Shown: positions 1 to 64,000 of the stretch, one piece after another
How the letters are laid out: each line of letters begins with the position of its first letter
Numbering within the stretch: position 1 is the stretch's first letter
Assembly (NCBI GenBank): GCA_024679065.1
Contig: JAGIQG010000004.1
Location: 54,808,001-54,872,000 of the forward strand
Reading direction: 5' to 3'
Length of the DNA: 64,000 nt
Source of the DNA: Sphyrna mokarran
Taxonomy: Eukaryota
Made by a program: the position numbers and the translations under genes
The notes under the pieces: model-generated
Seen by the model: the letters and a program-made list of their open reading frames with translations, nothing else
Told to the model about the DNA's origin: nothing
The model's database searches: none

Positions 1-57
1 ACGCAAAGGATGAACTGGCTATGATTCATCTACATGACTCAGTACTGCACTTCTGGA

Positions 58-853
58 TATGAGAATACTGTGGCCTTAAGAAATGTATTTATTTCTTATT
101 TCCAAAACAGGCTTTATTTTAGCAGTCAGTTCAACTTTGAATGTAGCCAGTAGCCCCAGTTGTCACTGCAGCAGCAAACTTGTTCTTAGTTGCTAACGTT
201 TTCGTTTTACTTTGGATTAATGCAATTCTGTTATTGCTTTAGTTCTGGAGTTTTTCATGGTAGGGCTTGATTAGCTTGATTGACAGGAACAGTAATGTGA
301 TTGGGAGGCACAATTCTTACACAGACAAATGAGCTCAGTTGTTGTTTTGGACTTCTTGGGAAAGGCAGCTCTCTATGTGTCATTATCTTTTTCTGGATTT
401 AAAGACTGGGATCTGCTAGGAAGTTAGATTATTTCTTTGGAGGGTACCACTTGAGAGATAGAAGAAAAGTTTATTCCTGTAACCGTCCAGAGGCGTTAAA
501 GTGCTGGAAACATAACACCTAGGTGAACCGATTTGTTTATGTGCTTACTTCTGAAGAAGGGTGCATGTCTGTGGGGATATTACTTATTTTTAAACTATAG
601 AGATAGCTAGCTGTTAAGAATTATATCTTATTATGTTTAAATACTTCAAGTGGTAAACGTGTTTTAATTCTTTTTGTTCTGTTTTGACTGCGTTGTAAAT
701 TAAACTTTGATTTAATAAAAAAAATCCTATTGGGTTAAACGAATCATACATGGAGAGAAACAGCTTATGCTCTCCCTAATGCCAAAATCAAAAAGGACAG
801 GGGCTAGTCTAACTTTATAATGTACCATGGACTTTCTGACCTTGTCCCTAACA
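58..853 (+). mobile_element. Solo LTR (Gypsy-like family)
   Basis: Both ends resemble the LTR at 9570-10507; ends ...ccctaaca; flanked by TGGA/TGGC (4-bp TSD, 1 mismatch). Confidence 0.6.
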
Positions 854-2035
854 TGGCGAGCATTTGTGCATTGAGTCACAGGCTATTTGCAGAGATCTTT
901 CAAAAGAGATATTTTTCTTTGATGTGATGGCAGTTGGCCATCATTAGTTCTTCAGACTTAACGGCAAAATATTCAACCGAGAAGATAATTTATAAAACAT
1001 AGTGAAAGGACTTGTTCATATTTTAATCAGTGCATTTTGCTCGGAGATTGTGAAACGAAGTTACTTAAAAGTAACTTCTTTTCAAAAAAGTCAGCCCCTG
1101 TAAATTTGCATAAAATAACACTTGTCCAACTGTCGACAGCCAGACGCAGTAGTCGAAGCCCTTTCATACACCCCAGGGTTTTCAAAGTACCTGTCAAACA
1201 CGTAAGTTTGAATGGAAGCGTGGGAGAGTCTACATACAATTCTCCTCCGTTGCTTTTTCATGTTCGCTGCTCACGAACCTCTCATCAGCAAATATGGGAA
1301 AGAAACAATGTGCAAGTGGAGTAGCAACAAACGCCAGCGGAGTCGGGCTCGGAAATATGAGGCTTAGGGCAAGGGTGCTGAGATCTAGGGAACCAAAGGG
1401 TAGAAACCAGAGAGTCAAGAAGTGGGGTTCGGAGAGAGACAGTCCAGAGATCAAAGGAGCACAAGGCCCATGGACCCAAAGAACGGTGCCAGGGAACCGA
1501 GGACTGTTCAGAAAAGAAGTGGGGCCCCCGAAAGTAGAAGTCCAAGGAACTAACGAAAAGGATCGGGGAACCGAGCATCGTGGAGCCAAGGACAGTGAGG
1601 AAGGCCCAGACAGTGAAAGCGCCGGGGTGCGGGCCAGGGTAAACTTTAGCAGGGAGCATAGGTCCCAGCAAGCCCAAGTGCCAGGGAGTAGTTTCCGGAA
1701 GTCCATTGATGGGCCTGCGTCGCCGACCATAAGGCATCAGGTGTGGGTGCTACTGATGCCTCCGTAAGCAAATGACAGAAGAATATGTGTGCTGTGAGAG
1801 GGAGTTTGAGAGAGAGGGAAGAATGGGGAGGAGAGTTAGTGGAGGAGAGTCAATGTGTGCCGCTGGCGGTGCATGGTACAGAGCATAAGGGGTAGAAAGT
1901 GTAAAGGTGAGCTTGGTGATTTTCAGAGGAAAGGGGTTGGATATCGCTTTAGTGGAAAATGGGGAATGTGAGCGTGTGCGCGCGATTACGAGAAGTGGAT
2001 GAGGGAGGATTATGTGAGCATAATGAGGGTGACAT

Positions 2036-2336
2036 GGGACGGCATGGTGGCATAGTGGTTAGCATTGCTGCCTCACAGTGCCGGGTTCAATTCCAGCTTT
2101 GATGACTGGTGGAATTTGGTTATCCCCATGTCTGTGTGGGTATCCTCTGAATGCTCCGGTTTCCTCCCACACTCCAAATAGGTGACGATTAGGTTGATTG
2201 GCCATACTAAATTGCTCTTTAATATCGAGGGAACAGAAGAGTAAATATATAGCGTTAAATATAGGGCCGCTGTAAGTTGTTGTGGGTGCAGGTACGATGG
2301 GCCGAATGGCCTCCCTCTGCACTAGGGATTCTATGA
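2036..2336 (+). mobile_element. tRNA-derived V-SINE (HE1-like) with CR1-type 3' tail
   Basis: A/B-box head (tggcatagtggttag, ggttcaattcc), V-domain gctccggtttcctcccacac, tail gggccgaatggcctccctctgcact...attctatga. Confidence 0.85.
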
Positions 2337-3804
2337 GAGAATGTAAGACAGTGGAAGACAGTTTGTGTCAGCTTGTGTGAGAGTATTACGGGAGATGAGA
2401 AATAATGTAGGGAGGTATGTTCTTTTGTGGGGAGGCCAAGTTGACGAGGAAGGCAAAGGGGAGGGAAGGGGCAGAGTAGTGGTGGGTGCGGGATCAGATT
2501 ATGCCAATAAGTCTGGCTCACTCCCAGTATTAGGGCTCCCACATATCCTCAACCACAAATACTACAGTGTATTCACATCCAATCTCACAATGAATGAGGA
2601 TGAATGAGTGTACAACTGGAGGCTTGGACTGAGTCAGAAACACAGTTTCATCCTATTGTGATTTAATGTTCATCTTTATTAATTGCTTAAGAAAATTGTT
2701 TCTTCCCTACCTCTATTATTAAAATGCATATTTAAGGTTGTGCCAAAGATTTCCGAAATTTTCTCATTGGCTTATCGAATGAGAAAACAGGTGTCCTTCA
2801 CCGTCCGCGAATAGGTGGGACATGCGTTGTACAAACGAATGAATTGCAAGTGTGCCTTTGACAATCTTTATTTCAAGCTATGCACATAGAGTCAACTTGC
2901 TGCCAAATACATAAAGCGTCTACTTCCTGCCTTAAAAGACAGACAGTGTAGCACTGTCTGCTGCATTAATGATCTTTCGTTGTTTGTTTTTAAAATAGGC
3001 TGTCAGGATTTGGATGTGTGGAGTTTACTTTAAAAAGTCGCATCATAGAAAAGTAGTTCTTCGAAGCAAATAGTGGGGTCTTCAAAACGAAATTGGACAG
3101 ATATCTGAAAAGGCGAAAACGGTGGGGTTTTGAGGAAGAGCTCAAAGTTAATACGAATTGCTATATTCTTTTAAAATATCTACTATACAGACCCGATGGC
3201 TTTCTTTTGTCATGTCGGTTTGTATGATTTCACACGCCCACGTAAGTAGATGCAGGTTTGAATGACGAAGTACAACTACTAGCTACTTTTGTATTTGGTA
3301 GACAGATTTATAAAATCGAGCTCCAGCCGTTTCACATCAAGAGCGTATCGAAGCTGGAAGTCATAATGCAGCAAAGCCAGACATAAAACAATATCCAGGT
3401 TTAACAGTGTCAATCACAAAATGGGTACGATTTGTTATTTTGTAAGAGATCTGTCCACCTTTTTTCTATTATTGTGAGATTTCTTACTGTACCAATGTTT
3501 TTTTCCAGTATTCATAGATGCTGATAGGTATAGCAACGTGATTAGTGTATTATTGCAATGGAAAAAGAAGCGACAGCTCATCAATTAAATAAAACGGATG
3601 TAACCGTAAGGTATGACAGAGTAGCTACCATTTTCTACAAGATAGTTAAAACAATATTCGTCAACAAATCGAAGACTAATTAATAGTGGAAGGCAAAATT
3701 CTCAGAACTATTATTGGAATTATCTTACATCTTGGAAGGATGATATCACACCATTCATACACAGCTGGAATATTAATTGCTACTCGTTTCTTACTTCTGT
3801 ACAG

Positions 3805-3913
3805 CTTGTCTCGGTCATGGCTATTCGTTCTCTCTGCAGCCAGACATACTCCGTGTTGGTTTCATTTTATTGCATTTTCCCTTTTTCTCTGAGTTGGCAT
3901 ACGCAAGAATCGC
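3805..3913 (+). pseudogene. Probable decayed Arg-containing TM exon of an IgSF receptor
   Basis: Acceptor ttacttctgtacag and donor C|gtatgt. Reads (A)CLGHGYSFSLQPDILRVGFIL; restoring 1 nt gives AFSLFL*VGIRKNR. An alternative reading as a leader exon from ATG 3817 exists. Confidence 0.4.
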
Positions 3914-4422
3914 GTATGTCTGCTCGTGTCTTTCTGTCGTGCGTTGTGTGTGTAATATAACAGTATATCTTCTGCCCAAACTATTATCGGAAGATCGCAA
4001 AAATAGCGTTGAAAAACACACATACAAAGTTACCAGAAATATATGCCATTCGTTCTCTTACGATCGTCAACATTAAGTTCATGATTTATAGTTTGTTCTC
4101 ATCTATTACTCATTCATATCGGAGCATAAACGGTTTTCTTATCTTTATGGTTACGTCTCGGAATTTTTCTGGTTTTACTCAAATCTAATACAGCATAATG
4201 CATGATCTCCTCTGTTGCTCTCTGCATAGACCGGAGCGAAAATTTTTGATTCTGTGGCCAGTTTATTTTCTTCTGCAGGTTCCACAGCACTGGGTATAGA
4301 ATAGTCAGATTGACCTGAGCTGAAAAACAATTTCACAAGTGTAATTTGTTTTGATAAGCGAAAAGGCGAATGTTAGCACCCTGGTCATTATATACTCGCA
4401 GAACGCTATTTACATGGGGAAA

Positions 4423-5768
4423 ATAATAATAATCCGAAGAGGACAGGAGCGAAAACGCATCCCTGTTTAACGCCGTTTCTGATTGGGAATGGGTTGGACA
4501 GCTCACCACATATGTGGATGCGACCCTCCATGCCTTCATGAAACTGGCGTATAATTTTGCATAAATGTGGAGGGCAACCAAGTTTCTGTAGGAGTTTCCA
4601 TAAGCCTATCCAAGATGCCAGATTAGAGTCATCAGATTCAGGTGTCTTCTTACAAACCAGGACTGATGGTGGTCTTCTCAATCTCACCAGACTGAAGGCG
4701 AGAACAAAAGTAAGGGACCTAGTGTTACGAGAGCTTCAGTTTGCTGATGACTGTGCCCTAGTAGCGCATACTCTCGAAGATCTCCAAGCGATCACCAACC
4801 GCTTTGCCAGTGCAGCTAAAAACTTCGGATTAACAATTAATCTTAAAAAGACCGAGGTTCTGCACCAGCCAGTTCCTGGATCAAATCGTGAAGAACGATC
4901 TGTGCTCATCGATAACACAAGTCTTAATTCAGTAACCAACTTCTGTTACCTGGGCAGCATGATAACATCCTCCACCTCTTTGGACATGGAGATTGAATCG
5001 CGAATAAATAAAGCTTGCTTTGTCTTTGGACAGCTAAAAAGTCGTGTCTGGTCACAGAACATCAAGATGGCCACAAAGTGCGAAGTATACAGAGCCTTAG
5101 TCATGTCTGCACTGCTCTACGGTTGTGAGACATGGTGTCCATACCAAAGACATTTTCGACAGCTGGACCAACTTCAACAACGACAGTTACGCTCTCTGAT
5201 GAGAATTACATGGAAAGATAAAATAACTAATACTGAAGTTCTCTCCCGAGCTAAAATGCCAGCTGTCTCAACCCTGGTGATGTCTGCCCAATTGCGCTGG
5301 GCAGGACACGTAGTCAGAATGCAGGATGGAAGACTGCCCAAGGACATCATGTACGGCCAACTGTCTAGTGGCACCCGCAAACAAGGAGGTCAGCGGCTGC
5401 GATACAAAGACACTCTGAAAAGGAGCCTCAAAAAAGCTGACATCGACCCATCAACATGGGAAGAAAAGGCCCTAGACCGTGCACAGTGGCGGACCATCAC
5501 AAGAAAGAGCGTCGACGATATAGGAAAAAAGGACCGAGGAGCAGCACTAGAACGACATAGGAAACGCCACAGTGGAACTCCCGCTCCAACACCCACAGCA
5601 GATCTCGCCTGCCAAATATGCGGAAAGCAGTGCCTGTCAAGGATCGGTTTATACAACCACAGCAGAACACACACATCAAACTCCCAAAACAGAACTATCA
5701 GAAAATAAACGAAATGAAGGAAACCATCATCATCCCTTGGGATGGATAGCGATAGTATAGTATAGTAG
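4423..5768 (+). mobile_element. 5'-truncated RTE-clade (BovB-like) LINE with 5' inversion
   Basis: Open RT C-terminal half (LQFADD, FCYLGS, LRWAGHVVRM, terminal CQICGK..HSRTH), (ATAGT)n tail, TSD TACATGGGGAAA at 4411-4422 and 5769-5780; 4423-4610 encodes the preceding RT part on the minus strand. Confidence 0.95.
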
Positions 5769-5899
5769 TACATGGGGAAAGACCACAAAGTTCTGCGGCA
5801 CAGAGGGCCCGAATGTCCTACACACGATTCTTAAAAAGCTGGTGTGCAGGTAAATTATTAGGAACAAAAAATGAATGTTGATTATTATACTGAAGTGAT

Positions 5900-6990
5900 G
5901 CCACGTTAACTTGGTTAAGGGAAGGACAGGATGGGCAGCTTAACATTCTAGGATACAGATGTTTCAGGCGGGATAGAGGAGGATGTAAAAGGAGTGGGAG
6001 AGTTGCACTATTGGTTAAGGAGAATACCGCAACTGCGGCAGAGCAGCTCGGAGGGCTCATTCAGCGAAGTAATATGGATAGAGCTCAAGAGTAGGAAGGG
6101 TGTAATCGCAATGTGGGGATGTAGTTTAGGCCATCCAATTGCCAGCGGGAGATAGAAGAACAGTTATGTAGGCAGATTTTCGCAAGGTGCAAAAGTAACA
6201 GTGTTGTTAAGGTGGGAGATTTTAACTTCCCCAACACTGATTGAGACTCACTTAGTGCTAAAGACATGGGTTGGGTAGAATTTGGAAGGAACATCCAGGA
6301 GGGCTTCTTGGAACAGTGTGTAAATAGTCCAATTAATGAAGGGGGCTGGTTAACGAGACATCACCTCAGTATAACAATCAATGTTCATTTTTTGTTCCTA
6401 ATAATTTACTTGCGCACTAGCTTTTCAAGAATCATGTGTAGAACATTCGAGCCCTTTGTGCCACTGAGCTTTGTAGCCTTTCTCCATGTAACTAACGTTC
6501 TGCGAGTATATAATGACTAACTTAACGTTCTGCGAGTATATAATGCTAACATTCACCTTTTTGATTTTGGGAATGAACTCGGCCAAGTGCTCAATGTAAC
6601 TGTAGCGGAGCATTTCGGCAACAATGAACACAATTCAGAAAGCTTTAAAGTACTGGTGGATAAAGAGAAGTGTAATCCTCAAGTCAAATTGTTAAATTGG
6701 GGCAAGCAACATTAAGCAGAAAATGAAAAATGAAAATTGGAGGCACATGTTTGAGGGTAAATAAACATCTGGCATGTAGGAGGCTTTCAAGCGTAAATGG
6801 ATATGGATTCAGGACCCGCACATTCTTGTAAGGATGTGTTTGGCAAGTTTTGGGAGCCTTGGATAACAGGAGATATTGTAGGCCTAGTCAAAGAGAAAAA
6901 TAAAGCATTTGTCAAGGCTAAGAGGCTGGGAATACACGAAATAAGTTTGAAATACAAGGAAAGTAGAAAGAAACTTAAGCAAAGTAAGGA
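5900..6990 (+). mobile_element. Degenerate CR1 LINE, endonuclease region
   Basis: Recognisable WLREGQD..LNI.GYRCFRRDR and VGDFNFP motifs with stops; interrupted at about 6345-6560. Confidence 0.8.
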
Positions 6991-6994
6991 GGGC

Positions 6995-7860
6995 TGACAG
7001 CTCCAGAATTCTGACAGCTCCAGAATTCAGTGCATGCGCACTCGTCCCGATCTGTCAGATTCCCCTTTTGCTGACTAACCCATTCGTTGGCAGCCCGGGA
7101 CTACCGCAGTGCTGTCCCTCCAATTCCCCATTTCCCCAGTGGCCCAACGCAGCCCTCTCAGCAATTTTCTGGCCAGCCCCGACCGCCAACCCCACCTCCA
7201 GAGCCCCGATGCTCAACACCACCCCCCACCCCCAGCAGTGGCAATCCCCCTACGCTCCTCACCCGGAAGACATCCCGACCCCTCAGGAGTCAGACCCCCA
7301 TCAGGCAACCTCCCTCCTCCCCCCATAGAACACGCCCCACCAGCTTGCCCTAAACGATGCCGTCCCTCCATCTCAGACCGACCCTGTCTGCAGTGTGGCA
7401 GGGAGACCCCCCACCCCACCGAAAGGGGGACCACTCCTCCCCACCGAACTCCCCTAGGCTCCGTCCACAATAGGCCCCTCTCCTTAGCGCTCAATGCCCG
7501 ATGGGCAGTGCCAAGGTGTTCCCCCAGGCATGGGCACTTTGTCTCTTGGGCAGTCTTGGGGACACAGGCTGGTAGTGCCAGTGTGCCCTTGCACAAGGGC
7601 ACCTCCCTCCTACCGCCCGACCGCCTGGTGGGCCCCGAGTTTGCCCACTCCATTAGGCGGGGTTTCCCCCTAGCCCCCTGAACGTGTGGAGCTAGTCTGA
7701 AACTTCCCAGCATGAAGTACTCTTGACGGGGTGGAAGATTCCATCGGGACCTGAACGGTTCTGATAATGAATTAATAAACATATTTTAAACATATTTTAC
7801 AAATATTTAAATTACTTACCTGCCTTCCCGCCGATTTTCAGCATGGTTTGCAGCTCCTCC
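6995..7860. repeat. Unclassified GC/C-rich interspersed repeat
   Basis: Abrupt GC-rich block with C-runs and repeated GGCAGTGCC/GGCAC words; starts with a 17-bp tandem duplication ctgacagctccagaatt; Pro-rich spurious ORFs in several frames. Confidence 0.45.
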
Positions 7861-7999
7861 TGGGTTTTAAATGAGATTCACGACTCTGACCTCTGCAGTG
7901 CACAGATTGCGGAGAGTCAGGTGAGAAGCTGAACTGACAGCACAGCCGGGACTTAGAGCAGTTTTCCTACCAAACCAGCACCTTTGGGGGAATTCCGCC

Positions 8000-10507
8000 T
8001 CCCCATTATTTCTGAACTTCAACATCTTTATCGTCATTGTGTTCTCTCCTCCTGCCTCAAAATGTGACTTTGTGACCTTGTTGGTTGGGAAACTTTCCAT
8101 TATATGATTCATGCAATAGCTCAATTATTTGATTTTTCCACTATTTTTTCAACTACAGTAGGCATTGCTGCCCTCCAGGTGCCTCATTAGGCAGGATAAA
8201 TTGTATTCCTGAAAAAGATAATTTCTTTGTTACTCATATCAGCACTTCAGCTTTTTTCACAGAACTTTCCAGCCTTAACTTAAATAGTGGAACATAGCCT
8301 TTTCACAATGGATTCCATATATAAACAACTTTTGGACAATACTCCTTCTAATCTATATCTCTGCTCATCGCTCACCATTAAAGATTAACTTGTTCCCGTA
8401 TCTCTTAAAGCCTTAATTCATTTACATGCTTCTCCTTGTACAGATGATTAAGTTTTGTACACTCAAGTGAATCATTCAAAGAGATCTGGAACTCGGTTTC
8501 AAACAACCGCTGAGCATCCTTTTTCACATGTTTATCTTCAACCATGATTTCCTTTACCACTTTAACAAAATCCATTGGCTTATCCTCCATCTTTTTACTA
8601 AAACTGCTGTTCAAACGTTCATTTCCTTCTCACATCTATCTTTCTAAAGCAGTTCTTAAGCCACCAACACTGTCATTTTGTCCGTCCAAATTTATTACAA
8701 GGTATCTGAGACTTTTCATTTCTCTTCCATCCTCATATGTTTCCTTTATAAACTGAGGTACGTTATCTTTACTATCACCAACGAAATCACCTTTGCTTTT
8801 ACCACCTGAGATTTTCTGTTTTTGCCAGTTCTTATCCCATGCAGATTAAAATTTGTGTCAAAAAATAAACATTAATTCACGAAACAATGGAAAATCGTCT
8901 GCTATTTTTGCTTCTACTCTTGCAGTTTTATACAATTTGATTCCTAACATTTCAAGTTCGAATTTTCATTCCACTTCCTGATGTCTTAATACTCTTTGTT
9001 CTATTTCTTGCAGTGTTACTCCATCTTTTTATTTTTTGTTCTGCCAGGGCTATTCTGTCCTTTTCCTTGACTTCCATCTCTCGATTTTCTCCCCTGGAAA
9101 TACCACTGTCTCTCTATTTTTTTACTAAAATTACTATTCAAACTGTCTCATTTTCTTCCCATGTTGCAGCTGTCTTAGGTTTTAGTCCTGTTCAAGCTGT
9201 TTCATTATAATGAATTTTAGCCATTTCCAATGAGCTAGACTGTGTTGCTGGCACATGCAAATGTTGAGCTGTCACTGAAATTATCTCTGCATTCCCCGCC
9301 CCTTCACATATAGTCAATCCCAGCTGCACTGCCAATTCCAAAAGCTTTGTTTCAACCACTTCTGGCAAACAACTCCGAGTGACCTCATTCACACCCAGGA
9401 AAACTTCAGCCACTGAAAGAGTTATTACTCCACAAAGCACTCCCTATTTATACAAACTGTATGCATCATCTAAAAAAAACATAACCAGTACTTAACGCCC
9501 ATTGTCTTCGTGTTTAATAATCCTTAGAAAAACAAAGAGTTTTTTAAATCTCAAGCAAGCCTCCAATTTTGTAAGGGACCGGACTAGAATCCCCAAGGTA
9601 GATTTTGAAGTTACACTACACAGCAACTATTTTTATTTTCATATTAGTGTGAGCAAACTTCAGATGCGATTCTATTGAGACACTAGGAAGATTTAACAAA
9701 ACAAACATTATTTTAACAATACACTCTAAATATGATGAATGATTAGCTTTCAAATCTTTGAATGCTTCTGGAGATAGAAAGATAAAAAGACAGCCATCTT
9801 TTGATACTCAAACAGCAGCCTCCTTAGAGGGAATGACTTCTTTATACTTATTCTTGGGGCATGGGTACCACTGGTTTGCCAGCATTTATTGCCCTTGTTC
9901 TGAGGACAGTTGAGAGTCAATAACATTGTGGGTCTGCAGTCACATGGAGACCAAGCCAGGTAAAGATGGCAGATTTCCTTCCCTAATGGAGTTTACTGAA
10001 GCAGATTGTCCTTACCAAAAATTGACAGTTGTTTCACGGTCATCAATAGATTCTTAATTCCAGCTCTATTTTATTAAATTAAAATTCCTCCTGCTGTGTT
10101 AGGATTCAAACCAGGGTCTCCAGAATTTTAACTGCACTTCTGGATTAATATTTTACCCACAGTATCACTAAACAATCGCTTGCTTCTTTCAAAGCCAAGA
10201 AAAAAAAACAGTTGTTATTCTCTGTAAACTCAGCTCCTTCCCTTCACATGCCTTTACCTCTATCAATCAACCTAATCAATCCTTAGTCTGAAGCCCAAGG
10301 GAAGAAAAGCATGAACAAAAATAAATTAGCTCAGGTAAAACCAAACGTCCCATTATATAGGATCAATTATTCTCCTCCATTCTCAGCATGAACCTGTTTG
10401 GTATGATGACAGATCAGCACTAGGTATTGCGGAGTTGGATGTTAAATATACCCTTCACAAGGAGAACAATATAAATACCTTTTTCTTAAAGGGACAGTAT
10501 GATCACA
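8000..10507 (-). mobile_element. Decayed Gypsy-like LTR retrotransposon 5' part (LTR 9570-10507, PBS, gag-like remnant)
   Basis: LTR TGTG...TACA is followed on the minus strand by TGGAGGCTTGCTTGAGAT (degenerate tRNA-Pro PBS) and a broken gag-like frame with an E/R-rich coil; the LTR carries a SINE at about 9840-10180. Confidence 0.6.
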
Positions 10508-10559
10508 GTTCTGAGCTCTAGTCCGTTTCCTAGAAAAATATACCAGCTAGATCAGAGGT

Positions 10560-10858
10560 TATAGAATCACTGCAGTGCAAAAGGAGGCCATTCGGCCCTT
10601 CAAGTCTGCACCGCCAATTATCCCCACCCAGGCCCTATTACTGCAAACCCACATATTTACCCTGCTAACCCGCCGACACTAGGGTCAATCTAGCAAGGCG
10701 AATCCACCTAACCTCTGTATCTTTAGACTGTGGGAGGGAAACCACACAGACACAGGAAGCATATACAAACTCCACACGGGCAGTGACCTGAGGCCGGAAT
10801 TAAGCACAGGGCCCTGGTGCTGTAAGGCAGCGGATCAAACAGTGTCCCGCCATGCCGC
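10560..10858 (-). mobile_element. V-SINE (HE1-like)
   Basis: Reverse complement shows the same head, V-domain and CR1-type tail as 2036-2336. Confidence 0.8.
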
Positions 10859-12439
10859 TCCAATCTAGTCCGTAATTCTATGTATTATTTGAACTCAATA
10901 TTACTCGTTATTCATTTGGGCAAAATGAAACAGGGTGGCGAAATGATTTGGAAAATCTTTAATAAATTGCAGATGTGCAAATATTAAAACAGGGTAGGAC
11001 CTGATTACCATATAGGACTCTTGATTGTTGGATCTGCCTTGGGAACAGATTGACTCTAAATAGCACCATGCATTCCATACAGAATGCCAGTGTATGGAGA
11101 TTGCATGCAGCACATGAGTGTCGGGGCAATATGGAACTCTCGGCACATGGTGATAGAGCATAGAACATAGAACACTACAGCACAAATAGGCCCTTTGGCC
11201 CACAAGTTGTGCCGATCATATCTATACCTAGCAGGCCATAGAACTATCTGTAACTCCCAATGTCATTAAGTCCCATGCAGTCATGTGATGCATGCTGAAA
11301 ACATACAAGCTGCATTAATACTTGATTATTTGTTCCCGTCCTGAGTCAGAGAGCAGAGGCAGGACAACATTTGACAGGATTGTCTAGAAGGCTAATCTTT
11401 TAATGTTTAAAAAACCACACAAGGTGAAAGACAGATATATATTCTACATTTTAAAAGTCATGTAGCTGTTAGGAACGATAATGATAGAATGCACTTGGAG
11501 TACATGGAATAAACTTTAGCTAAACTGCATTTTGCAATGTATTTTATGCTGTGTTGTTTAAGTTACTTCCTAATGTAATGTTGATTCTTACAAACCTCAG
11601 TGATTATTTCAGATATTGTAGGGAAGTTTATTTCCGTAGTTGACGTATTCACGCCTTCTGAAAGGTAATGTGAACTATGTCTCTGACAGGTATTGCATAA
11701 TCCAATGTAGATTGAACACCTGCAAGTCATGTTCCAAAAATGCTAGCACATCACAACTTGGTTTCTTAAGATCACTGAATTCTTTTGAGGTTCTGACGCA
11801 GGCACGGAGATCTCCAGAGAAGAGTTAGTCTGCCTGTAAAATGTACAATTAATATATGCAAATCTTCTCTTCTTTTACATTTCCTTCACTTCCACTTTCT
11901 TCCTCTTCCCTCATTTCCCTTCCTTTCCCTCTTTTTTATTCCCCTCCCTCATTTCCACTCCAATTCTTTCCTGTTTCATCTTCTCCCCTTTTTATTTTCC
12001 TCCTTTACCACCCTATTTACAGAAAGATAACCCACCAATTGTGTTAAAAAATGTTTTATTGATTGTTCTGTGAAAGTGACCAACATTTTCTTGATCGTCG
12101 TGTTGAAGCGAAAATTATTTTTATTTAAAAGAAATTTGGAAAAGTTGAGCTAATTAAATGAAATGTCACTTGCAACTGTTAAAGTTAGATGTTTAGTCAC
12201 ATGTTAACATGATATCAAAGTCTGGCACACATAACATTACTTTCATTAATGAATGCTTTCCATTAAATGTTACAAAATCCTGCAGATGCCTGGTTGAAAC
12301 ATCAAAACGCAACACTTAATATGGAATTCTACAAATGTTGTATTGAAACATCAAAACACATTTCAATATGAGATAATTACAATTGAAGATCATAAGTGAG
12401 ATTTTAAAAATGCAGCAGAATAACAATGATAATTACATC

Positions 12440-14290
12440 GTGGTTTACAAAGAACTACGAACTGTATAACACATGGACAGGTCCTTCCGCCCACCAAACC
12501 TGCCCCTATACATGACGCCTTTCTAAACTAAAAAACTTTTGCTTACATGTGGTCCTTACCTATCTGCTAAAATGCCTCTTAAATATTGCTATTTTTTCTG
12601 CCACTACCATCTCCTCTACAGCTCATTCCTGTCAGTTACCAGCCTCAGTGTAAAACGAATATTTTTCCCATCTCCTTTAAACTGCACCTCTTTTTTCCTG
12701 AAAACTATGTCCACTCATAATTGAAACTTCTATCCTGGGAACAAGACTGACTGCCTATGCCTCTCTAAATTTTGTAAACTACTATCAGAAGGCCTTCGAA
12801 GCTCAAGTGGAAACAAACCAAGTAAGTCCAGCGTCTCATCATACCCTCCAAAACAGGCATCATACTGGTAAACTTTTCTGTACACTCTCCAAATTTTTCA
12901 TGTCCTTCTGATAGTGTGGCAGCCAGAACCTTACATAATATTTCAAATGTGGCCGAACTAAAGTTATGTACGTCAACAATATGACTTCCATATTTTTATA
13001 TTCTAGGTCCCAACTGACTAAGCAAGCTTGCCATAGACCTTCTTGACCAAATTATCCACATGTGTTACCACTCTCAGGGAGCTGGAGATCTATATACTTA
13101 AATCCTTTTGTATGTTAATTCTTCTCAGGGTTTTGCCATTTACTGCATACTTCCCTCCTGCCTTTGACCTTCCAAAATGCATCACCTCATCTTTGTCTAG
13201 GTTAAATTCTATCTGCCATTTCCCCACCCATGTCTCCACCCTATCTATATCCTCTGGCAATCCTCTTCACTATCCACACGCAGCTCCTCCAATTTTTGTG
13301 TCTCCACAAAACAACATTCTCCTCAAAAATATTTATACACATCTAACAAACAACGGGGTCCCAGCACCGATCCCTGTGGACACCACTGGTCATATAAATT
13401 GGATGTAAAATTGGTGTTGTCAGACCTCTTACTGAGTTTACCCCAGTCCAACGCCGGCATCTCTACATCATCACATAACTCAGGTCAGAAAAATACACTT
13501 CCACCATTACTCTCTGTCTTCTATGATGAAGTCAGTTTGCATCCGTCTTACCAACACACCACAGATCCCATGCTGCACCTTCTGTATCAGCCTGCCATGA
13601 GGCATCTTCACAAAGGCTTGATTAAACTCCTTGTAGACATGCCCTCCTCAATCATCTTTGTCACTTACTCAAAAAACTTATTCAGGTTTATGATAGACGA
13701 TCTCCCCAGCACAAAGCATATTCCTATCGCTAATAAGTCTATCTTTTTCCAAATGTAAGTAAATGCTGTCTTTAAATATGCACTCCAATAATTCCGCTAT
13801 CATTGTTGTAAGGATCAGCGGCCTGTAATTTCCTGGATTTTCCCTCTTGCCCTTCTTAAACAAACGATCATCACTGGCTATTCTTCAATCCTCTGGCACG
13901 TCTCCAACGCCCTAGAAATTTCCTCCCTCAGTATTCTGAGATAGATCCTCTTAGGTCCAGTGGCATGTCTAACTTAATGCTTCTCAAAACATCTCAAACC
14001 TGTTCCTTTTTAAATCAACATGTCCTACGATATCAACACGTCGTTCTCTAGACTCATCATCCGCAATGTCCTTTTCCTTTGTGAATACTGATGCAAAGTA
14101 TTCGTTAAGCACAGCACCCACTTTCTCTGCTTCTATGCACAAATGCCTCCTTTGCCCTTGAGTGAATCTATTCTTCCCTTAGCTACCCTCTTGCTCCTTG
14201 TATACATAGATAAGATGGAATTCTCCGTAATCCCATTTGCCAACATGCCATTGCCCCCATTCAGCCATCCAAACTCACTTTTTATGTTCT
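12440..14290 (-). mobile_element. Degenerate CR1 LINE ORF2 (RT to 3' end)
   Basis: FKKGKRENPGNYRPL motif and downstream CR1 RT fragments; a small Penelope end fragment is inserted at about 13395-13470. Confidence 0.85.
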
Positions 14291-14619
14291 TTTCTTAGAT
14301 TTCCAGGGCTCAGAATGTGAACTCTCCTTTCTCACCCTCATGCAGTAAGGTATCCAAATCATGGTCCGATCTTTCTTATTATTATTGGCATTTGCATTTT
14401 CAGTTTCCATAATGTAAATTAGGACAGACAGATACATTTAGACGTGCCACACGTAAAGTTATATAATAATACAACACAGATTTCAGTTGTAGTTTCACAG
14501 ATTTAAAGCAAGTAAAAAAGGCATGATAATTATCTTTAACCATAAAAATAAAGTTTGGAAAAATACACTTTAAGTGAATAAATGACAATAGGATTAACGG
14601 TTCAAAGGACAATCTTCAA

Positions 14620-17160
14620 CATGCCTGTAAGGTACTAGAGTCTTTTGAGCAGTAGTGGTAATATTGGGAAACATATACACCAGAAATCAGGGACGCATGT
14701 TTATAGGAACATAATTATGGGCAATTTGAATCTGTAGAATGATTGGGAGACTCTAATTAATTAACAGTGCAAAAGAGGCGGAAATTCTGGAAAGATGCGA
14801 TTTCCAAACAATGCATTGAGGAATCGATAAACGAACAGACCATCCTGAACAGTGCAATAAGAACTGATAACTTAGCAATCTAGTTGTGAAGGAACGCCTG
14901 GAGATGAGTGACCTTAATTTGATCGAATTCTTTCTCAAGATGGATGGTAACTCAGTTGATCCTGAGATCAGTGTCCTGAATCTCAACAAAGGTAACTATG
15001 GTGGTATGAGACATGAATTGGCACTGATGGACTGGGAAACATTACTGAAAGGAAAGATAGTGAACAGGCAAAAGAACCATTTAAGGAATAAATATGTGAA
15101 ATCCAGAAGTTGTTTATTTCTGTTTTGCACAAGGGTGGTAAGGGAACTGTGACCAAACTATGACTTATAAGGGGAATTAGAAATACTATTAGATCCAAGA
15201 AAGAAGCATACAAATTACCAAGATATATCAATAAACCTCCATTGGAAACAATTTAAAATTCAGCAAAGAAGAGCCAAGGAATTAATTAAGAATGGGAAAC
15301 TGGAGTTTGACGAATGTTAGCGCAGAGCATGAAAACTGACTATAAATGTTTCTCTAGGTATGTAGACAGAAAAATATTGACAAAACTGGATATCAGACAC
15401 TTACAGTCAGAAATGGGAGAATTCATAACGGGGAACAAAGAAATAGCTAAGGAATTAAATCCGTAGTGTGCTTCAGTTTACACAAAGAACGATGTAACAG
15501 GCGTTCTGAGAGAAACAAATATTAGCGAGGAGCAGAAGGAAATCAGCATCAATGGAAACATGGTACTGGGGAAATTGATGATATTGATGGTGGATAAATC
15601 TCAGACCCTGATAATCTTCATCCTGGAATATTTAAGGAAGTGGCCTTGAAGATAGTAAATCGATTGATGATTATTTTGAAAAATTCGAGGGACAACAGAC
15701 TGGAGGGTATCTAATGTAAACCCACTACCCAAAAAAGGAGGCAGAAAGAAAACAGGGAACTATAGACCAGTGAGCCGAACGCCACTAATGAGGAAGTTGT
15801 TAGAATCCGTTACCAAGGATTTCATGACTCAACGTTTGGAAAGCAGTAGTACAATCAGATAAAGTCAGCAGGGATTAACAAAGGGGAAATCATGCTTGAC
15901 GAATCCATTGGCCTTCTTTGAGATTGTAACTAATTGACTAGACCTAGAAGAACCAGGGGCTGTGATTTATTTAGATTTTTTGAAGGCTTTCGGCAATGTA
16001 TCGCATAGCACACTATTATGTAAAGCAAAAGAACATGGGTTGCTGGTAATATCTTGAGATGAATAGAAAACTGGTCAGGATATAGGAAGCAAAGAGTAAA
16101 TGCATCTTTTTCTGATTGGCAGTCAGTGACTAGAGGGATACTGCGAGGATCTATGCCAGCACACCAACTATACATATTGTATATTAATGATTTGGAAGAG
16201 GGAACTAAATGTATTATCTCGCGATTTGCAGATCATACAAAGCTCGGTTGCAAGGTGAGCTGTGAGGAGGATACAGGTTCTCAGGGTGATTTGTGCAGAC
16301 TGTATCTGGGTATATGCATGGCAAATGCAGTACAACATGAATAAATGTGACATTATTCACTTTGTAGCAATAATGGAAAGACCGACTATTACTTGAAGGA
16401 TTGTAACGTGAGAGATATTCAACAGGGCCTTGGTGTCCTTATGGATCAGTCACTGAAAGTAAACATGCAAGTATAGTTAGCAGTGAAACGGGCAATTTGT
16501 ATGTTGTCCTGAATAGCGAGAGAATTTGAGTATAGGAATAGTATATGAAATTATATAGATAGCTGGTGAGGTCACAGCTGGAGTATTGTGCGCAGTTTTG
16601 CTGTGCTTTTTTGAGGAAGGGTGTCTTTGCTTTAAGGGAGTGCCATGAAGGTTTACATTGAAGATTCCTGGGATGGCATGTCTGTCACATGAGGAGAGAT
16701 TATGTCAGTTAAGAATAAGTTCATAAAAGTTTAGAAGCGTAAGAGGGGATCTCATAGAGACTTTAAAAGTGCGAACAGGGTTAGACAGGGCAGATTCTGA
16801 AATAATGTTGCTGATGGTGGTAAATTTCAGTGCTGGAGTCATAGTTTGATGGTAAGGGTAAATATTTTAGAACTAAGGTGAGAAGACATTTCTTCACGCA
16901 AAGGATGGTGGATGTTTGTAATTCACTACGACGGAAAATAATTGAGGTCAAAATTTGTGTGATTTCAAGATGAAATTCGATATAACACCTGGGGCTAAAG
17001 AGTCCAAGGCATATTACGGGGGTTGGGGGCTAGGGGCACGTGGGGACAGGTGCGGGGGATGAAGGGGATATCAGGATATTGAATTTGATGATTAGCCATG
17101 AGTGAAACAGGCTCGAAGGCCCGAGTGGCCTACTCCTGCTTCTAGTTTTCATGTTTGTAT
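14620..17160 (+). mobile_element. Degenerate CR1 LINE ORF2 with 3' tail
   Basis: GNYRPVS, YINDLEEGT..ISRFAD motifs; tail ggcctactcctgcttctagttttcatgtt. Confidence 0.85.
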
Positions 17161-17833
17161 CTGCCCGCCTTTACCTTAACGTTGTTATTTCATAGCATGA
17201 ACTAGGGCGTTCTCAATCTGATCCGTTCGTCGGGGGCTTGGCTGCTCCTCTCTTGCGTCGCACTATCGCTGTAGAATGAAGGCTGCGGTAGCAAACGGGA
17301 GTTTAATGGGATTTTTCAACGCAGGATATTAAATTGGCAAGGAATTCCTGGCGGCTCTTGACTTTCCATCGCAAGATGGAAGGGTGTGTATGCCCTCTCT
17401 CAGTAACTTCTGCTTCCCTCTGAACAGCAGTCACTTAAATGTAACTGAAATTCGTCTGATTAATGACAGCTATTTCCGTTTAATTAATAAATAACAGAAA
17501 TTTAATTTGAGGAAAAAGGTAAGCATTACTTTGTAGAGATCTCATTTCCTATGTAGTGACCGCCTGCAGTTAATAAACTGTACACATTTGAGCACTTATT
17601 TTGTTGGATTTAAAAAAAAAACACTCTTTCCAGCCTTGGCAAATGAAGTCTTACTAACTTACCGCGAGTTAATCAACTAGAAGTGAAGAACCAAAAAAAA
17701 ATGAAGTTGTAGAAAATATCTTTCTACTAAGCCTCTCACGCCAATGTTTAGAACATCCGAAACTATATTCTCTCACACAGATAATTATGGCCTTGTGCTA
17801 CCCTTTGTGAAATTAAGTTACTTTTACTTGCAG

Positions 17834-17872
17834 CTTATGATGGTAAATGTCATGGCCCCTGGACATCTGAAG
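17834..17872 (+). CDS. Putative 39-nt Cys-containing stalk exon (A)YDGKCHGPWTSE
   Basis: cttttacttgcag acceptor, AG|gcgagt GC donor, phase 1-1; the sequence is homologous to the start of the TM exon 290 nt downstream. Confidence 0.45.
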
Positions 17873-18124
17873 GCGAGTGTTTAATTAGATGTACTATCTG
17901 TAAACTAATTGGAAGACAGGGACGATCCAGTTACTCCCTTGTAGTTTTTCCACTTTACATCTCAAAAATAACTTAACGTTCTTTTTAAACGCCCTTCTCT
18001 AAGGGCTGTCGTGCTTAGCTGCTGTAAATATGAACAATAATTCACCCAATCGATTATCGTGAGAGGCGAGAATAAGTAATGCGGAAACAAATAAAAATAC
18101 AGAAGCAGCTATTTTTACTTGCAG

Positions 18125-18235
18125 GTTCTGGTTGTAGATGTCATTACCTCTGGATTTCTAGGTGTGTCATGGGCGGATTGGTATTTCTGGCGCTTATAAT
18201 CGTCACTGGGGTGAAATTGATTTCGAAGAATAAAG
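18125..18235 (+). CDS. Transmembrane exon with intramembrane Arg, putative activating IgSF receptor
   Basis: tttttacttgcag|(G)SGCRCHYLWISRCVMGGLVFLALIIVTGVKLISKNK|gtaacc; 111 nt, phase 1-1, like the TM exon of the inhibitory gene. Confidence 0.7.
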
Positions 18236-18862
18236 GTAACCCACAATTTTGATTCTGAGGCAAATCATCGGGGTGACGATAATGCGCCCTCACATAATTC
18301 CACTTGTCTTTAGAATTAAGAGACCTTTCGGTCCACCCAGACTTAATTGGTTCTTCCCTTATCTCTGTAATTTTACATTTATTTCTTTTGAGATATCAAA
18401 TAAATTTCCTTTTGAATACTTCGATCGAACCTACGTTACCATCCTTTAAGGAAATTCATTCCAGATTCCAACCACCCTTTGAAGGTACAAAATCCTCACG
18501 TAATATCTATTGCTTTACCTATTATTTTGAAACTGTGCCTTGGAGTTTTTGATGTACGCCCGAGGGAGAAGAGTTTCTCACTGATTGCCCAGTCCATACC
18601 CCCGAAGACGTGGGCTCAGTTTAAAAAATCTATACTCATATCATGTTTCCTTAGAATCATTCTTGTGAATTTACCGAGCAGCTCCACATAATAACGATTC
18701 AATTAATGTTTATTTGAAGCAGCAAAAACAGAAATCTTTTGCTCAACCTTCAACTGAATTGAGAATGTTATAATGAAAGAATTGTCACAAATTGCAATGA
18801 ATCATACGATGTGGAAAACACAAATGATGATTTAAGTAAAATGCTGTGAATGTCCTTTCCAG

Positions 18863-18882
18863 TAGATGCACGCGAATGCTGA
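18863..18882 (+). CDS. Putative terminal exon giving a short tail (V)DAREC-stop
   Basis: gtcctttccag acceptor, then an in-phase stop after 6 codons; fits a short-tailed activating receptor but is too short to be certain. Confidence 0.35.
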
Positions 18883-21668
18883 TAAATTCATCGATTCGGA
18901 TTTCCAACAGAGCCCCAAAAATTACTACCTCAATATAACTGCTGATATTAATCCTACTTGATCAGCCTCGAAATGAAGATTGTTCACTTCTTTGTAGAAT
19001 GCAATTCTTTGTTATGGGATCTGAGGATGCTTTATACACTGGTCTATCTAAGAGTTTGTTCCACATATCTTTCTCTCTGGAAAGAGAAAGATCTCAGGCA
19101 TTATTAGTGAAATGATAATTTTTGTTTTGTTTTACCAATGATCCCTGTACTGCCACTCACTGTTAGACATGTGATACTATATATGTAGGGAAATGTAGTG
19201 CTTACATTAGTGATGCAGTAATTCAAAGATGTGGATTCGTAATGCCGAGCAAGTGGGGTAAAGCTTACAATGGACTGTGAGTTTGATTTCAGTTTAAAAA
19301 AATACAAAACATTTTATCAGCAAAAGATTTGTCACCTGAGTGATTAGCATAACATGTTAAGTATAGTTTAATATACTTCGGAGCTGAAAACACGATTTAT
19401 CGCGATCCAGCTTTATGTGACTCCAATCCTAAAATAGTATAGTTAGCTCTTAATAAACAAGTAGTTTGCTTCTTTCTAAGGGCAACGAAGGATGGAGAAT
19501 AAATATCTGCGTCAGCGTTGCCCACGTCCAAATAATAATTAAAGCAAAACTCTGTGGTTTAACGTTTTCTGCATCCTTAGCATTCTCGTGTATTTCCAAA
19601 CAGAAAATGTTTCTTTGCTGTTTAAAATAACAATGTACTAGAGTGTCCACGTTACTCAATACTGTTGCAATGGGAAAGCAGTATTGTCGCTCTTTGAGCT
19701 GTGTTCAACAGATGCGGGAAAAAAATGTCACAACATTATTGATCCACTTTGTAGATCCGATTTGTTTAACATATATTATGTTATTTTGCCTTTGTGATTT
19801 AACATCCAACGGCCTTTCCCATTTCTGCACTTCACTGACTGCTTTGCAACTTGAATTCTATTTCCCTTTGAATTTTATCCGTAGATATTATCAACATAAT
19901 TAACTGATGTTTTTTCTTCATGGTTGTGAAACTCTACTGTCCTCTGCATTGAATTCCCCTGTCATATAAATGCATTGGAAAGCACAAGCATGGAAACTGG
20001 CTAAATATCATAAGCACGAAATGTATTTGAATTGCATTAATCCGTTTATGTGTGAAAATGTAACAATATTGGTAAATTCTTATAATTTATCTAAGGCGAG
20101 GATTTAAATTTATATAAATGTTTTGGAAATTGGAAAATTGAAAAGAAATTGTTTACTACGATTTATTTCATAACAGGTCTTTACCTTTGTTTTATGTCCA
20201 TTGAAATGGTGTTTTGATATGCATTTCATATTTCTTGAGATATAGGTGCAGGTAGTGAAAGGAAGACTGAAAATTACATTGTCCTTTAATTAAGACACAG
20301 ATCTGTAGTAATTTCATGCAAAACATATATTAGTGCAATTATCGAAGCATTGCTTTTGTGAGTTGGCATTGCATGTCTAAGATTTGAGATTGCCCCGAAC
20401 TGTACTCTATCTTTAACACTGAAATGTAGTGAAAATGGGCAGAACGAATTGTCAGTTACAATAGAAGCCCGAAATTCCGGACCTAACATTGCCACATCAA
20501 TATGTATATTAACTATGGTTGATGCATTTTTTAAAGCGATGAAGCACAACTTGTGAGAGCATTGAGAAGATTAACACGTTGTAGGGATGCGCCGCTTGTA
20601 TTTTTGCTACATTAACAATTGTTGTGAAATATGAACCGGACGGGAGGGTTTAGAAAACTAAATAAAGAGAATGCGCATTAGCTTGTCTCGCTGCAGTAAA
20701 TTTAGATGTTAATGATTGCAACATTAAAATGTACCTAATGTTACCTGTCAATATTTATAAGGCTACCGATTCTGCTTACTTGCAGAAACAGACAATATTT
20801 GTCTTAAACGGAAATTCTATACGATGTTTTCCGTTGTAAACTTTTCTAACTCGTGAACAAATGGAAGCTTCAACCATCTCGCCTGAAGAACAAATGGATG
20901 ATCCCTAATCTTTTACTTTCTAATATTATGCTACATGTAGAAGTATGTTCTTAAACACATTTTATGTTGCTCGTTTATTTCTCTATGCACATCTACTAAA
21001 GTCGTGACATTTGCCTTGGTGTGACACACTGAAATGTCATAATGGTAATCAAATTACAGATAATTAGGATTACAGGTAACTGGGAGCACAGCCACGAGAA
21101 ATTTCCTCTCCAAATCACTCATCATCCTGATTTGGAAATACATCGCCATTCATTTTGTCATTGTTTCAAAATCCTGGAGCTCCTTTCCTAACGGCACTGT
21201 GGGTATACTGAGACTCCAGTGATTTACCATGACAGGTCACGACCACCTTCTTAGGGCGTCGTTGGCAATGGGCCGTAAATGCTGGCCGAGATAGAGACAC
21301 CCAAAACCCGTAGATAGATTTTTAAATACGCAATCATTTCATAGAAGGAGGCAAACACCCATCAAGACTTCACAGACACTCCCATAGGGCATCCCACAGA
21401 CAGTAACCCAAGGCCAGAATCGAATTCGGGTGGGCACTGTGAGGCAGCAGTGTTAGCCACTGTGCCAGCGTTCCGTCTTTTTTCAGATGACAAAAGAAAT
21501 GTTGCATTTGTGCAAATTTTACTCAATCGCCTTTCCATTTCAACAATTTTTGCGAATGCCAACTAATGTTGCCCAAGAACTATGTGTGAAAAAAAACATG
21601 TTTGATGGGATGTGTTGCTGTTCAGCTTCATCCGCAGCGTGATCCTTGCACAGGTTCGAAAAGAATTG

Positions 21669-21693
21669 TGATGTCACTTTCGGGGAACTTCCC
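21669..21693. promoter_or_regulatory. Compact ATF/CRE-like + IRF-like + NF-kB motif cluster
   Basis: TGATGTCA, TCACTTTC (GAAAGTGA on the minus strand) and GGGGAACTTCCC are contiguous within 25 bp of non-repeat DNA. Confidence 0.35.
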
Positions 21694-22724
21694 TGAATAT
21701 ATTCGTGCTTAAGAATCCCTTTAAGCCACAATCTAACGTGCATAAATAGCGATTCAAAATGGCACTCAGTGTATCCATAATTCCCTGTTTCACACTCAGG
21801 ATTCTTGTATGCTTTGGAAGTTTGTGCCTTTCTTATTCTTCTTCATGCTCGGAATTTTTTTACGGCCAATACAATGGAAAAGTTCGTGCTCAGAAACAGA
21901 AGCGAATATTGCTCAACACACCTGCATCTGAACGTGCCCGCAAAGTCGCTTGTAAAAAAATACGAAGCCAGAAAATGCGATGACATGCGCATGCCCAGTG
22001 AAAAATATTTATCCAAGGTATTAAGCACGTACACTATGAGAAAGACGAATGTATCAAAGATAAAAGATCGTGGTTTTGGAAAACACAAACATGACAAAGT
22101 TCATTCTTTCTTTCTGTCTTAACTCATCACGTACTCGCTGAAGTTCTCACTAATAACTATTGGAAGCTACTTCCTTCAAGATTTTGCCGTCATGGCGATC
22201 TATGCATTTTAAACCACAGATGTAAGTTTGACAGGGCTGGGCTCTGTTTATCCAGTCGATCATCATTAGACCTAAATATCACTACGCCGACTGTACGGAG
22301 AGTGTCATTAAAACTTATCGAGGTGTCTTAAATTTTAGGGACTCCATTGACTGCTTTAATGCTTGTAGATAAAATGGCGGACAGAACGCATACTTTTCAA
22401 ACAATAGGAGCAACGTAGTATGGATATTGCAGCATATCCAACTGTACGGCGATGGCCGATGCAGCTGAGATGCAGAGAGCCTTCTACTAACAGGACTTGT
22501 TGCCCCCCCTGCCGACTAAGCCAGACACCAAAGCAGCATCTCTATCAGCTTGTAATCACAGAGTTAGATACTGGCAGTTGTCCATTCGCAATATCCTCTA
22601 CTTCTGTCAAATGAACCTGCATTCCGGTGAAACAGGTTCTACGTCTTGCAAAGAGAAGTTGTATTCAGCTTTATTTCACAGATATAGAGGATCAACCGCA
22701 CATCGTAGAATCACGCTAATGGAA

Positions 22725-23025
22725 TCATAGAATTTCGTCAATACTAAAATCATTCGGCCCATTGAATCTGTACAAACTCAGCATTTTTCCTGGGCCATCC
22801 CCGATCCCCTGCCCTATCCCCATTATTCCATGGATTTATCGCCGCTAATCCACCTAACGCACACACCTTGAGACAATAAGGGACAATTTATATGGGCCAA
22901 TCCATCGAATCCATACATCACTGGATTGTGGGAGGAAAGTGAAGTCCCTGAAGAAACCCACAAAGATACGGAGGGAACGTACAAACTCCACATAGTCCGG
23001 AATTGAACCCCAATGAGGCAGCAGA
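22725..23025 (-). mobile_element. V-SINE (HE1-like), degenerate
   Basis: V-domain and CR1-type tail on the minus strand. Confidence 0.7.
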
Positions 23026-23029
23026 AACA

Positions 23030-24250
23030 TGACATAGAAACATAGAAAGCAGAAGCAAGAATAGGCCTTTCGGCCCTTTGAGCCTGCTCCGCCATTCATA
23101 GTGTTCACGGCTGATCACCGAACTCAATATCCTGATTTTAACATTTCTCGATGTCCCTTGGTCAATTTAGCCCCAAGGTCTATATCTAATTTATTCTTGA
23201 AATTACACAAAGTTTAGACCTCAACGACTTTCTGTGGTAATGAATACCACACGTTCACCACTCTCTTGATGGAGAAATTTCTCCTCACCGTAGTTTTAAA
23301 TGGTTTATCTCTTATCCTCAAACCATGACCCTTATTTCTGCACTAACCCACGATTGGAAACATTCTTTCTGAATCTACCCTGTCTAACTCAGTTAGAGCC
23401 TTAAAATTCCTATGAGATCCCCTCCCACTCTTCCAAACTCCAGTGAAATCACTCATAACCGACTTAGTCTCTCCTCACACGATCCCAGGGATCAGCCTGG
23501 TAAACCTTCGCTGTACTCCCTCTATAGCAAGAGCGAGGCTCCTCAGATAAGGACTCCGGAATGGCATATAATACTCCAGATGTGGCCTCACCACGCCCTA
23601 TGCAATTGCAGTAATAAATGTCTATTCACATACTCAAATCCTCTCGCCATGAAGGCCCACATGCCATTTGACGTCTTTACTGTCTTATGTCCCTGCATGA
23701 GGGCACCAAGGTCTCGTTAATTTCACTCATTAAAGTAATAATCTCTCTGCCTATGATAGCTATCAAAGTGAATAATGTCACATTTATCCACACTATACTG
23801 TATCTGCCATGCATATACCCACATACTCAACCTGTCCAAATCATGCCGAAGCATTTCTCTTCACAGCTCAACCTTCCACCCAACTTTGCCTCAGCTACAA
23901 ATTTGGAGATAATACATTTAGTGTCCTCTTCCAAATCAATAATATATAATATGAACAGTTAGTGTCCGAGCAGAGATACTTGTGCTGTCCCACTAGTCAC
24001 TGCCTGCCAATCAAAAACATCCACTAATGCAAACTTTATGCTTCTTAGCTGCTAACGAGCTTTCGATCTATCTCGGGAAATTACCTGCAATCTCATGCGC
24101 TTTAACTTTACATAGTAATCTGGTATTTGAAACACTGTTGAAAGCCTACTATATTCTAAATAAAACATATCCACTGGTTCTCTTTGGTGAACTCTACGAG
24201 CTACATTCTCGAAGAATGCCAAATTCCCTTTCGTAAGTCCATGCTGAAAC
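23030..24250 (-). mobile_element. Degenerate CR1 LINE 3' half
   Basis: (catagaaa)n tail, ggcctttcggcccttgagcc end, RT remnants. Confidence 0.8.
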
Positions 24251-24259
24251 GTGGATTCC

Positions 24260-24900
24260 ATGGAAAGATGGATGGGAAAATAATAGCGAACACAAATGCA
24301 TGGACTTTAGAGAAGCAAAGATTTTGAATTTGCATGAACGAAGGACGGAAGGATTGATCATTTGAGAAGATAGATTATGTCAGCAGATTTGCAGAAGTGT
24401 GCAATCGTAGAGAGAGGGAGAACTAGGAACTGTATCAGCTGCTATAGATATTAGGAATGAGGGATTTTGTTATCACCAGTTTAGTGGGAATAGAGTAAAA
24501 CATGTAAATGGTTGGCTTCATGATGAGTTCGGCGATGGCAAGTGGAGAAGCTGGAAGGAAAGTGGAGAATAATGTGATTTTAGGGCTGGGGTGAAGAGTA
24601 TGGCGGGATGCGCATTCTTTAGAGGACATTTGTAGAAATGAGGAAATGAATGCGATGGAGACAGCTGAGCAGATGTTATCAAGTTTAGTAATTGAAAAAC
24701 CCATGCAATCTTGGGACTTGTTGCAGGAGATGGCACATGAGAGGAGATAAAGGTTTATGGCGACAGGTTGTAGTAGAGGAAAGATGCCAGAGATCAGTCA
24801 ATATTGCTTTCTGGGTGATTCGCGAAAATGGAATAAATTTGACAGATTGTAGCAGGACCCAATTGTTCTTTATATGGCCCATAGTAATCAGCCGATCAAT
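24260..24900 (-). mobile_element. Old LINE fragment, probably L2
   Basis: Purine-rich, heavily decayed RT-like sequence; clade assigned from overall resemblance only. Confidence 0.4.
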
Positions 24901-26402
24901 ACACAAACCAGTTTAATTGTATTGCTATAAATTAATTTGATAATTATTGCTCAGTTGCAATTAGAGGATATAAATAACCCACCTCCTTTCAAGTTAAGTT
25001 TGAGATGTATACAGCTGTGCATGCGCCTCACCGTCTGATTATATTGACAGTGCAGAGTTTGACTATATATCTAGACGAGGCCTATGCTTACCACCAGAAG
25101 AACATATATGCCCGATTTTACCATTTGAAGTCTAAAGTCCGGATCCGGGCGTAATACAGACCCGAATCCTGAATCCTTTTAGCAGCACGCCCATACGCTT
25201 TTTGCCAGCTCTCGTCCGATCGCGCTGTGGGTGGGGCTTAGCGCTGCCGGAAAGATCGGAGCTCTAAACTGCGATGCGCAGTCAGAAAAAAAAATGAAAA
25301 AGCGCGCCCAGGTTGGAAAAAAAAACATAAAACGGAGAGAGCCGCTCTCTGACACATATTCTCTGGGGGAGGTAAAAGACTGCCTGCGAGTTTTAGAGAG
25401 GTTTTATTGTAAGGAGGCAGAAAACAATAGCTAGCCGTCTCAGGTCACTAATATAAACCTTTGATCAGACAGATGAATCTTGCAGGCATTTCTCATAGAG
25501 AGGAGATTGCTTATCGATCTATATAAACAAAAAATCACGCTAATCCTGGACAGTGGAGAGTATTTTTGACATAAGGGCAAGATAAAACGAAGTGGCCCCG
25601 TGTTGCAATAAACCTTAGCGTATGTCATATCTGTTAATTATGTACCAACTTCTACGTATAAAAGTTTTCACTTTGCAGACCTTTACAAGATACATTTCAT
25701 TTCCTGTCTTTACTCTATATTTGCAGCAGGCTGCTTTCTTTTTATAATTGCTCCAAATACAAATGTTGGAAATATAAGACGATTATCCAACTTCTGAAGA
25801 ATAATCACGACCTGAAATGTTGTTTGGATTTCTCTTTTCATAGCTGCTACTAGATCCTCTTAACACTTCCGCGTTTTCCTTGCTTACTTAATATTGTATT
25901 GAAGTGAGCGGACACTAATTAAAGTTCTGGGTGTTATTTGAACTTAAATTTTAATCGTATTCATTTGAAACTTTAATCATTTAGACACCACGAGATAGCT
26001 TAGCGAATGAACTCAGGAAATGTTCAATAAATTGCAGATTAATTCCTTTTAAAGAAAGGGCGGGAATTGATTAGTGTAGTAGGGCTTTTGCATTTCGGAT
26101 TTAGGGCACACACTAAATCTCTAGAAGCACTTGACAGGACCGTCCCGCCCAGTGATGAGCAGTTCGAACACGTAAAATCGCGCCATCGGACGGATTACTT
26201 CGATTTCTGGGCTCAGGTATTTTTACAAGAGCCGGATTTCCTGTGAGGTCAGCCTCTCGCCAGAAATAGGCTAGAGGCTAAATAATTTATCTAAACATAC
26301 TTAAATGTGAATTTACATTTTAGCGAGCCCGACTCTCAATTGTCCGGGCTCACTTGCCTTTCTAGACTCATGGGAAAGGTTATCTCTGGCGAGGAAAACA
26401 TC

Positions 26403-26620
26403 ATGTACAGATGCCGGCGTTGGACTTGGGTAAACACAGTAAGAAGTCTCACAACACTAGGGTAAAGACCAACCAGTTTATTTGATAGTAAACCCACAAG
26501 CTTTCGGCAACGCTGTTCCTTTCCACACACCTGACGAAGGAACAGCGTTTCTGAAAGCTTGTGGGTTTAATATCTGGTAATCTGGTTGGACTTTAACCTG
26601 GTGTTGTGAGACTTCATATT
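26403..26620. mobile_element. Short palindromic Penelope-derived element with hammerhead core
   Basis: Inverted pLTR ends, CTGACGAAGGAACAGCGTTTCTGAAAGCTT core, TSD GAGGAAAACATC (26391-26402, 26621-26632). Confidence 0.75.
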
Positions 26621-27357
26621 GAGGAAAACATCTGCAGCCATTGAACTGGGAATTGTCGGATTGGCCTCACTGGTAGAATTAAAGACAACTGAGGCACCTT
26701 CGCCAAGCAAACGGCAAAGGAGACGGCGGGAGGCATGCCCTTTAGGCAATGCCAGCCTCAATCAGGAACTCTCCCATTTTTACACTAGCTGGACAGTCAG
26801 AATCATTCTCGTAAAATTCCTCCCGCTGTCTCTGTTCTCTCACTGTAATTTGTTTCCCCTGTGCAGCCGTGTTTGCTGTGCAACTTTCTCAGTGAAAGCT
26901 TCCGCCATTTAACTTACTCCAAGTCGTAAATACATGGTGAACAATGTTGTTAGTGCATTCTGACTGGCCTAACTACGGCAAGGCTAATATTCAATTGGCT
27001 TAAGGCGTGCGTAATTGGTGTGTGATTGGTGAAAGAAAATAAGATCAGTTTCTCATTGATTTCTTGAAAGTGATACAATTTCCCATTTTTCAATGATTGG
27101 CCCACTTGTAAATGACAGAAACATTAGTTAAATTGATCTCAGACCCAAAAGTACAAGTCTAGCTTGGATCACTGACTTTTAATGGAGAGAGGGATGATAA
27201 AATAAATGGAGAACAGGAGAATTAAAAGGGATCAAATTCCGAAAAATGTAACAATATTTTTTCACTTGACGCCATTGTTTTCAGTGCACATGGATGAATA
27301 CCCAGTTTTTGTCTCCTTTTAGCGACAAGGTATTAGCAACACATAATATTTTGTTAT

Positions 27358-30300
27358 AAAGAACAAAGAACAACACAGCACGGGAAACAGGCCCTTCGGC
27401 TCAACGAGCCCACGCCGCCATTTTAACGTTCCCACTTCCACCCATGACCCTTGTCTATGTTTGTAGAAATCTGCATTGGAAACCAGACAATTGGGCAGAC
27501 AATTTAGGGACAATTTGTTTCACCAATCAGCCTAAGAGCACATGTTTGGAGTGTGGGACGAAACCGGAGCACCCGGAGAAAACCTACGCAAGCACGGGGA
27601 GAATGCGCAAACTCCAACAGATACCGGCCCAAATCCCTGTATCTGCATAGCAACAGTGATAGTCACTGAGCTGTCGTGTTGCCCATCAACTGGTCCATTT
27701 TAAGCATACACTTACGACGTGAAGCAATAGGCTAGTCGCGAAAAATCCAAGAGCAGCCTTCTCACGACTCATCGCGTGTATGCCCCTTGTTGGACAGAAG
27801 TACCTGTAGGATAAAAGAGAAATACATCAATAATATGCATAACTTATACAATTCCTAGGAACGTCCCGAGGTTCATGATCCTAATTATATCCCTCCATCC
27901 CTATTCCGCTCATGTGCCTATGTAAGTATCTCTTAAATTACTTCACCGTGTCTGCCTCCACCACCTTACTTGACGATGCATTCCATACTCCCAAACCCTC
28001 TGTGTGAAAAACCTCCCTCTAACATCCAAATTATATTTTGCCCCCCTCACGCTAAGCCCGTGGCCCCTCGTGATATTTGATTCCATCCTAGGAAAAAGCT
28101 TAATCCTGTTTACTCTATTTATACGCCTCATAATCTACACTTCTATTAGATCTCCTCTCAGTCTACGTCTTTCTAAAGAAAACAGCCCCAATTTGCCTAA
28201 CCTCTCCTCGTAACCGAGATCTTCCATACCAGGCAGCATCCTGGTAAACCTCTTCTGCAATCTCTCCAGGGTCTCCACGTCCTTCCGGTAGTAAGGCGAC
28301 CAGATCTGCACGCGGTATTCCAAAAGAGGTCTAACCAACGTTCTACACAACTACAACATTAAACGCCAGCTCTTGTACTGTATACCCTTTCCTATAAAGG
28401 CTAGCATACCATATGCTTTCTTCACAACTTTCTCCACTTGCTCTGCCACCTTCAGAGACTTGTGCACCTGCACCCCCAGATCCCTCTGCGTTTTTATACT
28501 CTTAATAGGTCTCCCCCTTATCATATATCTCCCCTCTACATTCTTTCTCCCGAAATGCGTCACCTCGCATTTATCAGGATTAAATTCCATCTGCCATACA
28601 TCTGCCCAATCTACCAGTCTACTTATGTCCTGCTGTATCGCCCGACACTGCTCCTCTCTATCCGCAAGTTCAACCATCTGTGTGTCATCTGCAAACTTGC
28701 TGATCACACCACTCACTCCCTCTTCCAAGTCATTTATATATAATAAAAATAGAAGAGGTCCCAGTACTGAGCCCTGCGGCACACCACTAGTCACCAATCT
28801 CCAGGTAGGGAAACACCCTTCCACTACAAAGAACAAAGAACAACACAGCACGGGAAACAGGCCCTTCGGCCCAACGAGCCCGCCCCGCCGTCCTAACGTC
28901 TTAATGACATATAGAGACCAATATAGAGACAATTTGTTACCCAATCAGCCTAAGAGCACATTTTTGGGATGTGGGAGGAAACCGGAGCACCCGGAGAAAA
29001 CCCACGCAACCACGGGGAGAACGCGCAAACTCACGCAGACACAGGCCCAAATCCATGTGTCTGCACAGCAACAGCGATAGTCTCTGAGCTGTCATGTTGC
29101 CCATCTGATGGTCCAGTTTAAGCATACACTAACGACATGAAGCAATAGGCCACTCCTGAAGTAACATCCAAGAGCAGCCCTCGCACGACCTGCCGAATGC
29201 ATGCGCCTTGTTGGTCAACAAGGTGGACCGAATAGCCTGTGGAAACAAATAAAGTATTTAAACAGTCATCCTATATCCCTCTATCTGCAGACCGCTCATG
29301 TGGCTGTCCAAGAGACCCTTAAACAACCCTAGCGTGCCTGTTCCCACCACCTTACTCGGCAGTGCATTCCACACCCCCACTACCCTTTGTGTGAAAAACT
29401 GCCCTCTAATATTCGTCTTATACATAGCCCCACTCACCCTAAGGCCGTGACCCCTCGTTCTATCCGAATCTAATGGTGGAAAAAGCTTACCACCATTTAC
29501 TCTATCTATACCCCTCATAATCTTATATACCTCGAATAGATCCCCTCTCAGCCGACGTCTTTCAAGGGAAAACAACCCCAGTGTGTTCAATCTTTCCTCG
29601 TAAGACAGCCCTTCCATGCCAGGCAGCATCCTGGTAAATTTCCTCTGCACTCTCTCCAAGGCCTCCACATCCTTCTGGTAGTACGGCGACCAGAACTGGA
29701 CGCAGTACTCCAAGTGAGGCCTAACCAACGTTCTATACACTTGTAACATCAGACTCCTACTCTTGTATTCTATACCCTTCCTATGAAGGCTAACATACCA
29801 TACGCTTTCTTTATCACTTTCTCCACCTGTACTGACACCTTCAGAGACTTGTGAACCTGCACCCCCAGGTCTCTCTGCGTCTCTATACTCCGGATAGTTT
29901 TACCTTTTATCATATAACTCCCCTCTACATTATTCCTGCCAAAATGCATCACCTCGCATTTATCCGGATTAAATTCCATTTGCCATCTATCTGCCCAGTC
30001 TACCAGCCTATCTATGTTCTGTTGTATTGCCTGGCACTGCTCCTCAGTCCCCGCCAATCCAAGCATCTTAGTGTCATCAGCAAATTTGCTGATCACACCA
30101 CCTACCCCCTCTTCCAAGTCATTTATATAAATTTATATAAATATAAATACTTCTCTCTGTCTGCTATTACCAAGCCAGTTATTTATCCATCTAGCTATCT
30201 ATCCTTGTATTCCATTAGCGTTGACCTTTTCAACTAACCTCCCATGAGAGACTTTGTCAAACGCTTTACTGAAATCCATATAGGCGACATCAACAGCTCG

Positions 30301-31010
30301 TCCTTCATCGACCGTTTTCGTCACCTCCTCAAAACATTCTACCAGATTCGTAGGGCACGATCTCCCCTTAACAAAGCCATGCTGCATATCCCTAATCTGA
30401 TCACCATGCTCTAAGTGCATATGCATCCTATGTCTAAGAATCCTCTCCAACAGCTTCCCTACCACTGACGTCAAATCCACAGGCCTACAATTTCTAGGGT
30501 TATCCCTACTACCCTTTTTGAGCAACGGTACAACATTTGCTATTTTCCAGTCCTCTGGGACCTCACATGTGTCCAAAGAAGAGACAAAGATTTGCGTCAG
30601 AAGCCCAGCAATTTCACTTGCGCCTCCCTAAGCACTTGGGATAAATGCCATCAGGCCCCGGAGATTTATCAGTTTAACTGCTACCTGAAGCTCTAACACT
30701 CCCTCCCTCGTAATAGATATTTCCCTCAATGGTCTCCAGCTCCCTCCAAGACAGTACCGGTCAACAAACACCTCTCCTTTGTGAATACTGACGCAAAGTA
30801 TTCATTCAGGATCTCCCCCTTCCCTCGGGTTCTAAGCACAGATCCCCTCCTCTGTCCTAAGAGGGCCGATTTTTGCTCTAACCACCCTTTTATTCCTAAC
30901 ATAGGCGTAAAAAGCCTTTGGATTTTCCTTAATCTTGTCCGCCAAAACCATTTCATGCCCCCCTTTTTTGCCCTTCTAACTCCCCGTTTGAGCTCCCTCC
31001 TACTCTCTCT
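27358..31010 (-). mobile_element. CR1 LINE copy A (27358-28827 + about 30148-31010) with SINE-containing 3' UTR
   Basis: Near-intact ORF2 pieces (SGVPQGSVLGPLLF, KFADDT, RLRGDLIEV). The RT frame broken at 28827 resumes at about 30148 after nested copy B. Confidence 0.9.
28828..30147 (-). mobile_element. CR1 LINE copy B, 5'-truncated, nested in copy A
   Basis: ORFs 29770-30117 and 29258-29749, same chimeric 3' UTR and (CTTTGTT)n tail. Confidence 0.9.
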
Positions 31011-31849
31011 ATCTCTTCAGTCTATTGGTGAACATTCAGATTATAGATAATAGTGCATTTGGTCATCTGATTTTCTCTGCATCTGCGATCGGCTGAAGAG
31101 TAGTATTAGTTTCCTTCTATTTGAACAATGACCAGGGTTAAGATAAGGTGAACATCTTGCTCTGTGTGACACAGTAGTGCATTGTGGGTATTGTATATGC
31201 TTAGCTTTTCTCTCAGTGTAAACGTGCTGCAGTTGGTCACAGTATCAACAAGAACAGTTCTTGCTAAAGACTTTACTGGTTAAAATTAAGCCTAAAAATA
31301 AGGATCCGCAAAAATATTTCGTCAGACATTTTTGCAAGGTATCAATGTATAAAAATGTATGTTGCAAAACTTCGTGATTGGTTTTCAATGATTATTCTTT
31401 GGAAAAGTGATTGCCGCTCCATATTTGCTTAATTGCAGAAGAATTGTCTTATAAATCCTCACATACCCATCTGTCTCTTTGAGCGTGCTAAATACGTAAG
31501 TAGCTTCAGTTTGATGCATCAGCTCATGGTCATGGCAACATTTTCTGCTTTGAAAAGCAAGTCTGTATTGCTCTATCCAATAGAGAGATAGGTTAATTAA
31601 GACAAATTGGGAAACTTTTATGAATCTGTTAACACAAAAAGTGTCTATTATGTTCACTGAGCATTGATCCAAGGATCAATGCTCAGTAAACTCCTTGGAG
31701 CGGCAATCACCGGCTGTTTGCCACTCTGGAGGGATTATCTTCGTTGTAAGTCCAAAGCCGCTGTCTCGCCCAACATTGGTCTCTCAGAACTGGTGAGACA
31801 GGTGCACAGGCAAAGGAAGGCACGCTCTTTTCTGGGCACAAGCCACTCT

Positions 31850-32680
31850 TGTGATTTCACCGTCTCATTTTAACTCTCTGTCGTTCTCCTCCGGTCAGCT
31901 TCACGGTGATCCTGGCCATATTCACATTCCTCCCAGTCTGCCTCATAATGATCGTGATCTGTTCCAACTCCTCCCAATCAATATCACGCCGCGGCTAACC
32001 TGCTATACATCTGCAATCTGTCAACAATCATTGATGAAGCTGATCACACTTTTTCTACTTCTTACCATGACCCAAATGAATGTCTATGCAGTTGCATGGT
32101 CCCATTCTTCTATTATTGATTCCTAAGCAGAAAATAACAATCGATGATTTCTGTCCTCGTTCCCGTAGTTCTGTTATTGTCTCGCAAAGATGGTACTCTG
32201 GCCTTGTGCTTATTCTCATCTATATACTTCCCCTCTGAGATCTCATTCTTATACAGTGTTAGCGTTTACATCTAGCTTGATGACACACAGCTGTACCTCA
32301 CCACCGCCTCTCTCAATGCTTCCCCATTCCTAAATTTTCACAATGATTGACCACCTCCAGTACTGGACAACATAATCCTGCAATTAAATATTAGGAGGTC
32401 CAAACCGTTTCTATTTGGTCTGCCGCGCTATCTGGCCATTGGCGAGTGTCTAGGGTTGATTAGGAACGTCTAGATTTGTTCTTATATTTCACTGTGAAGT
32501 ATCTTTCCGATTAGAAACCCATGCCATCAATAAGACCATCAATTTTAACTCGTTGCATTTCCTGACTCAATTACTGGTCCAGCTGATTTGTTTCCAAATT
32601 TTCATCTGTGTCCGCTTTACCTCTGAATGTAATTCCACCAATGCATTCATTGACGACCTCTTGTGACTTGGAAAGCTTGT
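31850..32680 (+). mobile_element. Old L2-type LINE RT fragment
   Basis: gatgacacacagctgtacctcacc (DDTQLYL) and surrounding decayed RT; likely continues at about 33270-33450. Confidence 0.55.
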
Positions 32681-33268
32681 CTGTTTGATACGCTGCAAGA
32701 AAGGGCCTTCCGAGGCATGGTACATTAAGGAGACCATACAGACAGTAGGACAATGGATGAATGGGCACCACGCGACAATTACCAGGCAGGAGTGTCCCCT
32801 TGCTGTCGAGGATCCGCAGTCGAGGGCATTCAGCCTCTGATCTTCAGGTAAACGTACTCGAAGGCGGCCTTCAAGACACGTGACAACGCAGAATCACCAA
32901 GCAGAAACTGATAGCCATGCATCACTCCGGCCTTAATCGGGATCTGGGTATAGCTACGCTATCTGTAATCTCCCGATTTGCCTGGACTTGCAAAATCTCG
33001 TTAACTGTCCTGGCTTGAGGCAATTCAAACCTCTTTAATTTCAACTTAACTCCCTCTCAAGTGCATTGTCTGCACCTGTAAAGACTTGGTTATCTGTTAA
33101 GACTAGCATTCCATCCATTATCTTGCAAATTGAATCTGTGTCTCTATACGCCCTATTTGTGAACCCAATCCTCCATTTGCCTGCTGAAGAAGCAGCGTTC
33201 CGAAAGCTCATGCTACAAAATGAACCTGTGTTGGACTTTAACCCGGTGTTGTGAGACTTTTTACTGTT
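32680..33268 (+). mobile_element. Penelope-like element 3' fragment (GIY-YIG end plus pLTR)
   Basis: LIRCKKG..EAWYIKET homologous to 56020-56320; mutated hammerhead core at about 33180-33210. Confidence 0.85.
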
Positions 33269-34279
33269 TTAATTCCATGAAGGTGTTATTTGATACTTTT
33301 CGCCATATAAACCTCTGAAGCACTTATGTCATCCCATTCAGATTTCTGCAGCATCCACAATTTGAAATGGCCACGCATTGTGGCTGTGACTTTATCAGTG
33401 ACGTTCCTAAATTGTGGCATGGTCTCCCTAATCCATTCCTTCTGCGTGATGTAGAGCTCCAAGCGAAAATAACAAGAAACTATCTAACTTTAAAGAAGCC
33501 ATAGTCTTTTGCTGCGCCAGCAGTGATATTGAGAAACTATAGCAATCGTCATGCAAGGCTAACTCGTTTTCAGGGTGCTGCTCTCAAAAGATAAATATAT
33601 TCTGTTGCATCAGAGATGAGCTAAAGAGGTATATATCTTAATTAGCTTTCGAAACCCACGTGCCTGTAGCAATATTTAGTAACACGCGTTAGTAGTAGTA
33701 GAACAAACCCACCAGCACTTCAGCTCATCGTTTCAGTGTGTTGACCTTTTCATTGCTGTTTTGAGCCCCTACTTTGAATATTAACAATCTTGCTAATGCG
33801 AGGCAGGTATCAGAGACAAATTTCATTGTTCACAAACAACGTTGCTATGAAGCGAGAATGTCAGCTCCTGGGAATGTTCTGGAGTAAAACATTAATCTGG
33901 GCTCTATTGTTGATGAATTTGAGGGTCTTAACTCCCAGCGTACATTGTTTTTTTTTAAAACTAATCTAGAAATCTGCCTAAAGGCAGAAAGCCAACATAT
34001 GCTCCCACTTGCATTCGAAGATACTTTGTCAATAAGCATCCACAGCCACTTATAGTTGCCACGTACATTCGAGTCAGCATATTTCCTTCCTTTTTACGTG
34101 TTGCGCATAACATTTTCAGAACATCTTTAGAATAACCATTACTGTGTTTCTTAAAGGGAATGCAGACTTCTCAAAAGAGTCATTTATAATCGTCTTGTTA
34201 TGCAGTGGGAAATATATTTCAACGTATTATTATTCCCAAGTCCAATTTTATGGGGAGTTCTGGCAGGAAGATTGATGCC

Positions 34280-34620
34280 AGTGCACTAGGAATGCAGGAA
34301 TACTGAGTAGTGCTCTGAAGCCTCGGGTTCGATTCCCACTGTGGTCCATGAGGAACTGTGAATTCAATTGAAAAAAATCTGTAATTGAAAAGTCGAATGA
34401 TGATCAGGAAAGCATTGTCGTAAAAAAAATCCTGGTTCTGTAATGCTCTTCATGGAAAGAAATGTGCCATCATTTCCATGTCTAGCTTACATGCGCCTTC
34501 AGAAACACAGCAATGCATTTGACTTTTAACTCCCCTCTGAAATGGTCTAGTAGGGCACTTATAAGGGCAGGAACTGCTTGCCTGGTCAGCAATGCTTACA
34601 TCCTAACAGAAAAATTATAT
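34280..34620 (+). mobile_element. Second tRNA-headed SINE family (other copies at about 9840-10180, 39690-39920, 40500-40850 and 45600-45940 on the minus strand)
   Basis: B-box ggttcgattccc and a shared core (ctggttc..taatg..cttcagggaaggaaatctgcc..tacatgtgactcca) recurring in the window. Confidence 0.65.
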
Positions 34621-34624
34621 CCGT

Positions 34625-35530
34625 GATCAGTAATGATAGGCAATAACATTTCCTTTATGATTATCCTCAACACCAGTGCCCCGCAAGGCTGTGTCCTGAG
34701 CCCCCACTTTTGTCCCTTATATTCCTATGACTGTTTGGTCAAATTCTTCTCCAACTCGATTTTCATGTTTGCTGATGAGACTAGTATAATGGTCGAATCT
34801 TAATGATGAAACAGAATTCAGGACCTACTGAATTGGAGCAACAGCAATAATCTTTCCCTCAATATTAATAAAATGGAGGAGAGAGTCATTGACTTCAGGA
34901 AGCTTAACGGAGAACATGCCCCTCTCGATAGCAATAGGGATGAAGTGGAAATCATTGAAAGCTTCAAGTTTCTCGGTATCTAAATCACCACTTGACACTG
35001 ACGCTATAGCTAAGAAAGACCACCTCTACTTTCTCAGGGCCTAAGGAAATTCGGCATGTCCACTTCAACTCTCACCGAATTTTATAGGTACACCAGGGAA
35101 AGCAACATTTCTGGATATGTCACAGCTTGGTATAGCTAACTGGTCTGACCAAGATCTCAAGATATTAAAACGGGTCATGAACAAAGCCCAGTACATCACG
35201 TAAATTAGCCTTCCGTACATTGACTCTGTCTACACTTCCCGCTGCCACGGAAAAGTAGCCGGCATAATCAAGGACCCTACGCATCCCGGATATACTGTGT
35301 TCCACATTTTTCCGTTGGGAGAAAGATACAGAAGTCTAACGACATGCTCCAAACGACTCAAGACCAACTACTTCCCTACTGCCATCGGACCTTTGAATAG
35401 ACCTATTTTATATTAAGTTGATCTTTCAAGATAGGACTGTAACACTATATTCTGCAACGTTATGCTTTGTCTCTATGGGAACAACAAACAATACTTTTCA
35501 TTGTACACTAATATATGTGACAATAAAAAA
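34625..35530 (+). mobile_element. Rex1/Babar-type LINE 3' fragment
   Basis: LNT.APQGCVLSP, FADE, FKFLG motifs and 3' end ending caataaa; a related tail lies at about 58690-58920. Confidence 0.75.
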
Positions 35531-37423
35531 TTAATTTAAAAGCAGGGACTTAAAATGAAAATCCCTCACCTGAGTCTTTACGAACGGGAATGTACTACCT
35601 CTCTTCAATGAAATTGGATGACAAGATGATGTAATGGATTTGCTTTTTTGCAAACCTCATCCTTCATCATTTCCATCTCCAAATTTATGATATAAAATGG
35701 GAGGAAAAGAATCAGCTTAACAAGTGCCCAGAATTTGTTTAAAGTTGGTATTTATGGATGATTTTGGACAACGTGCTGAAGCTATGACTTCTGAGTCACT
35801 GAGATCAGTGTTACGGTATTTTAGCATGTGGAAAAATGCAATGCATGTGGGAAATTTAAACTTAACTTTCCAAAATCTTGTGCAATCGTTAGCAAGAAAA
35901 GGACAGACAATGTATGCAGGAAGATGCCTTCAATCACGTAAAGGAATTAATTGAATAATTAAATGCCAATAGTCGGAAGAGTTACATTTTTCCGTTGTAA
36001 CAATAGTGCTGTTTGGAAAGGTACAGTGACACATTTCAAACAGGACATCCGTTGCACGTATGTGTCGCTATAATTATATATTGAAACTAGTGATGTAAAA
36101 TAACTGCTGCTATCAAATACTTGATACGTCCACAGTGTGTTGCAATGTTGCTACATTTAGAAACGACGTGAAATACGTCCACTGCTAAGTTCCAATCGTC
36201 AATATGTCTTGTCAATATTTAGCAACGTATAAGTGTAGCTCAAAATAGAAAATTACAAACACCCAACAAATAGTTTCCACGCTATCAGCTTATCCAGATA
36301 AACCGCCAACACAGTAATCTTTTACATACCGTGCACACAGGTGCGACCTTTTGGGCTAATTTAGCATCAAAATTATTCATACTACTTTGTTTCCAAATTG
36401 AGTCAACTATTGTTGTCAGGTAAGAAAATTAAATGTTAGGTAAACCAGACTATTGTGACAGTTTAACAATTGCCTATTTACTTGCATTTTTCATGTCCTT
36501 CCGGATAAATGTTTTGTCGTCAGCCTAACTAAACGGATCAAATATCAACGCATTAAAAAAAAACAATGAATATGACTTCTTCCTTGGAAGTATTTGATCC
36601 AAGACAGCAGAGAAGGAAGCTGCAGAAAATGTCGACTGTATGGAGGAAGAAAATGACAGTCTAGTACTATTGAAGAACGACGCTTGGATGAAGAACACAT
36701 GCTCTTTATTGCAAAATGAAATTCAATGCATACCCATAAAGGAGAACTTTGATTGCTCTGGGAAAGAATCAGGATGGGAATAATTGGGCAATGCTGTCAA
36801 ATTGCCAGCACGGATCAAACGGTCACCTTCTCAGATACAGGATTCCACAATTAGACACGATGTCATGTGAAAATAGATGTTTGTAATAGATGTTTGCAAA
36901 GAACAACTCTAACCTACTTTCAGTAAATTGATAGGGAAATCCAAGTATTCAGCTTCACCCGTTTTCTAACAGGAGTATCAGCTGAACTGGATGTAACGTG
37001 CTGGCACGTACTCAACGTAATAACGGGATGTATGAATCTACACGCGGATTCTTCTGTTATTGAACAAAGTGAACACTGATAGTTAATTTGTAAAAGATTC
37101 TAGAAAGTTGATTTTTTTTAAATTTTACTTTACTATACAGATAATTAGATACCACAGGACACAATATATCGTTGTAGCCGAAGGAACATATTTGTCATTA
37201 TTTTTAAAATATACTCCTTGAACAATGCTGCATAACAAGAAAGATTTTTTTTCCTAAAGCAACGAAAATAAACTTCTTAAAAAAATCGACAAAAAGTGAG
37301 TACCATGTACTGCCTTATCTGACAGACATCGTATCATACAGCAAAAACACTCCTGGTGCTTGTCCGGCAGAGAGACGCGATCAGTGTAGACATAGAAGTG
37401 AATTCTGCGTCGAAATTCAATTG

Positions 37424-37588
37424 CTAATTGATATTCGCCTCCGTATAGCTAGTCTCTTTTGCTCCATTTTGCTTCTCTCTCCGCAGTTGGGCATATTCAG
37501 TGCACCTTTCGTTAGCTTTGCCTTTGTCTGAGCTGGTCAACGCTACACTTGAGTATATCAGGTCATTGCCGACTTTCCTTTGTTGCGT
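37424..37588 (-). CDS. Exon 7, terminal exon with ITIM LIYSSV and ITSM-like TEYAQL
   Basis: Acceptor accttgcag, then TQQRKVGNDLIYSSVALTSSDKGKANERCTEYAQLRREKQNGAKETSYTEANIN-stop in phase 0. Confidence 0.88.
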   Translation of the reverse strand, partial: TQQRKVGNDLIYSSVALTSSDKGKANERCTEYAQLRREKQNGAKETSYTEANIN

Positions 37589-40500
37589 CTGCAAGGTCAA
37601 TGTTTAAAAATATTGTTTACTGGTTACATCGCAAGTCCCATGGTACGCTGTTCAAAAAGTTCATCAGAAGGACATGCAGATTATCTTATAGACAGCATAG
37701 GGGCAAAGTCAACAGAGATATATTTCCTGCTTTATCTCATGGGTGTTGATGTTACACTGGTGTATTTTGTTTCTCTGATCGGTTACTCGGCTCCACCTGA
37801 GATTACTCACCTCATTACGTTTATGCTTTGGAGTTTTGTTCAAATCTAATGCGGCATAATGCACATATTCACTCGCATTTTCCTGCTTGGACAAAATGGA
37901 AAATTTTTGTTACGTGGCTGGTTCATTGTGTTCATCAGTTTACACTAATTTTGGTCAAACATTGAGCGGATTAACCTGGGATCGAACAGACCTGTGCAAA
38001 ATATAATTAATTTACATTTACCTTAGTGCGAATATGAAGGCACTCGACACTTTACACTCCTATATCAAATGTTGAAACTCGCCAAGTTCACTCGACATAA
38101 CTGTTATATAAATGTTGAAACAGGCGGCAATTTCATTACATACAGGTTATCTCCGATCTGACTGCATAAATCAATTGAGGTAAACTTATTAACTGTATTT
38201 TCATCGAGATAAGCCGTTCTCCTTTCTAAACGTTTATCGTTGTTTGCCAATAAAGCAGCCGGTGGCAACTGAATTTCCAAATCCGATTGAAATGTGAAAT
38301 TTCACTGAGACAAAACAAGATTCGGAGATGCCAGCGTTGGACTGGGATAGGCGCAGTAAGAGGTCTCACAGCACCAGGTTAAAAATTCACCTGATGCAGG
38401 AGCAGCGCCCCGAAACTTCGTGATTCCAAAAAAAACCTTTTGAACTTTAACCTGGTATTGTGAGACCTCTTACTGAGACAAAACAATTAAATTTATTAAA
38501 CGGACTTAAACTGGGCTGATGTGATTATATTCACTTTTCATTATATCAATCTTCTCTGGTGTTTCAAAAAACTGCCTGTAAATGAATGAACTTACCAGTT
38601 CCTGTCTCCGATTCCCTCCTCTTACACGTTCATCTTTACCTGGAAATAAGTGAAATTGAGTGATACTGAAAGAAAAACTTTCTGAAGATGAGTCTTACGG
38701 ATCCGAAATGTTTACTCTGTGAGCCTCTGCATAGACGCTACTAGAAGTGTTGTCCAGGATTTTCTGATTTTCACCTTATTTTTCACGTCAGAGATTGCAT
38801 CACATCAGAGATGGTCAGAGAGAAAAAGCTCAAGAGGATTTTCAATTTCGCAATGTGCGGAAAATAATTGAAATCCTTAACAACAACAGGGTGCTTTAAA
38901 ATATTTCGCGGAAACTGTCGTGATATTTTACATTCTTCGAGAAGGCGGGCAAGTGCCGAACATCAACAATGGTAATATTGCGTGACTGAGCAGGCGCGAG
39001 GAGCCATCTGGTCGACTAATCTGGTCTACTGTTTCTTATGCAGCTCTGTGCACAACCGTTCCCGGACCATAGCCACAGTTAAATCTAATTGTGACTACAC
39101 CAAGTAGTAATTTGGAAACCAATTTTGTGTCAGAGTGTATTTCGTTCATCTGGTTCCAAAAGGAAATGCGTTTGGAAACATCTAGCTAATTACTTTCATC
39201 TTTATTATATCTCTTTTGTCCTAAAATATAATTTCGGCAATTAGTCCTTCCTCAAAACCATACGACTCGTTTCAACTTTAACTCCGAACTGTATTTTTTT
39301 CTGTTCTGTTCCCTGGAAACTGTCAGTAGTCCCAAAAGTATGTGCGAAAATCAAGTGTTACTTTACCTTCATTCTTTAGCATTTGTTTCCGCCTCCTAAT
39401 GACGATCGCAAGCACGAGGAACGACAATCCAACCAGTGCACACACTGGAATCGAATAGTAAATATTTTCTGCAAGATTAATTGCAACATGAGGTAATAGT
39501 GCGTATTAAATTAAAAGAAAATAGGTTCCAAGACAGTTTATTATTTAAACCATAGTGATGGTTGCACTGACCCCGCAGAGTTGAACAGAAATAGAACGTT
39601 CGAATACAAAAGCTTGTTTGCAGCTAAATATCTGCAGTATCTTCTTTCTCGAATGTTTGATGCATTATTGTTGAGTCTACGAAGACTATAAGACTGGAGT
39701 CACATGAAGGCCAGGCCGGGAAAGGGTGACTGAACACCTTTCCTCAAAGTCATCAGAGAACCAGGTGCGTTTATTTGCGTCAGAATTATAGTTTCATGAC
39801 ACATTACTAAAACGAATGTTTAGTTCAGTATTTATTCGTTGGTTTTAAATGTCATGATGTGATTTGAAGCGATATCCTTACAGCTTTAGCCTGCACGTCT
39901 TGAGTAATAGTGGCATTAAAATCTCGCCACCATCTTCCCTTAGTAGCATGTCATTGGAGATGATTGGACAACATCCAAATGGTTCACCCATAATTGCCGC
40001 CTATCAAGCTACTCCGTTTAAGGGCAATTAGGGATAAATAATAAATGATGGCCTAGCCAGCGACGTTCACATTCCATGGAAGAGTTTACTTTAAAAAATG
40101 CAGTGAAGCGGACATACAGCGTTTTTACCGGTTAGAGTTTAAATGAGATTTATGAAACTGCTTTCAGTTACAACCATCATGTTTTTAAGTAGGATAAGAA
40201 GCTGGTGAGTTTGTTATTCTAAAGCTCTGCACAGAACGTAACCGAACGTGTAACAATATCGAAATCTCACGGCAATCAGTCCTTGCGCAAACAACGGGCC
40301 TGCCGGTCATAACAAAAGTTTTCAAGCAAGAGGAGTTCGCAACGATCAAGTTTAAAGCATTTTCAACAAAATAAACAGAAAGTGAAAAAGACTAATAATA
40401 TTCAAGTTAAGAAATATTACATTAGAAAATATGAACGAATGCTTAATATTGTTCCATTAAAAATAGAGGAATTTGAAAGCAAATACGTTTGGATTTTTGT

Positions 40501-43500
40501 TCTCATTTATGGGATGTGAGCTTTGCAGACGAAGCCAACATTGCCCATTCTCAATTGCTCCTGAACGGAATGGCCTGCTAGAAAGTTGCAGAGGGCAGTT
40601 AAGAACCAATCACTTCGCTCTGGCTCTGAAGTCACATGTAAACCCGGCTGAATAAGGACGGCAGATTTCCTTCCCTGAAGGACATTGGTGAACCAGAGTG
40701 GCTTTTACCACAATCGATCACAGTCTCATGGTCACTATTACTAAGATTAGCCTGATACCCCATAGCTATTAATTGAATTATGTTTCCAGAAGCTGCTCTT
40801 GTGGGATGCGAATCCATGTCCTTAGATTGATTACTTGCCTGAATGCATGGCTGACTATATAAATCGATTTGAAGACATTGCATTAAATTCAGTGTAAAGG
40901 CACTTTAATGTTTCTGTTGATACTTCTCGTGAATTTTCGTGATTATTAATATGCATAAAACTTACGAAAAATTTCACTATGAATTCTACTGTAGGTGGCT
41001 TTCGTTTTACAATAGTTTTTCCCCTACCTTGGTTAGATTTAAGAATTGTGTAGGCCACAATAGCCGGAGTCTTGAGGGTGACATGAGATACCAGACATGA
41101 AATATTGACGTCCCTCGGTACAGGCTGATTCTCAACCAAAGTGCTGGAAACTTCATACAGTCCATCTCTGTTCTGCACTTTACTGGTGTGTATTCCTGAT
41201 GAAGTTTCGACGCCATTTTTATACCAAGTGAGGGTGTAATTTTCCGGATAAAATGCAGCTGTTTCACAGACAAGGATCAGAGGCACAGTCGAATTCCCTT
41301 CAGTTGTCCTGGAGAAAAGATTTAGTGGGGTTGGGGCCACTGCGGAGCAGAAAATGAACAAAGTACTGTGCACTGTTTGGAAAAATTAAATATACTTATG
41401 GCGTTCGGTTAATATTCTTACTCACTGGTAATTCCTATTCGTTGCATTTGAATATTACACACAAGATCAGTGTAGATCTAATACATATAAAGACCGACAT
41501 TTGATCAACTCCAATAATTTTTGAATTCCGTGTGGGATACGGTGAGGTAATTTGCTAATCAACGTTTAAAGCGGCTAGAGAATTAAATATTGATGAGACC
41601 GTCATCTCGCTGAGTTCTTACGTTGTTTTGTATGCAATGACATGACAGAGAGTGACGAATAATAATCATATTCTTGATGATAAAATGAGCATTGTAATGC
41701 TTCTTTAAAGCCACAGCTTGGTATTTGATTAAACAAACAACTTTCAGTTGACTCTGCCGAAGTTTCGCCAAGATGTAGAGATGCCGGCGTTGGACTGGGG
41801 TAAACACAGTAAGAAGTCTGACAACATCAGTTTTAAATCCAACCGATTTATTTAATAGTAAACTCGCAAGCTTTCGGTTTTATGGCCTTCGTCAGGCGAA
41901 TGAGGTGTTCTGTTCTCCAATAGCACACATATCAGCGCAGACAGTTTACGATCACTGATTAGAATGCGAATCTTTACACCTAACGTACACCTAGCGGTCA
42001 CGGGCATTCGCCCTCCGACCTTCGGGTAAACGTTCTTCAAGGGGGTCTTCACGACACACTACAGCATAGAGCCGCTGAGCAGAGACTGATAGCCAGGTTC
42101 CGCACACATGAGGACGGTCTTAACGGGGATCTTGGCATCATGTCACACTATCTGTAACCTCCATGACTTGCCTGGGTTAGCAAAAAAATCTCACTTACTG
42201 GAGATAATACACATCTCTCTAACCTGTGCTCAGTGCTCCTTCACTCACATTGTTAGCCACTTTAAGACTTGAATGGCAGGTTAGGTGTAAAGATTCGCAT
42301 TCTAATCAGTAATCTGTAAACTGACTGTGCTGATATGTGTGCTATTGGAGAACAGAACACCTCATTTACCTGACGAAGGCTACAAAGGCCGAAAGCTTGC
42401 GAGTTTACTACCAAATAAATCGGTTGGATTTAAAACTGCTGTTGTCAGACTTCTTACGAAATTTCGCCAACACAGCCTCTCTGTTCAATTGCAGGCAAAA
42501 TATTGCAGACGCTGGAATCTGAAACAGCCTCTCTGTGTTGTTTATTTATTTGAAAATTAGTGAACTGGCAGCCATGTATGTCTGAAACTCCAATCTGTTG
42601 AGTAAATCGATTTGGTCCACAGTTAAACATTGAGTATTTGAATATGTGCCGTATCGTTCTTTGAAATTTACTTTAAGGAATACTTGTATTCATGGACTAT
42701 TAAAACTAAGCCAAAAGCTTTGTGTATATATCTTGGGAATAGCCCAGTAGTATAAAAGATTTTCAGTTAATTTTACTTTAGGAATTCATTCTGAATGTCA
42801 CCAATGTAAATCTGGTGCAGAAATTCACTTCATTGTTGTGATGTGTTTGATAAATATTACTAATATATTCAGTACTCTCCGAGTGGCATTGCAGGTATAA
42901 TTAGCATTTTTAATGTAGAGGACACGAATAAACAACTAACTTATCGTGAAATATGTTCATAGGCATGATTTCCCCGACAAAAAGTATGCATATCCCCGAT
43001 TGTTGCGTTTAATATATTATGGCGATCTCCCTCGCCATGTATTTCAATCTTACCATGTACAGTTAGCTGCGATCCAGTTCCATTTCCTTGACCTTCTCCC
43101 TGACAGATCACCGTACAGTAATGGGTCCCAGCGTCTTGCAATATCACATTTGTTAAGCGAAAGAAACGACTCACTTTATTTTCCATACCAAACTTTTTTC
43201 TCTTGTCTGAGCTTGAATGCAGGAATTCGTTCTCACCATGTTTCCACCACAATACCCGTACCCAGGATTGGGATGGAAAAATGGGGAATATGCAGTAGGA
43301 GGTGAAGTTTCCCCCTCTGGATACAATCATTTCTACTGGCGTTTGGGACACAGTGAACGAAGTATGGTCCGTATCTGTCAGAAAGATAGACAAACATACG
43401 TTAATTGCATTAGATACAACATAAATGTAGAAAAGTGAAGAGAGGAATTAAGGTTTTTTAAATTGATATGAAAACTATTTCCTTGGAAGTTATTAATTAA

Positions 43501-43584
43501 AGTAACATTGCAAGTAAAAAAACTAGTGCCTGTAAGAATAATTCCTCGGAGGATCAAGCATAGAAATACTATGATCGTTGTCAT
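37424..43584 (-). CDS. Ig-superfamily inhibitory receptor, L-V(J)-C1-TM-cytoplasmic (2 ITIM + ITSM-like); SIRP/NITR/NKp30-like architecture; 7 exons, 356 aa
   Basis: Exons 43584-43530, 43374-43054, 41339-41028, 39468-39367, 38639-38596, 37882-37811 and 37588-37424 sum to 1071 nt. They join into one open frame with consistent phases (1,1,1,1,0,0), AG acceptors and GT donors (GC for intron 1), ending at TAG. Confidence 0.9.
37811..37882 (-). CDS. Exon 6, cytoplasmic exon with ITIM VHYAAL
   Basis: ENASEYVHYAALDLNKTPKHKRNE; tandem AAGCAG acceptor, donor GAG|gtgagt. Confidence 0.88.
38319..38471. mobile_element. Short palindromic Penelope-derived element in intron 5
   Basis: Inverted arms cagtaagaggtctcaca..ccaggttaaa / tttaacctgg..tgtgagacctcttactg; TSD ACTGAGACAAAACAA. 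Confidence 0.75.
38596..38639 (-). CDS. Exon 5, short cytoplasmic exon GKDERVRGGNRRQEL
   Basis: Acceptor tatttccag, donor CTG|gtaagt; 44 nt converts phase 1 to phase 0 as required by the next exon. Confidence 0.8.
39367..39468 (-). CDS. Exon 4, transmembrane segment (uncharged) plus RRRK stop-transfer
   Basis: ENIYYSIPVCALVGLSFLVLAIVIRRRKQMLKNE; acceptor tcttgcag, donor G|gtaaag, phase 1-1. Confidence 0.9.
41028..41339 (-). CDS. Exon 3, C1-set Ig domain
   Basis: LVCETAAFYPENYTLTWYKNG...DGLYEVSSTL...ISCLVSHVTL (C1 motifs FYP, WxxNG, CxVxH); acceptor ctccgcag, donor G|gtaggg. Confidence 0.95.
41772..42456 (+). mobile_element. Penelope-like element with inverted pLTRs in the V-C1 intron
   Basis: About 180-bp inverted arms around a GIY-YIG C-terminal remnant; hammerhead cores in both arms; TSD CGAAGTTTCGCCAA/CGAAATTTCGCCAA. 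Confidence 0.88.
41862..41901 (-). ncRNA. Minimal type I hammerhead ribozyme motif (Penelope pLTR)
   Basis: AUUCGC-CUGACGA-AGGCCAUAAAACC-GAAA-GC-UU-GCGAGU: stem I pairs 6/6 (one G-U), conserved CUGANGA/GAAA core, palindromic AGCU stem III. Confidence 0.65.
43054..43374 (-). CDS. Exon 2, V-set Ig domain with built-in J-like G strand
   Basis: FTVSQTP...GGNFTSYC...VLWWK...LTNVILQDAGTHYC...GNGTGSQLTVH; acceptor tttctgacag, donor G|gtaaga. Confidence 0.95.
43530..43584 (-). CDS. Exon 1, signal peptide MTTIIVFLCLILRGIILT
   Basis: ATG followed by a hydrophobic 18-mer. Phase-1 end at ACAG|gcacta matches the phase-1 start of the V exon about 155 nt downstream. The donor is a non-canonical GC. Confidence 0.7.
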
Positions 43585-43670
43585 AATTTGCAAGGCTTCC
43601 AACTCTTGCCTCTGTAGTAACTGCGAGTTTACAATTTTTAAAAATAACTTGCTGTTAATTTTCCTTCAGA

Positions 43671-43710
43671 GACGTCGTAGTGACGTTTAACATCCGGAAA
43701 GTGAGGTTTC
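43671..43710 (-). promoter_or_regulatory. Candidate proximal promoter of the inhibitory receptor gene
   Basis: About 90-125 nt upstream of the ATG: CRE half-sites (GACGTC, TGACGT), an Ets core CCGGAA and an overlapping IRF-like GAAAGTGA. Short motif matches only. Confidence 0.35.
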
Positions 43711-44891
43711 AAAAACTACGCTTCAATTTTTAAGTGAGATTTTCTAATTTTTGCAACTAGTTAATTTCCTGGAATTACATGTTTTGCAAGCAGCACAAAG
43801 CAAGGAGAATTTAGATTTTCTAAAACTGAATTTATGAACATTCTCCGATTTGGTTTGTTTCCTGACAGGTAATGGTCTTGTAATTACGATGGCCAGCAGA
43901 GAGATTGTGAACGAAAATGAATTGAAAATACGCACCATGGTCATATTCAGACTACTGTAATCACAAGTGCTGGAGAGACATGATCTGGAAGCTGGCAACG
44001 TGTGCATTGTCTTCAGTGAGAACCAGAAGGTTGGGAATATGTTGACTTTTTCCAAGGAGACCACAGTCGAATCTGAGTTTTTCGGAAAGGAGTGATGACA
44101 ATGGTATCCATGGGCATAATGTCGTCAGACAAGCCACCTGTTACCATTTGGCTATGATGGGGACTGAAAAATTGGGCGACAAGTTGTTCATTCGCATGTA
44201 GACTATGGCTCAGAAAATGCTTCATAGATAATACGTGTTTAGAGCGTATTTGGGGAAGAACACGAGAGGTTTCTGAGTTACAGCGTTTCCCGTTATGGTA
44301 AGATGTGGAGTAGAAATTTGGTTCGCTAGATAAATGGAAAGAAGGAAGCATTAGAAATCATTGGCTGGAAGATAATTTGATGACAAAGGATTCCTTGAAC
44401 GTCCTGTAATATTCGCTAAGCGAAGAAGGTTGAGAGATTTGAGCAGAATGTTTTGGGTTTGAGGATGGGTAGGGAGGGTGAATGTGCAGGGTGGTGGTTT
44501 GTTTGTGATGAGCGTGGCAGTCGGAGTGTAGGGAAAGAAATAATTATTTATCGTTGCTCTCCAGCACAGTTATCCAGTAATGAGCAGCTGTGGTTGTGAA
44601 CGGTGAGACTTTAGGAAGCTTCTCTTGATTTAATCAGATGAGGCTCTGGATGGTTAGACCTGCCAATCCTTTTGGAATTGAGAATGTGAAGGTTAGTGCT
44701 ATACCATTATTACAGTAAACATTCGAGACCGTGGGACATGTATTTTGACTATGTGCGCTTAGTCTTTATTTCCTTTCTTTTCTCAATAGATTTCTAAATG
44801 TTTCATTCAAGGAATGCACTGTTTCACATCTGTATCCTAGAAAGACATTTTGCTACAAAGCCGTATTACCTGTTCGGCGTCACAGAAAATT

Positions 44892-44947
44892 GTCAAGTAT
44901 ATTATTGTCGCATGCTTCTTCTCAAGTATATTATTGTCGCATGCTTC
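44892..44947. repeat. 29-bp tandem duplication
   Basis: tcaagtatattattgtcgcatgcttc occurs twice in tandem. Confidence 0.85.
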
Positions 44948-46924
44948 AAAGTAGTTTTTTTTGGATACAATTATTCAACCAGAGAGAGTGCTTCATACTC
45001 AACGGTGTCTCATTTCCAGCTCCGTCGATTATGAGTTGGATGCTCACTCCGGAGGCTTCAAAAGTTAATCTGAATTGCAAGATATTGGTCTCCTAGGTGA
45101 ATGCTACAGTATTAGAGATGTCGCATTTCGGATGAGGTGTCCAGTAGCCGCAACTGCTTCGTAAAACTGCCTTTTCTTCTCCAGTTCTTACTTCCTTTTT
45201 CCCCCCTTTCCATGAAACATTTGCTCCTCGATGTGAATTGGATCACATCGAAGATTAACTACTGCGATGGGAACACCAAAATGAATGGTGAAAAACGAGA
45301 TAAATATTACACAGCCAACTGAGACAGCCAACCGTCTTAGTGTGAAGATGAATTCGGAATTGGGAGAGATTGTGCCCAGTTTCACGGAATTCAGTTATTC
45401 AGATAGGCAGGAGACGTTGGGAACATTCTTTTTAGAACAGAAACAAGGAAAAATAAATGTGATAATAGTTTTCGAAACTATGAGTGATTTTACAGAAGTA
45501 AATTGGGAATTTGTTTCTAGGATTTGTAAGGTAAACACGCACATCTATCATGATTAGCAAATTAATCAGAGATGAGAAACATTTATGGTCACTGCACTAT
45601 ATTCTCCCTTTTTCCTTCAGGGATGTTGAGTCGCTGGAAAGACCACCATTTGTTACTTATCTCGAATTGCCCTATCAGAGCATAATCAGGAATTAACCAT
45701 TTCGTTGTAGATCTGGAGTCACGTGCCAGCCAGACTGGACAATAAGACAAATTTCCTTCTCTAAGAGGTATTACTGAAAAAAACATCACTAATGGTAGAT
45801 TTAGATTCCAAATAAAATAACTGCAGTCAAGTACCTCAATAGCTTAAATACGAGTGAATGTGCTGGTATTGGATCCAATGCTGCCAAATCGTTACAATAG
45901 ATCTTCTTAATTATTTGGTCAGTCATTACCACCTAAACCACCGTCTTCGCACTCTGTACTGCTCATGCTGAGCAATGTTTGGCATCAAATAAACGGATGC
46001 CAAAACTTTCGAAATACTTGACTGAAAAACGTTTTAATTGCAGCCCATTAAAGGAGCAGCGTTAAGTACTGAATTCGATTACACTGAAACAAGTTGCGGG
46101 AGATAATACTGATCAGGAGAGAAAATAGGTATGTTTACGTAAGACCGAGTTTCCACGGAACTTTGAAGCTGCTGTCCTGCATTTATGTGGTATCGGAACA
46201 TTTTGGTTTACGCTGATATGGATCGAGTACTACATCTTAAAAAAAAGATGTTTGGAGCAACAAACCACTAACTAGTAAGGAAAAGGAAAATATGTCCCCA
46301 AACCGTGGCTTGACCACAAAAAAAAGTCCTTGATCAGTTGAAATGCGCGATTATTACATTGAATATTATGAAGAGAAATAAGGATATCTAACAATAACAT
46401 ACCACAGAAAATTGGGAGCTAAAGGCGAACATTCAAAGATGAATAAAAGTGGACATTTATAAGAAAACAAGTACCAAATATTATGATAGAATTCTATATT
46501 GATAGAATACCAATACTTAATGGCAAATGTTCACGTCAAATCTATGCATTAGCAGAACAAGAGAAAGGGTGCTAACATAATCTTGTTATTCTTTATAGTT
46601 ATTCAGTCAATTTGCTTTTCGGGATTTTAAAAGCTTCATGAAAGTATATGGTTCAATATCTAAGCCTGGTACAATAATAAATTAATTCTTGTTTACCTCG
46701 CAACATTTGCAGAAGCAACGAATTCAGTGCGTTCTGATTATCGGAAGTTGACAAAATTTTCCAACAGGCATTTTTTTGCACTCTCGGTATTCTTGCCTTC
46801 TATTTTTTTCTGCGAATTATTGTTAGTTTCATAATCACTAGTGTAATGAAACTATCCTTTTGTAGTTTGGATTAATATGTTCTGATGCATTTTCTGCTCA
46901 AATTGATGAAGCCATTTGACAAAA

Positions 46925-47062
46925 GCAAAACCAGAATTATTGAAAACCAGACAGTTTAGTTCACGAGAATGCCTTAATGGTGAGACAGTCAACAAAAACA
47001 AAACCAGAATTATTGGAAACGAGACAGGTTAGTTAAGGAGACAGCCTTAATTGTGAGACAAT
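46925..47062. repeat. About 73-bp diverged tandem duplication
   Basis: caaaaccagaattattg.aaac.agacag.ttagtt...gccttaat.gtgagaca occurs twice. Confidence 0.8.
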
Positions 47063-48129
47063 TAAGGAATAATTAGTTCATTGATGGAAATGCTAGGAAT
47101 ACTGGAAACGTAATTTGGAAAATAAAACTTTCTAACTTTTATAATTATGAACAAATAATTATTTGCTTGTTAATACCGATCTTAAAGTGCCGTGGGAATA
47201 AAAATCTAGTATACTTCTCGGACCACACAATAAAAAGAGATAATATGACTTGTTAATCTTGTCTAGAAAGAATGAGTAGGCACTTGTTTAAGGCAATGTT
47301 GAAAAATGTGGGCAGCCAGGAAAAGAGAGAGGTTTTGATGAATAAACGTTAAGAGTTATTTTCTAAGTTTTTTGGAGTCGTCACTTCAGAACCTGGTCTT
47401 TGAAGGTGACCAGAAGTTTCTTCAATTGATAAAGATGAGCTTTCTCTTCTTATTGCTATTAACGAATAGCACATTGTTATTAATTAGCACTTTGCCTTTT
47501 ATCTTTCAGACATTGTAACTTTTCCATAGTTAATAAACATTTCGTACTCGCCATTTAGTGTGACCTTTCTTCCAATGTAGTTGAATCTCTGGAACGTGAT
47601 ACGATTTTTAAATGGGTGATAATTACAAACAAGTGACCCCCACAAATCTTAGATCAGATAAATAAAATATATATACAATACTGCCTCTGCATGGAGAAGA
47701 TTCCGAAGGATACAGGGGACGTCGCTTCACTCCTGATTGATTGAGAATTGCTTGGCATTTTTCTAAAAGGCTTTGAAAGAAATTGGAGATTGAAGTCTCC
47801 AAACATATATATTTCACGAACTTTCACCCCTTAACGAGAATAACGAACATGCTAATATTGGTGTCCATCAAATATTCTGTTGAGGGCACGGATTTTCCCC
47901 ACAATTCCGTCTAACAAAAGTTCCCACCGCACCACTACAACCCCACCCCCTCCCCCCAACAAACACCCATCACCTTACGCCATTCTGTTAGAAATGACGC
48001 TGCTGACTACCAGCAAATTTCCAGAAACTGACTATCTCTCAACTGTGGTCCACAAGGCCAGGGGTAATTGGCTGGTCAAAACGCTCAATGAACTATTTCA
48101 GTCCAGATGCCAGTAAGGAATCACTTCAC

Positions 48130-48600
48130 AAAAAAAGAAATATGCTTCCATTATCGACATATACAAATTGAAAGAATCTCTGCAATCTTATGAATCTCAC
48201 TTTTCATCATCAGAAAAGTATTCAACAGACTCCTATCGAGCATTCAGTGCATCATCTTGACCAGATTGTGCAACCAGAGAGATAAAGTGGTTTCAGAAAA
48301 AGTTAAGGGAGATAAAATAGCATGTCTGCAGAAAGACGGCTCAAGGATGAAAGTTAGGGAAATAACACGGACTTCGTCACCACTTTTGTTAACCTGACCA
48401 TTTCCTTCAACACATTCCGTCATGAGAGCATTTGAAAGGTACTGGAGAAGTTAGGCTGCACTGGGAAAGTCATCACAATAGTTTAGCAGTTTCACCACGG
48501 CGTGCTGACGGATGTATTAGATGATGCTGAGTCATCTGACTCATACCTTGTCACTAATGGAATAAAACAGGGCGCCGTGCATGTTTTTGTTAATCAGCAG
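48130..48600 (+). mobile_element. Old RTE-type LINE fragment
   Basis: Decayed KVLEKLGC..KVITIV.QFHHG...VTNGIKQG, homologous to the RT segment at 4430-4610. Confidence 0.6.
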
Positions 48601-48602
48601 GA

Positions 48603-49185
48603 CCAAAGAACAAAGAACAAAACAGCACGTGAAACAGGCCCTTTGGCCCAACGAGCCCGCGCCGCCACCTCGATGTTCCCACCTCTTCCGTGATCCCTGT
48701 CTATGTTTATAGATCTGTGGATTAAAAACCAAATTTGAGACAATATAGGGAAAATTTGTTTTGCCAATTAGCCTAAGAGCACATCTTTGGAATGTGGGAG
48801 GAAATCGGAGCACCCGGAGAAAACCCACGCAAGCACGGGGAGAATGCGCAAACTCCTACAGACAAAGGCCCAAATCCATGTATCTGTACAGCACAGCGAT
48901 AGTCACTGAGCTGTCATGTTGCCCATCAAATGGTCCAGGTAAAGCGTACACTAACGACGTGAAGCACTAGGATACTCTCAAAATCCAAGAGCAGCACTCT
49001 CACGACCCATCGCGTGTATGCCCCTTGTTAAACAGCAAGGTGGACCAAAGCACTTGTAGGATAAAAACAAGTGCATCAATATCATCGTCTATTTACACAC
49101 TTCCCAGAGACTCCCAAGGCTCATGATCCCGATTTCAAATCAAATCAAATTTTCTATACCCCTCCATTCCCATTCTCTTCATGTG
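48603..49185 (-). mobile_element. CR1 3' end with SINE-containing 3' UTR (copy C)
   Basis: Last ORF2 codons (GMEGY) followed by the same linker, V-SINE body and tail as copy A. Confidence 0.85.
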
Positions 49186-49189
49186 CCCA

Positions 49190-50500
49190 CCTTTTCCCAC
49201 AAGTTGTGTTGTATGGCTCTGTATCAAAAACCTTCTGAAAATCCGTGTATACGAAAGCAATACCATTGCTATCATTGATCATTTCTCTTATTCTTCACCC
49301 CACCCCTTCGCTTAAAAACTTTAGCAAGTTAGTTTCGCATGACTTCCCCTTTCGAAATTTATGTTGGATCTTCCTAACAGCGCACATTTGTCCCATCCGA
49401 CTACCAATTTTATCCCGAAAAATTATTTCTAGAAGCTTGCCCATTACTAATGTTAGTAATTATTAACTGACCAATAATTGCTGGGGTTATTTTTACAATC
49501 TTTTTTGAACAAGTACATAACATTACCAATTATCTGTCCCCTCACACTACCTCTGACTGCAGAGAAGACTTGATTATTATGACCATGCTTACTTAGTTCA
49601 AATTATTTGGATACATCCCATCTATTCCGGCTGTCTTGTCGACTTTCAATCCTCTGTCTATTCCAAGCTCCGTGAATATCAGTTTTGATCTCCTCTAAGG
49701 GCCGAATTTCCTTGTCTGTGACCAAGTCCTGGGCAGTATTATCCCCTTGGTAAAGATGGATGCAATAGATACACCTGCCTCTAAGTGTCTATTCCTTTTC
49801 AACTCTACTGCTTTTACAACCTTTTTGCTATTTGCACGCTTCGAGAAGTATTTTGGATTTCCCTTTATGTTTGCTGCCGTCCATTTCTTAAATACATCTT
49901 CGCTTCTTTAATGTGCTGATTGCTTCCTTTCCGAACCTTCTGCATTTCTCCTGGTCCTCAACTCTACTTTCACCTGACACTTTTTCTTCTGTATCCCAAT
50001 TTCTTTCACTTTTTTCATCCAGGGAGATCTCGATTTTTGCCCTTCTTTTCCCGTTTAGAAAATATACCTTGACTGCGCCCAGAAAATTAATGTTTTGGAA
50101 GTAACGTATTGTTCAGCTCCAGCTCTTTCCCGCCAATATTTAGTTTCAGTCTAAGTGGCCAAGCATTGTTCTTGACTCATTGAAGTTGCCTACCTTTCGT
50201 AGTTTAGTAATTTTATCATTGATTGCCTAATTATCCTTCCCATCATTATCTTAAAACTTCTGATACAAGGTCACTGTCTCCGAAATGTCTCCCTTTTGAC
50301 ACTAGATCTAATTTATCCACTTCATTTCAAAGAGCTAGATCCAACATTGCGTCCTTTCTTCTTAAATTGGACAGATGCTGTTGTTGAAATTTTCCTAAAC
50401 ACGATACAATAATTTTTGCCCCTCTGCATGTGTTACATTATCATTATTCTCTGCTACCGTTGACTAATTAAAGTCACACATTAAAACTGCTCAATAATGT
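49190..50500 (-). mobile_element. Old CR1 LINE fragment
   Basis: Decayed endonuclease-to-RT region. Confidence 0.65.
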
Positions 50501-50534
50501 TTGTACTTTTTTTTCAATTTTCCTTTTCCTATCC

Positions 50535-51697
50535 AATTTTCCCTTGAAAGACGTCGGCTGAGAGGGGATCTTTTAGAGGTATATAAGATTATGAGGGGTA
50601 TAGATAGAGTAAATGGTGGTAAGCTTTTTCCACCATTAGAAATGGATAGAACGATGGGACACGGGCTCAGGGTCAGGGGGGGCTATGTATAAGACGAATA
50701 TTAGAGGCCAGTTTTTCACACAAAGGGTAGTGGGGGTGTGGAATGCACTGCCGAGTAAGGTGGTGGGAGCAGGCACGCTAGGGTTGTTTAAGGGTCTCTT
50801 GGACAGCCAAATGAGCGGTCTGCAGATAGAGGGATACAGCAGGACTGTTTGAATATCGGGAGGACCAAATAGTAGTAGACTATCTTTTAGTTTCGTCTCG
50901 GGAATGTCTTAGTTTTTAGCATGTTTAATTAACGATGGGACACGGGCTCAGGGTCAGGGGGGGCTATGTATAAGACGAATATTAGAGGCCAGTTTTTCAC
51001 ACAAAGGGTAGTGGGGGTGTGGAATGCACTGCCGAGTAAGGTGGTGGGAGCAGGCACGCTAGGGTTGTTTAAGGGTCTCTTGGACAGCCAAATGAGCGGT
51101 CTGCAGATAGAGGGATACAGCAGGACTGTTTGAATATCGGGAGGACCAAATAGTAGTAGACTATCTTTTAGTTTCGTCTCGGGAATGTCTTAGTTTTTAG
51201 CATGTTTAATTAAGTCTTATTTGTTTCCGCAGGCAATTCGGTCCACCTTATTGACCAACAAGGGGCATGCATGCGGCATGTCGTGCGACAGCTGCTCTTG
51301 GAGGTTGCTTCAGGAGTTGCCTAGTGCTTCACGTCGTCAGTGTATGCTTAAACTGGACCATCTGATGGGCAACATGACAGCTCAGAGACTATCGCTGTTG
51401 CTGTGCTGACACATGGATTTGGGCCTGTGTCTGCGGGAGTTTGCGCGTTCTCCCCGTGGTAGCGTGGGTTTCCTCCGGGTGCTCCGGTTTCCTCCCACAT
51501 CCCAAAAATGTGCTCTTAGGCTGATTGGGTAACAAATTGTCCCTATATTAGTCCCTATATGGGAATCTTCAACAATAGGCATAGCCTAAAGACAAGGATA
51601 TGTCATTAGGACGTTAGGACGGCGGCGTGGGCTCATTGGGCCGAAGGGCCTGTTTCCCGTGCTGTGTTGCTCTTTGTTCTTTGTTGTTGTTCTTTGT
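50535..51697 (+). mobile_element. CR1 3' end (copy D, close to copy B) with SINE-containing 3' UTR and internal 281-bp tandem duplication
   Basis: FSLERRRLRGDLLEVYKIMRGIDRVNGGKLFPPL nearly identical to copy B; 50650-50930 is repeated at 50931-51211. Confidence 0.9.
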
Positions 51698-54669
51698 ACA
51701 TACTTCTCGATAATTGGTGAAACGTAGAGTTCACCGAAGGACATACCTGCACCCTATACTCTTTGCTTATTTTTCATTCTGTATTTTCTGCAATTATATT
51801 TTACATTGGATTTCCTCTTTTAATAATCATAGATTCATGCAGTGATAGTATGCCACGCCACATAAATTGACTTTAGGGTCGGATGTGTAAATTTGGGTTT
51901 GATTGATTCCTACACTCCAGCTTTTCCCCCATAATTCCCCCCCCCCACCCCCACATTCCCGAATAATTCTTCAGGTAAATGGAAATTTGATTTTCTACCT
52001 ATTTCTACTATTCTTTGAAGTAGCACATTTTAAAACTTAAATCCGTTTGAAAACATTTCTGCTAAATTCCACTTAAATTCTGTTCTCAACTATTTTGCCA
52101 AAATTCTGCGACCTTGAGCTACCGACGCAATCGTTTCAAATTCGGTATTTTATAATTTCGGTCTCTATTATTTTGACAAACTAATCGCGAATTATAGGAT
52201 ATTTCAGAAACGGCTGGTTTAGATATGCATATGTTCCAATGATCACTCATTTTCTAGAAACGTAGGGAATCAGTGGAGATTTGTTGTTTTATGCAATTCT
52301 CAAGTTTCTCTGCAATAGTTGGACTTTTTTTTTAGCATTAAGCAACACAGCACGGGAAACAGGCCCTTCGGCCCAACGAGCCCGCGCCACCGTAATACCA
52401 AATCATTATCCTATTTTAATATTCCTATATAATAATATATATATTAATCCTAATTTGGAAAATTTTCACCATAGGGACAATTTGTTACCCATGTGCGTAA
52501 CATCCCCCAGCCAAATAAAGAATGCGGTCCATTAGTTCACTTCTCCGCAGCAACGGTTTAATTTTATATTTAGTTCATTGCAGCATCGTGGGAATCCGCC
52601 GCATGCAAATAAAGAAGATTAACTTTCGTATTTCATTTCTTAGTTTCCAGAATATGAGATTCTTTATCCTGAATATATCATATCTGATCATTTCTTTCTA
52701 TTCCTGGATATTATTCAAAATACGCAATTAATCGCAGTATGTGTTTCTCAATCCTGTCGCTTTGCATTTTTTTGTGCGTGTGACTCGTCTACGACGGTGA
52801 CATTTCTTGAATGTTTTGTACCAAATTTCTCCATGCACTGCAACAAACTTCCGCTGACCATATGGGATCCAACTATGTTTTCTGTTGACCAGTATGGCAA
52901 AGGGCGAGCAGATTTTCCATATTTGTTACTGCTTTAGACTAATGCTGCTGATTAAGGTTGCCCGTTGTGATTACATTGTTCATGATAGTTAATCTCCGCT
53001 GAAGTTGGAGGGTTCCTCTCAAGCCTATATAGCCATGCATTGAATGGGAACACCTGCTCTGGAGAATTCGCGCTGAATGCGCTTACTTGTCCGGGAAAAC
53101 GGTGTCACTTACAACTGCCATTGTAGCTTTTTTTTTCATAAAAACGGGCAGACACTTGATTGGATTGCTCGCACACTAATTGAAGACTGATACAATGTAA
53201 GTCACTTTTTCTCGATAAAGATCACCGACTGCTGTGTGAGATTCTTGATGGCGAGATAAATGCAATAAAGCATATCTTTTATAAGATAGAACATAGTAAT
53301 GGCTGGGAATCCAATTAATTTATCTGCAGTATTAGATTTGGTAATGAACATTCTTATCGAGCCTGAAGTTGTTAAGCTCCTAGATGCGACGAAGAATTGC
53401 AATCTGGGTGATTTCATACACATTCTTAGGGGTTCAATGGAAAGATGCGGAACCATACATGTTGGGAAAAATGTCATTGGAAGTGTTGTCCAACAAATCC
53501 CATTGGTCTCAGCTTGACTTGCAGAATTATGAATCGATCAAAGTATTTTGTGGCATTTGGAGAGCCCCTATGGATCAATCCCACACCGAGTGGTCCTTCC
53601 ATCAGTTTGGAACATTTTGGTAGCACAATTCCATCAAAACATGCTGTGGCAATTCCGCTGGTAGCAAGTGCATCGCCCCCATCAACACCCACATCCGTCC
53701 TCCACCGCCCCGCCCCCACCCCACCACCAACAGCGCCACTGAACACCACCCATTACACAGTATGCATGTTGGTGGCAAAGTTTCCCGCCTTTCACCTGTT
53801 GGCGACATTTCCCTCCGAGGACTTCGGTCGCTAGCAGGCAACGCCTCCGTTCTCCAACTAGTTTTTCCCTTTCCCCACAACTTAACTTTCAGAACGAATG
53901 GCTGGCAGATATTCCGTCTCACTGCAGTGTGAAATCGATGCTCTTTTCCGCTCTTTGTGGCAATGGAGACAGGATCGAAACAGTTTGCTCCTTGCTGAAT
54001 CAATCAAGGCTACATTTACTCTCCTCTCCCATACCAAACATCAACCTACCCTGCTCTTCCAGATCCGATAAATTTTACGCTTATTCCTATCCTAGGGCCG
54101 CATTACGTGATTGTTTCATGTGTCAGTATAATGCTTATAATGCATCATTTAAAAGCTTGACTGTTAATTTCTATAATTGTGAGATCTCACTATATGGCGA
54201 ACACGGTGTAGAAGACATTAATGGAGTGCATAGATGAGAGTAATGGTGAATGTATATTTAGCTTTAATATAAATACGTGGCCAATGAGGATGAAAGGCCT
54301 ATACGGCTACCTGTATGAGAAGACTAAATCGCTGCTGCCGAAATTTTAAGGCATCTTAAGAGGAAGATAAGCTTGTGAGTGAGTGGCGTTTTTCCAATGC
54401 ATTTTTTACAAATAGTTATTAACTTCGGTAAAATAAGTGTATTTGCACATGTTGCCTGGGTCTGGAGCATCTGCACCACTCCCTTTTAGGGATAGGGAGA
54501 AAACGTTGAGCCCATTATAATTGTCATTTTTCAATTCTACTGCCACGGTTTCTGTGTACCACGACGATACGTGAGTAACATGCTGGGGCGTACTGCGGGG
54601 CTTCCTCGCACTTAGTGAAGAATTTGAACCGCATTTACATAAAGGGTTGAATGTTAAATATTTAGACTT

Positions 54670-57600
54670 GTAATCATAGAATCATGGAACAATGAAGAGG
54701 CCCTGCCGCCCATTGAACCTGCATCGCCATATTAGAATCACCTGAACTCCCGCCTAATCTCATCAGCTGGCACTTGGTCCATAGTCCTGGATGTTATGAC
54801 GTGCCAATCGCTCATCCAGGTGCACTTTAAAGTATGTGAAGCAACACTCCCAGGAGTGCATACAGGCCGTTACCAACCTCTGGGTAAAAAAGTCTTCCCT
54901 CACATGTCCCCTTAAATCTCCTGTCCCTTACCTTGAACCTATGTCTTCTTGTGACTGACTCTTCAACTAACGGGAACAGCTGCTCCCCACCCACTCTGTC
55001 CATGTCCTTCATTATCCTGTACAAGTCGCCCCTCAGTCTTCTCTGCTCCAACGAAAACAATCCAAGCCTATCCATCCTCCCTTCATAGCGTTAAATGTTT
55101 CATTTCAGGCAGCATCCTGGAGAATCTCGTCTGCACCCCCTCGAGTGCAATCAACTCTTCCTATAATATGGTGACCAGAACTGCACACAATACTCTAGCT
55201 GGTGTCTCACCAAATTTCTATAGAAAGATTACTTTCCTGCTTTTGTAATCTATGCTTTGATTGATAAAGGCAAGTGTCCCATATGCATTTTCACTATTTT
55301 ACTAATATGCCCTTCCGGCTCCAGGGATCTGTGGACTAACATGCCAAAGTCCCTTCGTTCCACGGAATTTCCTAGCTTCGACCATTCATTGAATGCTTTC
55401 TTATCAAATTACTCTTTCTAACGTGTATCCCCTCACACTTTCCAGGGTTAAATTCCATTTGCCACTTATCCGCCCATTTGATAACTCCATTTATACGTTC
55501 TTTTAGGTAGGTAGCCCCGCTGCTAACCACCTGGCAAATCTTTGTGTCATTTGCAAACTTATTAATGCTTCCCCACGAAGTCATCTATGCCATTTCCATA
55601 AAAGACAAGTAATATAGGGCCCAACACGGATCCCTGTGGTTGCAAATCGACTGTGGCTTCCAGTCACTAAGAAGTCAGTAAGAATTTAGCAACACCAATT
55701 TATAATCCAACCGATTTATTTGATAGTAAAAAAGCGAGCTTTCGACTCCTGTGTCTTCCTCAGGCAAATGCAGTGTTCTGGTTTGCAATAGCACACATCA
55801 GCATAGACAGTCAGAGATTGCTGATTAGAATGCGAATCCTTACATCTAACCTGCTATTGAAGTGTTAAAGTGGCGAACAATGTATGTGAAGGGAATCCTG
55901 AGCATTGTTGGAGAATTGTGTGTTTTCTCCAGACAGCACAGTAAGTGAGGTTTTTTGCTAACCCAGGCAAGTTACGAGGGTTACAGATAGTGTGTCATGA
56001 AGCCAAGATCCCTGTTAAGTACCTAATACGTTGCAAGAAAGGATGTCCCGAAGCATGGTATATTGGGGAGACCATGCAGACACAACGACAGCGGATGAAT
56101 GAGCATCGCTAAGCAATCACCAGGCAAAACAGTTCCCTTCCTGTGGGCGAACACTTCAGCAGTCATGGGCATTCGGCCTCCGACCTGCGGGTAAACGTTC
56201 TTCAAGGGGGCTTTCGTGATACATGACAGCGCAGAGTCGCTGAGCAGAGACTGATAGCCAAGCTCCGCACACATGAGGACGGTCTTAACAGGGATCTTGG
56301 CTTCATGACACACTATCTGTAACCCCCGTAACTTGCCTGGGTTAGCAAAAAACCTCACTTACTGTGCTGTCTGGAGAAAACACACAATTCTCCAACAATG
56401 CTCAGGATTCCCTTCACACACATTGTTCGCCACTTTAACACTTGAATAGCAGGTTAGATGTAAGGATTCGCATTCTAATCAGCAATCTCTGACTGTCTGT
56501 GCTGATGTGTGCTATTGCAGACCAGAACACTGCATTTGCCTGAAGAAGACACAGAGAGTCGAAAGCTCGCTTTTTTACTATCAAATAAATCGGTTGGATT
56601 ATAAATTGGTGTTGCTAAATTCTTACTGAGTTCTTACCACCCCAATCCAACGCCGGCATCTGTACATCCAGTCACTAAAGCAGCCTCCTGCCATCTGTCT
56701 CTCATACAATAGAACGGATTCTGAATCCACTTTATCAAATTGTCCTTTATCCCATGTGTATTTACCTTCTTTACAAATCTCCGATATGGAACATTGTCAA
56801 AGATTTTGCTGAAATCCATTTTAACCATGTCTACAGCACTACCTGCGTTTACATACCTGGTAACCATCTCAAAAAATTCAATCAAATTTGTTAGCAATGA
56901 TCTCCAGTTCCCTTCGCCCCGCACCCCATCGCACGCCCGGATAAAGCAGCCATGACTATTCAAGTGGACATGGATGCTCTCCTTCAGAATTTTTCTAAAG
57001 GTTTCCCCTGTCAATGACGTAAAACTCACTGGCAGGTTGTTATTTGCATTATCTCAGCAACCTTTTTTAAATAGCGGAACAACATTCGCTGTTCTCCAGT
57101 CATCTGACAACCCCGCGTAGCCAGAAAGGAATTGAAAATTTGTTTCAGATCTGCAATCTCCTCCCTTGTCTCCCAGAGCAGCCTAGGGCTCAATCCATCG
57201 GGAGGGAACTGGAGATTTATTCTCTTATAAGGCTGCCAATACTTCCAATACCTTGCCCTTCCCGATGTAAATTTTCTCAAGAACCTCAAAGTCCCTTTCC
57301 CTGAATTCCATACCATCGTCCTCATTGTCTTGGGTGACAACGGATTCATTCAATCTCTCCCAATCTCCTCTGGTGCCACTTATGCATCGCCCTCTTGGTC
57401 CCTAATGGGCCCCACTTTTCCCTCATTAACATCTTGATATTATTAGAGAATATCTTGAGATTATCTCTTCTTTTACCAGACTGAAATTTCCCATATCCCC
57501 TCTATGCTTTCCTAATTTCTTTCTTAAACTCCATCTTGCACTTCCTATACCTCACTAATATTTCCACTGATTTGTTCCCCTTCTACTTTTTAAAAAGGGT

Positions 57601-60000
57601 TTCTTTTCCTTCTAATTATATTGTGAATATCTCTGGTCATCCATGGTTGTCTTGGGTTTTTTTTGTGTGTCTTCTTATCACCCTAGGGGAAACATGCAGG
57701 ACTTGTACCCTACCCATTTCACTTTTGAATGCCTCCTCCGTCCCCCACCATTCTGCTCTTCAGAAGATTTTGTCATTAATAATTGTTCCCAGTCTACTTT
57801 GGCCAGATCTTGAACTATTTTACTAAAATTCACTCTCCCAATCTAAAGCCTTTTTTGCAGCTTGTTTATTTCCTTGTCCATAACAAGTTTGAATTGTACC
57901 ATGTTGTGACCGATATCACTAAAATGTTCCCTCACCAGTTCTTCAACCTCTTGTTTGGCTTTATTCCACATAATTGGGTCTAGCATACATCCTTCTCTTG
58001 TTGGACCCCCTACATATTGATCTACAAAGTTCTCCTGCACATGTTTCAAGTAACGTATTCCATCCAAGCCTTTAACTCTATGTATATTCCATTTACATAG
58101 AGTTGCTACGAGAGCACAACGTTTTAAGGTGCTGGAGAGTAGATACAGAGGAGATATCGGGGTGTTTTTTTTCACTCAGAGGGTCGTGGGTGAGTGGAAA
58201 CGACTACCATCGGTGGTAGTGGAGGCAAATTCGATAGGGTCTTTCAAGAGATTTTTGGATAAGTACATGGAATTTAATAGAATTGAGGGTTATAAGTAAG
58301 CCTAGTAGGTATGGATATCATTTGCACAACTTATGGGCCAAAGGACCTATTTGTGCTGTAGTTTTTCTATGTTCTATGTTCTAATGTTGGGAAAATTAAT
58401 ATCATCTAATATAATAATCATACTGATATTGTTTCGCACACAACCGCAAACTTGAGCACATATTTTCTCCTCAATATCCCTCTCTGTTCTATTCTACCCA
58501 CAAAGTTTCATCAGATCCCCTTTCCAAAATTGATTCCTTAGTTAATCATGTAATGCCCCTTCTTCTTTTATCTCCTCTTCTGACCCGTCTGAAGGCTCTA
58601 CATCCTATGTGTTGGGTTGCCAATCGTGCCCTTCCTTCAATCTTGTCCCTGTGATGGCAACTATATCACATTATGTATGTACTAATCAACTCAACCGAAT
58701 CAACCGATTCAAGAACAGCTACTTTCCTGCTGTCTTCAGTTCTTTGAATGGGGCCTATCTCATATTGAGTTGATCATTAGCTACATCCCAGCCATGACTG
58801 TAACACTATATTTTGTAGCCTCTCCTTTCCTTCTTTGTGTATGGTATGCTTTATTTGTATAACATGCAACAAACAATACGTTTCACTGTATAATGATACA
58901 TATAAGAATAATAAAAAAATAAAGTTATCAATTTCAATTCAATTTTACGTGCAATTCTCCTGGCGTTAAAGTAGAGGTCATCCAACCTGATCTTACTCCT
59001 TTGAAACGTAAAACAGCTGCAACTCCTCTGACTTGATTGTTTTACTGTATGATTTGGTGCCCTTATTCTGTGCCCCCTCCCCTCCCCCCGCCCCCGCGCA
59101 CCCTTATCCCCGCCGTGTTAATTTAAACTGCGCCCAATAGCACTAGCAAGAATGTTAGTTCCAATCTGATTCAGATACAGAACGCCCTCTTACATAGGTC
59201 CCACCTTTCCCAGAAATTGTCCCAGTGATCCAGGAGTCTGAAACCTCCCTTCTGCACTATTAAGCCACGCATTAATCTGCACCATCCTGTTACTTCTGTG
59301 TTCGTTATTACATGGCATTCGGATTTCAACCCGAGAGGTCCTGTTTTTCAATCTAATGCCTAACTTCCTGAATACTTCATGCAAGACCTCACCCTCTTTC
59401 TATCATTGGTACCAATATGTACCGTGACCTCGGCCTAATCACTCTCTCCCTTCAATATACACTGTAGCCGTTCAGTAACATCACGGACTCTAGCATTAGA
59501 AAGGCCACTTATAATGCGTGAGTCACGTTGATGGATACAGTAGTGCCTATCTTTTACGCAATTATATAATCCCCAATTACCATTGCGCTTCTACTCTCTC
59601 CTCCTCCTCTTATACAGATACCCTGCTTGTGGTCTCAAAAGCTCTGCTCTGCCAACACCGCCTGGAGGAACCAGCGCCCTCATCGGGCTCCAAAATAGAA
59701 TACCGATTTGCAAGCAAGGCATCAGGGGGCTCCTGCACTATCTGTCTACATCTCTTGGAGTGCCCAATGGTCACCCATTCCCTTCCTTCTTCAAATTCAT
59801 TCAACTGCGTTGCAACCACCTTCCTAAGTGTGCTATGCACAATGTTCTGACCCTCGCGGGTGTTCCACCATGTCTCCAGCTTCGGCTCCAGCTCCAAAAC
59901 CCGAACTTGAAGGAACTGTAGCTGCTCCCTTTTAAGCGCACATGCTGGCTCTGCGCGCTGGAAATGCGCCCGGCCTCCCACATGGAGTAAGAAGAGCAAA
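54670..60000 (-). mobile_element. Long decayed CR1 LINE (ORF1 to 3' tail) with nested insertions
   Basis: ORF1-like RVLELE..LET..EWVT..LANRYSIL at 59610-60089, then endonuclease, RT and 3' tail. Interrupted by Penelope (55671-56666), a plus-strand CR1 tail (about 58090-58385) and a Rex1 tail (about 58690-58920). Confidence 0.85.
55671..56666 (+). mobile_element. Penelope-like element: about 345-bp inverted arms around a GIY-YIG fragment
   Basis: 55676-56019 is a near-perfect reverse complement of 56284-56629; centre reads YLIRCKKGCPEAWYIGET..RMNEHR..VGEHF..E..LI..L.T...GLNRD; TSD TCCAGTCACTAA. Confidence 0.92.
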
Positions 60001-60149
60001 CGACTGCTGCGAGTTCTATCACATTGCAGGGATTGCTTTGGAAAGGTGGCCTTACATTGAAAGAAATGAAATGCAACCCCATTATTCAAAGAGAAAACAC
60101 TGAGTAAGAAGTAAGTTAACCTGACCTCAGAAATGGGGCAAACCCAAAA

Positions 60150-60860
60150 TCCATTAGAAAGAACATGCTAACAGAGGAAGTAGAAACTTATGCAGAGAGA
60201 TTTACGAAAGGAGCATGGTGTTTGACGAGTTCATCAGGTAGTTGTAGGTTATAACCAGTAAGACAAATGAGGGATAATTAATGGCTTTGATACAGCTGAA
60301 CATTCAAAAACAAAATAGCCCATATGTGCCAGATGATAAGCTATCACAATGTGCTACTTTGGAATGGCGTAATGAATGAAAGTGGCTGAAAGATGCATTA
60401 GCAGAGAGGAAAGAGATGTTAGAAACATATTGGCCATTTTGGGTTGGCAGGCTATAAGAAAAAAAAGGAAAAGAATCAGCGCTTGCACTTGGCGATTTAA
60501 AATATATACGATCAATAAAAATGATTAGGTTCAATGCAATGATCCTTTTTAGGAGCTGCAATGTTACATGGCGAAGTAAACTGCGAGAAGGGTGCAAAAA
60601 ACATTGCGAAGGAATATAAGCTGAAGTGAGGGCTGAAGAAAATTGCGGATGAGAAGCAATGTTTGGAAAAGTGAAGCTATCCATGTTGCAAGGAACAAAA
60701 AACGAAAAACATAATATGTTTTAAACCTGAGGGAATCAAAAACGCTCTAATTTCAAAGGACTTGGGCGTCATTTTGCCTCAATGACCGAATGCTAACGTT
60801 CACTATGGAAAAGCAAGAAATATGTTGATCGTTATTGCCATTGGATTGTAGTATACGCGA
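60150..60860 (+). mobile_element. Highly decayed CR1 RT fragment
   Basis: Remnants such as ggttggcaggctataa and gtgaagctatccatgttg. Confidence 0.5.
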
Positions 60861-62319
60861 AAATGACGCAATCATTTTCGACTGTTTCATCAGATACCTT
60901 CCTTCCATCATAGGGTCTGCAGTGGGAATGTTCGCTGATAATTCGGAGGACTCTGGCGTAGTAGAAGTGTCATTGATTTGTGATCCAGAACCCTGGACCA
61001 ATTCTCTGGAGACATGGGTTTTGATCTCTCCACAGTTGCTGTGAAATTTGAATTCAGAAATGAATCTGGAATTGTAAAACTAGCCTTAGTAATGCTGGAG
61101 ATGGTCCTTGCCTAACGCTCAAAATGTGTTATGCAGCGCCTGATGTTTCCAGAAATGGGAGTTTCATAAAATGAGGAGTTTTGAAGTAAATGTTCCGCCA
61201 TTATTAGCGAACACTCCACAACACTGATATATAATGGATGGAAGGTAATTGATATTTCGGAAGATGGTTTCAGAACGTCAACTTGTGGATCTCCTGCAGG
61301 GATCCCTGGCCTTTGACGATTGAACTACAAAAATCATTGTTAACTTTTTTCCAGCTAGATATGATTCCATCCTGTTAAGAGTTTTCATTCGTATTCGAAT
61401 CGGCTTTAAAATTTCCAGGAGCCTATGATGCCACATTCTGTCAAGTGCTGTCAAAGTCAGTAAATCTGGAATTCAGCGCTTTTGTCAAGTTTGGACAAAG
61501 TCTGCAATGAGACTGAGAGCCGTCTGCTCCCGGCAAGGAAGCCAAATTGGGCACCAGAACATTGATGAACAACTGTCGCTTCGCCGCACTGTTGATGACA
61601 CACTGCGTTACAATTTCGATGATTTAGTGTAGAATGACAAGGTACAATTGGGCGGCTAGTATTACCCCTGGAAGTAAGTTAACTGTTGTGGAAAAAATGC
61701 CGAGTGGATGTTTAATGATTTATAACCTAATGCTATACAGGCAAGTTCCAAGGATCCTTAACAAAAGTCTGCAAATAAGTAGAACTGCAAATTTGTTGTC
61801 AAATGGTATCTTTGAAATTTGTTACGCATTCATCCAACATTGCTCTCTTCCTTATTTTAGCCTTGCATGGAGGAATTTAAACAGACGGATAAATCCGTCC
61901 ATTTGAAGAGGTGACAAATTGAAAATAATGTCCAAATTTCATTTATCAAATTACTTTTAAGTTTAGGACTTATTGCCACAGATCACGCTTAAGAATGGGC
62001 TTGATTTGAAACTTGGTACTGGCCTGTTTCTAATCATTTTATGTGGCAGTAATGAACTGAACATCAGATCAAATGTAAACTGAGCCATTTACAAAGCGAG
62101 TGTTATGGTTTAAGCGTTCACTATAGAGACAATAAATAATTATCTGGATACTATTTCAATTAGCAGCGAAAGAAATTGAAGTAGCTCTCGTCCAAAGCCC
62201 TGTTCATAAAATCAAAGCCAGATGTGTTTTCACCGGTATGGCTGAAAGCAAATGTAATAACGTTACATCAACTCAAACACAGTTGAAAAAAAAATGAGCA
62301 GCACGACAACACTGCGTTT

Positions 62320-62621
62320 TGAAAATCACTGTCTCCTTGCCACCGCCTATAAAACTTTTAATTCTGCAACGGTGTTATTATCTAAAAAAAAATAAACGCG
62401 GGCAAATAAATCGACCCACCCATGGTAGAAGAAAATTAATGAATTTATATTCTTATCCTGACCCCAGCTATGTTGACCTGCTCAATCGAAAAAACTGCTG
62501 GCATCAATTGCTGTTTAGATGAGAACATCGAATTCCAAAGCCAATTCAGCAAATGCACAATTACATAAACCAAGTACTTTCTGGAAAGTAAAAGCAAGAA
62601 CAGGAAGGTCAAAGTCACCAT
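62320..62621 (-). pseudogene. Relic leader plus partial V exon paralogous to the inhibitory receptor
   Basis: MVTLTFLFLLLLSRKYLVY, then aaacag|(A)IDASSF/SIEQ...MGGSIYLP...KFYRRWQGDSDF with frameshifts and stops, paralleling DTDHTSFTVSQ...GGNFTSYC...VLWWKHGENEF. The upstream gcgagtaactac resembles gcagttactac in the intact gene. Confidence 0.45.
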
Positions 62622-63963
62622 CAACTTTCTGAGTTGTTCGTAGTTACTCGCAATATATTTAAATATTTTATTATCTCTGCCGAGGTAAAAAAAAAATCCG
62701 GTATAAAACTTTACAGTCAAGAAGATATAACAAGTTCCCAATGGAAAATGCAGGTGAATATTATAAATTGCCAAACAACAATTATAATTGCAGCGAATAA
62801 AACTAGAGTGCAATCTTATAAAGTACATTAATTAACAGTTGAATTAAATACATTTTGTTTCGTAGGAAGGTTCGCATACAGGAACATACGGCACAGGAAC
62901 AGACCATTCTATTCTTCGAGCCTGCCGCGCCATTTAATGAGATTATGGCTGATCATTCCTTTCAAGGTAATTTTTTCGCACAATCCCCATATTCTTAAAG
63001 ACACAGAGGCAAAATACTGCGGACGCTTGAATCTGGAACAAAAGCAGAAAATGCGGAGGTACCTCAGAACGTTTGGGAACATCTTTGGAGAGAAAATAGA
63101 GCTAAGATTTCGACTCTGCATAACCCTTCGTCAGGGCTCAAATATTCCTTAATAACTTCGCTGTTTAGGAATCTTTTGGTCTCTGTTTTAAGCAGACTCA
63201 GTGACGGCAGAGTCCTCCGGGGCAGAACATTCTAAAGATTTGTCACGCTCTGAGTGAAGAAATCACTCCTCATTTTAGCCCTAAAATGCCTATCCTGATT
63301 ATGAAGCAGCATATTCTACTCCTGTCAGCGGGCATCACCTTCACGAATACTACCCACCCTCACAAGCGAAAATCATCATTAATATTAGTAATTAAGTAAA
63401 GAACGGACTTGCATATGGGTAGGATCTATATTTACTTTTTACTTATTTCATCTTGTACGCAATAGTTTTGAAATTAGACCAAAATAATAAACATGCAGCC
63501 AAAGATTCCAGCAATTTCTACACATTTTCATACAGAAGTGTAATGAGCAAATGATGAGTAGTGAACTTCCGTTGTGGGTTTTGCATATCAACTGGACATG
63601 CCCGACACATTAAAGTGAGTTGCCTCCGACGCAGAATATCTGGAACAATTACACTAATATTGTACTCACGAAACAATTTTTTTATAATCTTGCACGTCCC
63701 GAACAGATGCCGGACCAGGGAATTTTCACTATAACTTAATTGCCGTGTTAACGTAAGACTACTTGTGACACTAAAAAGTGAACTAAAAAATTTCTTAATA
63801 TATAAATGCCACTTAATTTACATATAGTTCAGGAAAACTTAATCATTTCTCATGTTTGCTATATACTGCTCTCTAATTGGTAAAGATTCATTATTGTTTA
63901 TAACTGGGTAGATTGATACACAGAAATAGCTTAGAATGGTATAGTTGATCTTTGCTTTTTAAG

Positions 63964-64000
63964 AGCAACACAGCACGGGAAACAGGCCCTTCGGCCCAAC
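63964..64000 (-). mobile_element. 3' tail of the chimeric CR1 family running off the window (another partial copy at about 52340-52490)
   Basis: caacacagcacgggaaacaggcccttcggcccaac identical to the tail of copy B. Confidence 0.8.

What the first reader, a model, noticed from the sequence alone, without database searches (positions are those of the whole stretch)
17834..18882. Activating counterpart: Arg-in-TM, Cys-stalk, short-tail exons facing the inhibitory gene tail-to-tail
Seen: a phase 1-1 TM exon (HYLWISRCVMGGLVFLALIIVTGVK) with an Arg near the outer leaflet, extracellular Cys residues and an apparent tail of about 12 residues without tyrosine motifs. It lies on the opposite strand 19 kb from the ITIM gene. 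Known: a TM Arg at this position recruits FcR-gamma/CD3-zeta in NKp30, NKp46 and LILRA. Inference: the locus is a paired activating/inhibitory receptor family. No V or C1 exon for it is visible in 1-17800, so its ectodomain lies upstream of the window or has been deleted.
Basis: partly seen in the sequence, partly recalled or inferred. Interest (0 to 1): 0.75.

Follow-up and report, generated by a model that had tools for sequence, protein, structure and literature searches.

The report
Headless shark activating immune receptor gene
These exons are the membrane-anchoring end of a shark immune receptor gene whose relatives come as likely 'on' and 'off' twins with almost identical outer parts, but its front half is missing from this window and the neighbouring inhibitory gene is not its twin.

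Summary
The transmembrane (TM) exon (18125-18235, phase 1-1, Arg codon 18160-18162) and the tail exon (18863-18882) are real. They match the end of a predicted Mustelus asterias V-C1 receptor, XP_078067247.1: 29/36 residues over the TM exon, 4/6 plus the stop over the tail exon. In Mustelus and catshark this Arg/short-tail protein has an ITIM-bearing twin with a 98% identical ectodomain (206/211, 207/211), so the family is a paired receptor family by sequence. Corrections: (1) the ITIM gene at 37-44 kb is another subfamily (V 46%, C1 48% identical to the orthologue), not the twin. (2) The 'Cys stalk' is lineage-specific: 17834-17872 is a partial duplicate of the TM exon, absent from the orthologue models. 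(3) No V or C1 exon for this gene lies in the window. A second headless remnant, an ITIM tail on the minus strand (3082-4403), points away from it, so one deletion or mis-join between them may explain both. (4) The adaptor is untested; the NxxR motif of FcRgamma partners is absent. Expression could not be checked. Verdict: new member of a known kind.

The parts
17834..17872 (+). Partial duplicate of the TM exon's 5' end; possible 13-codon cassette exon, phase 1-1, GC donor
   Evidence: 38/48 nt identical to 18107-18154; 3-6 of 12 residues match the TM-exon start of five relatives; donor score; absent from orthologue models
18125..18235 (+). Transmembrane exon, phase 1-1, Arg type
   Evidence: 29/36 identical to Mustelus XP_078067247.1; family TM profile E 1.9e-10
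18160..18162 (+). Arg codon (AGG) at the column where the inhibitory twins have Gly
18863..18882 (+). Coding part of the terminal exon: completes a 13-residue Tyr-free tail, then stop
   Evidence: unique match among 3714 YAG sites to the orthologue's C-terminus
18883..19543 (+). Putative 3' UTR with poly(A)-signal hexamers at 19452, 19498 and 19538 (inferred)
   Evidence: motif scan; no transcript data
3082..4403 (-). Headless ITIM-tail remnant of a second family gene: intron end, cytoplasmic exon 4221-4114 with two Tyr motifs and a stop, frameshifted last exon, 3' UTR
   Evidence: tblastn E 7e-7; nhmmer homology to 38065-36711
4404..17833 (.). Interval between the two remnants, where both missing front halves would lie; holds retroelement-like fragments, no V or C1
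37424..43584 (-). Neighbouring leader-V-C1-TM-3 cytoplasmic-exon ITIM gene of another subfamily (L 43584-43530, V 43374-43054, C1 41339-41028, TM 39468-39367, cyt 38639-38596, 37882-37811, 37588-37424)

Best explanation
These exons are the 3' end of the shark orthologue of a Mustelus V-C1 receptor with a membrane arginine and a short tyrosine-free tail, the likely activating half of a twin pair, and in this assembly the gene has likely lost its V and C1 exons. SHOWN: exon identity and orthology; twins in Mustelus and catshark with about 98% identical ectodomains but Gly/ITIM versus Arg/short tail; no V or C1 for it in the window. INFERRED mechanism of the intact receptor: the V domain binds the same or a similar ligand as the inhibitory twin; with no motif of its own, it pairs through the TM Arg with an acidic TM residue of an ITAM adaptor of the CD3zeta/FcRgamma type and activates a leukocyte, balancing the twin's ITIM signal; gene conversion keeps the ectodomains alike. 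INFERRED state here: it and the ITIM-tail remnant at 3082-4403 were head-to-head genes, and one fairly recent deletion of the middle removed both front halves. Odds: identity and orthology about 0.9; activating role in relatives about 0.75; state in this genome: real loss about 0.45, intact with distant 5' exons about 0.3, mis-assembly about 0.2.
For: Orthologue P0165: TM exon 29/36, 28/31 from the His onward, against 14/36 for its ITIM twin P0184; tail exon unique match. Twins: P0165/P0184 206/211 and P0166/P0186 207/211 over the ectodomain, but 18/36 and 23/36 over the TM exon; across species ectodomains are 161-164/211. P0184, P0186 and P0188 carry 2-3 ITIM-like motifs; P0165, P0166 and P0187 carry none. 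Family-wide, Arg stands at this column in 16 of 87 proteins with a TM hit (of 135 examined); 0 of 16 Arg-type against 33 of 71 others have two or more ITIM-like motifs (Fisher p 3e-4; for one or more, 3/16 against 43/71, p 0.004). Missing ectodomain: V and C1 profiles find only the neighbour gene. Ectodomain queries give nothing below E 0.47 outside it, while planted copies decayed by 20% were found in 18/20 (V) and 20/20 (C1) trials. The two remnants point away from each other, each lacking what would lie between them. The neighbour's C1-TM intron is 1559 nt, against more than 17.8 kb needed here. N-terminal TM Arg with FcRgamma association is shown for Xenopus XFL and cited for LILRA2, NKp46, GPVI, OSCAR and FcalphaR (PMC2413239, passages).
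Against: All relatives are gene predictions, many truncated and not independent, so the Fisher p is optimistic. Three Arg-type proteins carry one ITIM-like match. NxxR is absent from the orthologues P0165, P0166 and P0187; only 2 of 17 Arg-type proteins checked have it. PMC4016189 reports no FcRgamma chain in shark data. The Arg is at the edge of the helix. The TM exon looks conserved, not decaying: 3 conservative changes in 31 codons against about 9 expected if neutral since the duplication (P 0.02-0.19 depending on the assumed rate; rough), splice sites intact; this fits an intact gene as well as a recent loss. At 30% decay the V control fell to 7/20. The catshark Arg-type TM is as close to its own twin as to P0165 (23/36 each), so a single origin of the Arg type is weakly supported.
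Confidence: 0.6

Rival explanations
1. The gene is intact: leader, V and C1 lie upstream of the window, across an intron of more than 17.8 kb swollen by retroelements and holding the antisense ITIM-tail remnant.
For: Intact splice sites, stop and tail; TM core 28/31 identical to the orthologue; poly(A) hexamers downstream; retroelement-like fragments upstream.
Against: The neighbour's equivalent intron is 1559 nt and none of its introns exceeds 1714 nt. The headless tail at 3082-4403 then needs a separate event.
Confidence: 0.3
2. Assembly artefact: near-identical ectodomain blocks of the twins collapsed, or the contig was mis-joined at a retroelement, leaving the unique TM and tail exons behind.
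For: Twins in relatives are 98% identical over V-C1 at protein level, the kind of duplication that assemblers collapse (general knowledge). Two headless remnants flank a repeat-bearing interval.
Against: The window has no N gap. The tail remnant is of the neighbour's subfamily, has a frameshifted last exon and is cut at a nest of retroelements, which looks like real decay.
Confidence: 0.2
3. The Arg is not an adaptor-docking residue; these are non-signalling decoy receptors, or the Arg just marks the membrane boundary.
For: No NxxR; Arg at the helix edge; FcRgamma reported missing from shark data in 2014; SIRPgamma is a precedent for a non-signalling family member (PMC3533184, passages).
Against: Arg replaces Gly at one column and goes with loss of the ITIM tail across sharks and rays. 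Six members have an Arg, 16 residues, then Asp/Glu-His layout, which resembles FcRgamma-binding receptors (recalled).
Confidence: 0.2
4. The TM exon and the ITIM tail at 3082-4403 are halves of one inhibitory gene split by an inversion, and the Arg is an incidental Gly-to-Arg change.
For: Opposite strands, complementary parts; inverted retroelement copies flank the TM region (15908-17009 against 24222-23156, 70% identical); AGG is one base from a Gly codon.
Against: The TM exon has its own orthologous tail exon and stop 627 nt downstream. The Arg is shared with Mustelus and catshark. The tail's best matches are in the other subfamily. No linking cytoplasmic exon was found.
Confidence: 0.03

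Closest known systems
Mustelus asterias XP_078067247.1 (P0165) and Scyliorhinus canicula XP_038662022.1 (P0166), RefSeq predictions named SIRP-like
   Same: TM exon 29/36 and 19/36 identical; same Arg; tail exon and stop match P0165
   Different: They have leader, V and C1 and lack the duplicated mini-exon and the two Cys at the TM-exon start
Mammalian SIRP family (SIRPalpha, beta, gamma)
   Same: Joined-VJ-type V plus C1, inhibitory and activating members; SIRPalpha and gamma are the best PDB sequence hits for the neighbour's C1 and 2nd and 6th for P0165
   Different: One C1, not two (SIRPalpha has three Ig domains; PMC2785349, listing abstract). SIRPbeta uses DAP12 through a mid-membrane Lys (recalled); here an N-terminal Arg. 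Orthology and CD47 binding not shown
FcRgamma-associated receptors: LILRA2, PIR-A, NKp46, GPVI, OSCAR, FcalphaR, Xenopus XFL TM1
   Same: Arg at the N-terminal end of the TM, short tail, pairing with ITIM forms (PMC2413239)
   Different: They carry NxxR and LRC members have C2 domains; this exon has no NxxR and the family is V-C1
NKp30/NCR3, PRARP, UrIg (non-rearranging VJ-domain genes of sharks and other vertebrates)
   Same: Germline-joined VJ-type V exon, GxG[TS]xLxV present
   Different: NKp30 has one V domain (recalled); UrIg2 has many C1 domains (PMC12227049, passages); MHC linkage untested here

Membership tests
Chondrichthyan V-C1 'SIRP-like' family (RefSeq predictions) | Phase 1-1 TM exon matching the family profile | tested here: met
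   36.1 bits, E 1.9e-10; 29/36 to P0165
Chondrichthyan V-C1 'SIRP-like' family (RefSeq predictions) | V and C1 exons linked to the TM exon | tested here: inconclusive
   Absent from the window; upstream sequence not available; present in the orthologues
Paired receptors | Very similar ectodomains with opposite signalling ends | tested here: met
   In relatives: P0165/P0184 206/211, P0166/P0186 207/211; Arg/short against Gly/ITIM
Paired receptors | The ITIM gene at 37424-43584 is this gene's twin | tested here: not met
   V 46%, C1 48% identical to P0165; groups with P0001, 100/99
Paired receptors | Shared ligand and opposite signalling shown by experiment | not testable with these tools
   No functional data
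SIRP (mammalian) | Joined VJ-type V domain and C1-set domain | tested here: met
   Pfam V-set (21.6 bits, below the cut-off of 26) and C1-set (44.1 bits) in the neighbour; J-like motif
SIRP (mammalian) | Three Ig domains, V-C1-C1 | tested here: not met
   P0165 and P0184 are V-C1 only
SIRP (mammalian) | Activating member has a mid-membrane Lys for DAP12 (residue recalled) | tested here: not met
   No charged residue in the 16 positions after the Arg
SIRP (mammalian) | CD47 binding; conserved synteny | not testable with these tools
   No genome held
FcRgamma-associated LRC/XFL TM1 receptors | Arg at the N-terminal end of the TM and a short tail | tested here: met
FcRgamma-associated LRC/XFL TM1 receptors | NxxR motif | tested here: not met
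   Trp stands three residues before the Arg in the window exon and P0165; 2 of 17 Arg-type relatives have NxxR
FcRgamma-associated LRC/XFL TM1 receptors | Physical association with FcRgamma or CD3zeta | not testable with these tools
NKp30/NCR3 | Single VJ domain without C1 (recalled) | tested here: not met
   The orthologue is V-C1

The most novel reading that the evidence does not exclude
Cartilaginous fish carry a large, undescribed cluster of non-rearranging VJ-C1 receptors that form activating/inhibitory twin pairs, homogenised by gene conversion and with activating Arg forms arising repeatedly on inhibitory scaffolds. This would be an antigen-receptor-like analogue of KIR/LILR signalling through CD3zeta, and this window catches its birth-and-death in progress: a deletion that beheaded an activating and an inhibitory gene at once, and a new Cys-bearing stalk exon made by exon duplication.
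Probability: 0.35. Interest if true: 0.7.

Novelty: new member of a known kind. Interest (0 to 1): 0.42.

Why it matters
Sharks were reported to lack LRC-type C2 receptors and classical Fc receptors (PMC4016189, passages), so what balances activation and inhibition on their innate leukocytes is an open question. Twin V-C1 receptors that differ only in TM and tail are direct candidates, and full-length pairs exist as predictions in two species (P0165/P0184, P0166/P0186), so adaptor use and ligand sharing can be tested now. The VJ-C1 layout also bears on antigen-receptor origins (PMC10751288, passages). The copy in this window matters less: it is partial, and its orthologues are already annotated automatically.

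Tried and rejected
No whole genome is held, so the upstream sequence could not be searched. No RNA holder was listed for 17700-20200; this is no evidence either way, and no reads were laid. A word-index search with the TM exon found nothing among 17 candidates, though P0165 is in that collection: that blank was insensitivity. Direct BLASTP of the two window TM exons gave no alignment; the homology shows through relatives and in DNA (E 1e-5 to 7e-5). Rfam: none. A metagenome scan gave one unrelated Ig-domain locus, 30% identical. A scan for a linking cytoplasmic exon found only the neighbour's among 26 candidates. A leader-like match at 11563-11601 (E 0.57) was treated as chance. The first power control had a faulty hit criterion and was replaced; its translated repeat-cover estimate (44%) was dropped as noisy, and the DNA self-match estimate is 18% for 4404-17800, a lower bound. 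The inversion-split idea was rejected (see rivals). No structure or complex prediction was run: no shark adaptor sequence was available. Four look-ups of earlier findings returned nothing. Ten literature searches listed no paper describing this family, judged from titles and abstract starts. A paper I recall on shark non-rearranging VJ receptors was not held under the DOI I recalled, and subscription papers on VJC1 genes and shark NCR3 (recalled) could not be read, so prior description cannot be excluded. No supplements were read.

Full report
1. Observation. The sequence shows an AG/GT-bounded, 111-nt, phase 1-1 exon at 18125-18235 (+) with an open frame, a hydrophobic stretch and an Arg codon at 18160-18162. 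A TM profile from 70 family proteins, built without this exon, scores it 36.1 bits (E 1.9e-10) in the six-frame window; the neighbour gene's TM exon scores 26.6 and the best background hit 4.4. The terminal exon at 18863-18882 completes a 13-residue tail without Tyr. The 39-nt segment at 17834-17872 has a good acceptor and an in-phase GC donor close to consensus; 8 of 127,982 positions carry a GC donor that scores as high, using a crude matrix of recalled frequencies. It is a copy of the TM exon's 5' end, 38/48 nt identical.

2. Family. The minus-strand neighbour is a leader-V-C1-TM gene with three cytoplasmic exons and Tyr motifs. Its V domain found two shark proteins named SIRP-like. An HMMER search with one of them reported 1082 hits and listed the best 150. 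The named ones are automatic annotations from sharks, rays and chimaera. I infer that the window comes from a shark near Mustelus, from the 64-88% exon identities to P0001.

3. Orthologue. A profile search from a 19-row alignment returned 45 proteins, among them Mustelus asterias XP_078067247.1 (P0165), a 274-residue leader-V-C1-TM protein. It matches the TM exon at 29/36, and 28/31 from the His onward; four of the seven differences sit in the first five codons. Its last six residues match the tail exon at 4/6 with the stop in place, the only such site among 3714 YAG acceptors in the window. Catshark P0166 and P0187 keep the Arg and a short tail. These models join C1 directly to the TM exon, without the mini-exon or the two Cys at the exon's start. 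Both window copies share a Cys where the relatives have Tyr, so I infer that the duplication came after the split from Mustelus. The Cys-rich stalk is therefore lineage-specific; it may be spliced, but it is not a family feature.

4. Pairing. The 90%-identity clusters of P0165 and P0166 hold longer proteins, P0184 and P0186. Their ectodomains are 206/211 and 207/211 identical to the Arg forms, their TM exons only 18/36 and 23/36, with Gly at the Arg column, and they carry 3 and 2 ITIM-like motifs against none. Between species the ectodomains are 161-164/211 identical, while the two Gly-type TM exons are 28/36 alike. Ectodomains thus sort by species and inhibitory TM exons by type, the pattern expected from gene conversion between old twins (inference). 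Against a neat picture, the catshark Arg-type TM is equally close to P0165 and to its own twin (23/36). A C1 tree of 46 rows that I chose from the proteins fetched also joins Arg and ITIM forms in other subfamilies: P0024/P0162, both Heptranchias (100/100), and P0022/P0036 (99/92); three further pairs span different species and two of them are not starred. Of 135 proteins up to 500 residues examined (longer ones and seven cluster-mates left out), 87 had a TM hit; 16 have Arg at this column and 38 Gly. None of the 16 against 33 of the other 71 has two or more ITIM-like motifs (p 3e-4); for one or more it is 3/16 against 43/71 (p 0.004). These are predictions, often truncated and related, so the p values overstate the case.

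5. The facing gene is not the twin. Its V and C1 are 46% and 48% identical to P0165, and its C1 groups with Mustelus P0001 at 100/99. The true twin is not in the window.

6. Where is the ectodomain? Family V and C1 profiles find only the neighbour. Ectodomain queries from P0001, P0165 and P0184 give nothing below E 0.47 in 1-36000 or 44001-64000. Planted exons decayed by 10, 20 and 30% were recovered in 20, 18 and 7 of 20 trials (V) and 20, 20 and 16 of 20 (C1). A second remnant lies at 3082-4403 on the minus strand: intron end, a cytoplasmic exon with two Tyr motifs and a stop, a frameshifted last exon and 3' UTR, all homologous to the neighbour's 3' end, and cut off at nested retroelements. 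It has no TM, linking exon, V or C1 of its own. The two remnants point away from each other across 13.4 kb, and each lacks what would lie in the middle. One deletion, or one mis-join, explains both. An intact gene would need an intron over 17.8 kb where the neighbour has 1559 nt. Yet the TM core has only 3 conservative changes in 31 codons, fewer than the roughly 9 expected under neutrality since the duplication (P 0.02-0.19; rough), so any loss is recent. I put real loss at 0.45, an intact gene at 0.3 and mis-assembly at 0.2. No genome was held and no RNA holder was listed.

7. Mechanism (inferred). The intact receptor would bind ligand through its V domain, as its twin does, and signal through an ITAM adaptor docked on the TM Arg. 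The precedent is FcRgamma association of receptors with an N-terminal TM Arg, shown for Xenopus XFL and cited for LILRA2, PIR-A, NKp46, GPVI, OSCAR and FcalphaR (PMC2413239, passages). Those carry NxxR; this exon and its orthologues do not, and 2 of 17 Arg-type relatives do. The Arg sits at the edge of the hydrophobic stretch. A 2014 survey found no FcRgamma chain in shark data (PMC4016189, passages); that rests on early drafts (my reading), and a search for newer statements listed nothing. CD3zeta is then the more cautious guess (its presence in sharks is recalled). A decoy role remains possible.

8. Comparison and novelty. It works like paired receptors of the SIRP and LILR kind. It is not filed as a SIRP (one C1, no mid-membrane Lys), an LRC/XFL receptor (no NxxR, V-C1 domains) or NKp30. 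Papers seen as passages: PMC12227049, PMC11599192, PMC10751288, PMC2413239, PMC13262535, PMC4016189, PMC3533184; PMC2785349 only as a listing. Ten searches listed no paper on this family, but work on VJC1 genes cited as Ohta et al. 2019 was not read, and no supplements were seen.

9. Verdict. Real exons, correctly read as the activating type; wrong partner; stalk not conserved; gene incomplete in this window. New member of a known kind. Interest 0.42, carried mostly by the twin pairs in relatives.

Noticed in passing
window 43584-43530 (-): The neighbour ITIM gene's leader exon ends in a GC donor with poor consensus; its V and C1 also depart from the family at core positions (Ser for Phe before the first V Cys region, Ile for Tyr before the second C1 Cys). 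It may be decaying too.
   Followed up: partly
window 43938-43789 (-): Upstream stretch 68% identical to the first 50 residues of the Mustelus model P0001, which do not look like a signal peptide; probably conserved 5' sequence misread as coding in that model.
   Followed up: no
window 37882-37811 (-): This ITIM exon of the neighbour is missing from the Mustelus model P0001: skipped or lost there.
   Followed up: no
window 4420-5780: A LINE reverse-transcriptase ORF (4542-5708, +, 388 codons) is inserted, with an apparent 12-nt target-site duplication read, into the 3' end of another retroelement just upstream of the ITIM-tail remnant.
   Followed up: partly
window 18863-18865: NAGNAG acceptor: a second AG three bases downstream gives the same frame, one residue shorter.
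   Followed up: partly
window 50650-51213: Perfect tandem duplication of 281-283 nt of retroelement-like sequence: very recent, or an assembly duplication.
   Followed up: no
window 27355-30146: Two tandem, 75% identical retroelement blocks of about 1.4 kb, with further copies at 48604-49129 and 50537-51687.
   Followed up: no
P0023, P0024, P0037, P0043, P0052, P0065: A second Arg-type TM class in the family: Arg, 16 residues, then Asp/Glu-His, distinct from the Gly-to-Arg class of this exon.
   Followed up: partly
P0058, P0184: Family models with duplicated TM-plus-tail (P0058) or duplicated ITIM exons (P0184): exon duplication at the 3' end recurs in this family.
   Followed up: no
window 11614-11665 (+): Short AG/GT-bounded open segment read by eye; no family match.
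   Followed up: no

What the first reader, a model, noticed from the sequence alone, without database searches (positions are those of the whole stretch)
37424..43584. Intact non-rearranging V(J)-C1 receptor: antigen-receptor-like ectodomain on a multi-ITIM inhibitory tail
Seen: one exon encodes a V domain with a germline J-like strand (GNGTGSQLTV), followed by a single C1 domain, an uncharged TM and tyrosine motifs VHYAAL, LIYSSV, TEYAQL and degenerate TSYTEA. I found no RSS or separate J segments. Known: V+C1 is the layout of TCR and Ig light chains; C1 domains are largely restricted to Ig, TCR, MHC, tapasin, SIRP and some B7 proteins; SIRP-alpha has VJ-C1-C1 with alternating ITIM/ITSM tyrosines; NKp30 and NITRs have joined VJ domains. 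Inference: this is a cartilaginous-fish inhibitory NK/myeloid receptor with the structure proposed for the pre-RAG antigen-receptor precursor, probably annotated only as a generic '-like' gene.
Basis: partly seen in the sequence, partly recalled or inferred. Interest (0 to 1): 0.85.

Follow-up and report, generated by a model that had tools for sequence, protein, structure and literature searches.

The report
Shark V-C1 inhibitory immune receptor gene
This is an intact shark gene for a cell-surface receptor built like one antibody or T-cell-receptor chain but never rearranged, with a tail that should switch cells off; it is one member of a large, unnamed family found across sharks, rays and chimaeras.

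Summary
On the minus strand, 43584-37424, seven open exons with canonical splice sites encode leader, a V domain ending in a germline J-like strand, one C1-set domain, an uncharged TM and three tail exons carrying VHYAAL, LIYSSV, TEYAQL and TSYTEA. Pfam, AlphaFold2 and fold searches confirm both domains. No RSS flanks the V exon.

It is not a lone oddity. The V exon finds 59 protein clusters at E<=1e-10. Every strong hit whose name I saw is chondrichthyan, auto-named SIRP-alpha-like, tapasin-related-like, CD276, class II beta-like and so on. The nearest is Mustelus asterias XP_078066559 (V 68%, C1 84%). The family mixes ITIM-tailed and charged-TM members, so it looks like a paired receptor family.

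Outside the family the V is nearest NKp30-type V domains. The C1 is nearest SIRP C1 among solved chains. The tail recalls SIRP-alpha.

Six relevant papers, including those on shark NCR3 and PRARP, were not held. First-stage notes of this scan describe similar VJ-C1 genes on other pieces of this genome.

The parts
43524..43584 (-). Leader exon: ATG at 43584, hydrophobic signal peptide MTTIIVFLCLILRGIIL.. The donor is either A|GT after 43524 or G|GC after 43530.
   Evidence: Sequence. tblastn of Heptranchias P0144 residues 1-28 gives 50% identity at 43584-43501. Homologue leaders read MSASMVFLCLTLRGII... Both candidate donors are weak, so the exact junction is not settled.
43054..43374 (-). V exon with fused J-like G strand (GNGTGSQLTV). 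Phase-1 borders and a split leader. Cys27, Trp42 and Cys86, plus an extra Cys90 in the CDR3-like loop.
   Evidence: G98, G100, L103 and V105 are each kept in 90% or more of 66 rows. AF2 pLDDT 93.1. Fold matches are VNAR, NKp30, Ig-beta and TCR V.
41028..41339 (-). Single C1-set constant-domain exon, phase 1 at both ends.
   Evidence: Pfam C1-set E 2.6e-11. PDB sequence hits SIRP-alpha E 2.6e-13, SIRP-gamma and UrIg2. AF2 pLDDT 87.7. Foldseek best matches are MHC class II beta2 and Ig CL, TMq about 0.8, rmsd 1.5-2 A. 84% identical to Mustelus P0001.
39367..39468 (-). Stalk, uncharged transmembrane helix with a Cys at its outer edge, and RRRK stop-transfer.
   Evidence: 93.5% identity over 31 aa to P0001. 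The family consensus keeps the Cys at the start of the TM.
38596..38639 (-). Short cytoplasmic exon cy1 (KDERVRGGNRRQEL), phase 1 to 0.
   Evidence: Sequence and splice sites. Equivalent stretches G-YDGRLTGGNRSEEL in P0001 and ..GPNRSEEL in P0143.
37811..37882 (-). Cytoplasmic exon cy2 with the ITIM VHYAAL. Phase 0 at both ends, so it could be skipped in frame.
   Evidence: 52-63% identical to the IVHYAALDLSK.. exon of P0143, P0144, P0145, P0148, P0157 and P0158. It is absent from the Mustelus model P0001.
37424..37588 (-). Last coding exon cy3: ITIM LIYSSV, ITSM-like TEYAQL, degenerate TSYTEA, and TAG at 37426-37424.
   Evidence: 84% identity over 51 aa to P0001. The motif order is shared with P0144, P0148 and P0154.
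36705..36710 (-). Only AATAAA or ATTAAA signal in the 2.4 kb after the stop, 714 nt downstream. A possible polyadenylation signal.
   Evidence: Position only, no transcript data.

Best explanation
An intact gene for a type I membrane receptor of the immunoglobulin superfamily. It has a germline-joined V(J) domain, one C1-set domain, an uncharged transmembrane helix and a tail with two ITIMs and one ITSM-like motif. It is the inhibitory-type member of one orthologous group within a multigene family found in sharks, rays and chimaeras. That family also holds members with an Arg or Lys in the TM and short tails, which is the activating type.

Shown: gene structure, domain types, family membership, conservation of the tyrosine motifs, and the mix of the two tail types.

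Inferred: the V domain binds a cell-surface or pathogen ligand. Src-family kinases then phosphorylate the ITIM/ITSM tyrosines. These recruit SHP-1/SHP-2-type phosphatases through their SH2 domains and damp activation. Arg-TM relatives would signal through ITAM adaptors. This is the scheme of SIRP-alpha/beta and other paired receptors.
For: - Exons, phases and motifs.
- C1-set above Pfam's cut-off.
- Confident models with V-type and C1-type folds.
- V exon search: 133 clusters at E<=1e-3 and 59 at <=1e-10.
- All 20 of 20 proteins that I picked from the V-exon hits for name look-ups are chondrichthyan.
- 22 of 34, 50 of 52 and 23 of 25 hits are named chondrichthyan proteins.
- Nearest relative is Mustelus P0001: V 68%, C1 84%, TM 88%, cy3 81%.
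- The window's C1 pairs with P0001 at 99% SH-aLRT, inside a 15-row group (support 91) that holds sharks and rays.
- Every exon junction agrees with P0001, P0143 or P0144.
- Of 80 stored chondrichthyan V-C1 proteins, 33 have an uncharged TM plus an ITIM/ITSM tail, and 15 have a charged TM without an ITIM.
- No RSS by the V exon.
Against: - No transcript evidence: no RNA run was listed, so read laying could not be used.
- The homologues are mostly automatic gene models, and the nearest one lacks exon cy2.
- The V exon alone is below Pfam's V-set cut-off.
- The leader donor is weak.
- ITIM function, phosphatase recruitment, cell type and ligand are untested.
- My TM and tail classes come from a crude hydropathy and regex script. 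19 of 80 models had no TM and 11 had neither a charge nor a motif.
Confidence: 0.72

Rival explanations
1. It belongs to the shark NCR3 (NKp30) gene family already described by Kinlein et al. 2021 (Immunogenetics 73:333). In that case it is a known family seen in a new species.
For: - A family V profile built without the turtle row scores turtle NCR3-like P0125 at 55.1 bits, against 28.7 for a mammalian SIRP-gamma-like V.
- P0125 itself matches human NKp30 chains at E 6.4e-10.
- The window V is 33% identical to P0125, pairwise E 4e-14.
- NKp30 3noi_A is Foldseek rank 8 with TMq 0.79. 6yjp_A reaches Z 13.9, tied with the top rows.
- The GNGT sequon in the J-like strand is shared with P0125, P0107 and P0129.
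Against: - NKp30 as known has no C domain and no ITIM tail.
- Two papers from the same group call NCR3 a VJ-domain gene and present UrIg as the VJ-C1 gene of the shark MHC.
- No hit or 74 carries an NCR3 or NKp30 receptor name or comes from nurse shark.
- The 2021 paper was not held, so its content could not be checked.
Confidence: 0.2
2. It is the cartilaginous-fish orthologue or co-orthologue of SIRP-alpha, with one C1 domain instead of two.
For: - Best solved-chain sequence matches of the C1 exon are SIRP-alpha (E 2.6e-13; domain 3 gives 30.5 bits, domain 2 gives 20.2) and SIRP-gamma.
- A family V-C1 profile aligns through the V-to-C1 junction of SIRP-alpha.
- NCBI's pipeline names many members SIRP-alpha-like or SIRP-beta-like.
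- The tail alternates xxYAxL(DL) and TEYAxL motifs, as I recall for SIRP-alpha.
- The pairing with charged-TM members resembles SIRP-alpha/beta.
Against: - There is one C1 exon, and no relic of a second between the C1 and TM exons.
- The V domain scores only 28.7 bits to a mammalian SIRP-gamma-like V, against 55-63 bits for NKp30-type and multi-V proteins.
- Only one SIRP-named non-chondrichthyan protein (P0124) was seen, and only 30 of the 133 V hits were looked up by name.
- C1 domains of Ig heavy chains and UrIg2 score nearly as well.
- Synteny was not testable.
Confidence: 0.15
3. It is a B7-family ligand (B7-H6, PD-L1 or CD276 type V-C protein) and not a receptor.
For: - The single V exon's best PDB sequence hit is PD-L1 (E 1.1e-3, residues 5-91).
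- The C1 exon also touches CD80-like C2-set_2 at its cut-off (21 bits).
- Some family members are auto-named NCR3LG1-like, CD276 homologue or PD-L1-like.
Against: - The PD-L1 match stops before the J-like strand, which matches antigen-receptor, NKp30 and amphioxus VJ domains instead.
- C1-set scores 44 bits against 21 for C2-set_2.
- The top C1 fold matches are MHC class II beta2 and Ig CL, not B7 proteins.
- A tail of several ITIM/ITSM motifs paired with charged-TM relatives is a receptor pattern.
Confidence: 0.06
4. It is an unexpressed or recently dead copy in a decaying cluster.
For: - The window holds relics of relatives. One is an ITIM tail exon at 4269-4087, followed by a cy3-like stretch with a stop at 3944-3792.
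- Another is an Arg-TM exon at 18142-18234 with no V or C1 exon found for it in the window.
- The leader donor is weak.
- No RNA run was listed.
Against: - All seven exons are open.
- Canonical Cys and Trp residues and the J motif are kept.
- The other five donors and all six acceptors are good.
- C1, TM and tail are 81-93% identical to the Mustelus protein.
Confidence: 0.1

Closest known systems
SIRP-alpha / SIRP-beta (signal-regulatory proteins)
   Same: V domain with a J-like strand followed by C1-set domain(s). Type I membrane protein. Tail with several ITIM/ITSM-type tyrosines, and paired with charged-TM relatives. The C1 exon's best solved-chain matches are SIRP-alpha and SIRP-gamma.
   Different: One C1 domain, not two. 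The V domain is only distantly like a SIRP V (28.7 bits). Orthology, CD47 binding and synteny were not tested. The tail resemblance rests on my recall of the SIRP-alpha tail, not on a call.
NKp30 (NCR3) and NKp30-like V genes of turtles and coelacanth
   Same: Non-rearranging V domain with a fused J-like strand that carries a GNGT sequon. Compact fold with almost no C'-C'' region. These are the best-scoring named non-chondrichthyan V domains in my set.
   Different: NKp30 has no C domain. As I recall, it has a charged TM residue and a short tail without ITIMs. This gene has a C1 domain, an uncharged TM and an ITIM tail.
PRARP (Fu et al. 2019, chicken non-rearranging VJ-C genes)
   Same: As I recall the abstract: germline VJ domain, one C domain, TM and a signalling tail, proposed as relics of the antigen-receptor precursor. 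PMC10751288 cites PRARP as a VJ gene in the MHC.
   Different: No PRARP sequence was available in any tool and the paper was not held. Kinship is therefore untested. Of the 30 hits that I looked up by name, none carries that name.
UrIg / UrIg2 (shark non-rearranging antibody-like genes)
   Same: Elasmobranch genes with a single-exon VJ, a split leader and C1-type domains. UrIg2 is the third best solved-chain match of the C1 exon (E 2.7e-12 summed over three domains).
   Different: UrIg2 has nine or more C domains, and speaks of UrIg's N-terminal C domains in the plural. UrIg is expressed mainly in liver and UrIg2 in gill and liver. Neither appeared among the named V hits. This gene has one C1 and an ITIM tail.
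TCR chains and Ig light chains
   Same: V-J-C1 layout, phase-1 domain exons, and the G-x-G-x-x-L-x-V J motif. A V profile aligns through the J region of TCR alpha/beta, IgNAR and Ig light-chain V domains.
   Different: V and J are one exon and no RSS is present. Asn, within an N-G-T sequon, replaces the Phe/Trp before G-x-G. The TM has no charged residues. The tail is long and carries ITIMs.

Membership tests
Chondrichthyan V(J)-C1 paired-receptor family (unnamed; RefSeq 'SIRP-alpha-like', 'tapasin-related-like' and other names) | V domain of the family type, with the WWKxGE and GNGTGSxLxV signatures | tested here: met
   E 2.9e-40 to P0001. G98, G100, L103 and V105 are each kept in 90% or more of 66 rows.
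Chondrichthyan V(J)-C1 paired-receptor family (unnamed; RefSeq 'SIRP-alpha-like', 'tapasin-related-like' and other names) | One C1-set domain directly after the V domain | tested here: met
   81 stored proteins have a complete V followed by C1. The window's C1 pairs with P0001 at 99% SH-aLRT.
Chondrichthyan V(J)-C1 paired-receptor family (unnamed; RefSeq 'SIRP-alpha-like', 'tapasin-related-like' and other names) | TM followed by either an ITIM/ITSM tail or a charged TM with a short tail | tested here: met
   The window gene has an uncharged TM plus VHYAAL, LIYSSV and TEYAQL. In the family, 33 of 80 are ITIM type and 15 of 80 charged-TM type.
SIRP family | V domain followed by two C1-set domains | tested here: not met
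   One C1 exon only. No second C1-like ORF between 41028 and 39468.
SIRP family | Sequence kinship of V and C1 with SIRPs above other IgSF families | tested here: inconclusive
   C1: SIRP-alpha is top among solved chains, but Ig and UrIg2 are close. V: 28.7 bits to a SIRP-gamma-like V, against 55-63 bits for NKp30-type and multi-V proteins. Only one SIRP-named protein from outside the cartilaginous fishes, the rodent SIRP-gamma-like P0124, was available as a stored sequence.
SIRP family | Conserved synteny with SIRPA, and CD47 binding | not testable with these tools
Binding needs an experiment.
NKp30 (NCR3) | Single VJ-type Ig domain with no C domain | tested here: not met
   A C1 exon follows the V exon.
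NKp30 (NCR3) | V domain kinship with NKp30 | tested here: inconclusive
   33% identity to turtle NCR3-like P0125 and 55.1 bits from the family profile. NKp30 ties with the top structural matches. No phylogeny with curated shark NCR3 was possible.
NKp30 (NCR3) | Charged TM residue for adaptor pairing, and MHC class III location | tested here: not met
   The TM of this gene is uncharged. Location was not testable. That these two features define NKp30 is recalled, not from a call.
Rearranging antigen receptors (TCR, IgL) | Separate V and J segments flanked by RSS | tested here: not met
   V and J are one open exon. One weak RSS-like site lies in a distant intron, and shuffles average 0.1.
PRARP | Sequence kinship with chicken PRARP-A/B | not testable with these tools
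   No PRARP sequence or paper was available.
B7 family | B7-type V domain without a canonical J motif, plus a CD80-like C domain | tested here: not met
   The J motif is present. C1-set scores 44 bits against 21 for C2-set_2. Fold matches are MHC class II beta2 and Ig CL. That B7 V domains lack the J motif is recalled, not from a call.

The most novel reading that the evidence does not exclude
The family is the surviving V(J)-C1 form of the NKp30 lineage. Under this reading, cartilaginous fishes keep, as a large paired activating/inhibitory family, a non-rearranging receptor that joins an NKp30-type VJ domain to an antigen-receptor/SIRP-type C1 domain and a SIRP-type ITIM tail. Tetrapod NKp30 (V only) and SIRP (V-C1-C1) would then be trimmed or extended descendants of the same VJ-C1 stock that also gave the RAG-invaded antigen-receptor gene. 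The expanded shark B7-H6-like genes would be its natural candidate ligands.
Probability: 0.22. Interest if true: 0.78.

Novelty: new member of a known kind. Interest (0 to 1): 0.58.

Why it matters
Work on the origin of antibodies and T-cell receptors looks for germline-joined VJ exons attached to C1 domains. The two papers I could read name UrIg and UrIg2 as the shark examples, and NCR3 as a VJ-only gene.

This locus shows that sharks, rays and chimaeras also carry a large family of membrane VJ-C1 receptors with activating and inhibitory tails. Annotation pipelines label it with a dozen unrelated '-like' names.

If the family is truly undescribed, three things follow:
- It adds a second, much larger class of non-rearranging VJ-C1 genes to that debate.
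- It gives a candidate NK or myeloid paired-receptor system in the oldest jawed vertebrates.
- It links NKp30-type V domains to C1 domains.

If the unread papers already cover it, this locus is an ordinary new member of that family.

Tried and rejected
Transcript evidence. The look-up of sequencing runs listed no RNA run for 37300-43700. Read laying therefore had no run to use and was not called.

Contig lengths suggest that, within each species with several members listed, most or all members lie on one chromosome. That is not a synteny test.

Solved-structure profile searches. The profile of A1 turned out to span V, C1 and more (313 positions). It mainly showed collinearity with Ig heavy chains, SIRP-alpha and UrIg2, not kinship. 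The V-only profile A2 was swamped by multi-Ig proteins such as titin, Robo and contactin. Neither ranks NKp30 against SIRP.

A bias I corrected. My first family HMMs included the turtle protein P0107, which inflated the turtle NCR3-like scores to 67-71 bits. I rebuilt them without it and use only the rebuilt values.

Weak leads. The Atlas search gave only generic V-set clusters, the first being 'putative antigen receptor' at 0.96. The wide structural search gave a tie at Z about 14 among NCAM Ig1, IgNAR V, Ig-beta, NKp30 and TCR V. That supports the fold, not a family.

Phylogeny. No tree with curated SIRP, TCR, IgL, UrIg, PRARP or shark NCR3 references was built, because no tool gave me those sequences as stored proteins and I did not type any from memory. 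The only tree is of family C1 domains (quick search, 103 columns, many open forks).

Literature. Searches found no paper in the held library that describes this family. That is not proof that none exists. Six likely sources were not held:
- Kinlein 2021 (PMC8273117)
- Fu 2019
- Ohta 2019 (PMC6761025)
- Flajnik 2012 (PMC3709836)
- Flajnik 2023 (PMC10530332)
- Ohta and Flajnik 2015 (PMC4594805)
What I say about those six is recalled or taken from citations in other papers. Supplementary files were not opened. The supplements of PMC12227049 and PMC10751288 (gene tables, maps) may bear on whether these genes were already catalogued.
Of PMC12227049 I saw the outline, section 7 and passages. Of PMC10751288 I saw passages only. 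Of PMC3964593, PMC12272517 and PMC10450919 I saw reference-list passages only.

Rejected readings. A rearranging V gene is ruled out by the fused VJ exon and the lack of an RSS. A secreted UrIg-type antibody is ruled out by the single C1, the TM and the ITIM tail. A tapasin or MHC class II beta relative, as some automatic names suggest, is ruled out by the V-C1 layout without a peptide-binding or tapasin N-terminal domain.

Full report
THE OBSERVATION

The minus strand between 43584 and 37424 carries seven open exons:
- leader 43584-43524
- V 43374-43054
- C1 41339-41028
- TM 39468-39367
- cy1 38639-38596
- cy2 37882-37811
- cy3 37588-37424, which includes the TAG

All six introns begin with GT and end with AG. 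Their phases are 1,1,1,1,0,0, the usual pattern for Ig-domain exons.

- The V exon has Cys27, Trp42 and Cys86 and ends in GNGTGSQLTV.
- The C1 exon reads LVCETAAFYPENYTLTWYKNG ... DGLYEVSS ... ISCLVSH.
- The TM has no charged residue.
- The tail carries VHYAAL, LIYSSV, TEYAQL and TSYTEA.

The finding's two coordinates are the stop and the start codon.

One junction is unsure. The leader donor is either A|GT at 43524/43523 or G|GC at 43530/43529, and both are weak. The GC choice gives a leader of the same length as in the Heptranchias and Heterodontus proteins.

DOMAINS

- Pfam places the C1 exon in C1-set at E 2.6e-11, 44.1 bits against a cut-off of 21.
- The V exon scores as V-set at E 2.5e-4, 21.6 bits, below the cut-off of 26.
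- AlphaFold2 on each exon with a family alignment gives confident models: V pLDDT 93.1 and C1 pLDDT 87.7.
- Foldseek matches the C1 model to MHC class II beta2 and Ig light-chain constant domains, with TMq about 0.8 and rmsd 1.5-2 A. It is therefore a true C1-set domain.
- The V model has almost no C'-C'' region.
- Foldseek matches the V model to shark IgNAR V domains, NKp30 (3noi_A, rank 8, TMq 0.79), PD-L1, Ig-beta and TCR or Ig V domains.
- The wide structural search gives a tie at Z about 14 among NCAM Ig1, IgNAR V, Ig-beta, NKp30 (Z 13.9, 101 residues aligned, rmsd 2.5) and TCR V-beta.

NOT REARRANGING

V and J are one open exon. A scan for heptamer/nonamer pairs with 12 or 23 (plus or minus 1) spacers in 37000-44500 found one weak site. 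It lies at 37930, in the intron before cy2. Shuffled sequence gives 0.1 on average and at most 1.

The window holds no other V or C1 exon by tblastn at E<=10, by tblastn with nine family proteins, or by a motif scan.

THE FAMILY

An HMMER search of the V exon against 1.84 billion cluster representatives gave 133 hits at E<=1e-3. Of these, 59 were at <=1e-10 and 2 at <=1e-30.

I picked 20 proteins from those hits for name look-ups, and all 20 are chondrichthyan. They come from sharks (Mustelus, Scyliorhinus, Heterodontus, Heptranchias, Chiloscyllium, Cetorhinus), rays (Hypanus, Hemitrygon, Mobula) and the chimaera Callorhinchus.

Their names are automatic and inconsistent: SIRP-alpha-like, SIRP-beta-1-like, tapasin-related-like, NCR3 ligand 1-like, Ig lambda-like, 'immunoglobulin superfamily member' and 'uncharacterized'.

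Three word-indexed searches agree:
- With P0001, 22 of 34 hits are named chondrichthyan proteins. One is unnamed, ten are turtle or lizard multi-V proteins and one is from a whitefish.
- With a 16-row family profile, 50 of 52 hits are chondrichthyan. The other two are weak invertebrate hits.
- With a profile of V-only members, 23 of 25 hits are chondrichthyan.

These searches score only candidates that share short words with the query, and the last two were capped at 8000 candidates. They cannot exclude distant bony-vertebrate kin.

The window's own protein did not appear in any list, so I take this genome's gene models to be absent from the collection.

NEAREST RELATIVES AND SUPPORT FOR THE EXONS

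Identity of the window's exons to three homologues:

| Protein | V | C1 | TM | cy2 | cy3 |
|---|---|---|---|---|---|
| Mustelus asterias XP_078066559 (P0001) | 68% | 84% | 88% (93.5% over 31 aa by tblastn) | absent | 81-84% |
| Heterodontus P0143 | 59% | 69% | 58% | 54% | 52% |
| Heptranchias P0144 | 57% | 64% | 42% | 63% | 40% |

The two more distant proteins have the same layout, a very similar leader (MSASMVFLCLTLRGII..) and the cy2 exon.

Every junction of my model falls where these proteins run on without a break.

P0001 lacks cy2. That exon is phase 0 at both ends and could be skipped in frame. P0001 also starts in an upstream stretch that matches window 43938-43786, and it has no signal peptide. 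This looks like a model artefact or a 5' exon.

In a maximum-likelihood tree of 82 C1 domains (quick search, 103 columns, many open forks), the window pairs with P0001 at 99% SH-aLRT. The pair sits in a 15-row group (support 91) with Heptranchias, Heterodontus, Scyliorhinus, Stegostoma and three ray genera. That group holds both ITIM-tailed proteins (P0001, P0143, P0144, P0145, P0148, P0149) and Arg-TM proteins (P0002, P0004 and its kin).

PAIRED TAILS

I took the 81 stored proteins with a complete V followed by a C1, set aside the turtle protein P0107, and classed the remaining 80 with a hydropathy and regex script:

| Class | Count of 80 |
|---|---|
| Uncharged TM plus at least one ITIM or ITSM | 33 |
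| Charged TM residue, no ITIM | 15 |
| Charged TM residue plus ITIM | 2 |
| Uncharged TM, no motif | 11 |
| No TM in the model | 19 |

The script is crude. For P0150, for example, it missed the Arg and counted a Lys at the edge of the TM.

The order of tyrosine motifs is shared by the ITIM-tailed members that I aligned: xxYAxLDL, sometimes TVYAQ, then LTYAxL, TEYAxL, and a last YxEA. I chose those rows because they had tails.

WHAT IT IS CLOSEST TO OUTSIDE THE FAMILY

V domain. A family profile built from the window's V exon and 80 chondrichthyan rows gave these best per-domain scores:

| Protein | Bits |
|---|---|
| P0097 (unnamed multi-V protein with an ITIM tail) | 63.0 |
| P0039 (unnamed multi-V protein with an ITIM tail) | 60.9 |
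| P0129 (coelacanth) | 59.7 |
| P0030 (turtle multi-V protein) | 56.2 |
| P0125 (turtle 'NCR3-like') | 55.1 |
| P0124 (rodent SIRP-gamma-like V) | 28.7 |

- P0125 matches human NKp30 chains at E 6.4e-10.
- P0125 is 33% identical to the window V over 109 residues, pairwise E 4e-14.
- The stored set holds only proteins that my own searches brought in. This ranking is therefore not a phylogeny.

J-like strand.
- In the single-sequence PDB search, the only listed match that covers the J-like strand without most of the rest of the domain is amphioxus IgVJ-C2, while PD-L1 matches residues 5-91 only.
- G98 is invariant in 28 rows.
- G98, G100, L103 and V105 are each kept in 90% or more of 66 rows.
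- The residue before G-x-G is Asn within an N-G-T sequon. Antigen receptors have Phe or Trp at that position, which is recalled knowledge.
- The same GNGT occurs in P0125, P0107 and P0129.

C1 domain. The best solved-chain matches are SIRP-alpha (E 2.6e-13; domain 3 gives 30.5 bits, domain 2 gives 20.2), SIRP-gamma (6.3e-13), UrIg2 (2.7e-12 over three domains) and Ig heavy chains.

Tail. The alternation of xxYAxL and TEYAxL resembles what I recall of SIRP-alpha. No tool held a SIRP-alpha tail to test this.

HOW IT MOST LIKELY WORKS

Shown: the anatomy and the family context.

Inferred from established knowledge of ITIM receptors (SIRP-alpha, KIR, LILR):
- Ligand binding by the V domain clusters the receptor.
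- Src-family kinases phosphorylate the ITIM/ITSM tyrosines.
- SHP-1/SHP-2-type phosphatases dock on them and damp nearby activating signals.
- Arg-TM relatives pair with ITAM adaptors.

The V domain is 68% identical to its Mustelus counterpart and the C1 is 84%. That fits faster change at the ligand-binding end, but I could not compute dN/dS.

The cell type and the ligand are unknown. B7-H6-like proteins are a guess from the NKp30-type V. CD47 is a guess from the SIRP-type C1 and tail.

COMPARISON WITH THE LITERATURE

PMC12227049 (outline, section 7 and passages read) and PMC10751288 (passages read) present UrIg and UrIg2 as the non-rearranging VJ-C1 genes of elasmobranchs. They treat NCR3 as an MHC-linked VJ-domain gene, and PMC10751288 cites PRARP as another VJ gene. 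Neither passage mentions a membrane VJ-C1-ITIM family.

Eight full-text searches found no paper on such a family.

Six papers that could settle the matter were not held, and supplements were closed. I therefore cannot say that the family is undescribed.

First-stage notes of this scan describe similar VJ-C1 genes on other pieces of this genome, and more V, C1 and TM exons just beyond the window's end. Those notes are unchecked.

VERDICT

The structure, the host group and the generic annotation are right. The function and the expression are inferred. The V domain is NKp30-like and not clearly TCR- or Ig-like.
- The locus is one member of a large family with a RefSeq near-orthologue, so I rate it a new member of a known kind (non-rearranging V(J)-C1 paired immunoreceptors).
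- Interest is moderate, and would be higher if the family proves unpublished and its V domain proves to be of the NKp30 lineage.

Noticed in passing
window 4269-4087 and 3944-3792, minus strand: A second family-type tail. One exon reads ..EIMHYAVLDLSKTRKIPRRNHKDKKTVYA (62% identical to P0144 over 29 aa). A cy3-like stretch with an in-frame stop follows it. No V, C1 or TM exon was found for it, and a LINE reverse-transcriptase ORF (4557-5708) lies beside it. It looks like a relic of a relative.
   Followed up: partly
window 18142-18234, plus strand: A TM exon with an Arg (HYLWISRCVMGGLVFLALIIV..), 90% identical to the TM of Mustelus P0150, an activating-type family member. No V or C1 exon for it was found anywhere in the window. 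This is the subject of another first-stage note.
   Followed up: partly
window 41809-41949 and 42316-42457 (intron between the V and C1 exons): Two adjacent inverted-repeat pairs, 69 and 71 nt, 96% and 92% complementary. Together they make about 140-nt arms of two head-to-head repeat copies. Their outer ends, at 41769-41837, overlap one copy of a 69-nt direct repeat whose other copy is at 38316-38384 (80% identical). Probably SINE copies.
   Followed up: no
window 43938-43786, minus strand: A stretch upstream of the ATG is 67% identical in translation to the first 51 residues of the Mustelus model P0001, which has no signal peptide. It is either a conserved 5' exon or promoter region, or the source of a mis-started RefSeq model.
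   Followed up: no
protein P0107 (Pelusios castaneus, UniProt A0A8C8RR30), not in the window: A turtle model joins an NKp30-like V domain to a C1-like stretch (FYP..W..YTCQVGHPSL) that lacks the first Cys. It scores 38.4 bits with the family C1 profile. It could be a fused gene model, or a hint that NKp30-type V plus C1 exists outside cartilaginous fishes.
   Followed up: partly
proteins P0010, P0019, P0048, P0057, P0103, P0109: V-only members or isoforms of the family, in which the V domain is joined directly to the stalk, TM and ITIM tail. P0057 and P0103 are named isoform X2, and P0048 is grouped with isoform X4 by UniRef. This suggests that the C1 exon can be skipped.
   Followed up: no
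window 4557-5708, 28351-30576, 56634-57349: Reverse-transcriptase-like ORFs of LINE elements on both strands. The window is rich in repeats and shows no other clear gene.
   Followed up: no

What the first reader, a model, noticed from the sequence alone, without database searches (positions are those of the whole stretch)
50850..51697. A CR1 LINE family that captured a whole V-SINE as its 3' UTR and 3' end
Seen in four copies (27358-27900, 28828-29257, 48603-49185 and here): the ORF2 end, a linker, an eroded tRNA-SINE head (GGGCAACATGACAGCTCAGAGACTATCGCTGTTGCT versus GGGACGGCATGGTGGCATAGTGGTTAGCATTGCTGCC of the free SINE at 2036), a well-preserved V-domain (GGAGTTTGCGCGTTCTCCCCGT...GCTCCGGTTTCCTCCCACA), then the CR1-type terminal stem and (CTTTGTT)n. 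Copies fall into at least two subfamilies (A/C and B/D), so the chimera itself propagated. Known: HE1-type SINEs took their tail from a CR1 partner. Inference: here the flow is reversed, with the LINE using its parasite's tail; the Pol III boxes decayed while the V-domain was retained, hinting that the V-domain has a function in the retrotransposing RNA.
Basis: partly seen in the sequence, partly recalled or inferred. Interest (0 to 1): 0.7.

Follow-up and report, generated by a model that had tools for sequence, protein, structure and literature searches.

The report
Shark LINE carrying a disabled V-SINE
A CR1 retrotransposon family, likely from a shark, carries the head and V-domain of a V-SINE, with its promoter boxes lost, inside its 3' UTR; both pieces have stayed unusually alike between two diverged subfamilies, so they likely serve the LINE as an RNA element rather than being passive cargo.

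Summary
The structure is real. Four copies with unrelated 3' flanks share this order: CR1 ORF2 stop, spacer, ~150-nt linker, tRNA-derived head, V-domain, terminal stem-loop and (CTTTGTT)n. They form two subfamilies whose ORF2s are one clade (UFBoot 94) and kept evolving as coding sequence, so the chimera spread as an autonomous LINE.

(1) The terminal 42 nt resemble the tails of some plain CR1 LINEs (33-35/42) more than the window's free V-SINE tails (25-29/42). The LINE likely kept its own tail, with the SINE as an internal passenger.
(2) The Pol III boxes are dead, but the head did not keep decaying. Between subfamilies it is as conserved as the V-domain (2/58 vs 5/105 diagnostic sites). Head plus V is more conserved than the linker (17/133) and than RT third codon positions.

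Best reading: one ancient capture, promoter loss, then likely purifying selection on head+V. Gene conversion is the main rival. Evidence is four copies in one window. Ten literature searches found no such LINE, but Repbase and Dfam could not be searched. New variant of a known kind; interest 0.5.

The parts
50537..51133 (+). Copy D: 5'-truncated CR1 ORF2 3' end, including a perfect 281-bp tandem duplication (50650-50930 / 50931-51211); stop codons at 50850-50852 and 51131-51133
   Evidence: tblastn; duplication
51134..51216 (+). Copy D: subfamily-specific spacer (57-72% to A/C; mostly deleted in B)
51217..51366 (+). Copy D: shared linker of unknown origin, with a predicted ~90-nt hairpin; starts at a pyrimidine tract + CAGG
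   Evidence: no meaningful Rfam match
51367..51426 (+). Copy D: tRNA-derived V-SINE head; A-box consensus not met, B-box core absent
   Evidence: by-eye comparison with published V-SINE consensuses
51427..51531 (+). Copy D: V-domain
   Evidence: 75-76% to the free SINE at 2103; 69/77 to a published frog V-SINE consensus by eye
51532..51620 (+). Copy D: variable mid-tail; SINE-like at its start (similar to the free SINE at 22880), then subfamily-specific; likely holds the SINE-to-LINE switch point
   Evidence: alignment
51621..51697 (+). Copy D: CR1-type terminal stem-loop and (CTTTGTT)n
27355..28820 (-). Copy A (A/C subfamily): RT and C-terminal part of ORF2 (stop ~27881-27883), linker 27684-27821, head 27626-27684, V 27520-27625, tail
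28823..31000 (-). Copy B (B/D subfamily): ORF2 with RT (stop ~29258-29260), linker 29102-29253, head 29043-29102, V 28938-29042, shortened mid-tail; its 3' end abuts the 5' end of A; 5' limit approximate
48600..49185 (-). Copy C (A/C subfamily): last ~45 nt of ORF2, spacer, linker, head 48866-48924, V, tail
52335..52490 (-). Fragment E: end of the V region, a third type of mid-tail, same terminal stem; 5'-truncated
63955..64000 (-). Fragment F: same terminal stem; runs off the window end
2036..2337 (+). Free V-SINE S1 with intact A and B boxes (comparator; others at 10555-10862, 21385-21480, 22700-23040, all minus)
58105..58385 (+). Plain CR1 of the neighbouring ORF2 group, with an ~85-nt 3' UTR and no SINE (comparator)

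Best explanation
This is a CR1 LINE family whose 3' UTR holds a V-SINE head and V-domain without working Pol III boxes; it likely arose by one capture into an active master element, likely kept its own lineage's terminal stem-loop, and has likely held head+V under selection as an RNA element since.

Shown: the shared architecture in four dispersed copies; two subfamilies in one ORF2 clade; continued coding constraint on RT; loss of the A and B boxes; equal, high conservation of head and V between subfamilies.

Inferred: (1) A V-SINE entered the 3' UTR upstream of the terminal stem, by insertion or by RT template switching (which of the two is not resolved). (2) The internal promoter was lost early, before the A/C-B/D split; this would stop the passenger from being transcribed on its own and competing for the RT. 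(3) RT still initiates on the terminal stem-loop and repeat, as in other stringent LINEs. (4) The remodelled head, the V-domain and probably the linker hairpin act in cis on the Pol II transcript, most likely on RNA stability or RNP assembly. Step 4 is untested.
For: Architecture and unrelated flanks.
CR1 identity: Pfam RVT_1; named hits are bird, turtle and elasmobranch RTs, with the best named identities (54-63%) in elasmobranchs.
Single origin: A+B+D form a clade, UFBoot 94 (16 rows; C left out for lack of ORF2).
Autonomy after the split: 34 of 60 A/B differences in 119 RT codons are at third positions, p=0.0002.
Conservation, diagnostic A=C vs B=D sites: head 2/58, V 5/105, terminal segment 0/63, linker 17/133, mid-tail 10/44; head+V vs linker p=0.01. 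A-B differences: head+V 19/163 vs RT third positions 34/119, p=0.0006. Conserved blocks alternate with variable ones, which a single tail swap would not give.
Tail: 33-35/42 to plain CR1 tails at 58335 and 11201 vs 25-29/42 to two free V-SINE tails.
Pairing: the hairpin folded from the free head keeps 7-8 of 9 Watson-Crick pairs in the embedded heads despite 15-20 changes in 41 nt (null ~4; p=0.006-0.026). A second helix joining the head end to the start of V shows the only 2 two-sided changes among 49 predicted pairs. The linker hairpin folds at z -3.6, -4.7, -1.7, -3.8.
Against: Only four copies in two subfamilies, all from one window; no genome-wide count.
Head+V is not significantly more conserved than the whole RT coding stretch (p=0.15).
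The pair-keeping signal falls to p=0.07-0.27 when G-U pairs count. Covariation is not significant for either helix (119/500, where my two innermost pairs were out of register; 101/500). Head+V has no unusual folding energy (z -0.6 to -1.3). The linker hairpin bounds were chosen after seeing the fold (untrimmed z -1.7 and -2.6).
Tail identities overlap: four other plain CR1 tails score 25-32/42.
Gene conversion among V-containing repeats or between subfamilies could mimic conservation.
No relatives from other genomes were obtained.
Confidence: 0.6

Rival explanations
1. One reading: the LINE replaced its 3' end with a whole partner V-SINE, tail included, and now initiates reverse transcription on a SINE-derived tail; only V is functional.
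For: SINE-like sequence runs past V into the mid-tail (alignment). A partner SINE would carry this lineage's tail anyway, so the tail comparison cannot exclude it. A free V-SINE sits directly behind a LINE 3' end at 23040, showing how such a fusion can start.
Against: The terminal 42 nt match two plain CR1 tails better than the free V-SINE tails in the window. No same-strand relic of an earlier LINE tail was found upstream of the head (motif scan). The head is as conserved as V.
Confidence: 0.15
2. Neutral passenger: the capture is real, but head+V have no function; their similarity between subfamilies comes from gene conversion or a module swap.
For: V-domains have been suggested to promote 3'-end exchange (passage in PMC4758252). 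Structure tests are weak. n=4.
Against: The derived head occurs only in the chimera here, so free SINEs cannot be the donor. Three separate conserved blocks (head+V, linker stem, terminal stem) flank variable ones. V stayed ~90% identical to distant published V-SINEs (by eye) while the head next to it changed ~30% and lost its B-box.
Confidence: 0.17
3. The captured unit was a composite SINE whose true head is the linker (for example a 5S-like head added in front of a degenerate tRNA head); the tRNA boxes died in the SINE, before capture.
For: 5S+partial-tRNA composite heads are known (passage in PMC4824008). The linker is structured and shares a few short words in order with 5S-derived heads shown in a supplement (by eye).
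Against: Rfam, which includes a 5S model, gave no 5S match at E<=10 on 104-2051-nt inputs. 4 of 4 linkers have ORF2 upstream, and no free linker-headed copy occurs in 64 kb.
Confidence: 0.08

Closest known systems
HE1 SINE / HER1 LINE pair of sharks and rays (Ogiwara 1999; listed in PMC3747384 Table 1; original not held, details recalled)
   Same: Same host group, CR1-clade LINE, V-SINE partner, shared type of terminal stem.
   Different: As recalled, HER1 and HE1 share only the 3' tail; here the LINE holds the SINE's head and V-domain. I could not compare with the HER1 sequence.
MER6/MER6A MITE (PMC6887750; passages and supplement seen)
   Same: Another transposon captured a V-SINE, disabled its head and spread the V-domain.
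   Different: MER6 is a non-autonomous DNA transposon with no RNA step. Here the carrier is an autonomous retroelement, and the head is kept and conserved.
LINEs with SINE- or tRNA-like pieces: RTE-1_DAn, Ingi-3_AC (PMC5786205, parts 2-4 read); BovB with SINE fragments (recalled only; the paper was not held; searches did not confirm it)
   Same: SINE-type sequence inside an autonomous LINE.
   Different: Other clades; the Ingi case lies in the 5' UTR. That Repbase-wide survey says no sequence similar to conserved SINE bodies had been found as their source, and the parts I read report no LINE with a V-domain.
Template-switch chimeras such as U6/L1 and Alu/L1 (bioRxiv 10.1101/2025.02.02.635956, passages)
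   Same: A plausible route of formation.
   Different: Those join the small RNA to the 5' end of truncated insertions; here the SINE is 3' of ORF2 and was inherited by active masters.

Membership tests
CR1-clade LINE | ORF2 with a non-LTR reverse transcriptase closest to CR1 | tested here: met
   RVT_1 in A and B; named hits are bird, turtle and elasmobranch RTs; tree with elasmobranch and turtle proteins. No L2 outgroup was in the tree; reading those hits as CR1 rests on my knowledge.
CR1-clade LINE | 3' UTR ends in a hairpin plus a short microsatellite (PMC4316615) | tested here: met
   Terminal stem-loop folds in A, B and D; 7-nt CTTTGTT repeat
CR1-clade LINE | Most copies 5'-truncated | tested here: met
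   A, C, D and E are truncated at different points; B's 5' end is approximate; F runs off the window
CR1-clade LINE | ORF1 and APE endonuclease in the full-length element | not testable with these tools
   No copy in the window extends that far; no eukaryotic DNA collection was available
V-SINE (embedded unit) | ~80-bp V-domain | tested here: met
   75-76% to free S1; 71/77 (B vs MER6A consensus) and 69/77 (D vs frog V-SINE consensus), counted by eye from the supplement of PMC6887750
V-SINE (embedded unit) | tRNA-derived head directly 5' of V | tested here: met
   Ranks 3-6 of ~128,000 positions; 29/42 ungapped to the Ac1_RL consensus by eye; weak by plain local alignment
V-SINE (embedded unit) | Intact Pol III A and B boxes (independent transcription) | tested here: not met
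   0 of 4 copies match either consensus (recalled patterns). B-box core deleted or unrecognisable. So the unit is V-SINE-derived, not a working V-SINE.
V-SINE (embedded unit) | Occurs as free dispersed copies | tested here: not met
   All 4 derived heads in 64 kb follow the linker and an ORF2 end; one window only
HER1 LINE family | Sequence identity to HER1 ORF2 and tail | not testable with these tools
   Papers not held; no Repbase or Dfam
5S-derived (SINE3-type) head, for the linker | Homology to 5S rRNA | tested here: inconclusive
   No 5S Rfam hit at E<=10; only short shared words by eye

The most novel reading that the evidence does not exclude
An autonomous LINE has domesticated its own parasite. 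It silenced the V-SINE's Pol III promoter, rebuilt the tRNA head by pair-keeping changes, and now depends on head+V as a cis-acting RNA domain held more tightly than its synonymous RT sites. It would be the first LINE in which a SINE 'highly conserved domain' is under selection for the mobile element itself.
Probability: 0.35. Interest if true: 0.75.

Novelty: new variant of a known kind. Interest (0 to 1): 0.5.

Why it matters
Why SINE central domains (V, CORE, Deu, Meta) stay conserved for hundreds of millions of years is an open question; the proposals are host benefit, recombination hot spot, or help to the element (PMC5499810; PMC4824008; PMC4758252). A LINE that carries V in cis, with no Pol III transcription, separates those options. 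Conservation in the master lineage cannot be host exaptation of single copies, and the domain can be deleted in a standard cis retrotransposition assay. The case also shows SINE-to-LINE sequence flow, and it warns that shark repeat annotation may count these LINE 3' ends as HE1-type SINE copies.

Tried and rejected
Segmental duplication: rejected (flanks unrelated; A and B are adjacent but only 73-83% alike in ORF2).
Independent SINE insertions: rejected (same linker, same derived head and junction in 4 of 4).
Conserved ORF in the 3' UTR: rejected (frames open in one copy have stops in others).
Known structured RNA: Rfam at gathering found 0 in the window; E-value scans gave only chance-level matches in the element. 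ARAGORN found 0 tRNAs.
Long-range pairing between the linker's 5' end and the terminal stem: a 16-22-nt inverted match has p=0.014-0.084 in four copies, but duplex energies are no better than shuffles; kept as a weak lead.
Relatives elsewhere: linker-head pattern in GTDB genomes, 0 matches; linker+head in plasmids, none; translated V+head frame, no candidate in the word-index search and 106 hits in the HMMER search, none above 59% identity among those reaching query residue 44 or further, where family members should be far higher (judged from the table alone).
The tail comparator at 22773 was out of register and was dropped from the ranges quoted.
Literature: ten searches listed no LINE with an embedded V-SINE. 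The library lacks Ogiwara 1999/2002, Walsh 2013 and Repbase Reports; supplement file 1 of PMC4824008 could not be searched; bioRxiv supplements are closed.
The metagenome and viral contig collections stayed unchecked.

Full report
Context. The window is 40.7% GC and rich in non-LTR elements. An Ig V-type exon at 43049-43372 matches SIRP-like proteins of Mustelus asterias (66%) and Heptranchias perlo (55%), 2 hits among 48 candidates. The best named identities for ORF2 are in elasmobranch proteins. The host is therefore most likely a shark (inference).

1. Observation. Self-BLAST and alignment show four copies, A-D, each running ORF2 end, spacer, ~150-nt linker, head, V-domain, variable mid-tail, terminal stem and CTTTGTT repeats. 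The 3' UTR is ~435-566 nt, against ~85 nt in the plain CR1 at 58105-58385. The 3' flanks are unrelated in 15 of 15 pairs. D has a perfect 281-bp internal duplication, C keeps only ~45 nt of ORF2, and two more tail-only fragments exist. B and D are 95% identical in ORF2; A differs from them by 25-27% at the ORF2 end and from B by 17% in RT.

2. Is the head real? An ungapped, transition-aware scan with the first 36 nt of either free head ranks A-D 3rd to 6th of ~128,000 positions, at the expected place 5' of V, with mismatches mostly transitions. Only A beats every window-wide shuffle. Published V-SINE consensuses in the supplement of PMC6887750 (compared by eye) agree: A matches Ac1_RL at 29 of the first 42 nt without gaps, stays collinear up to the B-box, and then lacks its core. 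The V-domain matches at 71/77 (B vs MER6A) and 69/77 (D vs a frog V-SINE). No copy has an A-box or B-box consensus; the free SINE at 2036 has both (consensus patterns recalled). The unit is V-SINE-derived and is predicted not to be transcribed by Pol III.

3. Did the chimera propagate as a LINE? In a 16-row ORF2 tree (C left out) A, B and D form one clade (UFBoot 94). It groups (98) with plain CR1s: window copies at 58k, 13k and 55k, and Stegostoma and Hypanus proteins. Of 60 A/B differences in 119 RT codons, 34 are at third positions (p=0.0002). Both subfamilies thus descended from coding-competent masters that already carried the SINE.

4. Whose tail? All CR1 and V-SINE ends in the window share a GGGCCRAAnGGCC-type stem. 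Over 42 nt from that stem, A-D match plain CR1 tails at 58335 and 11201 at 33-35, four other plain LINE tails at 25-32, and the two usable free V-SINE tails at 25-29 (a third SINE row was out of register and dropped). SINE-like sequence continues ~25 nt past V and then gives way to a variable stretch. The simplest reading is that the LINE kept its lineage's RT-recognition end. This fits the strict stem-loop recognition shown for zebrafish L2 elements (PMC4176376, passages). The margin is modest, and a vanished partner SINE with the same tail cannot be excluded.

5. What is conserved? Between A/C and B/D, identities are: head 88-95%, V 87-89%, terminal segment 90-95%, linker 77-78%, mid-tail 63-65% against D, ORF2 end 73-75%. 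Diagnostic sites are head 2/58, V 5/105, end 0/63, linker 17/133, mid-tail 10/44; head vs V p=1.0, head+V vs linker p=0.01. A-B differences in head+V (19/163) are well below RT third positions (34/119; p=0.0006), but not significantly below all RT sites (p=0.15).

6. Structure. Using only pairs folded in a free head, the embedded heads keep 7-8 of 9 Watson-Crick pairs despite 15-20 changes in 41 nt (null ~4; p=0.006-0.026), but p=0.07-0.27 if G-U counts. An extended helix chosen after seeing the data gave p~0.0005, which I discount. A helix joining the head's end to the start of V, around the lost B-box, holds the only two double changes among 49 predicted pairs; its covariation is not significant (119/500), nor is that of the first helix (101/500). 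Head+V has ordinary folding energy. The linker's ~90-nt hairpin is stable in three of four copies (z -3.6, -4.7, -3.8; C -1.7; bounds chosen after the fact). The linker matches no Rfam family. Structure-level selection is suggested, not shown.

7. Mechanism. Shown: architecture, single clade, coding constraint, promoter loss, block-wise conservation. Inferred: one capture by insertion or template switching upstream of the terminal stem; early promoter loss, which would keep the passenger from escaping as a competing SINE; initiation on the LINE-type stem-loop; and a cis role of head+V, most likely in RNA stability or RNP assembly. A free V-SINE directly behind a LINE 3' end at 23040 and the B-A head-to-tail join show that such fusions arise locally. 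Overall confidence 0.6. Rivals: neutral passenger with conversion 0.17, whole-tail replacement 0.15, composite linker-headed SINE 0.08.

8. Known systems. HE1/HER1 is the nearest pair (table row in PMC3747384, passages; the originals were not held, so their content is recalled). MER6 shows V-SINE capture by a DNA transposon (PMC6887750, passages and supplement). Kojima 2018 (PMC5786205: abstract, parts 2-4 of 5, supplement passages) compared Repbase SINEs with LINEs, notes tRNA-like or Ceph-SINE-like pieces in RTE-1_DAn and Ingi-3_AC, and says no sequence similar to conserved SINE bodies had been found. Also seen: PMC5499810 (part 1 of 6); PMC4824008, PMC4758252, PMC11481361, PMC1513397, PMC5381603, PMC4316615, PMC4176376 and bioRxiv 2025.02.02.635956 (passages only). 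Ten searches listed no CR1 with an embedded V-SINE. Repbase and Dfam could not be searched; recent shark libraries may already hold this consensus, and supplements I could not see may bear on that. The element is a CR1 by every testable feature. The embedded unit fails two V-SINE membership features (promoter, free copies), so it is V-SINE-derived.

9. Verdict. Real; a new variant of a known kind. The conserved, promoter-dead head+V in an autonomous LINE makes the function of SINE conserved domains testable in cis. The evidence rests on four copies and no outside relatives. Interest 0.5.

Noticed in passing
window 22700-23150 (-): A free V-SINE with a clipped head follows directly on the 3' microsatellite of an old plain CR1: a one-off LINE-SINE junction of the kind that could seed such a chimera.
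   Followed up: partly
window 28820-28823 and 30130-30200: The 3' repeat of copy B joins directly to the truncated 5' end of copy A (possible template-switch tandem). B lacks ~70 nt of RT starting at about the ORF2 position where A begins.
   Followed up: no
window 50650-51211: 100% identical 281-bp tandem duplication inside copy D, which is otherwise 5% diverged from B: a very recent event or an assembly artefact.
   Followed up: partly
window 51217-51233 (and the same site in A, B, C): The shared linker begins at a pyrimidine tract + CAGG that looks like a splice acceptor (recalled motif; C has CAAG).
   Followed up: no
window 51228-51244 vs 51637-51653: A 16-17-nt inverted match between the linker's 5' end and the terminal stem in B, C and D (p=0.014-0.084); the site is partly deleted in A.
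   Followed up: partly
window 40855-43447 (-): Ig C1-set and V-type exons; the V exon matches SIRP-like proteins of Mustelus and Heptranchias.
   Followed up: partly
window 4542-5708 (+): Uninterrupted 388-aa frame with an RT C-terminal part (RVT_1) and a terminal C2H2-like motif; looks like an RTE-type LINE (recalled) and may be young.
   Followed up: no
window 55668-56019 / 56284-56636; also 13399, 26403-26618, 33180, 38316, 41772-42457: A 353-bp inverted repeat at 97.7% and a dispersed family of related repeats; weak Rfam miRNA-like matches below gathering at 26480 and 38362. Possibly a fold-back or MITE-like family.
   Followed up: no
window 52335-52490 (-): Tail fragment with the family's terminal stem, an AT-rich third type of mid-tail and an A-rich end instead of CTTTGTT repeats: a possible third subfamily.
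   Followed up: partly
window 46919-47060: Tandem pair of ~70-nt units, 87% identical.
   Followed up: no
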